Virus record (IMG/VR): IMGVR_UViG_3300026549_000038
Span: 1 to 64,000 of that record
From: a virus
Taxonomy: Duplodnaviria > Caudoviricetes
DNA length: 64,000 bases
Direction: 5' to 3' (one strand)
Below are positions 1-64,000 of this stretch, in pieces. The notes below the pieces were generated by a model, which worked only from the letters and a program-made list of their open reading frames with translations, was not told where the DNA came from and searched no databases. Position 1 is the first letter of the stretch, and each line of letters opens with the position of its first letter. A program made the position numbers and the translations under genes.

Positions 1-619
1 CATTCCAATACTTATCTACAAGGTCCTTATCCGGGAACTCATAGAAAAGTCCGTTGCTGGTAAGTTCGAACTCGATGTCTTCTCCGCAGTTCTCACAAGC
101 ATCTGTAAACTTTACACGGCTTTCACCACGAGAGAATGTATATTCGCGGATCTTAAGGATGAACCAAAATCTATCCCAAGAGTTCAGCTGAGCCCAACCA
201 GCACCTTCGCTGCTGTGAGTGTCTATCCTTAGACAACTGCGAACGATGTCGTTGAAGACGTTATTTACCTGATCCGGGCGGTCTTCGTCGATAGCTGTCC
301 AGTTCTTGATTGCGTTTACGGTCGCAGGCTTAATAAAAAACTCCCACTCTTCCGGATAAAATTTGCTCCTCTCGCCCATCTCTTCTCGATCGACGGGAAT
401 CCATCCTTGAGAGATACTTGCCTGTTCCTCTGCATCAGCCAACTGATTACGACGATTCATGAACCTATTAAATGATTCCTGCTCTTCGTTGCTCAGATCG
501 CTCACATGCTCTTTACCACCGTAAGCTTCTTTATGCTTCAGTTTTTTCCCGATCAGAGATTCTTCTCCTCCCATGCCACCAATCTGCTGTTCTAAAATTT
601 CATCTTGACTTTTTGCCAT
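1..619 (-). CDS. Partial (runs off window start) T4 gp26/gp51-like baseplate hub assembly protein
   Basis: Not in ORF track. ATG at 619 gives MAKSQDENLEQQ...FFIKPATVNAIKNW...DRFWFILKIREYTF...DACENCGEDIEFEL. The 'D.F..L.IR..T' motif plus a CxxC knuckle resembles gp26-family proteins. Confidence 0.55.
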   Translation of the reverse strand, partial: MAKSQDEILEQQIGGMGGEESLIGKKLKHKEAYGGKEHVSDLSNEEQESFNRFMNRRNQLADAEEQASISQGWIPVDREEMGERSKFYPEEWEFFIKPATVNAIKNWTAIDEDRPDQVNNVFNDIVRSCLRIDTHSSEGAGWAQLNSWDRFWFILKIREYTFSRGESRVKFTDACENCGEDIEFELTSNGLFYEFPDKDLVDKYWN

Positions 620-689
620 ATAAATAAACGTTTATTTGCATATATCTATAATATATACAAAAATAGAACTTTTTTAGAAAACCGGCAAA

Positions 690-1358
690 TTAAAAAATCA
701 ATACTGAATTTGGAACCCCCAGGTTACTCATAACATCTGTTATGTTATTAATATATTGCTTGGTTCTTTTTTGAACCTTTGTTTTCCACGAACTATCCCC
801 ATGAAGTTTCTCGGGTTGAACGATGCAGTTATACCTATTATAGATTATATTAAATAATTTCATATTAAATAATTTGTTATAGCCTAAATTAGAATTTGTA
901 AAAAACAAACGAGGAATAAAATCAAATCTATATTTGTCGCTTTGCCTCATTGTTTTTTTAATTTCTTTCTTGATGTCTTCTTTTCTTATCGGTTTTAACT
1001 CAAATAACTTATCCCATGGCTGTTTATAACCGCCCATCGGGATATGTAATTCTTCACGTTTAATAGTTTCAATGTTATATTCTGACAGACTTAGAGAATA
1101 TTTTGGAAGATTGTTCAAGAACACTTCAAGTGCGATGTTGAGATATTGTTTTTGTATTTTTCTATCTATACCGATATTTCTAACCATACCTGTATTAAAT
1201 AATATTTTATACCACGCACAATAATAATCTAAGATTCCCTCTAAATCTTCAGGTATGTTCTTAATTGTTAGCATGTCGTTTACCTTCTGCGTAACAGACT
1301 GCTCATCACTCTTATCGCTAAAAATACTCTCTTTTATATATGTTTGAATATTAATCAT
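690..1358 (-). CDS. Leader-tagged family protein, type A (helical cargo); candidate virion internal protein
   Basis: N-term MINIQTYIKESIFS. Shares YYCxWxxILF, NLP, IPMxG, KLHGDxSWK with 1993..2757. Confidence 0.8.
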   Translation of the reverse strand: MINIQTYIKESIFSDKSDEQSVTQKVNDMLTIKNIPEDLEGILDYYCAWYKILFNTGMVRNIGIDRKIQKQYLNIALEVFLNNLPKYSLSLSEYNIETIKREELHIPMGGYKQPWDKLFELKPIRKEDIKKEIKKTMRQSDKYRFDFIPRLFFTNSNLGYNKLFNMKLFNIIYNRYNCIVQPEKLHGDSSWKTKVQKRTKQYINNITDVMSNLGVPNSVLIF

Positions 1359-1366
1359 TTATATTA

Positions 1367-1978
1367 TCATTTATTAAAATTTGTGATAAAGATATTTGCG
1401 TTTTTAGTTTTGAGATACTTTTTTACATCTTCAATTTGAATTTTTTTCACAGGTTTCCATCTTACATCTCCATTATCAATCCAAACGAACTTCTTACATT
1501 GTTTTGGTGCGCCATCCAAAGACTTCAAGTTATGATTAAATACACATTTGAACGCAGCAACGGACTCTGGACAACCGCGGAGACTAGTCAAGTGATCATT
1601 CCATTCGACAATAAGCACACCTTGAAAATCGCAATCATCAGTAAATAACCAATCCATGCTTTTTGCTTCGCATGCGTTAATTATCAGGACTCCTTGGAAC
1701 TTTGAAATCTTATAGTCGAGACTCTTCTTATATATTTTATAAAGTATTATACATGAACTGCGGCCATGTAATGGAAAGTCTTGTATGTCAGGGCCAATTA
1801 TCTCGTATCCTTTTGGACCAAGATGCATCTGGTATATATCGAAATTAGAATCTATACAACACTCCTTGAATTTCTTTATAGCTTCCTCCTCAATAACCGC
1901 CTCAGTCTTCTTGGCAATTGAATCATCATCTCGTCCAGCAAAGAGACTCTCGTCTATATACGTTTTAATGTCTTTCAT
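1367..1978 (-). CDS. Leader-tagged family protein, type B (LRR-like LTSLxGCP repeats)
   Basis: N-term MKDIKTYIDESLF; LGPKGYEI, YKISKF, LTSLRGCP...LKSLDGAP. Confidence 0.8.
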   Translation of the reverse strand: MKDIKTYIDESLFAGRDDDSIAKKTEAVIEEEAIKKFKECCIDSNFDIYQMHLGPKGYEIIGPDIQDFPLHGRSSCIILYKIYKKSLDYKISKFQGVLIINACEAKSMDWLFTDDCDFQGVLIVEWNDHLTSLRGCPESVAAFKCVFNHNLKSLDGAPKQCKKFVWIDNGDVRWKPVKKIQIEDVKKYLKTKNANIFITNFNK

Positions 1979-1992
1979 TTTTCTAAACTTTA

Positions 1993-2757
1993 TTAACAGA
2001 TATTGCTAATTCCTCTTTTTCTCGACTTTAATTCTTTGACAAACCAGTCCATCTGATCTGTCCCTTCAGCAGAAAGAATATTTAATATATTATCAAAATA
2101 TTGCCTACATTCTTTGCGAACGTTCATTTTCCACGAACGATCTCCGTGTAATTTATCTGCGCTTGGCCGCATCGCACAATTAGATAATCCCATAATTATC
2201 AGCAACAGAGATGACTGGTGACTAAAATCCAGCTTTGATCGGTCAAACATTAAACCACATATACATCTTAGTTCTGGTTGTTTCATAGAAAGAATAGATT
2301 GTATTATATACTCTATTATTTTATCTATGTCTGAACTCGATGGTTGTTGCCCTGGTGTAAAGAAATCTTCCCAGTGCTGTTCCCACCCTGTCATTGGAAT
2401 AGAATCCAACGTATATGATTCTTCGCTTATGGTGTGAATGCCCTTTGTGTCTATTTGTATAGACTGATTCGGAAGATTAAATTTGAATATTTCCAAAACA
2501 GTTTTTGGTATTTTTATTATTTCTTCCTTGTTTGCAACAAGAGACGAGTTTGTACTTTTTCTAGATATATAATTCAAAAAACTGATATTAATAGCAGAAA
2601 ATAATATACCAGCCCAAACACAATAATAATTTAAAAGTTCGCGTGTTGTTTTGGGTGGATTTTTGATTGCGAGCATGTCGTTTACGTTTTTCACTATGTC
2701 CTCAGCTGCATCTCCTCCAAAGATACTTTCATCTATATATGTTTTAATGTCTTTCAT
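1993..2757 (-). CDS. Leader-tagged family protein, type A
   Basis: N-term MKDIKTYIDESIFGG; body paralogous to 690..1358. Confidence 0.8.
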   Translation of the reverse strand: MKDIKTYIDESIFGGDAAEDIVKNVNDMLAIKNPPKTTRELLNYYCVWAGILFSAINISFLNYISRKSTNSSLVANKEEIIKIPKTVLEIFKFNLPNQSIQIDTKGIHTISEESYTLDSIPMTGWEQHWEDFFTPGQQPSSSDIDKIIEYIIQSILSMKQPELRCICGLMFDRSKLDFSHQSSLLLIIMGLSNCAMRPSADKLHGDRSWKMNVRKECRQYFDNILNILSAEGTDQMDWFVKELKSRKRGISNIC

Positions 2758-2770
2758 TTTTCTAATAAAT

Positions 2771-3382
2771 TTACGTTAACTCTATATGTGCGGTTTTAGA
2801 TTTAAGATACTTTCTTATGTTTTTTTCTGTCGGTTCCATGCCTTTTTTAGGTTTCTTTGCAGAGAAACCATTAACATATATACCATTGCTAGCCCAACGA
2901 AAAAATTTACATTCTCTTGGTGCACCTTCAATTGAAATTAAGCTTTTATTAAAAGAACAATCAAACTTGTTAACTTTCTTCGGACATCCTTCAAGACTAG
3001 TAAGATAACCAGACCATAATATCTGAAGACCGCCATCAAACTCACAATCAGGTGTGAACACAGCTGTGAGGTCAGTGCACTCAATTGAATCAAGACACAA
3101 TAACCCACCACAAAATTTAGAAATTTTATATTTGAGTCCTTTGTCTGGCAACTCAGTCAGCACACAAGATTGCGCGGTTACATAAGGTGAATTACCATTA
3201 TTCGTAATTTCATATCCTTTTGGTCCCAGATTAATATCGAAATATCTTGAAATGTACTTATAATCATATATATATTTACCTAATTCATCAATAACTTCCT
3301 GCTTTAGTGCATCCTCGGTATTTCTGATTATATCTCCGCCTCCAAAGATACTTTCGTCTATATATGTCTTAATGTCTTTCAT
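2771..3382 (-). CDS. Leader-tagged family protein, type B (LRR-like)
   Basis: MKDIKTYIDESIFGG; FTPDCEFDGGL...LTSLEGCPKKVNKFDCSFNKSLISIEGAP. Confidence 0.8.
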   Translation of the reverse strand: MKDIKTYIDESIFGGGDIIRNTEDALKQEVIDELGKYIYDYKYISRYFDINLGPKGYEITNNGNSPYVTAQSCVLTELPDKGLKYKISKFCGGLLCLDSIECTDLTAVFTPDCEFDGGLQILWSGYLTSLEGCPKKVNKFDCSFNKSLISIEGAPRECKFFRWASNGIYVNGFSAKKPKKGMEPTEKNIRKYLKSKTAHIELT

Positions 3383-3401
3383 ATAAAAATTAACTATTTT
3401 A

Positions 3402-3986
3402 TTAATATAGGTCGATTGCAGTATATTTGGATTTAAGATATCTCCTTATATTTTCTTCTGTCGGAATCATATCATATTTCGGCATCTTCTTATTATTCGC
3501 CCCGTTATCTCCCCAAATAAATATTTTACATTCTCTTGGTGCGCCTTCAATGGAATTTAAATTCTGATTTATACTACATTCAAAATTATTAACTTTCTTT
3601 GGGCATCCTTCAAGACTAGTAAGATAATTGCACCAACTTATTGAGAGATTGCCGTTAAACTCACAATCAGGAGTAAATATTTTGGTAAGATCTGAACCTC
3701 CTAGCGACACGAGATTTAGCCTTTTTCCAGTAAATTTAGAAATTTTATATTTAAGTCCCTCTGCTGGTATGCCGGAGATATTTAAAATATATGGGTTTGT
3801 ACAGTTAATCTCGTATCCATCAGCACCTAATTCTATTCTCATCCAGGATTTTATTGATTTTGATGGAAATGCATATTGGAGCAATTCATCAATGGCTTCT
3901 TGTTGAAGTGTATCCTCGGTAGATTTGACTACGTCTTTGCTTCCGCCGAAAATACTTTCATCTATATATGTCTTAATATCTTTCAT
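3402..3986 (-). CDS. Leader-tagged family protein, type B (LRR-like)
   Basis: Start moved to the ATG at 3986 to match paralogs; LTSLEGCPKKVNNFECS...SIEGAP. Confidence 0.8.
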   Translation of the reverse strand: MKDIKTYIDESIFGGSKDVVKSTEDTLQQEAIDELLQYAFPSKSIKSWMRIELGADGYEINCTNPYILNISGIPAEGLKYKISKFTGKRLNLVSLGGSDLTKIFTPDCEFNGNLSISWCNYLTSLEGCPKKVNNFECSINQNLNSIEGAPRECKIFIWGDNGANNKKMPKYDMIPTEENIRRYLKSKYTAIDLY

Positions 3987-3990
3987 CAAT

Positions 3991-4305
3991 TTATTCCGTT
4001 TTTTCTTCTTCGTTTTGTCTTTCTACAAGTGTGCCGTCGTCATTGAATTTTTCACTGGATGAAGTGCTGACTTTACCTCCTTTCCAGATGCTTGTAATAG
4101 AATACAATCCTAATAGCGAAGCACCCACGATCATGCTAGTTTGAAGCAGATCTTGCACAACAGGAGTCGCTCCTTCTTTGACTGTAAGATATACTATACA
4201 AATCATAGACACCACACAAATAAACGCACCGATAAGACGTTTTGCGCTGCCTACACCTTTCTCGCTAAAGGCTTCTCTCATCCAAGATCTGACTGCTTTA
4301 CTCAT
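3991..4305 (-). CDS. Two-TM membrane protein, holin candidate
   Basis: 104 aa, two hydrophobic helices after a SAKR motif, highly charged C-terminus. Confidence 0.5.
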   Translation of the reverse strand: MSKAVRSWMREAFSEKGVGSAKRLIGAFICVVSMICIVYLTVKEGATPVVQDLLQTSMIVGASLLGLYSITSIWKGGKVSTSSSEKFNDDGTLVERQNEEEKTE

Positions 4306-4320
4306 AATATATAAATAATA

Positions 4321-4349
4321 AAAAAGAGAGCCTGCATATACAAGCTCTC
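4321..4349 (-). terminator. Intrinsic terminator
   Basis: GAGAGC-12nt-GCTCTC stem followed by a T-run on the minus strand. Confidence 0.5.
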
Positions 4350-4376
4350 AATACATTCATTTTATGCGTTTACTTT

Positions 4377-4592
4377 TTACTTATCCTTCCACTTATCCCA
4401 CAAAAGCTTGATCACACCAATTCCAAACGCGGCGGTAAATACAAAATTAAACCATTCAAAAAATCTAGAAACATTTGCATGTTCCGGCAGGATGTTATGA
4501 TTTGCCGTGAAAATCAAATCAACTGCGACAAAAGCCAAGATAACAATAAATATCACAAAAGCTTTGGCACTGTTTTTTCCTATGATCCCCAT
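4377..4592 (-). CDS. Small two-TM membrane protein
   Basis: 71 aa with two hydrophobic segments. Confidence 0.6.
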   Translation of the reverse strand: MGIIGKNSAKAFVIFIVILAFVAVDLIFTANHNILPEHANVSRFFEWFNFVFTAAFGIGVIKLLWDKWKDK

Positions 4593-4617
4593 ATTTATAA
4601 AGATTTATTTGGTTGTT

Positions 4618-4989
4618 TTAGTTTGTTTTAGTTTCTTCTGCGTGCTCTCCAAAGAGCTCTTCAAAGATAGCATACATTCCAATTGTATAATTTGGAATAG
4701 ACGGTGCAATAGCTTCGAGCTCATGGTCGGACATCTTTACAAACTCGTCTTTAACATCCTCATTCAGGAGTGCTTCTACAGCCTTTGCAAAGAGATTGTC
4801 CTGATCGTCCTTGCCCGTGTTATCCTTCATAACCTTATCCCTGGAACTCTCGAACTCCTTTACGATTCCGAGAACCTTGATTCCGTTCTTCAACATCTTG
4901 TCTCTTGCAATTGGGTCTTCGATCTTGTTCAACTGACAAGTTGAAAGAACCTGATATAGATTGATTGCGTCGTTTACTGTAAACTTCAT
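4618..4989 (-). CDS. Hypothetical helical protein (possible tail-fibre chaperone)
   Basis: Intact ORF directly downstream of the fibre cluster, with its own promoter-like motif at 5014-5042. Confidence 0.6.
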   Translation of the reverse strand: MKFTVNDAINLYQVLSTCQLNKIEDPIARDKMLKNGIKVLGIVKEFESSRDKVMKDNTGKDDQDNLFAKAVEALLNEDVKDEFVKMSDHELEAIAPSIPNYTIGMYAIFEELFGEHAEETKTN

Positions 4990-5045
4990 ATCCTTCTACG
5001 TGTTATTTGTTATAATATATGTAATGTTGTTTGTTTCTTTAGTTT

Positions 5046-7115
5046 TTATTTAGGTTCATTTTCACCTCCACCACCATTCTTCCTTGCTTCTTCTGCGAGG
5101 TTCCATCCATCGATGAACGGATATCCTGCCCAAGTTGTTGTTGGTGTAGGATAGATCTTATCTGGGTCAGTACGACCACCATCCCAGTTACCTGTGTCAA
5201 TGATAGACAGTTCGGCGTAAAGGTTGATGTCGGCACCCGCACTATTAAGACCGCCGTAGTATATTTCACCAGTGATAATCGGGAGCTGACCTCCTCCTGG
5301 AGTACCAGATACAACCGGGATGGTGACTGTATTTGTTGTATTTCCAAGACTTATTGATGTGGAGACAACAGTAGAGTTCTCATTGAGATATATTTTAGTA
5401 CCGCTGTAATTGTCTGCATAATAGTAAAATTTACAACGCACTGGAACTGAGACGGTTCCCGTACCAGTAACTGTCACTACGGGGAATATATTGTAAATGA
5501 ACTTCTCGTTTATTTGGTCAAGGGTTGCAGATGATACATATCCATCACCTTCACCAACTTCAAGAGTAATCGCATCCAGCTGTGCTGTTGGAGTGGGAGT
5601 TCCACCTCCACCACCACCGCCACCACCACCGCTTCCATAAGTGCTTGCTTTCCACATATAAGGATGTCCTGTACTGTCAATATATACAATTGGTTGTACT
5701 CTTGCGTCACTTTCTCGTGCTCTTGGAATATACAACCATATTCCTTCACTAACGCTTTCTTGACCCATATCCCTAGGATAGACAGTCGGGATTCTTGAGT
5801 ACATACCTGCTGGCAGGATACCCAATGCCGGGTCGGAACCTTCCGATGCTGGCACACCGTGGATTTGAATATCTCCTAAAATCAATTGTGTACCAGCTCT
5901 CACACCATATGCACCCGGTGTTCCAGCATTAGACCATTGATATGGTACACCACCCATCAAGTTATATATTGTAGGATAATTATATTCGTGATGTCCCTCT
6001 GGAGGATTGCTCGGTAATGTATCATTATCATGCGAAGCGGCACGATAGTATCCGTGCTGCACCCAAGGACTTGCCGGGTCACCAAGGCCAGTATACCATC
6101 CATCCAAGATAATGTCGTAAGGAATACCACTGTTTGGGTCTTTTGAAAGGTTGGCATCTGAGTGAACCGTACTGGCATCATTCGGGTCGTCAAGCCTATA
6201 TATTCTAAATGATTCTGGCTCTTCCATAACTGTGTATGGACCTGAGAATGCGGTCTCATAATCCCCTTCTGGATTCTTTGCTATTAACTTCATTTCGAAG
6301 GTGGTGTGATTGTTTCCTTGTGCATCGAAATCTGGCCATCCTTGTCCGCTGTCTGCCAACGGGATAGTAGCGATAAATGGATTGTCCTCTGAAGCATATA
6401 CATCATACTTTGCATTAGTCTCTATATTGGGTATGTCGAATGTCCTCGTTGCAACTGATGGAGTACCTCCCGTGTATGTGGTCAAGATATGTACCTGTAC
6501 TTGAATCTTATAAGTTGGACAATAGTAGGCGTTACGATAATTCATTCTAAATGTGAGACGACGGCGAGATGCTGTGATAACCACATTACCTTGATGTCCC
6601 TCTATGTCAGGGTCGTAATTGCTGAATTTAGCCCAGGTCCTAGTGTTCAATCCGCCATCATTACAAAGCACATAACTTCTTATATATGTTGTATTTCCTA
6701 TAGTTTCCCGGCAAGTATGACGAGGCTTTCCATTTCTAGAGTTTGTCATATTATGGAGGTTCCAATTGTCAGTATAAGTTGCGGAACCGTTTTGTGTATC
6801 TAACAACCAGCCACACAAACAATACATTGTTGTTGCAGAACCACCAGATGGTGTATATATATAGTTATAATGGGTTACTTTATCCAAGTGAAATGTATTA
6901 AGAAACCAAATATCAGTATATGTAGTTTTTTGTACTGTAGTAAGGCTTGCATACGTAGGAACAGTAGGTGGAGTCGTACTATAGTCTGTATTTGCTTCTA
7001 TAGCATATTGTTGGAGTGCTCTAGGAAGCTGAATCAAAATACCTTTATTATCTTGTTCTCCTGTATCATATTTATACCATATTTTTGGTGAATATACTGA
7101 ACCTGGTGCTGCCAT
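5046..7115 (-). CDS. Virion/tail-associated protein, paralog of 7205..9127
   Basis: Beta-rich T/G/Y composition, poly-Gly linker; shares MAAPxSVYS, NDGGLNT and NxEG blocks with its neighbour. Confidence 0.65.
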   Translation of the reverse strand: MAAPGSVYSPKIWYKYDTGEQDNKGILIQLPRALQQYAIEANTDYSTTPPTVPTYASLTTVQKTTYTDIWFLNTFHLDKVTHYNYIYTPSGGSATTMYCLCGWLLDTQNGSATYTDNWNLHNMTNSRNGKPRHTCRETIGNTTYIRSYVLCNDGGLNTRTWAKFSNYDPDIEGHQGNVVITASRRRLTFRMNYRNAYYCPTYKIQVQVHILTTYTGGTPSVATRTFDIPNIETNAKYDVYASEDNPFIATIPLADSGQGWPDFDAQGNNHTTFEMKLIAKNPEGDYETAFSGPYTVMEEPESFRIYRLDDPNDASTVHSDANLSKDPNSGIPYDIILDGWYTGLGDPASPWVQHGYYRAASHDNDTLPSNPPEGHHEYNYPTIYNLMGGVPYQWSNAGTPGAYGVRAGTQLILGDIQIHGVPASEGSDPALGILPAGMYSRIPTVYPRDMGQESVSEGIWLYIPRARESDARVQPIVYIDSTGHPYMWKASTYGSGGGGGGGGGGTPTPTAQLDAITLEVGEGDGYVSSATLDQINEKFIYNIFPVVTVTGTGTVSVPVRCKFYYYADNYSGTKIYLNENSTVVSTSISLGNTTNTVTIPVVSGTPGGGQLPIITGEIYYGGLNSAGADINLYAELSIIDTGNWDGGRTDPDKIYPTPTTTWAGYPFIDGWNLAEEARKNGGGGENEPK

Positions 7116-7204
7116 AATAGTGCTTAATTTTAATTATCTTTTCTTTTACAAATAATAACTCAACTCCACATATTTTTCTTAAATTCGTGCGGGTTTTGTG
7201 CTGT

Positions 7205-9127
7205 TTATATGTTATCATCTGGTATATTACGAAGTACTATACTTCCTTCTGTGACTGCATTTGCTGCAGGAGTACCAGTTGAACCAATTGACCACAAGTC
7301 ATCTTCTCCACTATATGTGAATGAACCTACTGTAAAGTTTGCTGTGTTTCCACTACCTGTCACATTCCGAACAAATACTGGAGTACGAGCGATTGTATAC
7401 ACAGGAACAGTGACACTGATTGACCCGGACCATGTTCCTGATAGAGATGCATTGACTGTGATGGTGTATGTATCAGTCAATACATGATGTATTCCAGAAA
7501 ATGATATAGCAAGGTTGTAACTTGTAGTCGAATAGTTACTTGCAAACCAAGCAAGTCTACGAGTGCTGGTGTTGTTATTTGCACCATTTGCTATCTGCAC
7601 ATACCTAAACGTGCTCCCTCCCCAGGTTGTGGGAACACCATAGTAGTACCCTTGAGCAAGATTACCCATCACAGCCGATTCCTGACTTCCTGGGTCACCC
7701 GACATACCTCTAAGCCACTCGCCACCAGTTTCCAAGCCTAAATCGAGCCAGTCTCCTGAGTCCAATGCAAAAAGTCTTGTAAATGTGCCATTCGCTCCAT
7801 ATCGTGACTGGTCTATAGCCATCAGATAATGAGCGCCAGATGTTGGGTTGGTAGTTGTCCAGTTCGGCTGGCTGGCAAAACGATATACTTGAGTAAAGTT
7901 CACTGGATCAAGAGCAGTAAAGTCAGTTGTAGTTGCATTCTCAAATGTACCTTCGGAGTTTATCGCGGATAGTTTTACACGCACTGTGTCTCCTGCAGAG
8001 ATACCGGTACTTGGTTTTATAAATGTAGCGACACCATTCTGAGCAAACTGTGCAGGATATTCAACTTGTCCCTCAGTTGGCATGAAGTATGCCCCATCAA
8101 CATAATTTTCCTGTTGTCCACGGACCTTATAAACATCAGCATGAAACATATTTCCATCCACGTAGTACGCACCTGTCAGGTTTGCTTTAACCTGGATGTA
8201 GTTTGCGTACTGCATAGGAATATGGGTGTTGACCGCGCTCGAATTTCTCTGGATGTGTGGTGTGGTGTTTAGGCCTCCGTCATTAAGGATGATGTATGGG
8301 TTTCTTTGATACATCGTATAGAGTTTTCCGTGTCGAGCCACTCCGTGATGTTTATAGTTTTCAGTATAGACTCCATTTGTCTGGTCAGCGCGTACGAGTC
8401 CTAGTACACAGTAATGTCCTGCGTCGTCCATGACAGGCATCACATGGTCACAGTAGAACTTACTCTTAAATGTGTTGTCGTTTGTGTATGATGAAAGTTG
8501 GAGTGGAAGACGACAGTATATCTGTGTGTTCGTTGGATTTGTTGTAACCACTTCTTTATATGGATAGTACTCATTTGAATATCGTTCATCCATGTCAGCT
8601 TTAGTCGGTTCATTTCCAGCACCATACATAGCTGTCAGGTCAGCCATCCAAACATTTTTGACTTGTATCTTTGCTCCTACAGGAAACTTATCTGTTGATG
8701 CAACACCCATAGCACCAACATAGACACGCGTCTTCGCTGCAGAACCTGTATCTATTATACCAGACACATGCGTCCAGTTAGCATAGTTGTTTGATTGCTG
8801 AGCTGTTGTCAGGTATGTTGTTGGACTGTATATGAACAGTGGGAGGAATGGGACATTGGTTGACGATGTGATTTTGAGCCATAGACTTGCATAAACCTTA
8901 TGACCAGCGGCAATGGACGTAAACGTACGAGTAACCATAGGATTACGTACTGCAGTATTCACAGTCATAGTACATACACCATCACTATCTATGGAATATG
9001 GGGCATTGGGCGTATAGTTTGTCCAACCCGATGTCGCATCGAAATTTCCATGATTGATTACTTGATTAAAACAACCAAATCTATCTTCCCAGGTTGTTGC
9101 TGAATATACACTGAGTGGTGCTGCCAT
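7205..9127 (-). CDS. Tail-associated protein with N-terminal carbohydrate-binding-like (CBM4/9-like) insert
   Basis: NHGNFDATSGW...WTHVSG...DLTAMYGAGNEPT jelly-roll-like block, followed by the core shared with 5046..7115. Confidence 0.65.
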   Translation of the reverse strand: MAAPLSVYSATTWEDRFGCFNQVINHGNFDATSGWTNYTPNAPYSIDSDGVCTMTVNTAVRNPMVTRTFTSIAAGHKVYASLWLKITSSTNVPFLPLFIYSPTTYLTTAQQSNNYANWTHVSGIIDTGSAAKTRVYVGAMGVASTDKFPVGAKIQVKNVWMADLTAMYGAGNEPTKADMDERYSNEYYPYKEVVTTNPTNTQIYCRLPLQLSSYTNDNTFKSKFYCDHVMPVMDDAGHYCVLGLVRADQTNGVYTENYKHHGVARHGKLYTMYQRNPYIILNDGGLNTTPHIQRNSSAVNTHIPMQYANYIQVKANLTGAYYVDGNMFHADVYKVRGQQENYVDGAYFMPTEGQVEYPAQFAQNGVATFIKPSTGISAGDTVRVKLSAINSEGTFENATTTDFTALDPVNFTQVYRFASQPNWTTTNPTSGAHYLMAIDQSRYGANGTFTRLFALDSGDWLDLGLETGGEWLRGMSGDPGSQESAVMGNLAQGYYYGVPTTWGGSTFRYVQIANGANNNTSTRRLAWFASNYSTTSYNLAISFSGIHHVLTDTYTITVNASLSGTWSGSISVTVPVYTIARTPVFVRNVTGSGNTANFTVGSFTYSGEDDLWSIGSTGTPAANAVTEGSIVLRNIPDDNI

Positions 9128-9145
9128 AATATACTAATGTATCAA

Positions 9146-10522
9146 TTATTCACTATAACTTCCACTTGGATTCACATAAAGGTAATAGTTTCCAGATACT
9201 GCGCTGACCGGTGCAGTCTTTGGTATAACAAGATTCCTTGTAACAGTCAGGTCTCGCGCAGTCACGAGTCCAGAAGCCACGCTGAGGTTGTTCGAGCAGG
9301 TGACAGCACCGGTTAGGGTCGATGTGCTTGTGACTGAGAGAGTTCCCGCAGCACTGAGGTTCTTCGCTGCCCAGTTTTTCGTGTTGCGATTGGAGTTACC
9401 CCCATGCCAAATTTCATAACTGTCTGACTCTTGTGCATTGGTTGCAAAGTTGTCCGTATATTTCAAGCTTGATATTCCCTGGGGGTCAGTCAATATCAAA
9501 AGACCCGGGCCGCCATAATCCCCGTTGATCGAAAATGCTGGAACCGTAAAAAATGTATAGAAACTATTACCTATTTTTTGAAATCCTATTTGTCCATAAT
9601 TCACCGACTGACCACTCTCCAATCTCTTCAGATAAATATCGTCAAAAGTAGATATTTTAGAATTGGCTGTCACTGCACCGGTTAGGGTGCTTGTTCCTGC
9701 TACATTAAGATTCGCAGTAGCCCAGTTGACCGTACTAAGATTTGAGTTTCCGGCATGATAAATAACATTTCCTCGTGCATATAATTTATCATTTTGAATA
9801 GCGAAATCAGCACCTGCTATTGTATCTGCATTATTGCTTGCGGAAAACGTCATTGCATCATAATTTAAATCATGGTACCAAATACCAAATTTTGTATAAG
9901 ATGAACCATATGCGAGAATTGGGGCAGCCATACCTGAACGTCCAAAGTAGATTGTACTATTCGAGCCACCGAGTGTGATGTTATTGTTAAATGTTGCTGC
10001 TCCGGTAAATGTTGACGTTTTGCCAACACTGAGTGTACCCGCAGCACTGAGATTCAATGCACTCCAAGATACTGTGGCGAGATTGGAGTTATTTGAATGA
10101 TAAAACTCATAGGTGTTCTTGTACTTAAACTTTCCGTCAGAAGCGATGTTTACATACGGATAACCAGATACCGCCAGGTTTTGTAAATACGCTCCAATAT
10201 TAGAGGCGTTATGCCAACCGACAGCCGCCTTAATTGTACCACTAACTTTGAAATCTACTGTTGATTTTTGCTCAGTATTAGTAGAGTTCAAAATTAGTGG
10301 ATTGATAGCATTGCTTGTTATCGTGCCTCCAGTAAGCGGAAGATAGCTGCCCAAAGCACTTGACAAAGCATAGGTGTTGTTATCCACACTACCATCGGCT
10401 TTGAGGAATTGACTGGCTGTGCCACCAGTCTTTATAAATGCATTCGCTGTTATGTTTGTACCAAAGGAATCAGAGAGCCATCTCGATGAACCAAGTACTG
10501 TAAGGTCTTTTAATATTGCCAT
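9146..10522 (-). CDS. Tail fibre protein
   Basis: GGTASQFLKADGSVD, YLPLTGGT, three (Y/W)HxxNSN...W.A.NL repeats, LVIPKTAP C-terminal motif. Confidence 0.75.
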   Translation of the reverse strand: MAILKDLTVLGSSRWLSDSFGTNITANAFIKTGGTASQFLKADGSVDNNTYALSSALGSYLPLTGGTITSNAINPLILNSTNTEQKSTVDFKVSGTIKAAVGWHNASNIGAYLQNLAVSGYPYVNIASDGKFKYKNTYEFYHSNNSNLATVSWSALNLSAAGTLSVGKTSTFTGAATFNNNITLGGSNSTIYFGRSGMAAPILAYGSSYTKFGIWYHDLNYDAMTFSASNNADTIAGADFAIQNDKLYARGNVIYHAGNSNLSTVNWATANLNVAGTSTLTGAVTANSKISTFDDIYLKRLESGQSVNYGQIGFQKIGNSFYTFFTVPAFSINGDYGGPGLLILTDPQGISSLKYTDNFATNAQESDSYEIWHGGNSNRNTKNWAAKNLSAAGTLSVTSTSTLTGAVTCSNNLSVASGLVTARDLTVTRNLVIPKTAPVSAVSGNYYLYVNPSGSYSE

Positions 10523-10539
10523 AGTTTAATAATAATAGT

Positions 10540-12999
10540 TTACACTTCTAAAATTTGTTTGCCGGCTATCGACTTTTCATAAAACTTCACATTATCTGCA
10601 AGCGTCCCTTTCAGCATTGCATCTGGAATTCTTATGTATAAGTCTAAGTATCCTGTCGTCACTACTCCAGCCACACCTGGGATTCCTCCTTGATATGCAG
10701 TATAACTTCCACAAGCAACCCACCAGGCGGAACCGTTATGCATAGCTGCCATTGAGCCATTGTTTCTCAATTTACAGTCTCTCGCAGGACTTCCGGAGAT
10801 GACTGTATATCCTGTAACTGAGGAAGTTAGAGCTGGATTCGATGTCTGTTTCCAGCGATACTGACTTTCCGTTGCATCGCTTGTCAGTTTCTCACAAATG
10901 ATGAACTCAAACTCACTCAGGCTCGTAATCCATGCTGCGTTCTTTAATAATACGAGCCCAGAATAGAGATTTGTCGAATTATTGCACCAACAGTTCGCAG
11001 TTGTGAACAGATTTGATGCTGGATTGTTATGATGTAGTATTCGAAGGAACGCTGCTCCATCACTAGCAATCATTATATTAGAACTATCCGTTTCGATATA
11101 GTTGTTTATTTTTATGAGTCCTGTTTGGAATATTTGTTGCTTGCCTGGTGACTCTTCGACGAACTCGTATCCATGCATACTTCCAAGATTATCTATACTC
11201 GCTGCGGTGTCATAGAGTTCTCGAATGTCCGTAGCGGAAAGCACCGTCGTATAAAAACGATAGTCCGAATAACCAGCATTATTCACCCCTCGCTTTACTC
11301 CCCCCGCACACGAATAATTTAGTGCTATGTAATTGATAGTTGGAAGTGTTCCGGTTGCTGCGACAGTCTGAACGGATGTTCCGTCTTTGTACATAATCAG
11401 ATTTGTGCCGTCGTAGGTGATAGCATAATGATGCCAAGTACCGTCTATAGTCCAATTAGACGTTTTTAGTGATTTGTTACTACCACCAATCGTACATCGT
11501 ATAGAAGCATCGTAATCGTGGATGAGAGTTGTTGTATAATCTGTAAAAGCTGTATTTGCCGACGTGCATACTACTCCTCCTGAATATCGAGAAGAACCCT
11601 TGAACCAAAATGCCACTGTAAATACTGTTGGGGTTAGAGTCAGTGGACAATAAATATAATTATATGTAGCACCACTAACGCTGTAACCAGGACAGGTTAT
11701 ATTTATTGTCTGGTCATATCGTGGAGACCCGAAAGCAGCTATAAGTGAACCATTTATGGTACCATGATGTCCATACCCAGAACAATCACACACCGATGCA
11801 GAAGCTACTGTCACAGGCCCTGCTGCGAATGCAGTAGAACTGGCTGAAGTATAAAAGGTTCCAGTAACAATGTCATACATTCCAGCAACCGAATCTGAAT
11901 TACGCTGAGCAGGAATAAACATTCGGACACACTGTCCATCTCGTTGAATATCAACGTAATAAATGCGACCTTTGAACGGGTAACCTGCTCCACCATAAGA
12001 AAACATTGAGAGATTGGTTGCAGTTTGTGTATATGTATTAGATAAAGACCCCTTATCCACCCCGTCCATATACAGGTGTTTACTCTTATAGACTGCAGTG
12101 TGTTTGTTTGTATCGTTACTTGCACCGAGTATATTCTGCTGCCCTGAACCGTTATCAGCACATACTCGTATAGAACTTCCATTGTAATAATAGTACAACC
12201 ACCAGTACGGTTTAGTACCAGTTGATGCCAGTATCATACCATTGTTTGTGGTATCATTTCCTTTGAATACAACAGTACACGAATCAACTTCGGGATTGAA
12301 TTTGACTCCAGTGCCAAAATACGAAGCACCGGATGCTTCAATATATTCCAATTCTTTATACCCCGCTGGCAGTCTGGTATTATACTGTCCATTTAATGGT
12401 AGGTGGAGTACGAGGCCTTGTGCAATCTCATGTACTTCTTTTGCACTCAGGCAATGGTCGTAGATGCGGACGTCGTTGATATCTCCATTGAAATGACTAT
12501 TAACGGCAGATGAATTGTTAACATCATTTCCAATACGCGCTGCATTTTTATAAGTAGTTGTTGCTGCAGCAGTTCCTACATTTGAATATACTTCAAGACC
12601 GTCTATATAACATGAATTTTTTAATGTTGTGTGGCTATGTGTGTAGCAGAGATGGTGCCATTTTCCATCAATAACTTTACTACCAAGACTTGTAAAATTA
12701 TTGTATGGTACATAAATCATATTTGACCAAAATCGATAAGAATATGTAATTGATAACCAACACCCATTTTCAGTTGTTTTTAACCATGCGCATACAGAAA
12801 AATCATGTTCTTTTACAATATCCACTAACTCGGTAATCCCACTAAGATTTATTCGTTGTAATAATGTTTTATCAAAACTATAACAACTACCAATCTTTCC
12901 AGCAGAGTTCACTGTAGCGCCAGAGTTAGTAGCAGTTATGTTACATAATCCTTTATTCTCTAAATTTCCAGTCAGTGGAAGCCATACTTGTAGTGCCAT
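10540..12999 (-). CDS. LamG/concanavalin A-like domain tail protein (receptor-binding candidate)
   Basis: Two LamG-like domains (DGKWHHLCYT...YIDG...INDVRIYDHCLS; GTWHHYAITYDG...YKDG...SDYRFYTTVLS) flanking an LPAGYKELEYIE domain. Confidence 0.8.
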   Translation of the reverse strand: MALQVWLPLTGNLENKGLCNITATNSGATVNSAGKIGSCYSFDKTLLQRINLSGITELVDIVKEHDFSVCAWLKTTENGCWLSITYSYRFWSNMIYVPYNNFTSLGSKVIDGKWHHLCYTHSHTTLKNSCYIDGLEVYSNVGTAAATTTYKNAARIGNDVNNSSAVNSHFNGDINDVRIYDHCLSAKEVHEIAQGLVLHLPLNGQYNTRLPAGYKELEYIEASGASYFGTGVKFNPEVDSCTVVFKGNDTTNNGMILASTGTKPYWWLYYYYNGSSIRVCADNGSGQQNILGASNDTNKHTAVYKSKHLYMDGVDKGSLSNTYTQTATNLSMFSYGGAGYPFKGRIYYVDIQRDGQCVRMFIPAQRNSDSVAGMYDIVTGTFYTSASSTAFAAGPVTVASASVCDCSGYGHHGTINGSLIAAFGSPRYDQTINITCPGYSVSGATYNYIYCPLTLTPTVFTVAFWFKGSSRYSGGVVCTSANTAFTDYTTTLIHDYDASIRCTIGGSNKSLKTSNWTIDGTWHHYAITYDGTNLIMYKDGTSVQTVAATGTLPTINYIALNYSCAGGVKRGVNNAGYSDYRFYTTVLSATDIRELYDTAASIDNLGSMHGYEFVEESPGKQQIFQTGLIKINNYIETDSSNIMIASDGAAFLRILHHNNPASNLFTTANCWCNNSTNLYSGLVLLKNAAWITSLSEFEFIICEKLTSDATESQYRWKQTSNPALTSSVTGYTVISGSPARDCKLRNNGSMAAMHNGSAWWVACGSYTAYQGGIPGVAGVVTTGYLDLYIRIPDAMLKGTLADNVKFYEKSIAGKQILEV

Positions 13000-13017
13000 A
13001 CCTAGTTAAATACTAAT

Positions 13018-16000
13018 TTAGTCGAAAATAAAATTAAGACATTTATTTGTAGCATCGTACTGCTGATGACACTGAGAAGTTGTTGCACTTCCTATATAGA
13101 GATTGTTAGCACTCAAGCGGAGGTCTCCTGTCATCGTATCCCCGCTCTTTTGAACATATCCACTCAATGAAGCAGATGTAAGATATGTATTTGAATCCAC
13201 ACTACCATCTGCTTTCAGGAACTGAGATGATGTGCCGCCAGACTTGACAATTGATGAGCCTGTTATTGAGCCTGTTACTTTTAAGTTACCTGTCTTTGAT
13301 GACAGCTCCATCTGAATTGCAGGCGTAGCATTAGCTGTATTGCTGCTCGATTCCCAAATCCAACCATATCCACTTGAGTTTTCAATAAGAGACCTACGAG
13401 CCCAAGATGTAACATATGTTCCAGTTGGAGGAGTTGCTCCAGTAGGACAACCACCAGCTGTTACATTTGACATATATTCGTACCAAGTATAGTAGTTATT
13501 CTTATAAAATCCAACGCGTCCATATACAGTTCCTGCTTCGCGATTAAGATTGAGTTTAGCAAGTGTTAACATACCTGAACTTGGATTAAATTTAAGAATA
13601 TCGCCAGTATATACAGACTCGGCAGTTGCTGATGAGTTACTACTATCTACGAATGTCGGATAAAAATCTGCATTGGTGGATGTCTTAACAGTCTTTACTG
13701 AGTTGGCACTTGCTACGTTTCCTGATGATGTTACATATGTATTCGTATCAAAACTCCATGTGCCACCTGATGCTCTTTTGAGGAATCCACTTGGCGTGCC
13801 TGTCGCGGCAAGTGTCTGAATCTTAACCAGTTCTGTGGTTCCACTAAGCTGACTCAAGACAGATGGTATCGTGAGAGGCACTGAGACAGCAGAGCTACCA
13901 TTATAACTATATGATGTTGTACCACTTCCCGTGCTGACGGAGATCGTTAAGGTCTCTCCGCCTCCACCACCGCTGCCTTGAGAGCTTCCGTATTCTCCTG
14001 TACCGAGCCAGAACGAAGCATTCGTCGTAGAGCTTGTGTCGCTCGGGTCATGCATCGGTACGTTGAGTATCTTCGGGAATGTAGCTTCTCCATTGAAATA
14101 AGATGTTCCCACGTGGTGTAGTCCATATGTAGGAGTTGTAGTTCCTATACCGACTTTTCCATCAGGAAGGATACACATTCGTTCTACAGGTCTATCCGAA
14201 TTGGTTGTACCACTCTTCGTTGCGAAAACTAAAGCAGAGAGTTCACTTCCTGTAGTACTTGTGCATCTTACACCAATCCAGGCTTGAACAGCAGCGTTGT
14301 ATGTTGTACTATTATTATGGTCATAAAGGCCATGAAATGCAAGACCAGGATAATAACTACCAACTCCAGCTCTTGTTGGCATAGGAGCAATGACCACTGC
14401 GTCCAATGCCGATGAGATAGTAGATGCACCTGTACTATTTCCTTTAAGGACTGTCTTATATCCATGTACCATTGTTCCGTCTGGATATAACCCAATCTTA
14501 CCCAAACTATTATATCCACCATAACCGATATATGCATAGTCGTGATTTTGACCTGTTCCTTTAATACCAATCTCAAATGTGTGGTTTCCTGCGGAAGCTT
14601 CTAAAACGTCTCTTGCCCAGGATGTGGTACCGGATGGAGTCGATGGAGCCCAGGTAAAATGACTTCCGTAATTACTCTCTATGACAACACTGTTCTGGGT
14701 TCTTACGTCATTTGTATCGGGCATGTAAAACCCTGCGATTGGAACCGTTTGATTTGCTGCAGCTGGGATGTCTGCAGCGGCAATAGCTTCTATTGTGGTT
14801 GTCGTGAAGTCAAAGTTTTGTGCTGTGTCTCTTGCTATAAGTTCATGAATGGCTAATACGTTGTATGTCAAGCTAGAAACATAAATATAGAATATGCCAG
14901 GATTTGCAAGATCGTACTTGATAGTTGGTAACCCGGTACCCGGCCCGGTCACAAATCCACGAACATCTGCAGCAGTCCAGACATTGGAACTATTTTTTAA
15001 GAAGTAATAGTTTAAGTGTATATCTCCGGTGAGTCTGATCGGATCTCCGTATGTGCTTCCTACTCTGAGTCTCATAGAGATCATCAACCACGCATTGCCG
15101 GAAGATGTGTATCCGTTGAATGGGAGGGTTACCTTATACCAGGCAGAACCATGAGCTTTTTTAATATAAGGGTAATATGTTATATCTTCTTTTTTCGGAA
15201 CATAATCAGTGAGTTTCGCTCCCGAACTCTTGAGAACTCCTGTAGTATTATTCCACGTAGCAATCTCATCGGCAACGAGAGTTCCGGTATATGTAACGTT
15301 GTTTGTAATCGTGTGTGTATGAGTGCCTGTGGCTGTGATGTGTCCAGCCGCGTCATAAGTCACATAAGGAACAGCAAGAGAGTTTCCACTTGTAGCACTA
15401 GATGTACCTACGGTTCCTGCAGTCACACCACTCAGCAAGTGACCTACATAAAAAATGTCTGTCCCACTCCCCCCGTTGCTTCCTCCTACTGCAATCCATT
15501 TGTTTGATGGTGTGATAGTAAGAATTTCATGAGAAGATGTTGATTCTAATTTAGTTGTATTTGATGTGGGGGCTGTAACTGCACTTGATGCTGCACCGGG
15601 AGCTATCTGTCCATAGTTATAGGCATGTGCTGTAAGATATGTGTTACTATCCAGGCTACCGTCTGCCTTTAAGAACTGAGAAGAAGTACCTCCTGTAACA
15701 ATATATTTCGGAGCGGTAAGGTTATGGTAGAGAGTCTGTGCTATTGACTTATTGAACACTGCCATCTGATCCAAAGTGCCACGACTCTGGAAGAAAGAAA
15801 TCTGGGTAATCCATGTAGGGTTTTCTTGCTTTGCTGTTATAGTAATTTCTATTTGGGTCACACCATAAATATTGCCATTAAAACCGCGATACAGAGCTGT
15901 ATCATTAAGTTTGGAAACATTGGTCATTTGGATATCATGCCATCCTGTCCGACTGCCGTAATCTGAATAAACTCTCACAGAAACAGACTCTGGAATGTTT

Positions 16001-19000
16001 ACGTTATAAAAGGCAATCTCAAGATACCCATAAGGATAGCCGCTATTGAACATTCTTGACCCATTCTTGCCTGCTATGGTTATAACCCCAGTAGAGCCCG
16101 CTGGTATAATATTAGTACTCGCAAAACTTCCGTCAAAGCAGTTTACCAGTCCTCCGCTAACACCGGTTTGTGTCACGTCATACCTAATGTGAGCCGCCCA
16201 GAAAGTATTGGATACTTCATGCAACCAAAGTTGCCTATTATCAAAACTATTTACAGTAGACAATATCTCGGAATACGGTATTGCATCGGTTATCCCATAA
16301 CCTGCAAGCGTTGTAGGTTTATTCGTAATTTCTGAGAATGCATAACTTGGCTTATTTGCTGCCTTCGCCCATGCAGGAACAGTAGGATCAGTTTCTGTAA
16401 ACGAGGTTAGTGGAGTGATGCTATTACTTCCGAGAGTGATAGTTCCATTGACTATCTTCGCATCCGTAATACCATAACCTGCAATGGTTGTAGGTTTGCC
16501 TGTCAAGTATGACCAGCCAAGACTACCTTGCAATGTCGTAGCCGTAACCTTGACAGCCTTCATTTCACCCGTCATCGGGTTGATTGTAGGCTGGTTCGTA
16601 TCTCCCATCAGACCATAAACCGCACTATAGGTTCCATTGCTTCCTGCCGTTCCAGGACTCTTCGTACGGCTCAATATGATAGGGTAGTCATCATCATATC
16701 CCGTCGTTTGACGGTACACGCGAACATACACATCGCTGTTGCTGTTGTAGTCTGCCCTCGTCCAACCGTTGTTGCGATAAGTGAACAGAATTGGAGTACC
16801 AACAGGATAGTGGGTTGTCAGCTTGCTTGTCCCCGAATAGTAGCAAGTTTTTGCTCCAAGACCATTTATGTTCAATGTAGTCGTAGAAGCACCTGCTACA
16901 TGAGGGACATAAATTATAGTAAGTCCTTCTTCAAGAGCAGTTATTCCGTCGTAGGTTCCTGTCCAAGTTCCTGCTGTGGTATCGGTCGTAGGACCTTCTA
17001 TATAAGGAATTGCTTGTTTGATTGAATTGTATGTATCTGTATCCCAGGACCATGTTCCATTTGAAGAATTTCTTGTAAGGAACCCACCGCCGCTCTGTGC
17101 AAGATATTCAATCTTTTGTAGCTCGGTCGTTCCTGAAAGCATTGATAATGATGTCGGTATTGAAATTGGAACAGAGACCGCAGAGCTACCATTATAGTTA
17201 TAAGTAGTCGTTCCGTTGCTATTGGTAACCGAGATGGTAAGGGTCTCACCTCCACCGCCACCGCTGCCTTGAGAGCTTCCGTATTCTCCAGGACCTAACC
17301 AGAACGAAGATGTGGATGTAGCATCCTGTCCTGTGCTTCCTGGGGCATGCATAGGAACATTTAATATCCCACTGAACGTAGCTGTTCCGAGGACGGTCAG
17401 GTCTGCGTTCCTAGCCGGATTGGAATTCCCTGCAATAGTCAAAGGACCCGTCATCGTGTCGCCTTCTTTCTTAACATAATATCCGCCACCACTGTCAATC
17501 GCACCAGTCAAGTGACTCTTCGTAATGGTGTATTCTTTTGCAACAAGGGAAGTATAATCATTTCCCACAGTCGTCGATCCAACCTTCAAAGTCAATGCTT
17601 TATGGTCGTTGGCTGTAAGGGCGGTGATGCCCTTTGTCATGGTTATTTGATGGTTAGATACTGATATGCCAGTAACTACATTACCTTCACCGGATGTTGT
17701 TCCGAGACTGAGTGTGGTCTCGGTTGGCATCGTAAAGGCGACTGTTGTATAATTGGCAGTCATAGTACCAGTTGACGACGTTGTATCATTGATACTTACT
17801 ACCGCTGTGAATGTTTCTCCGAATGTGAGTGTGTTGGCTGTACCAGCAACCGCCGTAAAATCCACTTTATGACTATTATGAGTATCAGTCCAAGGAATAT
17901 TCACAAAGGCCTTTCCGTCTTTGTCTACCTGAACGCCATAATAACGATTTTCTGTTGTTCCCGCAGCTTCTGTAAGTGTAACTGAGCCGGTTAAAGCATT
18001 AGATATGATGATGCCACCAAGAGTACTTGTGGTTGCTTTTGCAAGTGTAACCGCGCCGGTGCTGGAATTAAGATTTAATCCGGTGCTTATATCGGTTTTC
18101 TTTACATAAACAGAATCGTGGTTATGTGTTGATAATGAATAGGTTTCATTAACAAACGACCATGTATTTGTTCCAGTTCTCTTTAAGTATCCTGTAGTAG
18201 TTCCGGATGATGCCGTAGCAGCTGCGTTGATTGCAGCCAACTCAGAAGGTAACTGATAATCTGCAGGAAGAGTGCTATATGTAATAGACAGTGTATGGCC
18301 CGATTTTGTAATGTTTGATATATAAGGACGAGCAGTTCCTGTATTGCTTGTTGGACTGATGGCATTAAGATAGTTATTATCAAACGTCCATTGTCCGTTT
18401 GTATTGTTACGAACTAGAACTCCGTTTCCTGATGCAGCTGCATTTTCTATCTTAACGAGTTCTGTAGTACCACTAAGTTGACTTAAAGATGAAGGTATTG
18501 AAATTGGAACTGAAACAGCGGAGCTGCCGTTATAATTATATGTGGTTGTTCCACTTCCGGAGCTAACTGTAATAGTCAACATTTCTCCGCCACCTCCTCC
18601 AGAACCAGACACAGAGCCGTATTCACCATCAGCTAACCAGAACTCAGCGGTAGCATTGGCATCTTCTCCTGTTGAACCTGGAACATGAGCAGGGACAAAC
18701 AAAGTACCAGGAACAGTCAAGTTGGTAATAGTTAGATTTGTAACTGTTTGATTATTAAGCGCAGTTGCAATCTGTGCACCTGTAATTGAATGTGTTCTAT
18801 TACCCCAGCTTGTAACATGACCTGCTGCATCCCAGCCCACGTAAGGTATTGAGAATGAGAGTCCGTTAGTAGCTGTTCCGTTTCCCGTTGCAGAACCAGA
18901 CACGGAGCTCAATGCATGCCAAAGATTGATTGCCTGCTCATTATTAGATGCGCTGCTTGCCACATCAATCCACTTATTAAGAGGAACTATATTAAAATTA

Positions 19001-21090
19001 CTATTGGGTGTAGGTGCCACTATTTGTGTTTTCGATGGACTAGAAGGAGCAGTTGTTGCATTACTTGTCGAACCAGGAGTGATCTTTCCGTAGCTTGGTC
19101 CGTGGCTTGTAAGTACTGCAGATCTGTTACTATAAAGAGTACCGTTCTGCATATATACACTACTATTAGAGTAGGTTACTTTATATGGATTTTGAGTAGT
19201 GCCTTGTTCCTTTGCACCAACGAGATAGAGTTTATCGGTGTCTTGTGTGGCTCCGGTAGTATCTTTGGTATCTGTTGGCTCCGTTGGGAGTTTTGCTTTG
19301 ATTGCAAGACCGTCAATTGTCGCGAGAGTCACCTCGGTGTTCCATTGAAGGATGGATGTACCAGCACTTACGGGTACGTCGGCTTCGATAAATGAAACAT
19401 CAGCTGAGGTTGGTGCAGTTCCAGCAGGGACATCAGATATAAATATGATAGAATCCCCCACATCCATTTTTGCACCGAGATATGTTCCAGCTACGCTAAC
19501 TTTATACATATCTCCCTGAGATTCTGCTATGCTTGTAAACGTAGAACTTGTCCCATTGACTGTTCCGTTTTGTGCATCATATGTGCCTTTATATTTAGTA
19601 GCACCAGCGACTGCATTATCCACATATGTTGTAGTGGCATACGCCGCTGTATCCACCTGGTACTTATAAGTATTGGTGGTAGTATCCAGGTATCTCTTTA
19701 TAAATCCTGCAGAATTTCCGGCAGCTTCAAGTCCAGTTTCGAGCTTGACCAATTCGGTCGTTCCGTTGAGTTGACTTAATGTAGATGGTATAGAAATTGG
19801 AACTGAGACAGCAGAACTACCATTATAACTATAGGTTGTTGTTCCAGCCCCGGAGCTAACTGTGATGGTAAGTGTCTCACCTCCACCGCCACCGCTTCCT
19901 TGACCACTGCCATATTCACCATCTCCCAACCAAAACGGAATTGTGTTTGTTGGTATAGGGTTGAGTAGAGTTGAGGGTGCAGCAGTTGGAACATAAAGTC
20001 CATTGGTTGTCACGGAGTTATAAAAAGTACTGGTTCCGTACACCGTCAGATTCTCGCGGTCAGACGCACTTCCTATTACAAGCGGTCCTGTCATGGTGTC
20101 GCCGGCCTTGAGAACCCAAAGACCATCGTCTGTAAGATCTCCTGTGTGAGTAGGTATAGATATATCAAGACTTCCACCATCTAGTGGATTGTAATGGAAT
20201 GCTGCTCCTATAAGAGAACCTGTATGTTTATCTTTAATATTTAATATCAAATCCTTGATATTTACAGAGATCCCAGTCGTAGGTATATAAGTTATACTAT
20301 CTGTGCCGTTCTTTTGAAATATCAAGTTTTTGAGATCATTTTGAACCAAATAAACATTGTTATCAAATCTCCAAGTTCCATCACTATTTCTAGTAAGTCT
20401 GCCGCTGGCCGTTCCGGTGCTGATAGTTTCTATCTTTCGAAGTTCCGGAAAGTTCGCTGCAATCATGAATTTTGAATTGGACTCGGTCTTCGTGTAATAA
20501 TTCGATAGGTCTGTTTCAGGAAGTTTCTCATACGTGAACTGCAGGTTAGAACCGGACGCAGAATCTGTCTTTGTGACATTACTTATATAGTATCCGCTTT
20601 GAGGAGTTCCAGAGATACTGTTCACATATCCAGCGAGACTGATAGGTTCAGGAAAAACAACATTGAGCTTGTTGTTGCTATCCATCTCAAGTCCAGTACC
20701 AATTTTGATACCACCGAGAGTTTCTGTTGTCGCTGGTTGTAGTTCAAATCCGGCTGGGACAGGTTTTGTATACAGCAATAACTTATGGTCGTTTTCCGGA
20801 TCAACTTCTATATTATATATAAACCTATCGGAAGGTATGTTCTGATTTATAGAATCGAGTGTGATAGAAGGTATTGTTATTGGACTTTTTTGAAATACTA
20901 TTATTGACTCGTCTTCTGGGTCGATCCAAGCATCATCAAAATATCCATCTTGTCCAATGATTTCAATACCGCCGATACTTCCTCCTCCAGAGTTTTGTCC
21001 ATATCTACCTCTTCTAAGTCTATTCCAAATCGCGGTGAGCTCTGAATGATCGTTGTAAAACGGCTTGTTGTTCCTGTCTTTTTGTACCAT
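13018..21090 (-). CDS. Giant modular tail fibre (2690 aa)
   Basis: Fibre motifs (KxGDTMTG x3, ATTxTLGGI x2, KPTTxAGYGITDA x2, GKVGIGTTTP, SSQFLKADGS x2) and four copies of a 64-aa Gly-hinge cassette. Confidence 0.85.
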   Translation of the reverse strand: MVQKDRNNKPFYNDHSELTAIWNRLRRGRYGQNSGGGSIGGIEIIGQDGYFDDAWIDPEDESIIVFQKSPITIPSITLDSINQNIPSDRFIYNIEVDPENDHKLLLYTKPVPAGFELQPATTETLGGIKIGTGLEMDSNNKLNVVFPEPISLAGYVNSISGTPQSGYYISNVTKTDSASGSNLQFTYEKLPETDLSNYYTKTESNSKFMIAANFPELRKIETISTGTASGRLTRNSDGTWRFDNNVYLVQNDLKNLIFQKNGTDSITYIPTTGISVNIKDLILNIKDKHTGSLIGAAFHYNPLDGGSLDISIPTHTGDLTDDGLWVLKAGDTMTGPLVIGSASDRENLTVYGTSTFYNSVTTNGLYVPTAAPSTLLNPIPTNTIPFWLGDGEYGSGQGSGGGGGETLTITVSSGAGTTTYSYNGSSAVSVPISIPSTLSQLNGTTELVKLETGLEAAGNSAGFIKRYLDTTTNTYKYQVDTAAYATTTYVDNAVAGATKYKGTYDAQNGTVNGTSSTFTSIAESQGDMYKVSVAGTYLGAKMDVGDSIIFISDVPAGTAPTSADVSFIEADVPVSAGTSILQWNTEVTLATIDGLAIKAKLPTEPTDTKDTTGATQDTDKLYLVGAKEQGTTQNPYKVTYSNSSVYMQNGTLYSNRSAVLTSHGPSYGKITPGSTSNATTAPSSPSKTQIVAPTPNSNFNIVPLNKWIDVASSASNNEQAINLWHALSSVSGSATGNGTATNGLSFSIPYVGWDAAGHVTSWGNRTHSITGAQIATALNNQTVTNLTITNLTVPGTLFVPAHVPGSTGEDANATAEFWLADGEYGSVSGSGGGGGEMLTITVSSGSGTTTYNYNGSSAVSVPISIPSSLSQLSGTTELVKIENAAASGNGVLVRNNTNGQWTFDNNYLNAISPTSNTGTARPYISNITKSGHTLSITYSTLPADYQLPSELAAINAAATASSGTTTGYLKRTGTNTWSFVNETYSLSTHNHDSVYVKKTDISTGLNLNSSTGAVTLAKATTSTLGGIIISNALTGSVTLTEAAGTTENRYYGVQVDKDGKAFVNIPWTDTHNSHKVDFTAVAGTANTLTFGETFTAVVSINDTTSSTGTMTANYTTVAFTMPTETTLSLGTTSGEGNVVTGISVSNHQITMTKGITALTANDHKALTLKVGSTTVGNDYTSLVAKEYTITKSHLTGAIDSGGGYYVKKEGDTMTGPLTIAGNSNPARNADLTVLGTATFSGILNVPMHAPGSTGQDATSTSSFWLGPGEYGSSQGSGGGGGETLTISVTNSNGTTTYNYNGSSAVSVPISIPTSLSMLSGTTELQKIEYLAQSGGGFLTRNSSNGTWSWDTDTYNSIKQAIPYIEGPTTDTTAGTWTGTYDGITALEEGLTIIYVPHVAGASTTTLNINGLGAKTCYYSGTSKLTTHYPVGTPILFTYRNNGWTRADYNSNSDVYVRVYRQTTGYDDDYPIILSRTKSPGTAGSNGTYSAVYGLMGDTNQPTINPMTGEMKAVKVTATTLQGSLGWSYLTGKPTTIAGYGITDAKIVNGTITLGSNSITPLTSFTETDPTVPAWAKAANKPSYAFSEITNKPTTLAGYGITDAIPYSEILSTVNSFDNRQLWLHEVSNTFWAAHIRYDVTQTGVSGGLVNCFDGSFASTNIIPAGSTGVITIAGKNGSRMFNSGYPYGYLEIAFYNVNIPESVSVRVYSDYGSRTGWHDIQMTNVSKLNDTALYRGFNGNIYGVTQIEITITAKQENPTWITQISFFQSRGTLDQMAVFNKSIAQTLYHNLTAPKYIVTGGTSSQFLKADGSLDSNTYLTAHAYNYGQIAPGAASSAVTAPTSNTTKLESTSSHEILTITPSNKWIAVGGSNGGSGTDIFYVGHLLSGVTAGTVGTSSATSGNSLAVPYVTYDAAGHITATGTHTHTITNNVTYTGTLVADEIATWNNTTGVLKSSGAKLTDYVPKKEDITYYPYIKKAHGSAWYKVTLPFNGYTSSGNAWLMISMRLRVGSTYGDPIRLTGDIHLNYYFLKNSSNVWTAADVRGFVTGPGTGLPTIKYDLANPGIFYIYVSSLTYNVLAIHELIARDTAQNFDFTTTTIEAIAAADIPAAANQTVPIAGFYMPDTNDVRTQNSVVIESNYGSHFTWAPSTPSGTTSWARDVLEASAGNHTFEIGIKGTGQNHDYAYIGYGGYNSLGKIGLYPDGTMVHGYKTVLKGNSTGASTISSALDAVVIAPMPTRAGVGSYYPGLAFHGLYDHNNSTTYNAAVQAWIGVRCTSTTGSELSALVFATKSGTTNSDRPVERMCILPDGKVGIGTTTPTYGLHHVGTSYFNGEATFPKILNVPMHDPSDTSSTTNASFWLGTGEYGSSQGSGGGGGETLTISVSTGSGTTSYSYNGSSAVSVPLTIPSVLSQLSGTTELVKIQTLAATGTPSGFLKRASGGTWSFDTNTYVTSSGNVASANSVKTVKTSTNADFYPTFVDSSNSSATAESVYTGDILKFNPSSGMLTLAKLNLNREAGTVYGRVGFYKNNYYTWYEYMSNVTAGGCPTGATPPTGTYVTSWARRSLIENSSGYGWIWESSSNTANATPAIQMELSSKTGNLKVTGSITGSSIVKSGGTSSQFLKADGSVDSNTYLTSASLSGYVQKSGDTMTGDLRLSANNLYIGSATTSQCHQQYDATNKCLNFIFD
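13822..19935 (-). repeat. Four dispersed 192-bp in-frame repeats within the giant fibre (13822-14013, 17113-17304, 18451-18642, 19744-19935)
   Basis: Each encodes FWLxxGEYGSxxGSGGGGGExLTIxVxxxxGTTxYxYNGSSAVSVPxxIPxxLSxLxGTTELxK; all four are the same length. Confidence 0.9.
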
Positions 21091-21106
21091 ATCTATATAA
21101 TAATAA

Positions 21107-21129
21107 AGGTCACAATAAGATTGTGACCT
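21107..21129 (-). terminator. Intrinsic terminator / perfect hairpin
   Basis: AGGTCACAAT-AAG-ATTGTGACCT, a 10-bp perfect stem between the ACP gene and the fibre gene. Confidence 0.65.
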
Positions 21130-21155
21130 AAAAAACAGGAATATCTGACAGATTA

Positions 21156-21785
21156 CTATCTTCCTATCTTGTCATATGACTGAATAAGACTGACTGCCCT
21201 GTCAAACTCTCCGCGGCAAAGATTTTTTGCATCCTCGGTGGTGAATCGAATACCATATGCAGTTTCGATCTTAAAAGCAACGTCAAGCATCTCCAATGAG
21301 TCGAAACCGTAAAGTTTGTAAAGCTTCTTTGCCTTTTTCACATCAGCCAAAGTCTTTCTTTTGCTTCCGGAGTTATTAAGTATTCTCAGCAAGTCGTTCT
21401 CTACCTCGAATTTTTCCTTTGCCTTTGGAAGCTCCGGAATTGTAACAGGCTCGGCATCCTTTGGTGCAATATCAGTCAGTACAGGCTCGGCATCCTTCGG
21501 AATGTTCGGAGTAGTATCCTTTGGAAGTTCAGAGTCGTATGTGACATGCTTTTCTGGTGTGGTTGTAGGAATCTTTTTGTTTGTGTTCTTTTTTACAGTC
21601 TTTGAATTGTTGGTCTTATTAACTGCGTTCATTACAGGCTTCTGAGTCTTTGATGCAGCAGCCTCCTTTTCAACCTTGGTTTCTTTAACTGCTTTAACAG
21701 TTTTGTTGTTAGGTGTCTTCTGCACTCTCGGCTTAGGCTGTGTTTTAGACTGTTTTGTCTTTGTTTGGTTTTTCTTCTCTACCAT
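21156..21785 (-). CDS. Acyl-carrier-protein (PP-binding) domain protein with long Lys/Pro/Thr-rich N-terminal extension
   Basis: C-terminal YGFDSLEMLDVAFKIETAYGIRFTTEDA matches the ACP GxDSL...E..FGI pattern, including the phosphopantetheine Ser. Confidence 0.7.
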   Translation of the reverse strand: MVEKKNQTKTKQSKTQPKPRVQKTPNNKTVKAVKETKVEKEAAASKTQKPVMNAVNKTNNSKTVKKNTNKKIPTTTPEKHVTYDSELPKDTTPNIPKDAEPVLTDIAPKDAEPVTIPELPKAKEKFEVENDLLRILNNSGSKRKTLADVKKAKKLYKLYGFDSLEMLDVAFKIETAYGIRFTTEDAKNLCRGEFDRAVSLIQSYDKIGR

Positions 21786-21820
21786 AATTCGAATTTGGTT
21801 TATTTGAATTTTTATTTGTT

Positions 21821-22063
21821 TTAATCTTCTAAATCGTCATTTTCTGAATTTTTAAACTCGAACGAATGTTCATCTACAAAATCCTTCATAGCTTCTATAA
21901 CAGACGATGGATGAAACGTCATTCCGATCATTGCACAATAAAACGCCTGGACCCAGTCTGCGGCATTGCTGTCATGACACGGAGTCTCAACAGTTACAGT
22001 AGTTTCATATGAGTGCATTTTCAAATAAGCTGGATCTTCCTCTCTATATACTCTATTATCCAT
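21821..22063 (-). CDS. Hypothetical protein
   Basis: Intact 80-aa ORF in a minus-strand operon. Confidence 0.6.
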   Translation of the reverse strand: MDNRVYREEDPAYLKMHSYETTVTVETPCHDSNAADWVQAFYCAMIGMTFHPSSVIEAMKDFVDEHSFEFKNSENDDLED

Positions 22064-22086
22064 AATTTAATATTGTTTATTAAAAA

Positions 22087-22575
22087 TCAACATGTTACTG
22101 CCTCGAAAGTCAAATATAATGTTATCTCTATTGGTGAACTAGTGCCAGCGGTTTGTGATTTCATAGATTTGGTATTTATTTTAAAGTTAAACCTCCCTAG
22201 GTTCATAGTTGCAGTTTTTGCAAAAAACTCAGGGTATTCATCCATTTCTATGTAATCTCTCGCTGTGAGAGTTGTCCAAAGCAAAGTGAATTGTTCTTTC
22301 ACGAACTTTTTGATATAACTAACCTTTGGTATTACATATTTCAACGAAGGATACAAATGATTCCCTGCTTGTTTACATTCTACGTAATCTATTCCAGGAA
22401 CGATGTTATACATAAACTTATCTATTGAACCGATCAGCCACTTATAACCGTAGTTATTCATGATTTCTTCTACTCGGTTGAAATCAAAGCTACACAACAA
22501 ATCCATCAATGATTCGTAAAATTTTATAGTTTCACTATCGGAAACTGGTATTGATATCGAGGTTGTTTGTTTCAT
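22087..22575 (-). CDS. Hypothetical protein, paralog of 56944..57438
   Basis: Shared F(D/E)FxxVxxxxxxYxxxW, IPKxxYI and GRF motifs. Confidence 0.65.
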   Translation of the reverse strand: MKQTTSISIPVSDSETIKFYESLMDLLCSFDFNRVEEIMNNYGYKWLIGSIDKFMYNIVPGIDYVECKQAGNHLYPSLKYVIPKVSYIKKFVKEQFTLLWTTLTARDYIEMDEYPEFFAKTATMNLGRFNFKINTKSMKSQTAGTSSPIEITLYLTFEAVTC

Positions 22576-22598
22576 TATATAAATATATTAAATATGTG

Positions 22599-23705
22599 TT
22601 AGAAATTAAAGTCTCCGGAACCTGTTATAGAATCAAATATGCTTTCAATTTCATTATTTTTATCTTCTATAAATACTTTATAGTTTGACCTGACGTAATC
22701 AACATCATACAGCTTATATTCAGATTCAGACATCCTATCAACTATGTCTTTTGGAATTACACGACTGTTTAACCAAACCAATCGGCCATTAAACACAATC
22801 ATTTCTTCTACGATACTCGGATCTCTTTTGAGATGATTGAACTTTTTCATGTCAACAATATCCCTTGAAATATTGTTGCGTTCCTTTAAAAGATCATCCA
22901 TAGAATCTATGTCGTATTTTTCCGTGATCTTTTCGAAATCCTTCATTGAAAAATTTTGAGTTCTTCCATTTTTTAAATATGAAATGACAGGTTTAATGTT
23001 GTCTCCGGCATCTCCCATAAGTATCTTTTCTAAAACTATACTAAACGGAGATATATATGACTTGTCTAATGGCCATTTCGAGAGCGATTCCAGCATCGTC
23101 GGTTTGGGTTCGATAACTTTCATAAAAAAGTCTATGTCGTCCTCCTGAACTGGGCTTAATTTAGAATCCAACCAAAGCCCAGCTTTGCTATTATACCACG
23201 CAGTGAATGTGTTGGTTTCGCCATCGTATTTTACCAATTGCTTGAGGTCGTTATCTGAAGTCCAAATAATACAATTTATACCTCTCTTATTAAGAGTAGT
23301 ACTCCAGTACCAAGCCCAATCGTCTCCTTCCACATCCCTTGCTTGAGAGCAAGTTACACCAAGACTTGCAGCGTGCTTCATAAAATTATTTAGCGTATGA
23401 AAGATCCTATCCCAGTCTATATCTTCCTTATGGGTTCGGTTGCCTTTATAAACAACATCTTTGATGATCTTTGGCTGTTCTAATCGTTTCCTCCAAGAAC
23501 CTCCATCTGCAATCATAACAAGATTGTCTACACCAGTAAGAATGTTAAGGACTGCTCCTATAGACTGAGCCAATCTGTTCTGTAATTCTTCTGCAGCGGC
23601 TTCTAAAACATTGTCCGGGTTATTTAATTGAAATTGTTTAAGCATTACTGATACTCTACTGATCAAAAGCCAGTTCATATCAATAACAAGTGTGCATTTA
23701 TTCAT
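22599..23705 (-). CDS. rnh: T4 RNase H / 5'-3' flap exonuclease
   Basis: LVIDMN, DGGSWRK, YKGNR, VEGDD, TSDNDLKQLV and GDAGDNI catalytic motifs. Confidence 0.9.
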   Translation of the reverse strand: MNKCTLVIDMNWLLISRVSVMLKQFQLNNPDNVLEAAAEELQNRLAQSIGAVLNILTGVDNLVMIADGGSWRKRLEQPKIIKDVVYKGNRTHKEDIDWDRIFHTLNNFMKHAASLGVTCSQARDVEGDDWAWYWSTTLNKRGINCIIWTSDNDLKQLVKYDGETNTFTAWYNSKAGLWLDSKLSPVQEDDIDFFMKVIEPKPTMLESLSKWPLDKSYISPFSIVLEKILMGDAGDNIKPVISYLKNGRTQNFSMKDFEKITEKYDIDSMDDLLKERNNISRDIVDMKKFNHLKRDPSIVEEMIVFNGRLVWLNSRVIPKDIVDRMSESEYKLYDVDYVRSNYKVFIEDKNNEIESIFDSITGSGDFNF

Positions 23706-23728
23706 ATGATGTATGATTTTATATAAAT

Positions 23729-23757
23729 AATATATATAGTAAATAACGTTTATTTAA
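23729..23757 (-). promoter_or_regulatory. Bipartite promoter-like motif TTAAATAAA-N13-ATATATT (example upstream of rnh)
   Basis: Closely related motif with the same spacing at 5014-5042, 32029-32057 and 42527-42555; near match at 650-677. Confidence 0.55.
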
Positions 23758-23762
23758 AACAA

Positions 23763-23786
23763 AGAAAGACCCGTTTGGGTCTTTCT
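23763..23786. terminator. Intrinsic terminator
   Basis: AGAAAGACCC-GTTT-GGGTCTTTCT hairpin with A/T flanks, downstream of rimK. Confidence 0.7.
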
Positions 23787-23813
23787 ATTTGTTGTTGTGT
23801 TTTATGTTATTAA

Positions 23814-25472
23814 TTATATTATCTTTACTTTCTGCATCTCTTTGGTGAGCATGTGAGAGTTGTTTGGATGAACTACATATCCTAGCTTACTAAGTATGTC
23901 TCTATTTAACAAGAGGTTTGTTGACTTGCCAGAACGATTTTTAACTATTGCGATTCTTGGATTCTTTACTTTTCTCAGTCCCAGAGTTAATTCTGAAACT
24001 TCAATAATTGGTCTCGTCCTGCGAGCTTTCTTCGCTTCGTCATCTTCTTCATCATTTTCAGGATTGTTTGTTGCAATTATCATTTTATCTACCACATCAA
24101 ATGTCAACTTCTTTCCATCAACAGAAAATGTAACTTTTTCATTTTCAATATTGTATTCGCCTACCTCTAATGTACATGCTCTAGCTGAGTTTCCGGTATC
24201 GAGTTTTGCAAGGAACTGTTTTTTTACATTGTTACCAAAATCAATATCTACACTTTCAACAAACCCGGCAATCTTGTCTTGTAGCATAAACTCACTAGGG
24301 TCGTTGAGCTCGCTGATAAGAATGCTAATGAAGTTGTCCTTCATAACATCGGAAATGCCTTGGGTTCCAGGACTAGCATTGATCTCGAGCACAACATTGT
24401 CTCCAATCTTTGGGTTGCTGCCTTTGACCAACGGCATGATATCCACTGCACACCAAGGGAGTTTTGAGAGCTGTGCAGTCCTTAAAGCAATCTGTTCTTG
24501 TTCTGGTGTCAGTTTTACTGGTTCTGCGCTAGCGCCAAGACTGACATTACTTCTAAAATCAGATTTGATTTTAATCCTCTTCATTGCAGCCAAGATAACT
24601 TGCTTGTTTCTAAGAGTCAGCACATGCACACGAATGTCTCCTCCGTCAGCTTCTTCTTTTTTCTGGAGTAAAAGTTGCCTCTCTGGATCTATAGCAAATA
24701 TTGTTTGAAGGATAGCTAAGATTCTTTTACCGTTTGCTAGCGACACTCCTGTACCCCCATGTCCGTCGAGGATCTTAATCACAAACTCTAGCTTTTCGTT
24801 TTTGTCGTTATCTTTTGCGTCCCATTCAGGATATACATTCTGCATAGCTTCATTGTAGCGTTCCTCATCGTAAAGGATTTCCTTTGTCATAAGAGCAAAA
24901 TTTGGCTGAGGAATGTTACCTTTCTCAAAAAGAATTGCTGACTGATATTTATCACTCGCCAGTTCACTATAACGAATTGGATTCAAAACCAAAAATCCTC
25001 GATCCTGCAGTAGCTGGACTATATGTTCACACTGATCTTCCCCTTGGACTCCTAGACGACTAAAGATTAAAGTATCTATATTAGACTCTTTATTGATTGA
25101 AAATTTTTCAGTTCCGTCGTCTAATGTTATATTTTCCTCGTTGTCATCTACAACCATCTTTGCAGCTACAAAGATGTGCACCTCTGGTACTATTGTTCCA
25201 GCTTTCTTGCATTCTTCTACACATTCTAAAATATTTTTTAGAGTTTTATTATCTTTCGGATCCCGATCATTGGTGAAAACAATGATGTGTTTAAAGATAT
25301 TCTCTACTTTACCTTCTAAATTAGCGTATTTCACCGGAAGTTTATCATCGTTGATGACTTTTCCTTCTTTGGAGGTATCATTTTCGTCTTTTTTAGATTC
25401 TGTTATAGGCGAAGACAAATGATAATACTCGCGAAATTCTTCAACGCTATTGAAATCATTGTATCCTTTCAT
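23814..25472 (-). CDS. rimK: RimK-family ATP-grasp ligase fused to a C-terminal RimB-like (DTG) aspartyl protease domain
   Basis: ASDKY, VIKILDGHGGTGV, DIRVHV, DFRSNVSLG, AVDIM, LEINASPG; then GFVE...AKLDTGNSA...RPII...LLLNRD. Confidence 0.9.
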   Translation of the reverse strand: MKGYNDFNSVEEFREYYHLSSPITESKKDENDTSKEGKVINDDKLPVKYANLEGKVENIFKHIIVFTNDRDPKDNKTLKNILECVEECKKAGTIVPEVHIFVAAKMVVDDNEENITLDDGTEKFSINKESNIDTLIFSRLGVQGEDQCEHIVQLLQDRGFLVLNPIRYSELASDKYQSAILFEKGNIPQPNFALMTKEILYDEERYNEAMQNVYPEWDAKDNDKNEKLEFVIKILDGHGGTGVSLANGKRILAILQTIFAIDPERQLLLQKKEEADGGDIRVHVLTLRNKQVILAAMKRIKIKSDFRSNVSLGASAEPVKLTPEQEQIALRTAQLSKLPWCAVDIMPLVKGSNPKIGDNVVLEINASPGTQGISDVMKDNFISILISELNDPSEFMLQDKIAGFVESVDIDFGNNVKKQFLAKLDTGNSARACTLEVGEYNIENEKVTFSVDGKKLTFDVVDKMIIATNNPENDEEDDEAKKARRTRPIIEVSELTLGLRKVKNPRIAIVKNRSGKSTNLLLNRDILSKLGYVVHPNNSHMLTKEMQKVKII

Positions 25473-25523
25473 ATAGTTAGTTCATTTGATTTACTATATA
25501 ATAAGATAAACTATAGATCTTTG

Positions 25524-27152
25524 TTATTTTTGCTCGATGGTAAATGTTGAATGTTTTTCAAAATTCTCTCCGGGTGTCAATTCAACTGATATCGTTCCAT
25601 CTAACCACTTTGTATCTATATCTTGATGAGAAGTTATCAAAATGGTGTTTTGTCCATCTAGATTTTCTCTTAAAATCTCACACATTTCGCTTCTTAGATC
25701 GTAATCAAGATTACTAAATAGCTCATCTAGGAACAGTATATTCATATTATGTGCGCTAATGATAGTGTTAATCACGCCTAAAATAATAACCATATCGACT
25801 ACCCTTAACTGTCCTACGCTAAGACTCCAAACCGGTACTGGATGGTCTAATCCATACATATTTAAACTACATTCAAAATCATCCCCGAATGTAATTGTAT
25901 ATGGCAATCGAAGTCTTGATGCGTACTTGTTGATGTTTTTATTAAGAATCGGTATAAACACCTGTAATATTTTATTCCTAGCGTCTACAAGCAAGTTATC
26001 AATAAGCATTTGCCACTCGCTACTGTCCTTTAATAAGACGTCTTGTGAATCTTTTTGAACAGACAGTTCTTTTTGTAACCCTGTAATTTCGTCTTGGTTT
26101 ATCGCTACTCTTTTCTCTTGTTCCTCAAGCCGGACTTTAAGATTGTTCTTCTGAGACAGCTCTTTTGCTATGGGGTCTCTCTTATTATTATATTCCGCTC
26201 TTTGCTGATTATACTCTTGCTGAATGACTGACAAGTCATTGTTTAGTTGTTTATATTGAGATAACAAAACTTCTCGTTCTTGTTCTTTGATTGCAAGATG
26301 ACTCTGGTCTATAGGAGCCCCGCAAGTCGGACAGATGCCCTTTTTAATAAAATCTATTTCTTTCTTTTTATTTACACCTAAAGTCTTAACTGTGTTGATG
26401 TTAGCATTTATCTCAGAACATCTCCGGTGATAGTCTTTCTCCCAGAGTTCTTGGTCGGAATCTAGTCTTTTAACAGTTTCACGGAGTTCGTTTATCTCAT
26501 TGATAATCACAGAGATATCTCCAGGAACCACGTCTACTTGCTGCATCTTATTCAACCTTTGAATCTGATCTTGAAGACTTCTGATATTACTATTGGTGTT
26601 TACGAGTTGCCTGTCACAGTCTTTTTTGAATTCTTTACTAATTTCGGCATACTCAGACAAAACCGAAAATCCAAGTATATTATCTAAAAATCTTTTAGTG
26701 TCTCTTTGATTCATAGTCGACATGGATTTAAAGTTATTGAATGATATGATGCACATCATTTCAACAGCCAGTTCAGACACATCGTAATATTCAGTTTCTA
26801 GAATAGATTGCGCGTTGCGCTTATCTGTAAAGTTAAGCACCTGTCCATCTATTTCTACATATATCGGACATTGACCTTGAGTCTTGAGAGTTCTTTCAAT
26901 AAAAATAGAATGTCCCTTTGATGTACACCAGAGCTGAACGCTCCCTTTTTTCCTTCCCCAACTCACAAGCCCTGCGTTATTTTTTCCTCCGACTGCTCCA
27001 AAAAGCCCATATATGATGGCTTCACTGATCGTAGTCTTACCGGAACCCACTGGACCTTTTAACCACCACATTCCTTTAATATTATCGAAGTCTAATTCAA
27101 GATCGTCGTATACAGATTTAAACCCGTGTATTTTGATTTTATGTATTTTCAT
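25524..27152 (-). CDS. gp46: T4 gp46-like recombination endonuclease ATPase subunit (SbcC/Rad50 family)
   Basis: Walker A GPVGSGKTT, coiled coil with CPTCG zinc hook, LSVGQ signature, LFLDE Walker B, TSH H-loop. Confidence 0.9.
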   Translation of the reverse strand: MKIHKIKIHGFKSVYDDLELDFDNIKGMWWLKGPVGSGKTTISEAIIYGLFGAVGGKNNAGLVSWGRKKGSVQLWCTSKGHSIFIERTLKTQGQCPIYVEIDGQVLNFTDKRNAQSILETEYYDVSELAVEMMCIISFNNFKSMSTMNQRDTKRFLDNILGFSVLSEYAEISKEFKKDCDRQLVNTNSNIRSLQDQIQRLNKMQQVDVVPGDISVIINEINELRETVKRLDSDQELWEKDYHRRCSEINANINTVKTLGVNKKKEIDFIKKGICPTCGAPIDQSHLAIKEQEREVLLSQYKQLNNDLSVIQQEYNQQRAEYNNKRDPIAKELSQKNNLKVRLEEQEKRVAINQDEITGLQKELSVQKDSQDVLLKDSSEWQMLIDNLLVDARNKILQVFIPILNKNINKYASRLRLPYTITFGDDFECSLNMYGLDHPVPVWSLSVGQLRVVDMVIILGVINTIISAHNMNILFLDELFSNLDYDLRSEMCEILRENLDGQNTILITSHQDIDTKWLDGTISVELTPGENFEKHSTFTIEQK

Positions 27153-27158
27153 ATATTA

Positions 27159-27692
27159 TTAATCCCACCAATCTTTTAAGTGATGTTCTAAATATTTCCA
27201 AAGTAATACCCAAGCTTTCTTTTCGTAGAGTTCATGCTGATGTGTCTTGGACCACTCTGCTGTTTTTTTGTTGGTAAAGAATCTTTCTGCGTTTCTGGTG
27301 TTTACTTGCACAAGGCACCGGTATGAACTAATAAGATTTTCAAACCTTTTCTGAAAATCCCCACCAAGCCAAATGGAATTAAAATATTCGTCTGACCTGC
27401 TAAATTCAAATGTAGAAACATCCCCTACACATATGTTTATCAGCCTGACCGCTGTCTTCATTTGCTTGACCCTCTCTTCTGCTCCAACACAGTATGTTTT
27501 TCTATGTTCATAACACCAGATCATGTCCTCGAGTTTTGCTCGGAGTAGCGTGAGTACTGGTCCAAAGTCATACCAGGTCGTACTTTTAGCCTCTCTGATA
27601 AGAGCTCTATGTTTCTTATTGAAGTTTTTATAAAAGAATCGCCTGATTTGACGTTGAATTTTTTTAAATATACTTATACTTACTTTTCTCAT
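27159..27692 (-). CDS. Hypothetical protein
   Basis: Intact 177-aa ORF ending WWD, immediately upstream of gp46. Confidence 0.65.
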   Translation of the reverse strand: MRKVSISIFKKIQRQIRRFFYKNFNKKHRALIREAKSTTWYDFGPVLTLLRAKLEDMIWCYEHRKTYCVGAEERVKQMKTAVRLINICVGDVSTFEFSRSDEYFNSIWLGGDFQKRFENLISSYRCLVQVNTRNAERFFTNKKTAEWSKTHQHELYEKKAWVLLWKYLEHHLKDWWD

Positions 27693-27766
27693 ATTAGCTG
27701 TGCATTAGTATAATACTATATAAAATAAATGAAATAATCTTATTATTTAGAATAGAAATAATTTAT

Positions 27767-28099
27767 ATGGATGTTTTAGATCAAATACAAAATCTTATTA
27801 AGCAAGCTGCTGAAAATAACGAACGTATACAGAAGAAGTATAAGTGGTTTTTGGATAAACAGCAAAAAATAATCGAAAAGATTCGCGGGCTTGATAATAA
27901 GATAAATAACACGAAACAATATATAAACGATCAGAAACAAAAATATAATAGACAGCTGGAAGAGTATAAGGAACAGGGGGAGAAATATAAAAAAGAATCC
28001 ATGGAGAAGGCTTCAGCGTGGATAGACGGACAAAAGAAACTCCTTCTGGATAAACTTAAAGATATGATACAACGCGTATTAAAAGCAAAAACATTATAA
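27767..28099 (+). CDS. Coiled-coil hypothetical protein
   Basis: K/Q/E-rich heptads; first gene of a plus-strand operon. Confidence 0.65.
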   Translation: MDVLDQIQNLIKQAAENNERIQKKYKWFLDKQQKIIEKIRGLDNKINNTKQYINDQKQKYNRQLEEYKEQGEKYKKESMEKASAWIDGQKKLLLDKLKDMIQRVLKAKTL

Positions 28100-28105
28100 T
28101 CAAAA

Positions 28106-29026
28106 ATGAATATAATTAAATTTAAGGATTTAATCAGCGAAAATCAATGGTTTAACGATAATCTAAAAGGCAAGTATGCTTGGTGGATTTTGACTAAGTA
28201 TGCCAGTCCATTCGATCATGTTTCTCAAGAACAGTATCTTTCATACGAGAGAGGAGAGGAAATAATTACCCCGGGAGGAACCACAGGAGACGAATGGCCT
28301 TTCATAGATACCACATTGAATGAATGGGATAGTTTCATAGATAAAGATGAAACTGAAAAAATCAATTCAATTTCTCAATATACTCTTTATAATAACTATA
28401 CAACCGACGACGACATTACTATAGATGAACTGAAAGCTTTTAGAACCTGGTTGGCTTCTACGATTCTTTCATTCGAAGAACTGACACTTGACGATGACGT
28501 TAAACACATGTTAGAATATTATTCAAATAATATGTACGACGATACGCTCAAGTGGCTTACCGAGTTTGGAAAGATAACTTATAACACAGTTCTTAACAAC
28601 AACTATCAGAAAACAGGTTGCGGATGTAGTGGAGTTGGACAAAACATTTCATCATTATACAGTTCCTCTCTTGATGTGTGCGACCCAACCACTATATATC
28701 GTAAAAATATCTGGAAGTTAATGGTTGAAACTTTCGGAGATATTGATTTCTGGAAACAATTTAGCAATCCGTTTCTTTCCGAATTTAAAAAGTATATAGA
28801 TAACATCCTTAAAGTTGGTTTGCCTCTTGTCTCTAGCGAATGGGATAATGTATTTGCAGATTGCGTCTGCGTCCAGTCTCCAGGAGAGACTAACAAAAAT
28901 ATATTGGTAAATCTCTCTGTATCACTTGGTTATATGATTAATGAAGAAACTGGGCATAACAATTTCGTTCAAAAAAGTCTTGCAGATTGGGCAAGTATAT
29001 TATATGAAAAAATGTATTGGGCTTAA
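28106..29026 (+). CDS. Hypothetical protein (possibly structural)
   Basis: 306-aa intact ORF with CGC and CVC motifs. Confidence 0.65.
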   Translation: MNIIKFKDLISENQWFNDNLKGKYAWWILTKYASPFDHVSQEQYLSYERGEEIITPGGTTGDEWPFIDTTLNEWDSFIDKDETEKINSISQYTLYNNYTTDDDITIDELKAFRTWLASTILSFEELTLDDDVKHMLEYYSNNMYDDTLKWLTEFGKITYNTVLNNNYQKTGCGCSGVGQNISSLYSSSLDVCDPTTIYRKNIWKLMVETFGDIDFWKQFSNPFLSEFKKYIDNILKVGLPLVSSEWDNVFADCVCVQSPGETNKNILVNLSVSLGYMINEETGHNNFVQKSLADWASILYEKMYWA

Positions 29027-29027
29027 T

Positions 29028-29666
29028 ATGATACCTTTATGTAAGTATATAGGAGAATCCGTGTTTGATGGTAAGTCTGAAGAAGATATAGTGCAGAATG
29101 TCAATAAATTGGGTAAGATTACAAGATACTGCTACTCTAAAAATAAAAACATCTTCGATGGAGTCACGGGCAGTGTTCGACTGGGGTCAAATGGTATAGA
29201 AATTTACGCGCCGTGGTTTGGTGCTTCCGGAGCGCAGGAATTTATGATAGAATCCACGGCTAAAAAATTAGATCTCGGAATATCAAAGTTTCGAGGGAAT
29301 CTACGTATTCAATGTAAGAATCTCCAGACACTAGAAGGTATATTTACTCCAGATTGTGAATTTATGGGTAGGTTGTATATGTGTTGTCCAAATCTCAAAT
29401 CGCTTAAAGGCCTTCCAAAAGCAATTATGAAGGACCCGGAACTCAGGCCGGGATATCAAAATGGATTTCTTGGATTAAATGATGCTCTCATAGAACCAAC
29501 ACCAGAACAAATAGAGTATCTTCCAAAGGAAATGAATGAGTTGTCCTGGGACTGGGATGGTGATATTCCAAATAAGACAAAACGAACGTTAATCCGAGGT
29601 CAAATCATAAAGCATACAAACGGTCTTGAAGCAATAAACATCCAAGGACATTATAAAAGAGTATAA
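29028..29666 (+). CDS. Leader-tagged family protein, type B (orphan copy)
   Basis: Start moved to the ATG at 29028: MIPLCKYIGESVFDG; ISKFRGNL, IFTPDCEF, LKSLKGLP. Confidence 0.75.
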   Translation: MIPLCKYIGESVFDGKSEEDIVQNVNKLGKITRYCYSKNKNIFDGVTGSVRLGSNGIEIYAPWFGASGAQEFMIESTAKKLDLGISKFRGNLRIQCKNLQTLEGIFTPDCEFMGRLYMCCPNLKSLKGLPKAIMKDPELRPGYQNGFLGLNDALIEPTPEQIEYLPKEMNELSWDWDGDIPNKTKRTLIRGQIIKHTNGLEAINIQGHYKRV

Positions 29667-29671
29667 AAAAT

Positions 29672-29696
29672 AAAAGGACCTTATAAGGTCCTTTTT
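29672..29696. terminator. Bidirectional terminator between convergent genes
   Basis: Palindrome AAAAGGACCTTATAAGGTCCTTTT. Confidence 0.75.
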
Positions 29697-29724
29697 TGTT
29701 GGGGTTAAGCTCGCAACTCACTCT

Positions 29725-30774
29725 TTAGTTGACTTTCACAATAGCAACTCTGTTGGATGATGGACCAGTAACACCAAGCCCCTCAGCGCTAACAACCTTC
29801 ACCTTACGTCCTTCGAGATAAGCCTTTACCTCGTCAGCTCTCTTCTGTGAGAGAACCTTGTTGTAAAGCTTCTTTCCCTCTGGGCTAGATGTAGCAATTA
29901 CTGCAACCTCAGTACCTTCCTGAATCTTATCTAGCTCTGTCTTTGCTGTATCGTCGAGATCATACTTGCCCTTTGCAAACTGCACGAAGTACTGACTTGC
30001 ACCCTTCTCGATAACCTTCTCGATAACCTTCTCAACCGGAACCTCCTTCACCACTTCAGTCGGCTTCTTGGCAAGAGCATCCTGGAGCTCCTTAACCTTG
30101 TTCTGAAGAGCATTGTACTCAGCAGCGGTTACTGTGTAAGGACAATTCTTGAAGTTGCCAAACTTGTAAGTAGCACCTACGAGAACCTGTGCCTGGAGAT
30201 TCTTGGAATGGAACTTCAGCATGTTATTGTAGTTCCACCAAATAGCTGCAGGACGTACATTGATCTGCCAGTTATCGGCAACATTGAAGTTAACCTCTAC
30301 ACCAGCCTTGTAAGTAAGGTAGTTCTTATCGAAGTGAGGAATGTCATAGTTGTGACCGTAGTTGTGTCCCCAACCAAGACCTGGAACTGCAACAACCTCT
30401 ACAAAACGTGGCTGTCCTGGATATCCACCAATAAGATTTGAAAGATTAACCTTAGCGTTAGCAATCACATTACTCTGATCAACAAAGGCGCTAGACTTAG
30501 TAGTGTTGAAGATTGCCTGGCCCTCTACACTGAATCCAACTACCGGAGTAACATACTTACCAAACTCAACAGCTGCTACAGGACGAACACCCTTAACGAT
30601 GTCCTTTGCTCCATTCCAGAAAAAAGTCCTGTGGGTTGTCATAAGATTGGTTGTGGTACCTCCACCATAAACACCAATATAGGTATTGTCAAAGAGCTTT
30701 GAGCTCTCTACTGTCTGTGCGAAGAGACCTGTACTAACAAGTATCATCGCAATTATAAAAAGAAATTTTCTCAT
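29725..30774 (-). CDS. ompA: Bacteroidota-type OmpA family outer membrane protein
   Basis: Sec signal (MRKFLFIIAMILVSTGLFAQ), beta-barrel ending VGATYKF, coiled linker, OmpA C-domain (QFAKGK...SSPEG...NKVLSQKRA). Confidence 0.85.
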   Translation of the reverse strand: MRKFLFIIAMILVSTGLFAQTVESSKLFDNTYIGVYGGGTTTNLMTTHRTFFWNGAKDIVKGVRPVAAVEFGKYVTPVVGFSVEGQAIFNTTKSSAFVDQSNVIANAKVNLSNLIGGYPGQPRFVEVVAVPGLGWGHNYGHNYDIPHFDKNYLTYKAGVEVNFNVADNWQINVRPAAIWWNYNNMLKFHSKNLQAQVLVGATYKFGNFKNCPYTVTAAEYNALQNKVKELQDALAKKPTEVVKEVPVEKVIEKVIEKGASQYFVQFAKGKYDLDDTAKTELDKIQEGTEVAVIATSSPEGKKLYNKVLSQKRADEVKAYLEGRKVKVVSAEGLGVTGPSSNRVAIVKVN

Positions 30775-30830
30775 AAAAATGTTTTTGATATTTGTAAATA
30801 ATTAATTGATTGTTTGTTTTCTTTAAAATA

Positions 30831-30860
30831 AAAAAAGAAAGGTGGGTTTCCCACCTTCTT
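30831..30860 (-). terminator. Intrinsic terminator after gp32
   Basis: AAGGTGGG/CCCACCTT stem with an A-run on the plus strand. Confidence 0.65.
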
Positions 30861-30869
30861 CAATTGATC

Positions 30870-31979
30870 TTAGAATGGGAGATCTCCGTCATCCTTCTTA
30901 TCCTCCTGGAGGACCTGAGACATCATATCCATCTCTGGTTGAACTTCCACCTGAGCCTTAAACTCTGGCTGTGCGCTTGTAGATGGCTTAGGGTTGGTCA
31001 GCGGATTGTCCTCGTTGACGTTTTCTGTTGCTGGATCTTTGTGCTGTGCAACAGTGTCGATCCAATCCTGAACCCTCTTCGTGGTTGCTTCATCCCATGG
31101 CTGGTATCCGCACTCAGCTTCGAGATCGAGCTTCATGTTTTCATCGAGATAGGTCATTGCCTTACGATAGAGGTTCTTCATGTCTGGTGTGACATCTGCG
31201 ATTGTCTGCTGTGCCTGAGCACGTCTGGCTTCGGTCTTAGCCTTAACCAAGTCGTTCTTTGCAGTGACATATGTATCTATCGTCTCGATTTCCTCGTCTG
31301 TGAAAAGAGGAGTTCCGTCGGTCTTAACAATTGGAGAGAAGTCTGTTTCAAACTCACTCAAATCGTAGTTGATCTCACGCTGCTTGCGCTGTGGATTTGA
31401 AGGATCGTCTGGTCCTGGTGATACATTCAGTTCAAGAGCTGTGCCGATAAGATAATCCATGACTGGAACCGGTGTCTTCTTACTCTCTGGGCTTGGGTTC
31501 ATCTTCGCATCGAGTTTGAGGCGGACTGCCTTTGGAAGCTTCCAGAAAAGATACTTGCCTACAAGCTCAGGCTGGTTGATGTCTTCAAGAACCTGAACGA
31601 TTACCCAATCGCTCTCGTTCTTCTCAAACATCTTCTTGGCCCAGTCCTTGTCGTTTGGATCCTTACTGAACCATAGTTTCTTCCAGGCTTTGAAGAGCGG
31701 ACAACTTCTGTCGCCGTTTCCTATCTTAGACCTTACCATGAAGAATCCATTTTGGTCTGTCATGGCGTAAAAAGCCTGATGTACAATCGACTTCTGGATG
31801 TTCTTAGGATTGTAGATAATCTTGATTCTACTCCTATAAATTCCATCATCGCTCTTTGCGAGCTTTACAGGATTGGTTTTCAGAACATTAGCATCATAGT
31901 TGGATGAGGACTGCTCTTTGAAGGCGTCCAAGTTCTGGGGGTCAAAGCCCATAATCTGATCAATAAAATCGTTACTCAT
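30870..31979 (-). CDS. gp32: T4 gp32-like single-stranded DNA-binding protein
   Basis: VQVLEDINQPELVGK..WKLPK, NYDLSEF, acidic tail ending DDGDLPF. Confidence 0.85.
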   Translation of the reverse strand: MSNDFIDQIMGFDPQNLDAFKEQSSSNYDANVLKTNPVKLAKSDDGIYRSRIKIIYNPKNIQKSIVHQAFYAMTDQNGFFMVRSKIGNGDRSCPLFKAWKKLWFSKDPNDKDWAKKMFEKNESDWVIVQVLEDINQPELVGKYLFWKLPKAVRLKLDAKMNPSPESKKTPVPVMDYLIGTALELNVSPGPDDPSNPQRKQREINYDLSEFETDFSPIVKTDGTPLFTDEEIETIDTYVTAKNDLVKAKTEARRAQAQQTIADVTPDMKNLYRKAMTYLDENMKLDLEAECGYQPWDEATTKRVQDWIDTVAQHKDPATENVNEDNPLTNPKPSTSAQPEFKAQVEVQPEMDMMSQVLQEDKKDDGDLPF

Positions 31980-32049
31980 GTTAAAAATATTTTAATTTGT
32001 TAATCGTGTTCTATTATAAGAACATTAAAATATATATAAAACTTATCGT

Positions 32050-33888
32050 TTATTTAGCACACTTCAACAACCATTTAGTTTGTCCTGAATCATATATTTT
32101 ATAAAATCCCCTATCTAACATTATATCGGATTCTGATTTTGCACTGTCAAATCCAGATTCCACTAATGATTTTTTAGTGAAATTAAACCTATGGTATCTT
32201 TTAAAATTTTTAGAATCTACATACCAATATGATTTGGATTCTCCTATTTGTTCAAATCCCAATGTTTTATATAAATCTCCAAAACTAATATCATTAGATG
32301 AGAATGATTCTATATATTCCGGAGTATATGTTTTGATGAAATGTTTCAGCATTTTGCTTGCACCTCCAACAACAGATATTCCGATTTTGTTACAAAATCT
32401 ATAAAGTTCCCACCCACTGGAGGCTTTGTTACCAAGGGATATTCTCTTTTGTCCAAATGTCATCAGCGAAACTAACTGGCCATTATAACGGAGACCAATT
32501 TTTATTTTAGATCTCACGGGGCCTTGCAAATGATTGTCTTGCAAAAAATTATTTGCGTCTTCAGGAGATACTTCGACTACTTCACAACATCTAGCATATA
32601 TTTTTATATTATTTCCTAATTTACTGTCTATTATTGATTTTACTATATTGAATTTGTGATAAATCTGATCCTCCCAAAATGTTAATAGTGTTACTCCACA
32701 ATTACAACACTCCTTAAATTTTTTAATATGATAATCTTGAGTCTTGTATTTTATAGAGTGCCAATAACAACCATTACATTCTATACCCAGCTTATAGGAT
32801 GGGATATAAATATCTATTTCTTTGCCTGATAAAATTTCTCTATTATTTCTAATATAATTTATGTTTAATGAATCCAAATGCTCACATATCTTATATTCCA
32901 AAGAAGACTCTCGGGGACTTTCTTTACATAGTTTAGTGCACAGCTCGCGACCGTCATATTTTCTTACGTAAAATTTTGCCGCAGGAATATTAAATTTTTT
33001 ATCTGTACATATTTTACAATCGGGGTGTGGGCATGAACATTCATATATGTATTCATCATTATTTTTTAATATCCTTTGTATTATTGGATAACTATCTATA
33101 GTAGATTTGTTTCTGGAAGCAATTGCCTTATCTTTAAATTCCTGTAAATCCAAAACATGGTCAGTACCATATTTTAATATTCTAGTTTTTTTTCCAGATT
33201 CTTGAACAGTGTTTGATTGGAATGGGTATTCTACACCATATCTTTCAAGATTTGTCTTTTTGAATTTTTCCCGTACTTCTAAATTATTTAAAGGATTAAC
33301 TGCACCATATCTTTCAAGATTTGTCTTTTTGATTTTTTCTTGTATCTGAGAGGAGTTTATATTGTATTCTACACCATATTTTTCAAGATTTGTCTGCTTT
33401 ATTTTATCCCAAACTTTTTTCGAACCCAGTGGTGATGTTGTTCCATAACGTTTGATACATGTTTCTTTAATCTTATTATTAATCTCTTCGTTTTCTCTTG
33501 GGTTTTTCGAACCATATTTTTCAAGACATGTTTCCTTGGCGGCATTCGATATGATAGGTGACGCATAACCTACTCCCCCATATCGTTCGACACATGTTTC
33601 TTTGGTCTTGAGCTTTTTATCTTCGTCTTTATTGGAACATTTAATCGAACAGTATTTGTTATAACCTTTTCTGAAATTGTGAAATTTTGATGGACACCCA
33701 CAAACCGGACATAATTGTTTGTAGCCGTTCCAATTATGGTAGTACCAATATAACCTCTCTGAAAACGTCAGATCTTTTGGATATTTATTCAGCAAATATT
33801 CATAAAATTCCGGATATCTCTTTTTTATACTGTGGGCTAACCCCAGATTCGGGTTGTTATAAAGGTCTTCAATTGCAGGTGTTTTCAT
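32050..33888 (-). CDS. Free-standing homing endonuclease (Hef/PD-(D/E)XK-like) with KxTxLE(K/R)YG repeats
   Basis: CPVC...YCSxKC zinc finger, ~23-aa repeats, EIDIYIP...GIECNGCYWH nuclease motif, IYARCC...NHLQG C-terminal domain; more AT-rich than its neighbours. Confidence 0.8.
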   Translation of the reverse strand: MKTPAIEDLYNNPNLGLAHSIKKRYPEFYEYLLNKYPKDLTFSERLYWYYHNWNGYKQLCPVCGCPSKFHNFRKGYNKYCSIKCSNKDEDKKLKTKETCVERYGGVGYASPIISNAAKETCLEKYGSKNPRENEEINNKIKETCIKRYGTTSPLGSKKVWDKIKQTNLEKYGVEYNINSSQIQEKIKKTNLERYGAVNPLNNLEVREKFKKTNLERYGVEYPFQSNTVQESGKKTRILKYGTDHVLDLQEFKDKAIASRNKSTIDSYPIIQRILKNNDEYIYECSCPHPDCKICTDKKFNIPAAKFYVRKYDGRELCTKLCKESPRESSLEYKICEHLDSLNINYIRNNREILSGKEIDIYIPSYKLGIECNGCYWHSIKYKTQDYHIKKFKECCNCGVTLLTFWEDQIYHKFNIVKSIIDSKLGNNIKIYARCCEVVEVSPEDANNFLQDNHLQGPVRSKIKIGLRYNGQLVSLMTFGQKRISLGNKASSGWELYRFCNKIGISVVGGASKMLKHFIKTYTPEYIESFSSNDISFGDLYKTLGFEQIGESKSYWYVDSKNFKRYHRFNFTKKSLVESGFDSAKSESDIMLDRGFYKIYDSGQTKWLLKCAK

Positions 33889-33957
33889 TTCGAGATTGAT
33901 TTATTTTCCAATATAATAATAATATGCAAAAACTGTCTTTATTAAACAATAACAAAA

Positions 33958-33984
33958 AATAAACATCACAATGTGATGTTTATT
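33958..33984 (-). terminator. Palindromic hairpin, likely terminator after folE2
   Basis: AATAAACATCACA-A-TGTGATGTTTATT. Confidence 0.55.
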
Positions 33985-34006
33985 AAATACCATCAGTTCT
34001 AGTATG

Positions 34007-34960
34007 TTAAACCATCAAATCCTTGTATTCTCCTATATTGATATGATGATTAAAAATAGAACCCGGAATACCCTTTGTTATGATAGCATGACAATCAAAA
34101 TTATGAATAGACTCTCTATGTACACAGACAACCCTCCAATCCTTGATTCTTTCATCCTCGTTCAATTCAACTGCCATCCTTCTAACCGCCTCCTCAACAA
34201 ACATTGGCATCGAACCCATTTCTCCATGAGCTTGCTCATCTTCTCTCTTGCAAAATACCATTGTTTCATTAGGAAGGGCTTTCCTACAATGTTCAATGAT
34301 ATCTTCAATCCATATAACATCATCAGACTCTACGGATACTCTGCATACACTTCTCTGATTGTGTGGTGCTGCATATACTCCTCTTGTTACTGCTGCGTGT
34401 TCTGCAAGGGCAGTACTACAACTACATACACTTTGATATATGTAATCAACTATCACCACCTTTTTGAACTCACCAGACTTGTCAATGTTACAATCAAAGG
34501 TTACATTATATATTTGATAACCACCATTTAGATTTCCATTGTCATCTCTACTGCGGAGTGAAGGTAACCAAAGATAGTACGGGAAGTTCATTAGAATATG
34601 CGCATCGAATGAATTCATCTTTTCCTGATAGTGTCTTAAAATGACTTCCAATTTGTTGATGTCGAATATAATGTCTCGGGTAGGAATCCACTCCCTGATA
34701 AGTCTTGACATATTGATGCCAAGATGTTCGCTATCCAAATCATTCTCGGCATATATAGTTGCTAAGACCTGCTGGAATCCACCGTCCTTCTGTTTAACTG
34801 TAACAGGTATCTTAAAATTCTGAATACCAACAAAAGGTATAGGCAATCCTATAAATTCACTATTCTGAAGGTCTGGCATACTGTCCAGATATTCTTTACT
34901 CGGTACGAAATCCTTATCGTATCCTTTCTTAAGTTCTCTTACTTTTATGTCTTTATTCAT
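34007..34960 (-). CDS. folE2: GTP cyclohydrolase IB (FolE2)
   Basis: MPDLQ, VGI, GINMSR, CSCS, HNQRS, KREDE, FVEEAVR and ESIH motifs. Confidence 0.9.
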   Translation of the reverse strand: MNKDIKVRELKKGYDKDFVPSKEYLDSMPDLQNSEFIGLPIPFVGIQNFKIPVTVKQKDGGFQQVLATIYAENDLDSEHLGINMSRLIREWIPTRDIIFDINKLEVILRHYQEKMNSFDAHILMNFPYYLWLPSLRSRDDNGNLNGGYQIYNVTFDCNIDKSGEFKKVVIVDYIYQSVCSCSTALAEHAAVTRGVYAAPHNQRSVCRVSVESDDVIWIEDIIEHCRKALPNETMVFCKREDEQAHGEMGSMPMFVEEAVRRMAVELNEDERIKDWRVVCVHRESIHNFDCHAIITKGIPGSIFNHHINIGEYKDLMV

Positions 34961-35011
34961 ATGTAAAAATTATAATATAGTAATAATATATGAAACAAAA
35001 CTATAAAATAT

Positions 35012-35035
35012 AGAAAGGGCCCGAAGACCCTTTCT
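35012..35035 (-). terminator. Intrinsic terminator after the S1-like gene
   Basis: AGAAAGGG...CCCTTTCT stem. Confidence 0.6.
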
Positions 35036-36115
35036 TTATTTAAGCTGAAGTTGTGGCTTGAAGTTACTGTAAACTATATTTCCGTCGCTGTCTAGTTTGT
35101 AAGCCGGAACTGTTTGATACTGATCGGCAAATCCGTTGTACCTCTTTTCGGTTTCGAATCCGGTAATGACCACTTGAACTTCCTGGCCAGGCTTATAGTT
35201 AACAATCTCTTCTGGTTTTGTTGGTATCATACCTGTTGTGTACAGGCTAGGAATTTCAACAAATATCCCACATTTGGTGCTACTGTGCAAACCGCCTGTA
35301 ACCTTTCCAGTATAGGTTCTAGCCGACAGTTCCTTCCAAGCATCTCCATCGTCGCAGAAATGTTTGTAAATATCCATCATCAACAGGTCTCCCTGGTACT
35401 TCAAATATTCTTTAACTGAACAAATGAGACTCATCTTTTGTACTCCGTTGATGATCTTTGGAATATAGTTGATAACAAATGCATCCACTTCTTTTCCTAC
35501 GAACTGCTGGAAGTCATCTGTGATGTTAAGAACTATGTGACTGCCTGGGATGAACGCATCAACTTCATAAGGCTCTCCAACAAAATTAGTTAGGCTTGGA
35601 ACTACGGCTTTTCCTATGAAACCACCGGTTACTAATTCGTTGATCTTGACTTTGACCGGCTCGGCCTCATACTGTGTAGGTCTCTGAAGTTCTGGGGTTC
35701 TCAAGAGCGGATCGAGCCACTTGTGGAAAATAGGAGTGAGTATATCAACGTATACCTCTTTCTTATTTTTATCAACTACGACTGCGTCCAAGACATCGTT
35801 TGGAATATTGCTCTGGTCCTTAAACTTAGGATACTTCCAGAGATTGGTTTTGGTGACGATTGGCACTTTCTGATTCGCTCCATCCAGCACCACGTTGTTT
35901 TTTGAAATAGAGATTATTCTTACAGGCAGACTGTCGCCGATCTTAAGCTCTGTTGGCGTGTTGTTAAATGACCCGTCAGTTTCGGAAATGACCTCTTTTG
36001 GATAAACCGTTTTAAAGGCTTCTCCTAAAGATATGTGGCGGAATCTGGCAGAGTATGCTTTGATTCTCTGTGTCTCTGTCTTAAATTCAGGCCACTGAAA
36101 TTCGTTTTTCTTCAT
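35036..36115 (-). CDS. Ribosomal protein bS1-like protein (about three S1/OB domains)
   Basis: LKIGDSLPVRIISI..VVLD; GGFI...AFIPGSHI...FVGKEV; YTGKVTG...CGIFVEI...YKPGQEVQVVI. These match the layout of S1 domains 1-3. Confidence 0.7.
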   Translation of the reverse strand: MKKNEFQWPEFKTETQRIKAYSARFRHISLGEAFKTVYPKEVISETDGSFNNTPTELKIGDSLPVRIISISKNNVVLDGANQKVPIVTKTNLWKYPKFKDQSNIPNDVLDAVVVDKNKKEVYVDILTPIFHKWLDPLLRTPELQRPTQYEAEPVKVKINELVTGGFIGKAVVPSLTNFVGEPYEVDAFIPGSHIVLNITDDFQQFVGKEVDAFVINYIPKIINGVQKMSLICSVKEYLKYQGDLLMMDIYKHFCDDGDAWKELSARTYTGKVTGGLHSSTKCGIFVEIPSLYTTGMIPTKPEEIVNYKPGQEVQVVITGFETEKRYNGFADQYQTVPAYKLDSDGNIVYSNFKPQLQLK

Positions 36116-36198
36116 CTATAAATTTTTTAAAGTGTTGTATACTAAAGTTAACTATTGTACTTTCGTACATTTTAATATATGTAATCCATTTTAGAATT

Positions 36199-36885
36199 TT
36201 ATGACTGTTTTACTGGGTTTTGTTTTATATGTTCAACCCAGATACTTCTGTGTGGTTCTTTTAAGATAGCAGGGGAAAGCCCATGCTCATATGTCCATTT
36301 ATCATCTCCGGGTTTTATCACACCTATTACTCCCACTTCTTTGCCTAATTTTATTATAGGTTTTTCTTTTGGGTTGGTAATGATTTCATTATTATATATC
36401 AAAATAGGTTCCCAGTAATATTCGTCACATATGGCCTCTTTAGGGCTTTTTAACCAAAATGATATACTCAAACCAAAGAACACTAGAGTAAACTGCGGAG
36501 GAAACTCATATCGATATTCACCCCACTTTGTCTTCCACATCATTCCATGGTTAAACTTATAAAAACTCAACCACATAGGAAGTACATAGGTGGGTTTAAA
36601 AATCTTAGAAAGTATCGGATGATTTTTCTTTCCTGTCTCTGTCCATTCAGATTTTATCAACTTTGCATAATCATAAGTATCATTTCTTTCGTTGTACTTA
36701 CCAAAATGAATTGTGTTTCCCCTTCTCCAGACAGGCAAGCATATGTCTTTTCTCCAACGACCTACCCTACAATAAAGCACAGGTTCTGTGAAAATTCTCT
36801 TCACCGGTATATAATCTTCGTACAGCCTGGTGAATTTTTTAAGAAAATACTTTAATAATTTAGATTTAATCGTCATGGGTTTCAT
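36199..36885 (-). CDS. Hypothetical protein
   Basis: Intact 228-aa aromatic-rich ORF (WKTKWGEYRYE). Confidence 0.65.
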   Translation of the reverse strand: MKPMTIKSKLLKYFLKKFTRLYEDYIPVKRIFTEPVLYCRVGRWRKDICLPVWRRGNTIHFGKYNERNDTYDYAKLIKSEWTETGKKNHPILSKIFKPTYVLPMWLSFYKFNHGMMWKTKWGEYRYEFPPQFTLVFFGLSISFWLKSPKEAICDEYYWEPILIYNNEIITNPKEKPIIKLGKEVGVIGVIKPGDDKWTYEHGLSPAILKEPHRSIWVEHIKQNPVKQS

Positions 36886-36909
36886 TATACAAAAGTTTGT
36901 TAAACTACT

Positions 36910-36916
36910 TTATTAT
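36910..36916 (+). promoter_or_regulatory. Late-promoter-like TTATTAT motif (example upstream of the tape measure-like gene)
   Basis: Recurs on the coding strand shortly upstream of many structural and lysis genes (see findings). Confidence 0.4.
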
Positions 36917-36952
36917 TTATAATATAAAATATAAAAATCCTATTATATATTT

Positions 36953-39900
36953 ATGGCTGCTAGAATACCAACACAGAATAACTTGGGTGAAGTAATCAAA
37001 TCCCTCAATGAAAACCTCAGTGCATTTAGTTCATTGATGCAAATTGTGTCTGGTATTCTTGATGATAAGTCTGTTTTCTTGCAAAAAGATTATAATAAAC
37101 GCGTTAAGACAATAGAAAAAAGAATATCTAGTATTTTTGGTCCGGATGGGCTCATGGATACTATTGTTTCCCAAATAGAACAGACTATAAGCAGGTCGAC
37201 CAAAGGTAAATTAGAAACTCTTGAAAAAGAATCAATTAAACCTGTAATCGATGCTATTAAAGCTATTTCTAATATATTAGACAATCGTTACCTAACTGGA
37301 TTTACAGTCGGACGAACTATGATGATTCGTCGAAATCTGAGGGGTGTTGAACGGACGTTTGATCAGTTGTTTAAATTTATTAATAGACTTGGTAAAAAGA
37401 ATTTAAATACTAAGGCAGTAAAGCAGTTAAATCTTCTTGCACATATAGTCGGAAAGATAACTAAAATGGTAACTGCTTTAATATTGCTCGGTCCGGTATT
37501 CTTGGCGTTTATCATTATGAGTCCAGTACTGGTGATTGGATTCTGGGTTTTGATCAGAGTCCTTAATCTAATGAGTAGGATTGCAGATGGGGTCAGGTTT
37601 GGACGACGCGGAATACTGGGATTGATGAGAGTACGAGCAATGATTCTTGTAATAGGTATTATTGCAGTTTCTCTGGTTATCATCGGAGCGATGGCTTTAT
37701 TGGTTGTTAAACTTGCGGTTCCAATCTTAGCTATGTTTGGAATAATCATTTTGATTATGCTAGGTTTGAGGTTGATGGTTTGGATTACTAGTAAGATAAT
37801 GAGTGTAGAGGCGGTAGAGGGGTTAGCAGTTGTCGCTTTGTTGATTGGAGTTATCATGGCAATATCTATCATGCTCCTTGTTGTAGCTAGTATATCTTTG
37901 TTGATTGCAAAGTCTTGGAAGAGTATATTACTGATGTTTGGTATTATCACTGCAGTTGCTGCTGCGGCAGTTGGTATGGGCTTGGGTATGACGCTTCTGC
38001 TTCCGATGGTGCCTGGTATGTTGGCAGGCATAGCTGCGCTGACTGTGATTATAGGTGCAATCATGTTTATTTCAATGATGCTCTTATTGTTACAACAACT
38101 TAAGCTCGATAAAGAGAAGATTCTTGTTAATGTACATATAGTTCTCGACACAGCCAAAGCAATCATCGGAATGTTATTTGAAGATGAAGAGGAACCTGGA
38201 AAACAAAAAGATAATATGTTCACCAGGATAATCAAATCTATCTTCAGAGGGGCATCGATGATTATAGAAATGATACTTGCTGCTGCCTTGCTGACGATGA
38301 CTGTTGTGTCTGTAACAATGATTCTCTTTATTGCTTTGGAATTGAGACTGTTACAGGTTATCAATCTTAAGCCAGAAGAGATAAAGAGAAACGTTAGTTT
38401 GGTTCTAGGTACAGCTAAATCAATCATTTCCACACTGTTCGACCCGATTAACCCCGAGGAGAATGACAAACCAAAGACCGGATTCCAGATATTTATAAAA
38501 TGGGCTTTCAGCAGAATAGCTACTATCCTAGATGCAATTTTTTCAGTTGCTGTTCTGGCCATGACTTTTGTGTCTGTTGGCATGATACTTCTTATTGCTA
38601 TGATGTTGAGAGGTCTCCAAAATATAGATCTTGATCACAATAAAGTTAGAGAACGGGTTGGACTTGTGTTAGACACAGCTAGGAACATAATATCTTCTAT
38701 CTTTGATTACAGGGATGAGAAAGAAGATAATGAACCAAAAACTTGGTTCGGCTCGTTCATAAGCTGGGCATTTGAGAGATTTTCAGCCATCATAGATGCT
38801 ATATTATCTGTTGCCTTCCTGTCTTTGACTGTGATAGCTATCGGTATAGTTATGCTTATTGCAAAACAACTGAAAGCCATTTCACAATTCGACATAGATC
38901 CAAATGAAGCTAGAGATAAAGCGGCTGGAATTATTAATGCGGCGATGACTGTTATGAATTCCATTTTTGATTTTAAGAAAGATCTTAAAACAGCACAGCC
39001 ATCAACTTGGGTGGGTGAACTCATTCAATGGGCATTTCCTGACTTTTATAATTTTGTAAAAATGATAACATCTGTTCTTTTCTTAGCTGTGTCTTTGGCA
39101 GGAATAGGATGTATAAAACGTGTTGGTGAAGCTTTAAATGAAATTGTCAAATTTGATGTAAATCCAGAATTGGCCAAACAAAAAGCTCAGCAAGTTGTTG
39201 CGGTGGCAAAAGATATAGTTAATCAGATTAACATAGAAGGCACTATATTTGACAATATCGGAAAGAAGTGGAAACTAGGAAAGGTAGCGAAGATGTTCGG
39301 AGATATTAAGCTTATTGCAGAGACAATGACTTATCTCAAAGATTTTGACCTGTCTGTTATAACCTCTTCAGGAGATATAGCAAATAAGATAGTTATAGAA
39401 GCTGTAAAACTTGTAAGAGGTCCGAAAGGAGCTTCAGATACTTTTTGGAGAGATTTGAACGAAGCATACAAAGACATTTCAAAAGCCATGGGAAGAGTTA
39501 GTGAGGTGTTTGGTTTATTTGCGGGTATAGGCAGTTCAGAAGAAGACATGAAAAAAGCTCTAACTACGGCCATATATACCGGCGAATGTATGAAACGAAT
39601 AGCAAACGCCGATTTTGATAATACGGCCGTTATGAATAAGGCTCGCGTAATAGGATTTGCATCTATGTCACTCAAGTCTTGGTTTAACATGTCTTCTGCC
39701 GAGGTAGCACTTAACAAACAACTTGTAGAGCAGAATATCAAGTTCTTCGAAAAAATTAATAGTGTTGATATTGAAAAACTCAAGACCACAGAAAAGATGT
39801 TTAAAAACATGGCGAAGTTCAGTGAGACAATCAGCGGTAACTTCGAAGGTTTAGCAGACACTCTTAATAATAAAATCGCTCCTATTATAGAAGAACTGTC

Positions 39901-40195
39901 AAAGAAGATAGATGATGTGAAGGCACTCCAGGCTGAAGCAATCGATGACAACAACGCAAACAGCGGAAACGAAAAGGCTGTCAGCGAGAATACAGCAACA
40001 AAACGTGTTGCCAAAGCTCCGGTTGGAGGCTTGATCCAATACGGTAAAGATCAAGAGGGCGACTCATTCACAATCTCTAAGGAGAGTCGCAAGGCTTACA
40101 TGAGAGCTACTAAGAACGGAAAAGACATTGGGGCAATCCTTAATGTATTGACTGGAAATGGTGGAACCGGCGGTGTTTTGACTAGAACTCGATAA
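36953..40195 (+). CDS. Tape-measure-like protein with multiple TM helices and internal repeats
   Basis: 1080 aa, all-helical, long hydrophobic block, then ~85-90-aa repeats (V..VL.TA..II..LF...FI.WAF...DAI.SVA.L). Confidence 0.6.
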   Translation: MAARIPTQNNLGEVIKSLNENLSAFSSLMQIVSGILDDKSVFLQKDYNKRVKTIEKRISSIFGPDGLMDTIVSQIEQTISRSTKGKLETLEKESIKPVIDAIKAISNILDNRYLTGFTVGRTMMIRRNLRGVERTFDQLFKFINRLGKKNLNTKAVKQLNLLAHIVGKITKMVTALILLGPVFLAFIIMSPVLVIGFWVLIRVLNLMSRIADGVRFGRRGILGLMRVRAMILVIGIIAVSLVIIGAMALLVVKLAVPILAMFGIIILIMLGLRLMVWITSKIMSVEAVEGLAVVALLIGVIMAISIMLLVVASISLLIAKSWKSILLMFGIITAVAAAAVGMGLGMTLLLPMVPGMLAGIAALTVIIGAIMFISMMLLLLQQLKLDKEKILVNVHIVLDTAKAIIGMLFEDEEEPGKQKDNMFTRIIKSIFRGASMIIEMILAAALLTMTVVSVTMILFIALELRLLQVINLKPEEIKRNVSLVLGTAKSIISTLFDPINPEENDKPKTGFQIFIKWAFSRIATILDAIFSVAVLAMTFVSVGMILLIAMMLRGLQNIDLDHNKVRERVGLVLDTARNIISSIFDYRDEKEDNEPKTWFGSFISWAFERFSAIIDAILSVAFLSLTVIAIGIVMLIAKQLKAISQFDIDPNEARDKAAGIINAAMTVMNSIFDFKKDLKTAQPSTWVGELIQWAFPDFYNFVKMITSVLFLAVSLAGIGCIKRVGEALNEIVKFDVNPELAKQKAQQVVAVAKDIVNQINIEGTIFDNIGKKWKLGKVAKMFGDIKLIAETMTYLKDFDLSVITSSGDIANKIVIEAVKLVRGPKGASDTFWRDLNEAYKDISKAMGRVSEVFGLFAGIGSSEEDMKKALTTAIYTGECMKRIANADFDNTAVMNKARVIGFASMSLKSWFNMSSAEVALNKQLVEQNIKFFEKINSVDIEKLKTTEKMFKNMAKFSETISGNFEGLADTLNNKIAPIIEELSKKIDDVKALQAEAIDDNNANSGNEKAVSENTATKRVAKAPVGGLIQYGKDQEGDSFTISKESRKAYMRATKNGKDIGAILNVLTGNGGTGGVLTRTR

Positions 40196-40266
40196 TTTCT
40201 TTCATTTTATTTTAAAAAGCTTCCAGATGTGTTTATTTTCGAATAAAATTAAATACATCATTTAAA

Positions 40267-40869
40267 ATGAAGTTTATTATTGTTGGGCTTCATAGTAGCG
40301 GAAAACAAGAGACTGGTGATATTTTAAGGAGCATGGATGTTTCTGTTGGGAGACTTTTCACAAATCTCGACGAAGAATCGCCTAGTATATATAATTGTAA
40401 TAAATATGAACTCTTTGATACTCAGATAGTTAACGAGCTATTCGAAAATGATTCTTATGTGTTCATTCACGATTTAGAAACAAAGATTGGGTTTGTTAAC
40501 TATAAGACATACGAAGGGTTGACAAAATGGGAGTACGAACAAAACGATGTTCATATTCTCTCTCCAAATCAACTGCTGGCCATCCCGCCTTCAAAACTCC
40601 GAGGAGAAGATATTTACTATGTTTGGCTGGATAATACCAGAGAAAATAGAATGTCATATTATATATCACATGATCGTACATATTCGTTTGGATTTCAAGA
40701 GACTTTAGAAACACAGGACATGGAGTCTTTTGTAAAAAAAATATATCAACTCGGTCCGCGCGTGTTATATTTTACAAATGAACAACCAGAGAGAATAGCT
40801 ACTATCATATATGCTTGTTTGAAACATCCAGACTTGCTGCCTGTCTTTTTAAAAAATTACAACGGTTAG
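40267..40869 (+). CDS. Guanylate kinase-like P-loop protein (degenerate)
   Basis: N-terminal FIIVGLHSSGK; YEGLT...E....V.ILSP; size of an NMP kinase. Confidence 0.45.
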   Translation: MKFIIVGLHSSGKQETGDILRSMDVSVGRLFTNLDEESPSIYNCNKYELFDTQIVNELFENDSYVFIHDLETKIGFVNYKTYEGLTKWEYEQNDVHILSPNQLLAIPPSKLRGEDIYYVWLDNTRENRMSYYISHDRTYSFGFQETLETQDMESFVKKIYQLGPRVLYFTNEQPERIATIIYACLKHPDLLPVFLKNYNG

Positions 40870-40915
40870 AATATAACGATAGTTAACAAAAGAATTAAAA
40901 AAAATATAAATTATA

Positions 40916-41686
40916 ATGGAATATACATTTAATGATGGTTCTCTATCTTTTGAAGGAACCTGGTATAATATAAAAACTGGAGATAAGGTCGTGGTTAGAG
41001 ACACTCTTTTTGAAAACAATCAGATCATCATAAGAACCACAGACGGAAGAATGATCAGTTACGACAAGTTTCAAGATTATGTTAAGTCTGATAAGCCATT
41101 AAACATGGCTCAGAAACAGCCTCAGGAAAGCATACCTCAGAATGTACTTGAAGAAATACAATCAAACACATTGGAAGATTTTGATAATAAAATGTTAAAC
41201 ACACCAGACGTTACACAACCCATACAAGAACCAAAGGTTGCGAGAGGTAGTTATATTATGAATAACATTTACGAATCTTCTCCGATTTCTGCACAAGAAC
41301 CAAAGTCAAATGTCGAACAGCTGATTGTGGCAAGGGCTTTAGATTCATATCCAAAACCAAAAGTTAACATTAGTATCGATTGGGATATGCCAAGAGATAC
41401 TATAAATATGCTTTTGAATGTTATGAATATTAATAAAAATGATATATATTTATACTACAAGTCTTTTTTAAATACCGATATGTTCATTGAAGAATTTTCG
41501 AAAAAGCTTGCAGATATCATTGATGGATTAGAAAAGCAACCTTCGGTTCCGGCTCAGCCAGCAGAACTTACAGGAAAGGAAGAGACGGTTACAACAGAAA
41601 CAGTTTCAAACAAAACACCAGAGTCTTCGAAAGACGCGGTTAAACCACAGCCAAAAAAGCCAGGTAGACCAAAAAAGAATAAATAA
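40916..41686 (+). CDS. Hypothetical protein with C-terminal AT-hook-like KKPGRPKK
   Basis: Intact ORF; beta-rich N-domain, disordered linker, GRP motif. Confidence 0.6.
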   Translation: MEYTFNDGSLSFEGTWYNIKTGDKVVVRDTLFENNQIIIRTTDGRMISYDKFQDYVKSDKPLNMAQKQPQESIPQNVLEEIQSNTLEDFDNKMLNTPDVTQPIQEPKVARGSYIMNNIYESSPISAQEPKSNVEQLIVARALDSYPKPKVNISIDWDMPRDTINMLLNVMNINKNDIYLYYKSFLNTDMFIEEFSKKLADIIDGLEKQPSVPAQPAELTGKEETVTTETVSNKTPESSKDAVKPQPKKPGRPKKNK

Positions 41687-41697
41687 ATGTAAATGAG

Positions 41698-42255
41698 ATG
41701 AGTGATAATATAAACATTTCTCCAGAAGACATAGTGAAGGCTGTTATAGATTCCGAGCCAATCTCTGGTTTAGACGACCTTCCTGCTGACTGGGCAGAAG
41801 AAGTACCAATTGAAAACATTACCGAAGAGTCTAGTGATGATGCTCAAAAACTCATCAATAATATAAGTTCTATATATAACGATGAAGATTTTTTGAAAAA
41901 TAATCCAAAGTTCACCGAGAGACTCAATGCTGAAGTAGAGAATCTGAGAGTATTAATTAAGATGAGGAAAACTGACGAAATAACCCACGATAATATTGTC
42001 AGAGCTATAAGTAAAAAACCAGAAAATGCCTCTCTTTATAGAGCACTTACCGATCTTCAGAGAACCATGCTGAATGTATCTAAACAAATAGATGATAAGG
42101 TGGATAATATAAATAAATTAGTTAAAAGTATCCAGCTTGAGTTCAATTTTGATAACCAAGACTCAGAAGAAAACGAAGACACACCGTCAGCACAAGGCCG
42201 ATATCGAGGTTCGAAAGATTTTATAGAAGATATGAAAAAATCAATGAGCCAATAA
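41698..42255 (+). CDS. Small terminase subunit candidate (T4 gp16-like)
   Basis: Helical hairpin ending ASLYRALTDLQRTMLNV plus a C-terminal RGSKDF segment, reminiscent of gp16-family proteins. Confidence 0.45.
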   Translation: MSDNINISPEDIVKAVIDSEPISGLDDLPADWAEEVPIENITEESSDDAQKLINNISSIYNDEDFLKNNPKFTERLNAEVENLRVLIKMRKTDEITHDNIVRAISKKPENASLYRALTDLQRTMLNVSKQIDDKVDNINKLVKSIQLEFNFDNQDSEENEDTPSAQGRYRGSKDFIEDMKKSMSQ

Positions 42256-42286
42256 AAAAATAACCCACCGAGAGGTGGGTTTTTTG
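42255..42286. terminator. Bidirectional terminator
   Basis: AACCCACC-GAGA-GGTGGGTT, flanked by A- and T-runs, between convergent genes. Confidence 0.8.
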
Positions 42287-42313
42287 TTGGTTACTTTATA
42301 AGTAAGGTAACAA

Positions 42314-42493
42314 TTATTCAGCAACTGCCTCAATAGCTGTGGAGTCCGCTACAGCGACTGTTGTATCAGCTACGGTCTCAACTACAGTTGTATCTGCAGC
42401 TTCTACCTCTACCTCCTCGGCGTTGTTGTTTCCGCATGCCACAAAAGCGAACATTGCAAGAGCGGCAACGATTGTAAAATAAATTTTCTTCAT
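42314..42493 (-). CDS. Small acidic lipoprotein (59 aa; not in ORF track)
   Basis: MKKIYFTIVAALAMFAFVA-C-GNNNAEEVEVEAADTTVVETVADTTVAVADSTAIEAVAE; SPII lipobox FVAC; has its own promoter-like motif and a terminator. Confidence 0.85.
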   Translation of the reverse strand: MKKIYFTIVAALAMFAFVACGNNNAEEVEVEAADTTVVETVADTTVAVADSTAIEAVAE

Positions 42494-42588
42494 AATAAAA
42501 TAGTTTGTTATTTAAATTGTTTTTATAATATATAAATAATATATCGTTTATTAAATTATCTTTTAAAAAAACATATAAAACAATACAA

Positions 42589-43212
42589 TTATGACGTTTT
42601 TATGACGTACGGGTGATGAAGATATTTAAGTATACCGGCAACGTGAATGTTAACCACAGAGGCTTTTCCTTCATCACTAAGAAGCCATTCAACGTCTTCT
42701 TTATTATCCTGGAAGAAATTCTCGGTTAGAACAGCAGGACATTTAGTATTCCTTAATATATAAAAATTAGCAGTATAATATTTTTGTTTTGGTTCCGGTT
42801 GTCTTACTTTTAGATTCATTTCTTTAGCTGCATCATTAAGGGAATTAGCAAGTATCTTCGATTTCTCGCTAGCTCCGTTATATACCCAAACAGACCAACC
42901 TCTTGCACTGTGCCATTGATTATCGTTTGGTGGTGCTGCATTATTATGAATAGATATCAGAACAAAATCCGTATCTTTATTATTGTTGACTATTGTATTG
43001 ATCCTTTTGCAGCGTTCACCCAAAGAAATGTCCTCTAACTCCGGAACTATGATTCTATATTTTATACCGAGTTCATCAAGTGCATTGCAAAGCATATTGC
43101 CAACTTCTCTACAGTATACCGGTTCTACTAGAGACATGTCTGGAGAATGTTTTCCACCGGTCCGAGCAGGAACACCATGGCCGAAATCCAATAGCAGTTC
43201 AAATTTTTTCAT
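42589..43212 (-). CDS. N-acetylmuramoyl-L-alanine amidase (Amidase_3), endolysin
   Basis: LLDFGHG, E, LGERC, ISIHNNA, FYILRNTKCPAVLTENFFQDN. Confidence 0.9.
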   Translation of the reverse strand: MKKFELLLDFGHGVPARTGGKHSPDMSLVEPVYCREVGNMLCNALDELGIKYRIIVPELEDISLGERCKRINTIVNNNKDTDFVLISIHNNAAPPNDNQWHSARGWSVWVYNGASEKSKILANSLNDAAKEMNLKVRQPEPKQKYYTANFYILRNTKCPAVLTENFFQDNKEDVEWLLSDEGKASVVNIHVAGILKYLHHPYVIKTS

Positions 43213-43259
43213 AATTTATCATATATGTTTTATATATAATAAACCAATCCAATTTAAGA

Positions 43260-43472
43260 CTATTCTACTTCCTCTTCTGCGTCTTTATTCTTCAAAAAAC
43301 CTTCGATTTTTGGTGGTTCTTTCATAGATGCTTGTTTCAGAAGTTCAGATTCGTACTGAATCCGCTGTTGTTTTAATTGATAATCTAATGTTATTTTTCC
43401 ACTCCATAAATCTAACCACTTATCTATTATAAGATATGATACAAATATTCCAAATGCAATTATCAACATCAT
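43260..43472 (-). CDS. Small N-terminal-TM protein (possible lysis accessory)
   Basis: One TM helix plus a short coiled coil, upstream of the amidase. Confidence 0.5.
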   Translation of the reverse strand: MMLIIAFGIFVSYLIIDKWLDLWSGKITLDYQLKQQRIQYESELLKQASMKEPPKIEGFLKNKDAEEEVE

Positions 43473-43514
43473 TTTACTATAAGATATTTTTAATACTATA
43501 GTTAACTATTGTAT

Positions 43515-44237
43515 TTATTTTTGATTGGTTTTAGATTGTTTTTGCTGTTTTCGTTTATTTTTCTTTCCGAACTCATTTTGCCAGTAATTCATGATAGCAT
43601 CTCTAGTACGTTTTTTAAAGACACCTTCAGTGAGAGCTGCCTTAGACCAGTCTTTAAATTTAATAGGAATTATCTTTGCCATGAGTTTCGGATCGTACAT
43701 TCTTACTCCAAATGTAAGTCCCTGACTTTCAAGCTGTTCCAACAGCAGCTGATAATTCATACCTGCGATCTTTTTTGACATCGGTTCTCCCCAAGACTTA
43801 TCATATATAGGTTTAAATATTTCATAAATTCTATTCATGATTTGCCAACGGATACGAGGCGGATAATAATGAATATTAAACCCAAGAACACGATCTCCTA
43901 ACTCGGTTTTGAATACATTAAAGAATATAGTGACAGGCATGGCATCATAATATTCAAGTTCCTCTTTTGTCTTTGGTTCAAAATAATTAAACATTATAAG
44001 TTGACCTGGGATGATAGATCCCTTACTTTTAACTTCGTTTGATTCTTCAAGTACTTTTCTGGATCTCCTGTCTCTCCGACCAACATTTGATTTATATTCT
44101 TTCTCAGAACGTATGGCTTTAAGAAGATTATAGTCTTTCGGGGCGCGGGTGTTATCCTTTGCAGATTCGGTTTTTGTACCGCGCGCCTCTTGAAGAAGTT
44201 CAAGTATTTTTTCTCTGTTTATGATTTGTTTGGCCAT
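43515..44237 (-). CDS. gp2: T4 gp2-like DNA end protector
   Basis: PGQLIMFNYFEPKTKEELEYYDAMP...GFNIHYYPP; start moved to MAKQ (44237). Confidence 0.75.
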   Translation of the reverse strand: MAKQIINREKILELLQEARGTKTESAKDNTRAPKDYNLLKAIRSEKEYKSNVGRRDRRSRKVLEESNEVKSKGSIIPGQLIMFNYFEPKTKEELEYYDAMPVTIFFNVFKTELGDRVLGFNIHYYPPRIRWQIMNRIYEIFKPIYDKSWGEPMSKKIAGMNYQLLLEQLESQGLTFGVRMYDPKLMAKIIPIKFKDWSKAALTEGVFKKRTRDAIMNYWQNEFGKKNKRKQQKQSKTNQK

Positions 44238-44282
44238 ATAATATATAATAAATATAACCTTTCTTTTATATATATTTATTTG

Positions 44283-44678
44283 ATGTTCACGAAAAAACAA
44301 CGAGGAGGCTTTAAATATACATTTGCACATTGGTGTGCTTTCCAAATGACTGCACTAAATCATGGATGTTGGAGATGGAGATTTTTGTTTCATGACTGGT
44401 ACAAACCTTGGCTGAAGTTGTTTTTACCATATACAAAGGTTCAGAAATTCCACAGGACTCACGCAAGACATCACGAAGAATGGATAATATTACACCCGAA
44501 CAGAAAACCAGACGTGTTGGCAATGGTCATAGATTGGGAATGTAGTCAATACACCAAAGAAGCATGTCAACTCAATGCGCGTGAGACTCTGAAAGAAAGA
44601 AAACACCAGGATATAGACCCAGCGGTCTTTAAAGCATATTTAGAGGCAGAGCAGATAATATTCAAATATAATTTTTAA
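44283..44678 (+). CDS. HD-like metal-dependent hydrolase (DUF5662-like)
   Basis: H...HDWYK...HRTHARHH...MVIDW; start at ATG 44283. Confidence 0.6.
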   Translation: MFTKKQRGGFKYTFAHWCAFQMTALNHGCWRWRFLFHDWYKPWLKLFLPYTKVQKFHRTHARHHEEWIILHPNRKPDVLAMVIDWECSQYTKEACQLNARETLKERKHQDIDPAVFKAYLEAEQIIFKYNF

Positions 44679-47182
44679 CCCATTCTAGTTAATCTGGACA
44701 GCACGGAAGAACCACCATACTGATCCTGTTGATAAGGATTATACATTCCTCCAAAATCATTTACATTAGAAGATTCATCTCCAGGCCAACTTGAAACACC
44801 AGACATATCATATGGGTTATAATATGTAGAATCTTGTTGGATTTGACGGGTGGAGTCAAAGAGTTGTTTCATTATAGTATATTGAAGTGTTTCTTTAACA
44901 AATTCTGTTTGCACGGCAGCCATCATAAGATCGTCATGTCCCCATTCTGCAGAATACTTTCCATTTCCATGATCAGTAAAATTCGAAAGTTCATTCATGA
45001 ACTGACCAGCTTCGAAGATAAAATTCCCGCGTTCATATGACTCTTTAAAGAGAACACAATGTTGACTCTTGTTGCCTGGTGTGATTTTTACACCAGCATG
45101 TACAACTCTTCCTCCGTCAGTACCATATTTAACTAAGCAATGTGGGTCCCAACGCAGGGCTATGAGTTTGTATTTTTCCTGATTTTCGTTTAAGTGTTTC
45201 TCAAACATGTCACCATAAGTATTCTTTTCAAAAGAAAGCAGTGTGTTTTCTAAATTACAGTGTATACATATCAACTCTTGAAGACTTCTAGCACATTCTT
45301 CTCGTTCTGCCGTATTATTCATAAAGTAACCAATCGCCTCAAGTTTAGCAGAACCTGGATCTATCAGTCTAGAAATCAAATAGATAGTACGGTCTTGACC
45401 CAGTTGTTCTGCGAGATCCGACGTGATAACCAAAAACTCATTTCTGAGATTTGAAATATCATAATCTGGGTGCCATCTCCAGTATTCACTATACGAAACG
45501 CCAGGAATCGCTTTTTCAACGAACTCCACGAGCTTGGTTTTATTTGTTTGAAGTATCTTTCTGGAGATCAAAGTGTGTGCACCCAGATCAAAGTCCGTAC
45601 CAAATTGATAATTAAAAGCTTCTTCACCCCCGTAGTTCGCAACTTGTAACTGATGCCAGGCCTCATCACGTTTCTCCCAACAGTGTTTCTCTGGGTTCCA
45701 CTCCGGCACCTGCCACCAGTCAACTTTAAACGGAGCGTATTCATTTTCACCGGCTTCTGCAGCCGTGTAAAGTCTATAGAAAAGATTGTATCCGTTCTGG
45801 GTGGATGTAATCATAAATCTTGCGCGACCAGCGGTGATAACTGGGAACAAATTATTATAAAACTTGTCTATTATATTAGCTGGTACGTTAGAAAATTCAT
45901 CTGCTAAAACACAGTGGAACGTGAAAGAGATACCAGAGTTAATAGTAGTTGCTTCCGCCATGATCCTACATCCATTATCTAACACCACTTCAGCTTCATT
46001 CCACTTGTAAATTCCAGGTTTGAGGAAGTATGGAAGCTCAAGAAAAATCTTTTTTGTCTTGTCAAGAATTTCCACTGCGGTCTTGCGCTTATTACCAAGC
46101 ACCAAAGCATTCTTATCAGTATTAAATAATATATAATGAAGCATAAATATAGCAGATGTGGTTGTGTTGTGTGATACAATATCATTGGAATAATACGATT
46201 GAGATTCGTTCCACACAGTAACATCACACATGCATGTTTTTCTGTTAGTTTTGATCAGTTGTTTAATAGTATCTATTCCGTTCTTTGTGAGAATTTTATC
46301 ACCGACCTTTAAGTCTTTCACATAAACTTCTTGACCATATTCATTGAATAATATATGTTCATCAGCACAGCTCAATTTCAGATTATTGTGCGTTACTAAT
46401 TCATAATGAATAAATGGTTTAGTTTCATGCACATATGCAATTGGAGCCCATCCTTCAGGAGTATCTACGTATATTCCGTTCACTATATGAGAATTTATGA
46501 GTTTTGGTGAATCCTCAGGAACATGACTATCTATAAGTTCAATTATTCTATATAAAGTATTTATAATCTGAGTATATTCTATTCCTTTAAAATTCTCCAT
46601 CGCATACAAAATCTTATATATATTATATTTAATATACCATTTTTTAGATTTGTGAAATAAATTATATATTTCAAATAAAGGAATTTGATATATATTATCC
46701 GTTATGTGATAGTGTTTTTTCCATGATTTTTTTAACTTCGCAACAATCTCAGGTGAAACTCTTACTTTAATACATGATGTGAAGCTGAGACACTTACCTG
46801 ACTGCCTGCACGACAAAAATATACTTAATCTATTTTTCATCAAGTGATTCAAATAATCTTGTTGATAGTCTCGCAAATGTATGTGTTGTATTCCATCAGG
46901 GGTCATCAACTTACAATACTTTTCAGCGAAGTATATTATATCACTGGCACAGTGTTTCCACTCTTCTATTTCTTCGGGTGTGCGATCAAACACAAGATCA
47001 CCCTTTAAGAGTTTAGTATTATATTCATAAAAAGGATTTGCTATGAGTTTACGTCCTTCTTCCAAGCCCTGAAGAGCGAGATTAATTGACTCTGTACTCC
47101 AAACAGCACGCTTTGCAAGAACCCCATCTTTATCCTCTTTAATCGGATTAAATTTAACGATTTTTTTCTGTTTTTGATGCAT
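44675..47182 (-). CDS. terL: Terminase large subunit (T4 gp17-like), intein-containing
   Basis: LRDYQ, RQSGK|TT Walker A split by an intein, LADEF Walker B, ITSTQNG, nuclease D...EKN...HDDL. Confidence 0.95.
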   Translation of the reverse strand: MHQKQKKIVKFNPIKEDKDGVLAKRAVWSTESINLALQGLEEGRKLIANPFYEYNTKLLKGDLVFDRTPEEIEEWKHCASDIIYFAEKYCKLMTPDGIQHIHLRDYQQDYLNHLMKNRLSIFLSCRQSGKCLSFTSCIKVRVSPEIVAKLKKSWKKHYHITDNIYQIPLFEIYNLFHKSKKWYIKYNIYKILYAMENFKGIEYTQIINTLYRIIELIDSHVPEDSPKLINSHIVNGIYVDTPEGWAPIAYVHETKPFIHYELVTHNNLKLSCADEHILFNEYGQEVYVKDLKVGDKILTKNGIDTIKQLIKTNRKTCMCDVTVWNESQSYYSNDIVSHNTTTSAIFMLHYILFNTDKNALVLGNKRKTAVEILDKTKKIFLELPYFLKPGIYKWNEAEVVLDNGCRIMAEATTINSGISFTFHCVLADEFSNVPANIIDKFYNNLFPVITAGRARFMITSTQNGYNLFYRLYTAAEAGENEYAPFKVDWWQVPEWNPEKHCWEKRDEAWHQLQVANYGGEEAFNYQFGTDFDLGAHTLISRKILQTNKTKLVEFVEKAIPGVSYSEYWRWHPDYDISNLRNEFLVITSDLAEQLGQDRTIYLISRLIDPGSAKLEAIGYFMNNTAEREECARSLQELICIHCNLENTLLSFEKNTYGDMFEKHLNENQEKYKLIALRWDPHCLVKYGTDGGRVVHAGVKITPGNKSQHCVLFKESYERGNFIFEAGQFMNELSNFTDHGNGKYSAEWGHDDLMMAAVQTEFVKETLQYTIMKQLFDSTRQIQQDSTYYNPYDMSGVSSWPGDESSNVNDFGGMYNPYQQDQYGGSSVLSRLTRMG
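46166..46792 (-). mobile_element. Mini-intein (209 aa) in the terminase Walker A
   Basis: Starts CLSFTS after GK; block B CADEH; ends DVTV...YYSNDIVSHN followed by +1 Thr; no LAGLIDADG motif. Confidence 0.9.
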
Positions 47183-47268
47183 ATATAAATTATAATTGTT
47201 ATATATAACCTTATTTAATTTTTTACAGATTTATTAAAAGTACCCACCGAACATTTTTTATAAAAAAA

Positions 47269-47727
47269 CTACATCTTTCCTATAGTTTCTTCAGTGAGTA
47301 TTTTAAATTTCAATCCGCGATCTTCGCAGTACTTTTTTGCAGCTTTCCACTTGCTTAAGTTCTTCACCCATTCATTCCAAACCCGCCCATGATTGCATTT
47401 CGGTCTCTGGGTTTGATCTTTTGGCTTGATTTCTACTACGATTCCTTCTCCGTTTTTCATCTTAACCAGATAATCTGGATAATACGTGTGATGTTCTCCA
47501 GTCATTATATTATAATATGGAATCTTTATACATTCGCTACCCCAACCTTCCACACTAGGATTTTTCTCAAGCCAATTGATAAAAGTCAATTCGTATGAAC
47601 TTCTATATATAATAGGTTCTCCACGAAGACTTTCAAAGACTTTTTTACATGACTTTGGATTCACATATCCTTGTTTATACCTTCCGGTTTTAGAAGGTTT
47701 TAACTGTTTTATATTATGACTGGGCAT
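47269..47727 (-). CDS. gp4: T4 gp4-like head completion nuclease (TnsA-like)
   Basis: IIYRSSYE, WGSE..IPY, HTYYPD, VEIKP, N..KWKAA...C...G..FKILTE. Confidence 0.85.
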   Translation of the reverse strand: MPSHNIKQLKPSKTGRYKQGYVNPKSCKKVFESLRGEPIIYRSSYELTFINWLEKNPSVEGWGSECIKIPYYNIMTGEHHTYYPDYLVKMKNGEGIVVEIKPKDQTQRPKCNHGRVWNEWVKNLSKWKAAKKYCEDRGLKFKILTEETIGKM

Positions 47728-47729
47728 AA

Positions 47730-49811
47730 TTATTTAGAATTATTGTTTCCGCTAGCAGACCGAGTATCGGCGTTTGGTTGAGCTCCAGTATTTGTCTGTT
47801 TAACCCTCTTAACCGTAGCACCACGCTCTTGTTCTGCAGAAGCAAAGTAAATACTATATACATCGGTTTCGCCGAAGTATTTCTGCAATATATCTTGTCT
47901 GTCACGAATAGTATCTAAATCTGTTGATGTTAAAAGAGTACGTTCAGAAGTATATGAAAGATCCCAGTCTGTGACAGTATTTTCAGAGTCTTCTGATTTG
48001 GTGTTGCTGCCGTTCGGTGTTTTCTTTTTCGCTTGCTTTGGATCTGCCTGGGTTTCTGTCTGAGTGTTGGTTCCAACAGGAGTCGTCTCAATTGCAGACG
48101 GGATAGTAAAATTCTGACTATTTAAATCGACAAATTTAGAGTCTTCGTATAATACTGGTTTAGTAGTTGTTTTCGTCCTCGCAGCCGCATACATATTAAA
48201 CACCTTTTCAGACATGGATGTATAAATTCTATCATTACCCTTCATGTAAAGAGCTTCTATCTCACGAATATCGCGTCCGCGACCTGGTTTTAACTCGCAT
48301 GTAACTTTGATACCAGTTGGAAACTCATCTAATCCGAGCGGTCCTGTGTGTTCGATCGTTGTGTTTTTAAGAATCATGTTTCCCATAGACATAATTGGAT
48401 GATGAGGATTTCCTATGGTCACATGCCAGAGACCAATCGGAGCTGGGGAGAGAAGTGAGTTTGCAGCTGCACGAACTGGACGGCCAAGTTTATTCAGAGC
48501 ACCACCAATGATCATACCGCCAAGTTGGTTAAGTGCTTGTTTTGCAAGATTGATGAGACCTTGGATTCCTCCACCAGCATTAGCTATCTTCGCTTGTGCC
48601 ATACCAGATAGATTTTGATAGTCTTTTTGCATAGCATCTACAAAATCTGTAAATCCACCGCTGGTCTTAAACACGTTTAAGTTATTAAAGATATTGTTTT
48701 GATGCATACCTGAACCACGATATCCACCACCCCAGAATGTACCTGTGCTATATGTAACATTTAAGATGTTAGATATGAGTTCGAGCATCGCTTGCCTCCC
48801 GTTGATTCCATCATAAGAACGAAGTTCGTATTCGAATGTGAGTTTTACGCTTTGTTCGAATTTGAGGCCCTCATCGCTCCTCATCGCTACAGTTTTAATG
48901 GCATCTATCGGACCATATATTTTATTTTGATCGTGCTGTCCCATAGGATAGTTTCCTTGTGCATCTACTCCGAACATTTTTCCAATATGTGCATTAAACG
49001 CGTTTCCTCCGTGTCCAGAAGTATATGCTTTACGATATGCCGGATCCATAGCTGCAGCTATTGAGTTCAGTATACCAGACCCGCTATCGGCGTTAACACC
49101 TGAATCCTCCCATCTTGCAGTCTTTTCTTGATAAGGCATTGATACCGAATACTTTAACACGTCGCCCATCTCGTTCCCCGGAGTCCCGAGCCAGGTCACC
49201 ATACAACCAATAGATTGCATATTCTGAGATGATATTTCTTTTGCAGTTCTTTGTTTTCCAATACCTTCAGAGGCTATATAATCATCTACTGGAACAGGAA
49301 ACCTTCTTAGAGTGATCATATATGTATTTGGCATCTTTCCGAGGTGCTTACAATACATAAAGTCCGCATATGAATATGTTTCACGGCCTAGTGCACCAGC
49401 TTCGCTTGCTTCAACAAGTTCTTTGATTGAACAACCTGAGTTGATTTTCATCTTCTTACGAATCTCAGGATTTTCCATCAACGGAGCATTAAGACCAATC
49501 CTCCAGTTAGATGCATCTTCATATACCTCTGCTATATTATTTGCATCTCCGAGCAAAACAGCACCATATCGACTAAGCAAACTTCGAACTGCCATTCCGT
49601 GTGCTGAAGTTCTGGTTTCTTTAACTTTATTTCCGTTTACCTCATACTTGACCATGTAAGTATCGTCGTTGGCTTCAAACTTATTCCACATTCTATATGT
49701 GTTCAGCTCATCCTTTACCCGATCCGAGATAAGATATTCGCGATTCCTCTTAACCTTTGATACGATACTAGAATCTGTTATGTTATGTAATTCAAATAAC
49801 TTGTTGTTCAT
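47730..49811 (-). CDS. Putative baseplate/tail structural protein
   Basis: 693 aa in the morphogenesis cluster; ITLRRFP, LTFEYELR, WHVTIGNP..PIMSMGNM..FPT motifs suggest a tube/baseplate-type fold. Confidence 0.5.
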   Translation of the reverse strand: MNNKLFELHNITDSSIVSKVKRNREYLISDRVKDELNTYRMWNKFEANDDTYMVKYEVNGNKVKETRTSAHGMAVRSLLSRYGAVLLGDANNIAEVYEDASNWRIGLNAPLMENPEIRKKMKINSGCSIKELVEASEAGALGRETYSYADFMYCKHLGKMPNTYMITLRRFPVPVDDYIASEGIGKQRTAKEISSQNMQSIGCMVTWLGTPGNEMGDVLKYSVSMPYQEKTARWEDSGVNADSGSGILNSIAAAMDPAYRKAYTSGHGGNAFNAHIGKMFGVDAQGNYPMGQHDQNKIYGPIDAIKTVAMRSDEGLKFEQSVKLTFEYELRSYDGINGRQAMLELISNILNVTYSTGTFWGGGYRGSGMHQNNIFNNLNVFKTSGGFTDFVDAMQKDYQNLSGMAQAKIANAGGGIQGLINLAKQALNQLGGMIIGGALNKLGRPVRAAANSLLSPAPIGLWHVTIGNPHHPIMSMGNMILKNTTIEHTGPLGLDEFPTGIKVTCELKPGRGRDIREIEALYMKGNDRIYTSMSEKVFNMYAAARTKTTTKPVLYEDSKFVDLNSQNFTIPSAIETTPVGTNTQTETQADPKQAKKKTPNGSNTKSEDSENTVTDWDLSYTSERTLLTSTDLDTIRDRQDILQKYFGETDVYSIYFASAEQERGATVKRVKQTNTGAQPNADTRSASGNNNSK

Positions 49812-49896
49812 ACTAAAATAATAATATTATATTTGAATTATGTTCAAAACAATAGTTAACAATAATTATTATAGATTTAATAATAAAATTAATATT

Positions 49897-52800
49897 ATGT
49901 CAGCAAATACAATACAACAGTATTTAGTAGAGCTTCAAAAGCTTACAGATACCAATCTTAGTATCTTAAAAACAATCAACGAATCGTTTTTCACCAAAAA
50001 CGACTATCTCACTGTTCAACTAGAAGACTCTCAATATATTATCCCTTCATATATATCTTTAGAAAATAAGATTAACACCCTCCAGGAAAATTTTCAAAAT
50101 CTTGTAAATTCTCCGAAGACCGGGGAGGCGTACTTTGATTTAAACGGCAATACACAGCAAATAGTTGTACAAGGATTTAACAATACCCCAGCTGCATCCA
50201 CATTTGCTAGTTTGTATAATATTAGTAATAACCAGTTTCAGGTTGAAAACAATGACATTCTCAAAGATTTTCTCACGCCGAACCCGTACCTTCAGTTTGA
50301 TCTGAGCGATATTTCTGATGATATTACTAGTGTAGTTATAAGAAAAGTTGTACCTAGAAACGAAGAGTTAAAAACCACATTTGCAAGTTACATCGAATCC
50401 GGTACCACTGCTGCTAGGGTCTTAGAAGCTGACATAAGAAAAGCAGTAGATGATTACACAAAGGGAACTGACTATGTCATGTATGATAGTATAGTTAAAC
50501 TCCCTGTTCGTAAAGGATCAGGCAGCGCACTTTATGTGATTGAAGAGGTTGTCAGCGATACGATAGACGCCAATTTGGTAGAACATGTTGTTCTCAAACT
50601 TAGAAACAATATAGATAACTCTATATATACAAATACTCTCACATATAAGAAATTTGATGAACTGATTGAAACACCGCTTCAGGTTGGAGACAAGATAGTT
50701 ACATATTCTGAAAACTGTATGATGGAGATTGAATCATTAGATTCTAAAAACAACACAATAGGTGTTAAAGTTCTTAACGAGTCTTATATGAATTTGGCTG
50801 GGAGCACAACAGATGATGTAAATAAGATTTCAGATATTTCGAAACTCAAATTCTATCAAAGCGTAGATGCTGATAGTTATAAAAAAGTTAAAGTCTCACT
50901 AGAAGAGGATCAATATGTGTTCATAGCGATCGCCCCTTTGAACGACAGGCTGAATACCCAAGCAAGTTTCGGTGAAGGACTTGTTATAAACTGCTTTGAT
51001 TTAAAATTGGCTGACACCGACATCAAATTTAAAGACTTTTACGATGCTAATGTGAGAAACGTAGGAGACATACTTTATGAGATTTCTACTATGCTTTCCG
51101 ATACATTTTCCACTCTTAACAACGAACAGATAGCAGAATACCAAGCCATCACACCATCTTTGGGGGCTTCGGACGTTGAAGTCATACAGATCAATCAACA
51201 TCTGGATAATTCAACTACAGTGCAAAACATCAGAAGCCTCTACAGTCAAAAGAAACAGACTCAGGCAGAACTCTCAGAAGTGCAGGAAAAGATTCAATCT
51301 ATTAACGATACAATCACCAACACAAACTTTGATGATACCACAAATATTCGTTCGACACTGACTGGCCAGCTCACAGAGTACAACGCCAGGAGAAACGATT
51401 TAGTGAGCACTCTCACGAACATAGTCAATCAAATTTCTATAGAAGCAAACAACAGCGTTGTCCCGATTGAAAATGCAAAATATAGAATCCGTGGGTTCGT
51501 TCCATATTCAAAATCTGGAGTAGAAAACAAGATAAAAGGTGTGGATATTCAATATCGTTATAAAAACATCGACCAGGCTCACGGCACAGCCAATTCTATA
51601 GGAGAAGATTTTATATTCTCGGATTGGAATGCTTTAGTAAATCCTTTAAGACCGCGTTTGTTATCGATAGATGCTGAGACTGGAGATCGTACATATACAC
51701 TAGAAGTAAATAACGATGCGATCAACGAACCTTCATTCAACCAAATCGATATCCCTATCACTCAAGGTGAAACAGTGGATATAAGGGTAAGATATATATA
51801 CGATTTCGGATATCCGTTTGTTAAATTTACTTCAGCTTGGAGTGATATATTAAACGTAGGATTCCCAGAAGAATACCTCAAAGATGTTCAGATACTCGAT
51901 ATCATAGAAGAAAACAACAATGATATTGAAACCAATAGATTTCAGAACATCATTGATAGTCAAGGAATTACATCTCATATCAATGATAAGGTTGTGGACC
52001 AAGACATTATATATTTCCATAAACCAGAAAGTATAGCTAGCGGATTTTACACTAGCGAGCGTAGGGTGATTCCACTTCGAGATAAGCTCTCTGAGATAGA
52101 CGCCAATATTATAAGTCTGATGGATGAGGTTCGAGGAACTGCCGCTGATGACATTAGCGTAGCTATCCAAAACGGAGATATTGTATTTAACCTTTTCACA
52201 AATCAAGACAATATGATTAGTGTGGCGGCGTATGATTCATTGACAGCTAAGTCAGGTAGGATACTTGACGGAACATATGTTAAGGACAATACTACTGGAA
52301 AAGTATCAACAATACTTAACATAATCCTTTCAAATCCAACGAATCACGTGATTAAATTATATAGTTTGGCTCCTGGAAACGATGAAATTATACTTAATAA
52401 CGCCAGGTCATATAAATTTGATTTGAGAGACTATTATGGTTCATTAAACGGTAGTGTTTTTGATGAAGGAAGTGATTATGGAGTACATACGGTTTCCCCT
52501 GATAATGAAACTCCAAATTTACAAACGATGAATCAGTTTATTGCATTTAGGACAAAAGATAGGTATTTAACTGAAAATTCAATAAGTAATACTGGTCGCC
52601 CATCATATTTCTATAAAATAGGTGGAAGCAGTATATACGAAGATGATTATGTTCTCGCCGGTGACGCATCTCATGTGGTTTTGCCTGGAAGCGATCAGGG
52701 GGCGGCAATGTATCCATATATCAACTCGCTTCATGGTCTGTCTATCGGCAATGTTCAGAATGAAAAAGAAGGAAGAATGACACAGAATAGTATGTACGTG

Positions 52801-53052
52801 CAGATTGCCCCTGGTCAAAGCATCACCATTCCTATCATGTTTGAATATAACATGAATAGTATGACTGATAATAATATTAAACCTTATATGAAAGCTATGA
52901 GTTTTGACCTGAGGACAAGTTTATACCAAGATCCAATCACATATACTTTTATTGTTACTGCAAATAAGAAACCAACCGCTCAAGATACTCTTCAGCAAGC
53001 AAACCGCGACACACAAAGAATGGTTATATATCAACCAACAGTAAACAAATAA
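49897..53052 (+). CDS. Large putative virion structural protein
   Basis: Acidic and beta-rich with a central coiled coil; start at MSANT preferred because a TTATTAT motif lies at 49866. Confidence 0.6.
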   Translation: MSANTIQQYLVELQKLTDTNLSILKTINESFFTKNDYLTVQLEDSQYIIPSYISLENKINTLQENFQNLVNSPKTGEAYFDLNGNTQQIVVQGFNNTPAASTFASLYNISNNQFQVENNDILKDFLTPNPYLQFDLSDISDDITSVVIRKVVPRNEELKTTFASYIESGTTAARVLEADIRKAVDDYTKGTDYVMYDSIVKLPVRKGSGSALYVIEEVVSDTIDANLVEHVVLKLRNNIDNSIYTNTLTYKKFDELIETPLQVGDKIVTYSENCMMEIESLDSKNNTIGVKVLNESYMNLAGSTTDDVNKISDISKLKFYQSVDADSYKKVKVSLEEDQYVFIAIAPLNDRLNTQASFGEGLVINCFDLKLADTDIKFKDFYDANVRNVGDILYEISTMLSDTFSTLNNEQIAEYQAITPSLGASDVEVIQINQHLDNSTTVQNIRSLYSQKKQTQAELSEVQEKIQSINDTITNTNFDDTTNIRSTLTGQLTEYNARRNDLVSTLTNIVNQISIEANNSVVPIENAKYRIRGFVPYSKSGVENKIKGVDIQYRYKNIDQAHGTANSIGEDFIFSDWNALVNPLRPRLLSIDAETGDRTYTLEVNNDAINEPSFNQIDIPITQGETVDIRVRYIYDFGYPFVKFTSAWSDILNVGFPEEYLKDVQILDIIEENNNDIETNRFQNIIDSQGITSHINDKVVDQDIIYFHKPESIASGFYTSERRVIPLRDKLSEIDANIISLMDEVRGTAADDISVAIQNGDIVFNLFTNQDNMISVAAYDSLTAKSGRILDGTYVKDNTTGKVSTILNIILSNPTNHVIKLYSLAPGNDEIILNNARSYKFDLRDYYGSLNGSVFDEGSDYGVHTVSPDNETPNLQTMNQFIAFRTKDRYLTENSISNTGRPSYFYKIGGSSIYEDDYVLAGDASHVVLPGSDQGAAMYPYINSLHGLSIGNVQNEKEGRMTQNSMYVQIAPGQSITIPIMFEYNMNSMTDNNIKPYMKAMSFDLRTSLYQDPITYTFIVTANKKPTAQDTLQQANRDTQRMVIYQPTVNK

Positions 53053-53062
53053 TTGAATCTGC

Positions 53063-53884
53063 ATGAAGGAGAACGTAAAAACCATAGTAGAATCAATACG
53101 AAGAGGAGAGATTGATGTTAACAATCAGTCTCTTTTCTTCAGTATTCTTATCAAAGGTCTGCTCACGAAATTAAACAATGATATTTCTATTCGCCACGGA
53201 AGTGTTCCTGCATTCATTCTTCACACCGGCGATGATACAATGTATCTAAATGTTAAAGGGCAAGACGCTAGTATAGAACCTCAGGAAATTTCAAACGAAA
53301 AATATGTTTACAATAAAATCCCGCGCTGTATAGTTCAGCCAAAATCCATTGACATTCAATCAGATCAAATAACGTCTCCGTATTCTAAAGGCAACCTGCA
53401 GTTAGACCACGGTGGAAATCTTTATACATTAGTTGGAGAAATGCGAAGATATCCTATCAAGATGGGGTTTGACCTTACGTATTATGTAGATAGCTATACA
53501 GATAGTTTGGAGTTGATGCAACAAATTATCTCCAAACTTACTTTTATACAAACGTATAAAATTTCTTATATGGGTCAAACTATCCTTTGTTCATATTCTA
53601 TTCCTACAAACCTTTCAGAGGAGCATTTGATGACATTAGATGGAAACACAACAGAAAGAAAAGATCGTAAGATAAGTATAACTATAGAGGTTGAAACCTC
53701 TTATCCGGTTTGGCAAAATCGAACCATAGTATCGGCCACCCAATGGATATCTAAATTTAACTATGGAGTAGCTGCTGCACCGTCTCAAGAAATTCAAAAA
53801 GCACAAGAGAACATGACTCCTGAATATGAAGGAGGAGACGGGTTGGTTATACACAGTAGAAAAATAAGTAATAGAGATATTTAA
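53063..53884 (+). CDS. T4 gp15-like tail terminator / sheath stabilizer
   Basis: IPRCIVQ...YPIKMGFDLTYYVDSYTDSLELMQQII...IEVETSYP. Confidence 0.65.
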   Translation: MKENVKTIVESIRRGEIDVNNQSLFFSILIKGLLTKLNNDISIRHGSVPAFILHTGDDTMYLNVKGQDASIEPQEISNEKYVYNKIPRCIVQPKSIDIQSDQITSPYSKGNLQLDHGGNLYTLVGEMRRYPIKMGFDLTYYVDSYTDSLELMQQIISKLTFIQTYKISYMGQTILCSYSIPTNLSEEHLMTLDGNTTERKDRKISITIEVETSYPVWQNRTIVSATQWISKFNYGVAAAPSQEIQKAQENMTPEYEGGDGLVIHSRKISNRDI

Positions 53885-53886
53885 TT

Positions 53887-54600
53887 ATGGATTTTGCAGA
53901 AGGAAGAATGAGACCCGGTGTGGTTAGAAAAGTTGAAAACGGGGGAATTATCAAAGCTAGTGTCCCCGGTCTTTTTTCTGTTGAGGATCCACCTGAGAAA
54001 CTTCCTCCTATCAGAATGTTTCCTTGCGGTGTGGCCAATTCCATAACCCAAGTTAAAGAATTAGATGAGGTCTGGGTCTTGAATTTTGAAGATAATCCGG
54101 CCGAACTTTACTGGATTCGTAAAGACGATCAAGAAGATGCAGAAGACAACAGAAAGGCTTTGGATGACACGGACAACGAGAAGATTAAACCAGGAAATGC
54201 AACTGAGGTTATATTTAATAAAAACGATGGCGGACAGCAAGGATCACTATACTTCTCTAAAGAATCTGGAGTAGTTCTTAGAAAAGACGATTCTTATGTA
54301 CAAATCAATAGCAGCGGAGATATAGACATGGGTATTAATTACCCTGCGCGAGACATTAATATAACTCAGGAAGGAATTGTAATTGGTGGAGGTAGCGATG
54401 CATCAAAACCACAACCAGCTGTCCTGGGAGACAACTTAGAGGATACAATCAATGACATAGTTGAGGCGCTTGCCACTATCCAAGGCGCAGCTATGAAGAA
54501 CCCATACACAAAACAGATTGCGTTATGTCTTGCACCTCTGGTAACAAAGCTTCAAAACAAAGCCAATAGTATACTATCGTCTAATGTAAAGATAAGTTAA
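53887..54600 (+). CDS. gp5/gpV-like baseplate spike protein
   Basis: N-terminal OB-fold (GIIKASVPGL...DEVWVLNF), beta-helix-like repeats, AVLGD motif. Confidence 0.6.
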   Translation: MDFAEGRMRPGVVRKVENGGIIKASVPGLFSVEDPPEKLPPIRMFPCGVANSITQVKELDEVWVLNFEDNPAELYWIRKDDQEDAEDNRKALDDTDNEKIKPGNATEVIFNKNDGGQQGSLYFSKESGVVLRKDDSYVQINSSGDIDMGINYPARDINITQEGIVIGGGSDASKPQPAVLGDNLEDTINDIVEALATIQGAAMKNPYTKQIALCLAPLVTKLQNKANSILSSNVKIS

Positions 54601-54614
54601 GTTATTATATATTT

Positions 54615-54869
54615 ATGAACGAAAAGTTAAAAATAGATGACCAGGGAACGTTTTTGGATGAATATAGCGCCTGGGATGAAGCAAAGAATCTTCCATATGA
54701 TTATAAAAAAGAAGGTCTTGTCCAGCACATAATGTCTCCGGCTATAACCAATGCTAAAAATCCAATCACGAAATATATAATAAATGTATATGAAAGTTCA
54801 ATAATTTTCGTGTTTAAGTATATAGACGAGTTAAAGAACTTCAAAAATGTTCATTGGAAAAATAGATAA
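54615..54869 (+). CDS. Hypothetical protein
   Basis: Intact 84-aa ORF ending the operon. Confidence 0.6.
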   Translation: MNEKLKIDDQGTFLDEYSAWDEAKNLPYDYKKEGLVQHIMSPAITNAKNPITKYIINVYESSIIFVFKYIDELKNFKNVHWKNR

Positions 54870-54879
54870 ATCCTAAAAG

Positions 54880-56562
54880 TTAAAGTTCCTTTATATAAAA
54901 TTGGAACTTTTCTTTTTTATATAATCTTATTTTAGCCAATCCCTGGGAGTATATTCTTTTTGTAGGCCAAATATCAATCAAGTCGTATAAATAAAAATTG
55001 TTCTTTTCGTCAGTCTTTAGAAGTCCTCGACCAAGCGCCTGCTGATTGATGATGCTTGACTTGAATGACTGAGCATTAATAGCATAGTCTACATTTTTAA
55101 ACGTCAATCCAGTTCCAACGCAAGCAAAAGAAGCTACTAATATCACATCTTGATTTTCATTCATTGTCTTTATTATAGCTTGTCTTTTTTTAAGAGTGAT
55201 ACTACCAGTAATGACCAAGACTGTTTTCTGAGGCAAAGATTGTTCTATATACTTTGCTAGAAACTTAATATATTCAACATGATGTGCAAAAACGATACAG
55301 TTTTGATTTCCCCTGCTGTTTATAATTCTTTTTATAATGTCTAACCGCTTTATGTCATTATGCACTAACATCTGTTCAAGCATCAAGAGATTAGCAGCAG
55401 TATTCTTGCAAAGATCTATGAGATAATCTTTATATTCATTCTTTGTACACATGCGTTTTGCTTGCTGAACACCAAACGGAAGAGTCTTGACGTTCACCAT
55501 AGTAAACCTTCTTTCCTCCTCCGGCAGTTTTTGAACCTTCCCATCTACTTTTTTATCATTCCCTACAAGATACTCACCACATGTAATATATTCATTATCA
55601 AGACTTTCTGATTCTGGATGAAATATTCTGATCTGTGTAATGACCGGTTTAGCAAGATATCCCTCATCCACCAGCTCGGCGGTCTTCAATTGTTGAATGG
55701 TTGGTCCCATAAGACTGTGACATGCAAAGCTCTCAATAGTTCCTTCATCCGGAAGCGTTCCAGTAAACCCGAATTTGAGCTTTACATTTTTCATAAATGG
55801 TTGTGAGAGTATTGTGTTGATAGACTTGCATTGGAGCTTATGAGCCTCGTCGACACACACAAGGTCATACTCCGAGAAAAACGACGGAGAATATTTTGCA
55901 GATTTTTTATCAGCTCTCTTTACTAGACTTTGAAATGTGCCAATAGTTAAATTAGAGCTCTCGCATAGCTCGCCTTGTGCCCAAACAGTTTCGGACTTAA
56001 AAAATTCAGCATATGAACTCATATCCTCAACACCTTGCTTGACAAGCTGAATAGACGGCACGATCATAAGAATCTTTTTCACGCCGAGTTTTTCCATAGC
56101 AGTACGAAAAACAATATACCCTATCAGTGTTTTTCCGGCTCGTGTAGCAAGTTCACTTAGGCTTTGATTATATTTAAGTATCAGCCAAGCGGCTTTAAGC
56201 TGATAAGGTCTAGGCTCGATATTCAAGTTCCAATTCCTTACATAGACTACAAAGTCCTCCTGAGACATATCGAATTTCGTATATTTAAGATTATTCTCTA
56301 TGCCATTGACAGTGACTTTGTTTTCAACACCCCAGTCATAAATTGTCTTATATAGACCACTATGAGCCCAATATACAACTACTCCGTCTTTCGTTTTGAA
56401 TTTATTGAGATATACTTCGGGTTTTGGGGGGGCGGTATAAGAAGGGAGAAACATATATGAAGGAATCTTATTAAGATATTTTTCCAGCTCCTTCAATTCT
56501 TTTTGATCTCCCGTTAAAAAAATATATCGAAAATCGTCAGATTTATAATGTATGTTTATCAT
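54880..56562 (-). CDS. uvsW: UvsW-like SF2 DNA helicase
   Basis: PRPYQ, LATRAGKT, VDEAH, GFTGT, GTG, QALGRGL. Confidence 0.9.
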   Translation of the reverse strand: MINIHYKSDDFRYIFLTGDQKELKELEKYLNKIPSYMFLPSYTAPPKPEVYLNKFKTKDGVVVYWAHSGLYKTIYDWGVENKVTVNGIENNLKYTKFDMSQEDFVVYVRNWNLNIEPRPYQLKAAWLILKYNQSLSELATRAGKTLIGYIVFRTAMEKLGVKKILMIVPSIQLVKQGVEDMSSYAEFFKSETVWAQGELCESSNLTIGTFQSLVKRADKKSAKYSPSFFSEYDLVCVDEAHKLQCKSINTILSQPFMKNVKLKFGFTGTLPDEGTIESFACHSLMGPTIQQLKTAELVDEGYLAKPVITQIRIFHPESESLDNEYITCGEYLVGNDKKVDGKVQKLPEEERRFTMVNVKTLPFGVQQAKRMCTKNEYKDYLIDLCKNTAANLLMLEQMLVHNDIKRLDIIKRIINSRGNQNCIVFAHHVEYIKFLAKYIEQSLPQKTVLVITGSITLKKRQAIIKTMNENQDVILVASFACVGTGLTFKNVDYAINAQSFKSSIINQQALGRGLLKTDEKNNFYLYDLIDIWPTKRIYSQGLAKIRLYKKEKFQFYIKEL

Positions 56563-56941
56563 TTTCTATATATAAAAATTCTGAGTTTATCATTGCATGT
56601 CTCAACTCCCAGCTAATGAACCTACTAGTGATTCCTACATTAGGTTTTAATCCCCAAAGTTTTAAAAAATACAATTCTTCGTTTTCTTCTTGAGAAAGAT
56701 TTTTAAAATTTTCTAAGAACTTTGATTGCTCCGGAACCGGAACAATATCAAAAAACATTTTTATACAATCCTCATCAAACAGATTATAAACTTTATATGA
56801 ATTGGGTCCGATGCCAGTATAAGCTATAACATAAGCTTCAGTACAGATAAACTTTACAAAATCTTTGTATGAGTCTCTTAACACCTGAGATTCGGTTTCA
56901 GTCGCAACGGCATTTGGATCTATGTTAGTAAAAACAGACAC
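56543..56941 (-). CDS. Hypothetical protein
   Basis: Intact ORF overlapping the uvsW start. Confidence 0.6.
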   Translation of the reverse strand: MSVFTNIDPNAVATETESQVLRDSYKDFVKFICTEAYVIAYTGIGPNSYKVYNLFDEDCIKMFFDIVPVPEQSKFLENFKNLSQEENEELYFLKLWGLKPNVGITSRFISWELRHAMINSEFLYIENDKHTL

Positions 56942-56943
56942 GG

Positions 56944-57438
56944 TTAAAATTCAAAAGGGATAAATCTGACACAAAATTCAACTTGTAATCTCTCCTCGGG
57001 CGGATTGTCTTCGATATAATAAATATCAACTCCAATATCAAATCTTCCAGTGCATTCATGACTGCTATACTCGCTATACGGATATTTTTGGTTGGGGTGT
57101 AGTTCGAGTTTGTCCTGATGTATGATTTTATCTACTATCCTCCTGAGTGTACCATCTACCCAACATCTGATATATCTCTCCTTTGGAATTATCATCTCCA
57201 TAGCACTGGTGCTATCATCTACAGCAGTTGCTATGATGTAATCTTCATTCTCCTCTAGCGCATAATAGTCAATTAACGACGGTTCTCGATTCGCCCAAGT
57301 AAAATTATATTTCTCAAACATATCCGCAACTTTCGAGAACTCAAAATCTCTATGCAACGTATAAAAATTTTCGAAAATGCGAGTTCTCAAAACATTCTTT
57401 AGCTCTTGCGTTAATTTTATAGTTTTAACATTACTCAT
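56944..57438 (-). CDS. Hypothetical protein, paralog of 22087..22575
   Basis: DFEFSKVADMFEKYNFTW, IPKERYI, TGRF. Confidence 0.65.
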   Translation of the reverse strand: MSNVKTIKLTQELKNVLRTRIFENFYTLHRDFEFSKVADMFEKYNFTWANREPSLIDYYALEENEDYIIATAVDDSTSAMEMIIPKERYIRCWVDGTLRRIVDKIIHQDKLELHPNQKYPYSEYSSHECTGRFDIGVDIYYIEDNPPEERLQVEFCVRFIPFEF

Positions 57439-57440
57439 AA

Positions 57441-57620
57441 TTAGTCATTTGTTTTGTCTACAACTGCAACTCTGATGTGATTGACCTTATTGTAAATTTT
57501 CAACGGTACAAAAGTGATGTCTCCGTCTGCGGCCGCAATGCACTCTTCGTAATACTCATCATACTTCTGGCTTTCTGGCCATTCTACGGCAACGTAAATG
57601 TCTTCTATCTGTGGTTTCAT
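57441..57620 (-). CDS. Small hypothetical protein (59 aa; not in ORF track)
   Basis: MKPQIEDIYVAVEWPESQKY...FVP...; fills the gap in the operon. Confidence 0.6.
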   Translation of the reverse strand: MKPQIEDIYVAVEWPESQKYDEYYEECIAAADGDITFVPLKIYNKVNHIRVAVVDKTND

Positions 57621-57632
57621 AACTGTATTATT

Positions 57633-57962
57633 TTATCTTAAAATTAAAATTATCACACCTACAATTAAAATGATTAGTACTTTTGTACTGACTGGGCCCA
57701 TGATAGCTCCGATGACGAATGACTCTAAGCTGTCAAACTTCTGCTGTTTTCCGCTGCGGAACATCTGTCCGAAGCACAAGATGATTGTACTAGCTGCTAT
57801 GCCTACTCCGAATTTATTGTGAATAGAAAAGTCCGCTGCAATCACAATCTCGTTAACAATAAACTCTACGAGATACAGACTTTCCTGTATCAGAAAGCCA
57901 TTAAGCAGAGTGTTCACTATCGTAAAGACCGCAACTGTCAGTAATATCCAATGCAATTTCAT
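57633..57962 (-). CDS. Membrane protein
   Basis: Three or four hydrophobic segments. Confidence 0.55.
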   Translation of the reverse strand: MKLHWILLTVAVFTIVNTLLNGFLIQESLYLVEFIVNEIVIAADFSIHNKFGVGIAASTIILCFGQMFRSGKQQKFDSLESFVIGAIMGPVSTKVLIILIVGVIILILR

Positions 57963-58043
57963 TTTATGTTTCCTGCGGTTAGTTTTTATTTATGTTTATA
58001 TATAACAAATATTAGAAAAACATTTAGTTGAAATATTAAATAT

Positions 58044-58388
58044 TTACCACCCATAACTGTTAAACTGCGTCACTTCTCCTCTCCAATCTACATAACGAAC
58101 TCCGCCACTTGCACATATATCCAATTCTTTACTGAATTTCTTGGGGTTTCGTTTGATTTTTGCTCTATCAATTAGAACATCTTGAATAAACGCACCACAG
58201 TCTCCGACAACTGCATTGAACCCGCTAACCCGTTCACTGCGATATTTAACACCTTCTATCCTTGTTGTCCAATATCCAGACCAACCCCCTACAAAATCCA
58301 GATTTTTGAGAGCCTCAAGACGCCACTGTGACAAAATGGCGGTATTTAAGAATCTGTTTCTTTTAAATAAACACATATTATAATTCAA
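58044..58388 (-). CDS. Hypothetical protein
   Basis: Intact ORF overlapping the upstream gene stop. Confidence 0.55.
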   Translation of the reverse strand: MNYNMCLFKRNRFLNTAILSQWRLEALKNLDFVGGWSGYWTTRIEGVKYRSERVSGFNAVVGDCGAFIQDVLIDRAKIKRNPKKFSKELDICASGGVRYVDWRGEVTQFNSYGW

Positions 58389-58776
58389 ATTTTTTATCTA
58401 TTCCGCACAAAGCCAGTGCGTTTTGAAGTTGATGTACATATTTTAATGTTCCACTAAAATCACCAATACCTTCAGTTGGCTCTATATGAGTTTCCCACGT
58501 TCCAGCATCAAATCCATTTGAGTACATAGGAATAAGATAAGAATTATCATCGCTATATACACCATCTTTATCTTCATAAAATCCATTCTTCTCCAAAATT
58601 TCAGGAGTGATTTCGATGGGTTCGAGGTCTTTTACGCTTACAGGAAATAATGTTGCGCTCGCTGCGAAGCTTGCACACACGCCTCTACCCTCAACATAAG
58701 GAAGGTCTACGATTTTATCTATACCGTATGGAAACTTCACCCAGTTTCCTATGCTTAGTTCTTTAATGTTTATCAT
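58378..58776 (-). CDS. Hypothetical protein of a common Bacteroidota-phage family
   Basis: ELSIGNWV...LEPIEITPEILEKNGF...YVHQLQN. Confidence 0.65.
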   Translation of the reverse strand: MINIKELSIGNWVKFPYGIDKIVDLPYVEGRGVCASFAASATLFPVSVKDLEPIEITPEILEKNGFYEDKDGVYSDDNSYLIPMYSNGFDAGTWETHIEPTEGIGDFSGTLKYVHQLQNALALCGIDKKFEL

Positions 58777-58815
58777 TGTTATTCTATCAAAATGGTTATG
58801 TTTCTCTTGTAATGG

Positions 58816-60021
58816 TTATTCACCAGCTTTGAAGTTATACACGGGCTTTATAATATCTACAATCTCAGCTGTGGGTTCAATACACCGGATAATCTCATCC
58901 ATTGGCTTGTAGGCCATCGGTGATTCGTCAATGGTTCCCTTTCCGACAGTTGTTGAGTAGATTCCGGACATTGTGTTCTTGAACTCATCAACCGAGAGGG
59001 TATCCTTTGCCTTGGCACGGGACATCAGTCTTCCAGCGCCGTGTGGGGCAGAGTAGTTCCAGTCAGGATTACCTTTGCCGATACATATCAGTGAGCCATC
59101 ACGCATATTCATCGGGATGATGAGCTTCTCGCCGGCATCGGCGCGGACCGCTCCCTTGCGAAGTATCATCGCGTCGGCGTCGATATAGTTGTGGATGGTT
59201 TCAAATTCATCCTGAGCCACCCAGTTCATCTTGTCACAAATGATTCTGGCTATGGTTTCCCTATTCTTTACGGCATATCTTTGAGTAATCTCCATGTCGT
59301 GAATATACGAATTGAAGTTCTCACCGGTCAGGTGTGCAAGGTCTTTTGAGGCAGATGGTTTCTTGAGAAGCTTGAGTTCTTTCTGAATATCTTTCTGGCG
59401 ACCTTCTGCGGTAAGTTTCTTAATAAGCGCTCTTTTAGCAGTAGACATTTCATTGAGGCACTTAAATGCAAGGTCTTGATAAAACTTACATACTTGAACC
59501 CCAAGATTTCTACTACCGGAATGGATAACTAAGTAAACGTCTCCCCCTTCTGAGCGGTCGAGCTCGATAAAGTGATTTCCACCACCAAGAGTCCCAAGGC
59601 TCTTTATTACTCTGGATGAATCTATACCGTTGATACAATATAGGTCGTCCAGTTCTGGAAACTTTGCCCAGGCCTGGCTATGAATATCGAATCCCGATGG
59701 AACAAATTTGTGTATTACTTCGTCGAGTTTCTTATAATCGTCTTCAGTAATATCAGTTTCGCCCATCTTTCGAATCTTCATAACACGCATACCGCAGCCA
59801 ATATCTACACCGACGAGATTTGGGGTTACCGCACCGTGCAGAGTCATCGTTGTGCCAATTGTGCAACCCTTGCCGGCATGTGCGTCCGGCATGATCCGGA
59901 TAGTCGAATCAGCATAGGGAGAATAGTTGGCCAGAGTCTTCACCTGGTCATAAGCCTCATATTCGAAGGTCTCGGCGAAAACCTTCACCGGAGAGCCGTT
60001 ATTTCTCTTAATTTCAATCAT
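58816..60021 (-). CDS. rtcB: RtcB family RNA ligase
   Basis: MPDAHAGKG, VGVDIGCG, LGGGNHFIE, IHSGSR, HNY, RKGA, HGAGR, DESPMAYK. Confidence 0.95.
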   Translation of the reverse strand: MIEIKRNNGSPVKVFAETFEYEAYDQVKTLANYSPYADSTIRIMPDAHAGKGCTIGTTMTLHGAVTPNLVGVDIGCGMRVMKIRKMGETDITEDDYKKLDEVIHKFVPSGFDIHSQAWAKFPELDDLYCINGIDSSRVIKSLGTLGGGNHFIELDRSEGGDVYLVIHSGSRNLGVQVCKFYQDLAFKCLNEMSTAKRALIKKLTAEGRQKDIQKELKLLKKPSASKDLAHLTGENFNSYIHDMEITQRYAVKNRETIARIICDKMNWVAQDEFETIHNYIDADAMILRKGAVRADAGEKLIIPMNMRDGSLICIGKGNPDWNYSAPHGAGRLMSRAKAKDTLSVDEFKNTMSGIYSTTVGKGTIDESPMAYKPMDEIIRCIEPTAEIVDIIKPVYNFKAGE

Positions 60022-60027
60022 ATTATC

Positions 60028-60078
60028 CTATTTAAATATCTTCCTGTAATGTTCACACAGCGCCTCGCAGGTAGGAAA
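60028..60078 (-). pseudogene. 3' remnant of a paralog of 60779..60976
   Basis: Encodes FPTCEALCEHYRKIFK* versus FPTREVLCEHYRKIFE*; the upstream frame is interrupted by TGA. Confidence 0.6.
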
Positions 60079-60255
60079 ACCAAATCGTATAGTACTTTCC
60101 AAAAAGGTCTTCCTTATTCATCCGACATATTTTATACAGTAACAGGTGTTTTATTTCTAAAACTCATTATTTTTACAGAGTTTCGGAAATAAATATACAT
60201 ATTAGGTGCCAAATATCTCTTAAATATTATGTCATTTGTTTCTGTCTTAATAAAA

Positions 60256-60429
60256 AACTCTCACTACTGCACTCCTTGGGGATTACCCCGTGGTCTGTCG
60301 CCCAATAGCCGAGTCAGGTATTGAACATAATTTTATTTTAATTTTCATTAAAATCTCGCGAGCTGTTCTTTAGTACACCCACTCCTCGCATTTTTGCTAT
60401 GATTAGGCTCAGGGGCTCAGGTGAGAGTT
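60256..60429 (-). ncRNA. Candidate structured non-coding RNA
   Basis: GC-richer non-coding island closed by AACUCUCAC/GUGAGAGUU, with internal stems and GNRA-type loops, followed by a U-run. Confidence 0.5.
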
Positions 60430-60485
60430 AATGCCTACTACAGCCCCTTTTTCGGTTCTTTGTTCATTGTTTTTTCTCTAACTAT

Positions 60486-60758
60486 TTATGGTCTTCCATA
60501 TTCCTTGATTGAACCTTGGTAGTTGAACACAGAATTTATAAATTTCTTGATTTCGTCTTCTGTTGCGAGTCTTACATCACCTCCATACTGCCAGTTGGCA
60601 TGTCCAGATGATTTCCTCAGTTTGCCGTCAGGATCAAAGCCAATTAAAACACCATACCCGTCACCGGTCACATAACCAGTATGAATGAAAACTCTGTGCT
60701 CTTCACTTTTAATTCCTTTGCTACCGAGTTTATAAAGAAAGTCTCCTGCTTTATACAT
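60486..60758 (-). CDS. Hypothetical protein
   Basis: MYKAGDFL...VRLATEDE, a pattern seen in small phage proteins. Confidence 0.65.
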   Translation of the reverse strand: MYKAGDFLYKLGSKGIKSEEHRVFIHTGYVTGDGYGVLIGFDPDGKLRKSSGHANWQYGGDVRLATEDEIKKFINSVFNYQGSIKEYGRP

Positions 60759-60778
60759 AACGCTTATAATTTATTTAA

Positions 60779-60976
60779 TTACTCAAATATTTTCCTGTAA
60801 TGTTCGCACAGCACCTCGCGGGTGGGAAACGGTAAGGTGTGTTCGTCGAAGCCGACCGGCATACCTGTATGCTCGTCAATTGCTTCCAGAATGTTGTAAT
60901 CAATTTTTTTAATTATGGCGGAAGAGATAACCCTATTGTAGTTATCAAAATACCACACCTTGTCTCCTGGTTTCAT
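60779..60976 (-). CDS. Hypothetical protein
   Basis: MKPGDKVW...FPTREVL, SH3/KOW-like small protein. Confidence 0.65.
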   Translation of the reverse strand: MKPGDKVWYFDNYNRVISSAIIKKIDYNILEAIDEHTGMPVGFDEHTLPFPTREVLCEHYRKIFE

Positions 60977-60988
60977 CTATTCTATCTC

Positions 60989-61273
60989 CTATCTAATTTT
61001 TTTAAGTTCTTCTTTTAGTCTTTCATGAAAAGTCTCTTCCCCGTCATCGCCCGCAAGAAGCCAGTCTATTCTTTGCATATAGATTTTGGCTTTCTGAATT
61101 AACTCAAGACCTTTCTTAAACTCTGCAATAGTATCATTAGTCCATCTATATCCGTCCCAATACTCATCACTACACCATTCAGATTGGGTATTGTTGTTGT
61201 CTATTTCTTCCTGTATTCTATCAGCAACATACTGTAATCTATACTGCAAATAGTCAAATGTTCCTCCACTCAT
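60989..61273 (-). CDS. Hypothetical protein
   Basis: MSGGTFDYLQY...IDWLLAGDDGEETF. Confidence 0.7.
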   Translation of the reverse strand: MSGGTFDYLQYRLQYVADRIQEEIDNNNTQSEWCSDEYWDGYRWTNDTIAEFKKGLELIQKAKIYMQRIDWLLAGDDGEETFHERLKEELKKIR

Positions 61274-61301
61274 AGTTATTTTTCTTTAATTGTTTGCTTG
61301 G

Positions 61302-61478
61302 TTATTTCAATAACTTCAATAAATCTTCGGCTTTTTTCCTGTTCTCAAATCCCTTTATATTTATCCATTTGTCGCAGAAAAAGCCTCCTTCAAATTTCTG
61401 AACAAAGTAAATTGTATAGGGGATACAACCGCCGCCGACATATACGGGATACTTTGCGTATATTCTGAATTTTGCCAT
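61302..61478 (-). CDS. Small hypothetical protein (58 aa; not in ORF track)
   Basis: MAKFRIYAKY...YFVQK...KWINIKGF...; fills the gap in the operon. Confidence 0.6.
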   Translation of the reverse strand: MAKFRIYAKYPVYVGGGCIPYTIYFVQKFEGGFFCDKWINIKGFENRKKAEDLLKLLK

Positions 61479-61497
61479 AGTTCTTTAATTGTCCTGT

Positions 61498-61992
61498 TTA
61501 TTCCTCTTTCATTGTTGGTTCTACAGGATTAGGAATCTCTCTTGTTGCTGTATATGTGTAAGTTATATTACTATTTATATTACCGTTACTGTGGGTCTTT
61601 GGACAATTCACACAATCCATATGAGGATTGGTACAGGTACCTCCTGGTTCATAGCACTTGGGTTCTCTGGCATCTAATGATTGATACCAAGGTGTTGTGT
61701 TTGGAATGTACGGAGTATAAGGAGTGTATTCTTTCTCTATCCTTATCTCAGCGGGTTTATTTATGGCATTGAGCAATATCACTGCCTCCTTGCCGCTGAT
61801 TTTCTTCTCGTCGATAAGTTTCTCGACGATTTCTTGTGCTGTTAGTTCTTTCTGCTGTTCCATATTAATTGTATTATAAGTTCTTATAGTTACTTTAGGA
61901 GTTTCATACTCTCTATCAGAACAATATAATTCTCCACACCACTCACAGTGTTTTGCCGAGAACGGGCAGTTTGAAAATTTAATGTCACTCAT
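61498..61992 (-). CDS. Cys-cluster hypothetical protein
   Basis: CPFSAKHCEWC...C and CYEPGGTCTNPHMDCVNCP. Confidence 0.6.
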   Translation of the reverse strand: MSDIKFSNCPFSAKHCEWCGELYCSDREYETPKVTIRTYNTINMEQQKELTAQEIVEKLIDEKKISGKEAVILLNAINKPAEIRIEKEYTPYTPYIPNTTPWYQSLDAREPKCYEPGGTCTNPHMDCVNCPKTHSNGNINSNITYTYTATREIPNPVEPTMKEE

Positions 61993-62005
61993 ATTATTCT
62001 TCTAT

Positions 62006-62590
62006 TTATTTTGTTCTCATGTGCTCTTTTAGGTAAGCCATCAGATCCTCTATTGAGCGAAAGATAGTTTTACCAATCATATTCCCGTTCACTGTCAAAG
62101 TATCATTTCCGCTCTTGAGTTCCCATTCCATGTCTACATAGTCACGAGGGACACCAAGGTTATTATATTCATCTCTGTTGTAATTGCAGAAATTTACTTT
62201 CCTTACGCCCCATTCCCTGATTTGACCATTGCTGATGGTATAGAACTTCTTTTCAAAGAGATCCTCCCACTTTTTAATGGAAAGTACATTATCATTAGCA
62301 TTGAACCGTTTTGCTACTTCCTCGTAGATTTCATCATCTGTCTTGTTTCTAGATTCAAAAGAACCTGAAATTTCACTATACAGTTTCAGGATTTCTGATA
62401 TTTCGTTTGCTGTCATAAATTGGTGTTTCTTGTTGTTTTTATGTGTATCATCTTTATGAAGAAGATTATACCTTATCAATACTTCCCGGTAGTACTCTTC
62501 CTTTCCCATTTCATGAATCTCTCCCACTGCTATAGAATTGGTAACTTCAGTAAGAAGGTCATCTATAAGTTTAATGTCTTCTGTTATCAT
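62006..62590 (-). CDS. Hypothetical protein
   Basis: Intact ORF with two YxEVxxR(Y/F)N units. Confidence 0.6.
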   Translation of the reverse strand: MITEDIKLIDDLLTEVTNSIAVGEIHEMGKEEYYREVLIRYNLLHKDDTHKNNKKHQFMTANEISEILKLYSEISGSFESRNKTDDEIYEEVAKRFNANDNVLSIKKWEDLFEKKFYTISNGQIREWGVRKVNFCNYNRDEYNNLGVPRDYVDMEWELKSGNDTLTVNGNMIGKTIFRSIEDLMAYLKEHMRTK

Positions 62591-62610
62591 AAATCCATTT
62601 ATCTATTTTT

Positions 62611-63060
62611 TTAATATCCGCTTTCAATTTTACCTTCACAAACTATTTTCTCGGAACAAAAACTAGGAAAATTATTACCCCAATCAAAGTATGATCCTTC
62701 TACATAAACAGACTCTTTAGGAATGATACATTTTACTATAACATAAGTATACTGTCTGATACTCAGTCGTGAAAACCTGGCTTCAAGAGCATTTCGAAAA
62801 GACAAAGCATCTGTCGAGTTTGTAAAAGAATGAAATCCTTCTTCTACCTTGTAAGGATAACGAAGTTCTTTGGGGGTTTCGGAAACATCCATCAATTGTA
62901 ATTGCTCTCCCAATTCATAAGTGTGCCCTTCCTTATAAGCCATACCCTGATAAGGAGACATCCACCAACCGTTGTCTCCAGAATATTCAACCATAACTTT
63001 ATAGCAATCCATATCTTCCTTTGCTACCCTTACTTTTTTACTCGTTGTATATAAACACAT
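62611..63060 (-). CDS. Tandem-array paralog (AxEDxxCYK / EGFHSF / CIIPK family)
   Basis: Motifs shared with the next three ORFs. Confidence 0.75.
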   Translation of the reverse strand: MCLYTTSKKVRVAKEDMDCYKVMVEYSGDNGWWMSPYQGMAYKEGHTYELGEQLQLMDVSETPKELRYPYKVEEGFHSFTNSTDALSFRNALEARFSRLSIRQYTYVIVKCIIPKESVYVEGSYFDWGNNFPSFCSEKIVCEGKIESGY

Positions 63061-63520
63061 ACTAAACCTCTTTTACACAAATTATTTCATCAGATACATA
63101 ACCCGCTGGACTGTTTTCGGACAGGTCTATCGCACCTTTCACATATTTGGCTCCCTTTGGAATAATACATTGTACTATTGTCCACCCTTTATCATACCTA
63201 TAACACGATTCAGACAACATACGCTTTGCATCTTGAATATCTACAAAAGAGTGGAATCCTTCATTAAACATATATGGATGTTCAGGATAGGTAGTAAAAA
63301 CGTGAACAAGAGATTTAAATAAATAATAGCGTTTTTTTAGTTGATAAGTGTAATAATTATAGAAAGGTGCTCTGTACGTGGGTTTGTGAAAAATCCGAAA
63401 AATCCAGTTTTTTCTTTCTTTTACTAATATCTTGTAGCAGATAATATCTTCCTTTGCTATCCTTACTTTTTTACTCGTTGTATATAAACACATACTAAAC
63501 CTCTTTTACACAAATTATTT
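63011..63520. repeat. 77-bp direct repeat spanning gene junctions (63011-63087 and 63444-63520)
   Basis: One mismatch by eye; covers the upstream gene's last codons, the stop, and the next gene's first ~16 codons. Confidence 0.9.
63062..63493 (-). CDS. Tandem-array paralog
   Basis: AKEDIICYK, EGFHSF, CIIPKGAKYVKG, YVSDEII. Confidence 0.75.
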   Translation of the reverse strand: MCLYTTSKKVRIAKEDIICYKILVKERKNWIFRIFHKPTYRAPFYNYYTYQLKKRYYLFKSLVHVFTTYPEHPYMFNEGFHSFVDIQDAKRMLSESCYRYDKGWTIVQCIIPKGAKYVKGAIDLSENSPAGYVSDEIICVKEV

Positions 63521-63932
63521 TATCGGATGCGTAGTTTAGATACCCCATGTATGTACCTTCAACATAGTTAGCACCCTTTGGAATAACACATTTTACTACC
63601 ACGTACGAACTACTACAAACATGTATATCGGCATTATACTTGTAAGCATCTTCTTTGCATGTGAAAGAATGAAACCCTCTTTCAACAAACCGCCACTCCT
63701 TGTCAGCAATACTCGTACATGCTTTCGAATATCTAGCGGGATAGGTAATAACTGGACATGTGGTAACGACAAGACCACCATTCAACATATAATTTAAGGC
63801 TCCCGCGTTGTATATGTAATCGCGGAATTCTGATCTATAGATTCCAGGCTGCAGTCTCTGTACCACTTTGTAGCAGACTATGTTTTCTTCTGCTGCTTTT
63901 ATTTCTGAATTTTCAATTAAAGTCAAACACAT
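63495..63932 (-). CDS. Tandem-array paralog
   Basis: AEENIVCYK, RGFHSF, CVIPKGANYVEG, YASDKII. Confidence 0.75.
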   Translation of the reverse strand: MCLTLIENSEIKAAEENIVCYKVVQRLQPGIYRSEFRDYIYNAGALNYMLNGGLVVTTCPVITYPARYSKACTSIADKEWRFVERGFHSFTCKEDAYKYNADIHVCSSSYVVVKCVIPKGANYVEGTYMGYLNYASDKIICVKEV

Positions 63933-63934
63933 AT

Positions 63935-64000
63935 TTATGCACTTTCTAACACAATTATTTGGTCTGAGCAGATACTTTCATAACTAGACCACTCATTAGG
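63935..64000 (-). CDS. Partial (3' end only) probable fourth array paralog
   Basis: ...ESICSDQIIVLESA* matches the family C-terminus. Confidence 0.55.
   Translation of the reverse strand, partial: PNEWSSYESICSDQIIVLESA

Follow-up and report, generated by a model that had tools for sequence, protein, structure and literature searches.

Five tandem genes on the minus strand of the window (the 64,000 nucleotides from position 1 of the record IMGVR_UViG_3300026549_000038, an uncultured T4-like phage of the Caudoviricetes) begin with the same short leader peptide, MKDIKTYIDE or a variant of it. The leader is a portable N-terminal module that is carried by non-homologous bodies. Judging from sequence, we consider it reasonably probable that the array proteins are members of the known T4 internal-protein system, with MKDIKTYIDE as this lineage's version of the capsid-targeting sequence (CTS). 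The five proteins are probably virion cargo.

Array Layout and Gene Neighbourhood

The leader-bearing ORFs occupy positions 690-3986 and, read in the direction of transcription, follow the order B3-B2-A2-B1-A1 (B-B-A-B-A), with two body types, A and B (Table 1). The original prediction had described five tandem genes with near-identical N-termini in this order, and both the ORFs and their leaders were confirmed. The start of B3 was taken as the ATG at 3986; a TTG at 3989, one codon upstream, is less likely. Intergenic gaps within the array are 8-19 nt, and a terminator-like hairpin (minus strand, 4349-4326) precedes the small hydrophobic-protein gene. Most likely the array arose when a B-A pair was duplicated and a B gene was then duplicated once more. 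The encoded proteins are about 21-28 kDa, with a near-neutral or mildly basic pI.

Table 1. Leader-bearing genes of the window and the genes that adjoin the array.
Feature	Position	Strand	Length (aa)	Basis and relatedness
B3: leader MKDIKTYIDESIF, LRR-like body	3402..3986	-	194	ORF; 55% identical to B2 over the body; in alignment A4
B2: leader, LRR-like beta-solenoid body	2771..3382	-	203	ORF; AF2 model; VIA-align
A2: leader, all-helical orphan body	1993..2757	-	254	ORF; AF2 model
B1: leader MKDIKTYIDESLF, LRR-like body	1367..1978	-	203	Body 39-41% identical to those of B2 and B3
A1: variant leader MINIQTYIKESIF, helical body	690..1358	-	222	Body 32% identical to that of A2 (E 1.5e-24); alignment A3
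Hydrophobic protein, head of the likely array transcription unit	3991..4305	-	104	ORF; 4 nt from B3
Baseplate-hub-like gene, next downstream of the array and truncated at the contig end	2..619	-		Pfam T4_baseplate 25.6 bits (cut-off 24.5); PHROG baseplate hub, weak
Sixth tagged gene of the window: leader MIPLCKYIGESVF, B-type body	29028..29666	+	212	PSSM 24.7; E 1e-7 to 1e-9 against B bodies (BLASTP)

The array lies within a block of virion structural genes, as the adjoining baseplate-hub-like gene shows. The block is that of the tail and baseplate, not of the head. A possible late-promoter-like motif, TTATTAT, is only 2.6-fold enriched 5' of tagged and head genes in this AT-rich genome, and we give it no weight. 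The sixth tagged gene stands apart from the array, and its ATG is 2 nt past the stop codon of the gene upstream.

Neither PHROGs nor Pfam gave a family for any of the five array proteins. Among 50,697 phage records we found no match to positions 1-8000 of the window (blastn, distant mode) or to B2 (tblastn). Orthologues with 85-91% identity are present in ENA and Logan contigs.

The N-terminal Leader

Four of the array genes start with MKDIKTYIDES(I/L)F. Over their first 13 codons the DNA is 90-95% identical, with nearly all differences synonymous, which bears out the near-identical 5' DNA that had been noted for these four. The common N-terminal module extends for about 28 residues, after which the A and B bodies diverge, in agreement with the split predicted after about 30.

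All five array genes have I-(D/K)-E-S at residues 8-11, and [ILV]-x-E-[SGT] is present in all 18 genes of the genome that carry the leader. Position 4 (I/L), position 7 (Y/F/H), position 8 (I/L/V), position 10 (E) and position 11 (S/G/T) each keep their class in 18/18 genes. The codons behind these residues vary. Five are used at position 4 (ATT/ATA, TTA/CTG/CTT) and four at position 8, and Ser11 is encoded by AGY (AGT/AGC) as well as TCN (TCT/TCA/TCC). Such codon variation shows that selection acts on the peptide. Conservation in both families peaks at the leader (0.65 against 0.40 in the B family, 0.59 against 0.27 in the A family). In the AF2 models of B2 and A2 the leader is a short, detached helix of low confidence.

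The strict site [ILV]xE[SGA] occurs once in each array protein (5/5), at residues 8-10. The loose motif [ILV]xE is not depleted from the bodies of the tagged proteins (54 observed, 53.8 expected) and thus gives no sign of evolution under protease exposure, a result that speaks neither for nor against cleavage. Conservation also runs about 18 residues beyond the putative cut site (SIFGG..DIVKN.ED.L), so a CTS of 10 residues does not account for this part of the module.

The Two Body Types

The B2 model is a beta-solenoid (pLDDT 86.4) preceded by a leader region of pLDDT 52-57 with a helix at residues 4-11. Almost all of the top 50 VIA-align matches to B2 are leucine-rich repeat (LRR) proteins, with 107-147 aligned residues and Z scores of 7.5-6.1. 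Even 7.5 is middling, too low to rule out an arrangement that is simply common. Foldseek against the PDB returned nothing at E<=1e-3 for B2, and its top rows were LRR or L-domain proteins. Pfam gave no LRR match for B1-B3. A 323-aa protein made purely of repeats (P0018) matches B2 with an E-value of 3e-12 over 38% of B2, and itself scores 20.5 bits against Pfam LRR_4, under the 27-bit cut-off. Judging from its structural neighbours, the B body may be an LRR-like binder. We found 17 homologues of B2, and the leader is present in 16 of them.

The A2 model is all-helical (pLDDT 76). No good fold match was found for type A: the best VIA-align Z score in the PDB was 4.8, BFVD returned nothing and the ESM Atlas nothing usable. 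Homologues of A2 are represented by 15 sequences among 1.84 billion proteins, and all of the matches listed start with the leader. Distant homologues keep the leader peptide though their bodies are less than 25% identical.

A and B bodies had been predicted to be non-homologous. They have no BLASTP match to each other at E<=0.01, and the modelled folds differ (helical versus beta-solenoid). In a profile-profile comparison the N-terminal stretch alone aligns (62 columns, probability 97%, E 5e-11), and the confident part of this alignment is roughly the first 30 residues.

Distribution of the Leader

The original prediction treated the leader as a feature of the array. The five genes do carry it, but it is genome-wide, on 18 genes or roughly a tenth of the ORFs of the 160-kb genome. 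Chance does not come near to explaining this pattern. When a PSSM was run over 3286 open start positions, these 18 scored at least 19.8 and the next candidate 9.4, a gap that is partly circular as the matrix was built from the same 18 sequences. A reversed-pattern control gives an independent check. In five relatives, selected by protease similarity, 11, 9, 13, 24 and 18 starts are tagged (75 in total), and the control pattern finds 0. The scan of genome and relatives that had been proposed thus extends the leader well beyond the array.

At least five body types besides A and B carry the tag in this genome. Among the dispersed products are proteins of 84 and 116 aa and an RNA-ligase-like one of 402 aa. 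Cargo families change between relatives, and the leader persists across the clade; this supports, indirectly, the earlier description of the set as diversifying. Type A is absent from five relatives. In the closest large relative, five genes match the B profile over no more than its N-terminal 41-70 positions.

The strict DNA pattern of the leader was found in two further IMG/VR contigs. Scans of metagenome contigs with A2 and with another query (P0014) found nothing. No protease was found on four fragments (L009-L012), which are 4-25% complete and hence uninformative.

Head Assembly Genes

The absence of an IxE-specific prohead protease had been named as grounds for rejecting the predicted tag, but a prohead protease of the gp21 type (S77) is present in the genome (PF03420, 38.5 bits, cut-off 27). 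BLASTP directly against T4 proteins taken from NC_000866 aligned it with gp21 at 27% identity over 112 residues, a stretch that spans GEL(E/N)HP and (I/V)SSR. A protease domain (about residues 1-190) and a scaffold-like tail make up one 480-aa fusion protein, and the tail contains 24 [ILV]xE sites, where shuffled sequences give an expected 9.3. The capsid protein is of the gp23 family (PF07068, 83.7 bits). Neither T4 gp23 nor gp21 was reached when PDB sequences were searched by phmmer with the capsid protein and the protease as queries. The protease itself begins MSNKTFIFE|T, compared with MNEPQLLIE|T in T4 gp21, and a comparable hydrophobic-x-E-T is found at the protease N-terminus in 13/13 relatives. 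The propeptide of the major capsid protein has a motif, KW..[IL]xE, that is common to T4, this phage, PTm1 and PAU.

Proposed Mechanism and Alternatives

We propose that the tag folds into a short, amphipathic helix at the N-terminus, which would bind the scaffolding core during prohead assembly and so bring whichever protein follows it into the head. The scaffold-fused S77 protease would then cleave I-x-E|S behind Glu10. The resulting mature protein, with Ser11 as its first residue (SIFGG, SLFAG or SIFSD in the array), would stay in the capsid with the DNA and would probably be ejected into the host at infection. There the cargo may act by protein binding, perhaps of host defence factors.

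A tag of this kind could instead be recognised by an intracellular partner that has nothing to do with packaging, such as a chaperone, a modifying enzyme or the phage's own protease acting as a timer. One tag on many unrelated proteins is what a system of one enzyme and many substrates would look like, and the protease sites are not avoided in the bodies. We regard this as unlikely, since no alternative candidate partner travels with the tagged genes, and the tag co-occurs with the protease-scaffold across the clade and in PAU clusters in the head module. A radical-SAM modifying enzyme was considered as the partner and rejected; the one such gene of the genome is QueE-like, lies beside a QueD-like gene and is about 40 kb from the nearest tagged gene. 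It is quite unlikely, in our estimate, that the shared 28 or so residues stay uncleaved and serve for docking or as an adaptor, by which interchangeable binding proteins such as the B proteins would be held on the virion exterior (baseplate, tail fibres or head fibres) as alternative receptor-binding or decoration proteins. The setting would suit this explanation: large tail-fibre-like or virion structural genes flank the array along with the baseplate-hub-like gene, the B body resembles an LRR binder and conservation reaches past residue 10. A review (PMC7824862) describes the tail or head fibres of PAU and PTm1 as unusual. But docking does not fit the small and the RNA-ligase-like proteins that bear the leader across the genome, or the equivalent leader on scaffold and annotated internal capsid proteins in PAU. 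It would also make the position-wise match to the T4 targeting and cleavage determinants a coincidence, and the models show a flexible leader rather than a docking domain.

The similarity might also reside in the nucleic acid, either as a translation-initiation or regulatory RNA element or as microhomology for gene conversion between recombining paralogues. The DNA identity at four of the five array 5' ends would fit, and the tandem layout favours gene conversion. Against this stand the varied codons of the conserved residues across the 18 genes, the lack of conservation in the DNA upstream of the starts, and distant homologues that retain the peptide on bodies so diverged. We consider a nucleic-acid feature highly improbable. 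Our preferred reading remains a T4-type targeting tag, which the original prediction had put forward as a targeting and cleavage tag. That claim stands in part. The length, the geometry (I-x-E at 8-10, then a small residue) and the portability are those of the T4 CTS, but the conserved module is about 28 residues long, not only 10.

Implications

A wider reading is possible, and we offer it tentatively. A clade of large phages related to T4, with Bacteroidota-type hosts, may use an ancient tag, homologous to that of T4, to pack 9-24 proteins per genome, including LRR-like binders and an RNA-ligase-like enzyme, as a fast-evolving arsenal delivered with the DNA. The clade would take in this gut-type phage, relatives from IMG/VR (130-240 kb) and the isolated phage PAU, whose tag is a version of its own. 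The logic of such an arsenal would be comparable to that of secretion-system effector sets, and the five-gene array would be its locally duplicating part.

If the tag works as in T4, it would be a marker, readable from sequence alone, for proteins that are delivered into the cell alongside the phage DNA. The marker could be used across a large group of phages, from the gut and the environment, that have yet to be cultured. Of this otherwise unannotated genome, about ten percent would become candidate first-minute effectors, with roles such as anti-defence, host takeover or RNA repair, and LRR-like binders would be a new class of cargo. The capsid-targeting mechanism of T4 would then be old and widespread, not a speciality of the T-even phages. 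The leader could also serve as a natural tag for putting foreign proteins into Bacteroidota phages. PAU can be cultured on a Sphingobacterium host, so the idea is testable now.

Comparison with Known Systems

In T4 the CTS is found on IPII and IPIII, and also on IPI and Alt, and is removed by gp21 (Mullaney and Black, 1996; reviewed in PMC9026906, PMC3012670, PMC8442874). The first 10 residues of the IPIII CTS suffice; residues 4 and 7 are needed for targeting and residues 8 and 10 for processing, and gp21 cleaves after L/I-x-E (PMC9026906). The T4 tag MKTYQEFIAE had been given correctly in the original prediction for IPII and IPIII, both of which read MKTYQEFIAE|A in NC_000866, where gp24 begins MAKINELLRE|S and gp22 MLKEQLIAE|A. 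The tag of this phage likewise has ten residues and starts with MK. Positions 4 and 7 are hydrophobic or aromatic, position 8 is aliphatic and position 10 is Glu, and a small residue follows as the eleventh. As in T4, the tag heads proteins that are not otherwise related, and the genome has a gp21-family protease and a gp23-family capsid protein. T-even phages likewise differ in their cargo sets among relatives and keep the tag. The two tags are identical at 4/10 residues. At positions 4 and 7 the residue class never varies here, but T4 has other residues (Y4 and F7). Also unlike T4, with its handful of tagged proteins, this genome has 18 tagged genes and its relatives 9-24, the array proteins share about 18 additional residues past the putative cut site, and the protease is fused to the scaffold. 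The cargo (LRR-like and orphan helical) has no similarity to T4 IPI-III.

PAU, a Sphingomonas (Sphingobacterium) phage, is an isolated relative whose capsid protein is 36% identical. It has, as here, its own N-terminal tag on many genes: MK[TS][LI]xxL[YF]E is found on 18 genes and on 0 in the control. This tag ends in L-x-E, and the next residue is A, S or D in the genes that were translated. The tagged set in PAU (JQ362498) includes an annotated scaffolding protein (gp152) and internal capsid proteins (gp142, gp154) of the head module; in the literature we found no published proteomic basis for these annotations. The PAU tag differs in being nine residues long, in its sequence and in its cargo families. 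Most of the tagged genes in PAU cluster beside the portal, protease and capsid genes, unlike the array described here. PTm1 had no match to the leader pattern of the clade and no obvious leader family in its head region.

In the giant phages phiKZ, 201phi2-1 and SPN3US, varied head-internal proteins are cut after x-x-E by a gp21-related protease, and the propeptides are thought to serve in targeting (PMC5694885). SPN3US gp53 and gp54 are diverged paralogues with identical N-termini (PMC5694885). These systems differ from the present one in their cleavage motifs (A/S-x-E) and in propeptides that are mostly longer than 100 residues, and they do not have a common ten-residue tag across unrelated families.

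The B body can be compared to LRR domains such as those of LANP/ANP32, Roco proteins, IpaH/SspH1, XopL and the internalins. It is modelled as a short right-handed solenoid, with 22-residue repeats of the form L..L.G.P..V..F.C..N. Unlike these proteins, it has only about three repeats plus caps and falls short of the Pfam LRR models.

The array and its setting

The window makes up the initial 64 kb of an IMG/VR virus contig of 160,192 bp that is linear and 81% complete (CheckV). Within a block of tail and baseplate genes, five genes spaced 8-19 nt apart are transcribed in the order B3-B2-A2-B1-A1 (A, helical body; B, LRR-like body). ORF translations bear out the original prediction that all five share a leader: four start MKDIKTYIDES(I/L)F, and A1 starts instead MINIQTYIKESIF. 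The near-identical 5′ DNA is also borne out: codons 1-13 of these four genes share 90-95% of their nucleotides, with nearly all differences synonymous. A comparison of the DNA upstream of the array genes found no conservation.

A small hydrophobic-protein gene (3991-4305) heads the array. It follows a terminator-like hairpin, which separates it from a second small hydrophobic-protein gene (4377-4592). A TTATTAT-like motif occurs after the hairpin and also precedes the genes for the capsid protein and the protease, but it is enriched only 2.6-fold and the genome is AT-rich. A 689-aa protein (5046-7115, minus strand) contains a run of eleven glycines and then TPTPT. It had no family match and is probably part of a fibre/baseplate block reaching a 2690-aa ORF at 13018-21090.

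Tagged genes and other features. Positions are those of the window, or of the whole virus record where marked G000; L035, L005 and L001 are excerpts with their own coordinates.
Feature	Position	Excerpt position	Strand	Remarks
A1	690-1358		minus	type A
B1	1367-1978		minus	type B
A2	1993-2757		minus	type A
B2	2771-3382		minus	type B
B3	3402-3986		minus	type B
Terminator-like hairpin	4349-4326		minus	strong, 10 pairs then T run; upstream of array
Sixth leader gene in window	29028-29666		plus	MIPLCKYIGESVF, B-type body, 212 aa
QueE-like radical-SAM and QueD-like genes, adjacent	G000 about 69.5-70.9 kb	L035 1044-2415	minus
RNA-ligase-like tagged singleton	G000 137319-138527	L005 120-1328	plus	402 aa, leader MKTLSQYIIEG, KxDG motif
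Leader-like gene without Glu10	G000 139930-141186	L001 147-1403	plus	418 aa, MKNLNEHIIQ, Gln at 10

Two cargo bodies

The two bodies proved non-homologous, as first proposed. BLASTP with the bodies alone (residue 29 onward, E<=0.01) gave A-A and B-B matches and no A-B match, and in profile-profile alignment of A with B only the N-terminal stretch aligns (62 columns, probability 97%), of which roughly the first 30 residues are the confident part. The AF2 models also differ: B2 (pLDDT 86.4) is a long helix followed by a beta-solenoid, and A2 (pLDDT 76) is all-helical. The best 50 structural neighbours of B2 (VIA-align) are nearly all LRR proteins. Their Z scores are middling (7.5-6.1), but the resemblance agrees with the 22-residue repeat of the B body and with a sequence match (E 3e-12) to P0018, a 323-aa pure-repeat protein. 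A2 had no usable match in BFVD, ESM Atlas or PDB structures (VIA-align). We found 17 homologues of type B among 5.8 billion clusters and 15 representatives of type A among 1.84 billion proteins. The leader is the best-conserved block in both families and begins every A and B homologue among the matches listed, except the repeat-only P0018. The leader is thus portable in that it stands on two unrelated bodies, but what the proteins have in common spans about 28 residues, not ten.

The leader across the genome and in relatives

A PSSM scan of 3286 open start positions scored 18 genes at >=19.8 and all others at <=9.4, a gap that is partly circular because these 18 leaders had themselves supplied the PSSM. 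Nine of these genes have B bodies, three have A bodies, and the rest are several singletons. The ATG of the sixth leader gene in the window lies 2 nt past the stop of the preceding gene, and the longer ORF from 28941 probably does not mark its true start. The 402-aa singleton had a weak Pfam RNA_ligase match (19.7 bits, under the cut-off) and no NCBIfam match; judging from its sequence, it may be an RNA repair enzyme loaded into the capsid.

Leader-like starts lacking Glu10 were also found. The 418-aa protein is encoded directly upstream of the protease, and after its start come a hydrophobic segment and EPEKKE repeats; two further starts are at G000 138535 (MKSLFDYLNN) and G000 126528 (MENIKDYLNK). 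When residue 10 of the T4 capsid-targeting sequence (CTS) is Asp, cleavage is blocked but targeting is not, and by analogy these could be core proteins that are targeted but uncut.

Thirteen IMG/VR relatives were found via the protease-scaffold protein (32-63% identity), and in most of them tagged genes lie <=10 kb from the protease. Whole-record tag counts in five relatives were 11, 9, 13, 24 and 18; the reversed pattern gave 0 in every one. None of these five has type A, and the closest large relative has five genes whose match to the B profile is confined to its N-terminal 41-70 positions. By sequence, cargo families turn over from relative to relative. Further IMG/VR fragments carry tagged genes with other bodies. 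One, IMGVR_UViG_3300026549_000143 (L010 8260-11030), has three in tandem, with starts MKDLKPYIDESLFSG, MKALKPYIDESLFS and MEDLKLYVDESLFSG and bodies not matched to A or B, and provides a second case of a tandem tagged array, in a different phage fragment.

The true host of the isolated relative PAU (JQ362498) is a Sphingobacterium (PMC3738902), and its capsid protein and that of this phage share 36% identity. In its whole record 18 genes start MK[TS][LI]xxL[YF]E (reversed control, 0). They are found mostly between 100 and 113 kb, in the neighbourhood of the portal, protease, scaffold and capsid genes. Among them are gp152, annotated as scaffolding, and two genes annotated as internal capsid protein, gp142 and gp154.

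Function of the leader

Among the genes of this phage are one for a gp23-family capsid protein and one for an S77 prohead protease of the gp21 family, the type of protease whose absence would have refuted the original prediction. The alignment of the protease with T4 gp21 spans the GEL(E/N)HP and (I/V)SSR motifs. Its fusion partner, a scaffold-like tail, contains 24 [ILV]-x-E sites, versus 9.3 from shuffles. The protease starts MSNKTFIFE/T (slashes mark cut positions, putative in this phage), and a comparable N-terminal hydrophobic-x-E-T is present in the protease of 13/13 relatives. The capsid-protein propeptide motif KW..[IL]xE is common to T4, this phage, PAU and another relative, PTm1. The strict site [ILV]xE[SGA] occurs once per protein, at residues 8-10, in 5/5 array proteins. 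Our best reading, from sequence and analogy, is that the tag and array probably represent a member of the T4-type CTS/internal-protein system. Injection of the cargo into the host and an anti-defence role are conjecture.

Several observations stand against the T4-type reading. The cargo bodies show no [ILV]xE depletion (54 observed vs 53.8 expected), and the array sits among tail/baseplate genes. Past the proposed cut, conservation continues for about 18 residues, more than a tag of 10 residues would account for. That the leader is an external docking module seems improbable. Recognition of the tag by another shared partner is unlikely. A radical-SAM partner was considered and rejected: the sole radical-SAM gene is QueE-like and has a QueD-like neighbour, and the nearest tagged gene is about 40 kb away. 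The presence of this pair suggests 7-deazaguanine modification of phage DNA. Leader similarity as a nucleic-acid feature has almost no likelihood, being excluded by codon data. In 18/18 tagged genes, position 4 is I/L, 7 is Y/F/H, 8 is I/L/V, 10 is E and 11 is S/G/T, yet positions 4 and 8 each use four or five different codons and Ser11 is written with AGY as well as TCN. Thus, it is the peptide, not the DNA, that is conserved.

Comparison with T4

Internal proteins vary widely among T-even phages and have just the CTS in common (PMC3012670). The first ten residues of IPIII are enough for head loading; CTS residues 4 and 7 serve targeting and 8 and 10 processing, and gp21 cleaves after L/I-x-E (PMC9026906). 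The T4 N-termini (NC_000866) are MKTYQEFIAE/A in IPII and IPIII, MAKINELLRE/S in gp24, MLKEQLIAE/A in gp22 and MNEPQLLIE/T in gp21. We also observed that gp61.1, a hypothetical 54-aa protein of the primase region (NC_000866 18966-19130, minus strand, excerpt L034), starts MKTFKEFIKE, closely resembling both the beginning of IPI (MKTFKEF) and the CTS of IPII and IPIII.

This phage differs from T4 in that its tag matches IPIII at 4/10 residues, a further 18 residues are shared in the tagged proteins, 18 genes (about a tenth of ORFs) are tagged, the protease is fused to the scaffold, and the cargo consists of LRR-like and orphan helical families. Like the T4 CTS, the leader is of equal length and constrained at the same positions, although its residues at 4 and 7 differ from those of T4 (Y4, F7); the targeting role of these two positions apart, all features of membership in the CTS/internal-protein system that sequence can test are present.
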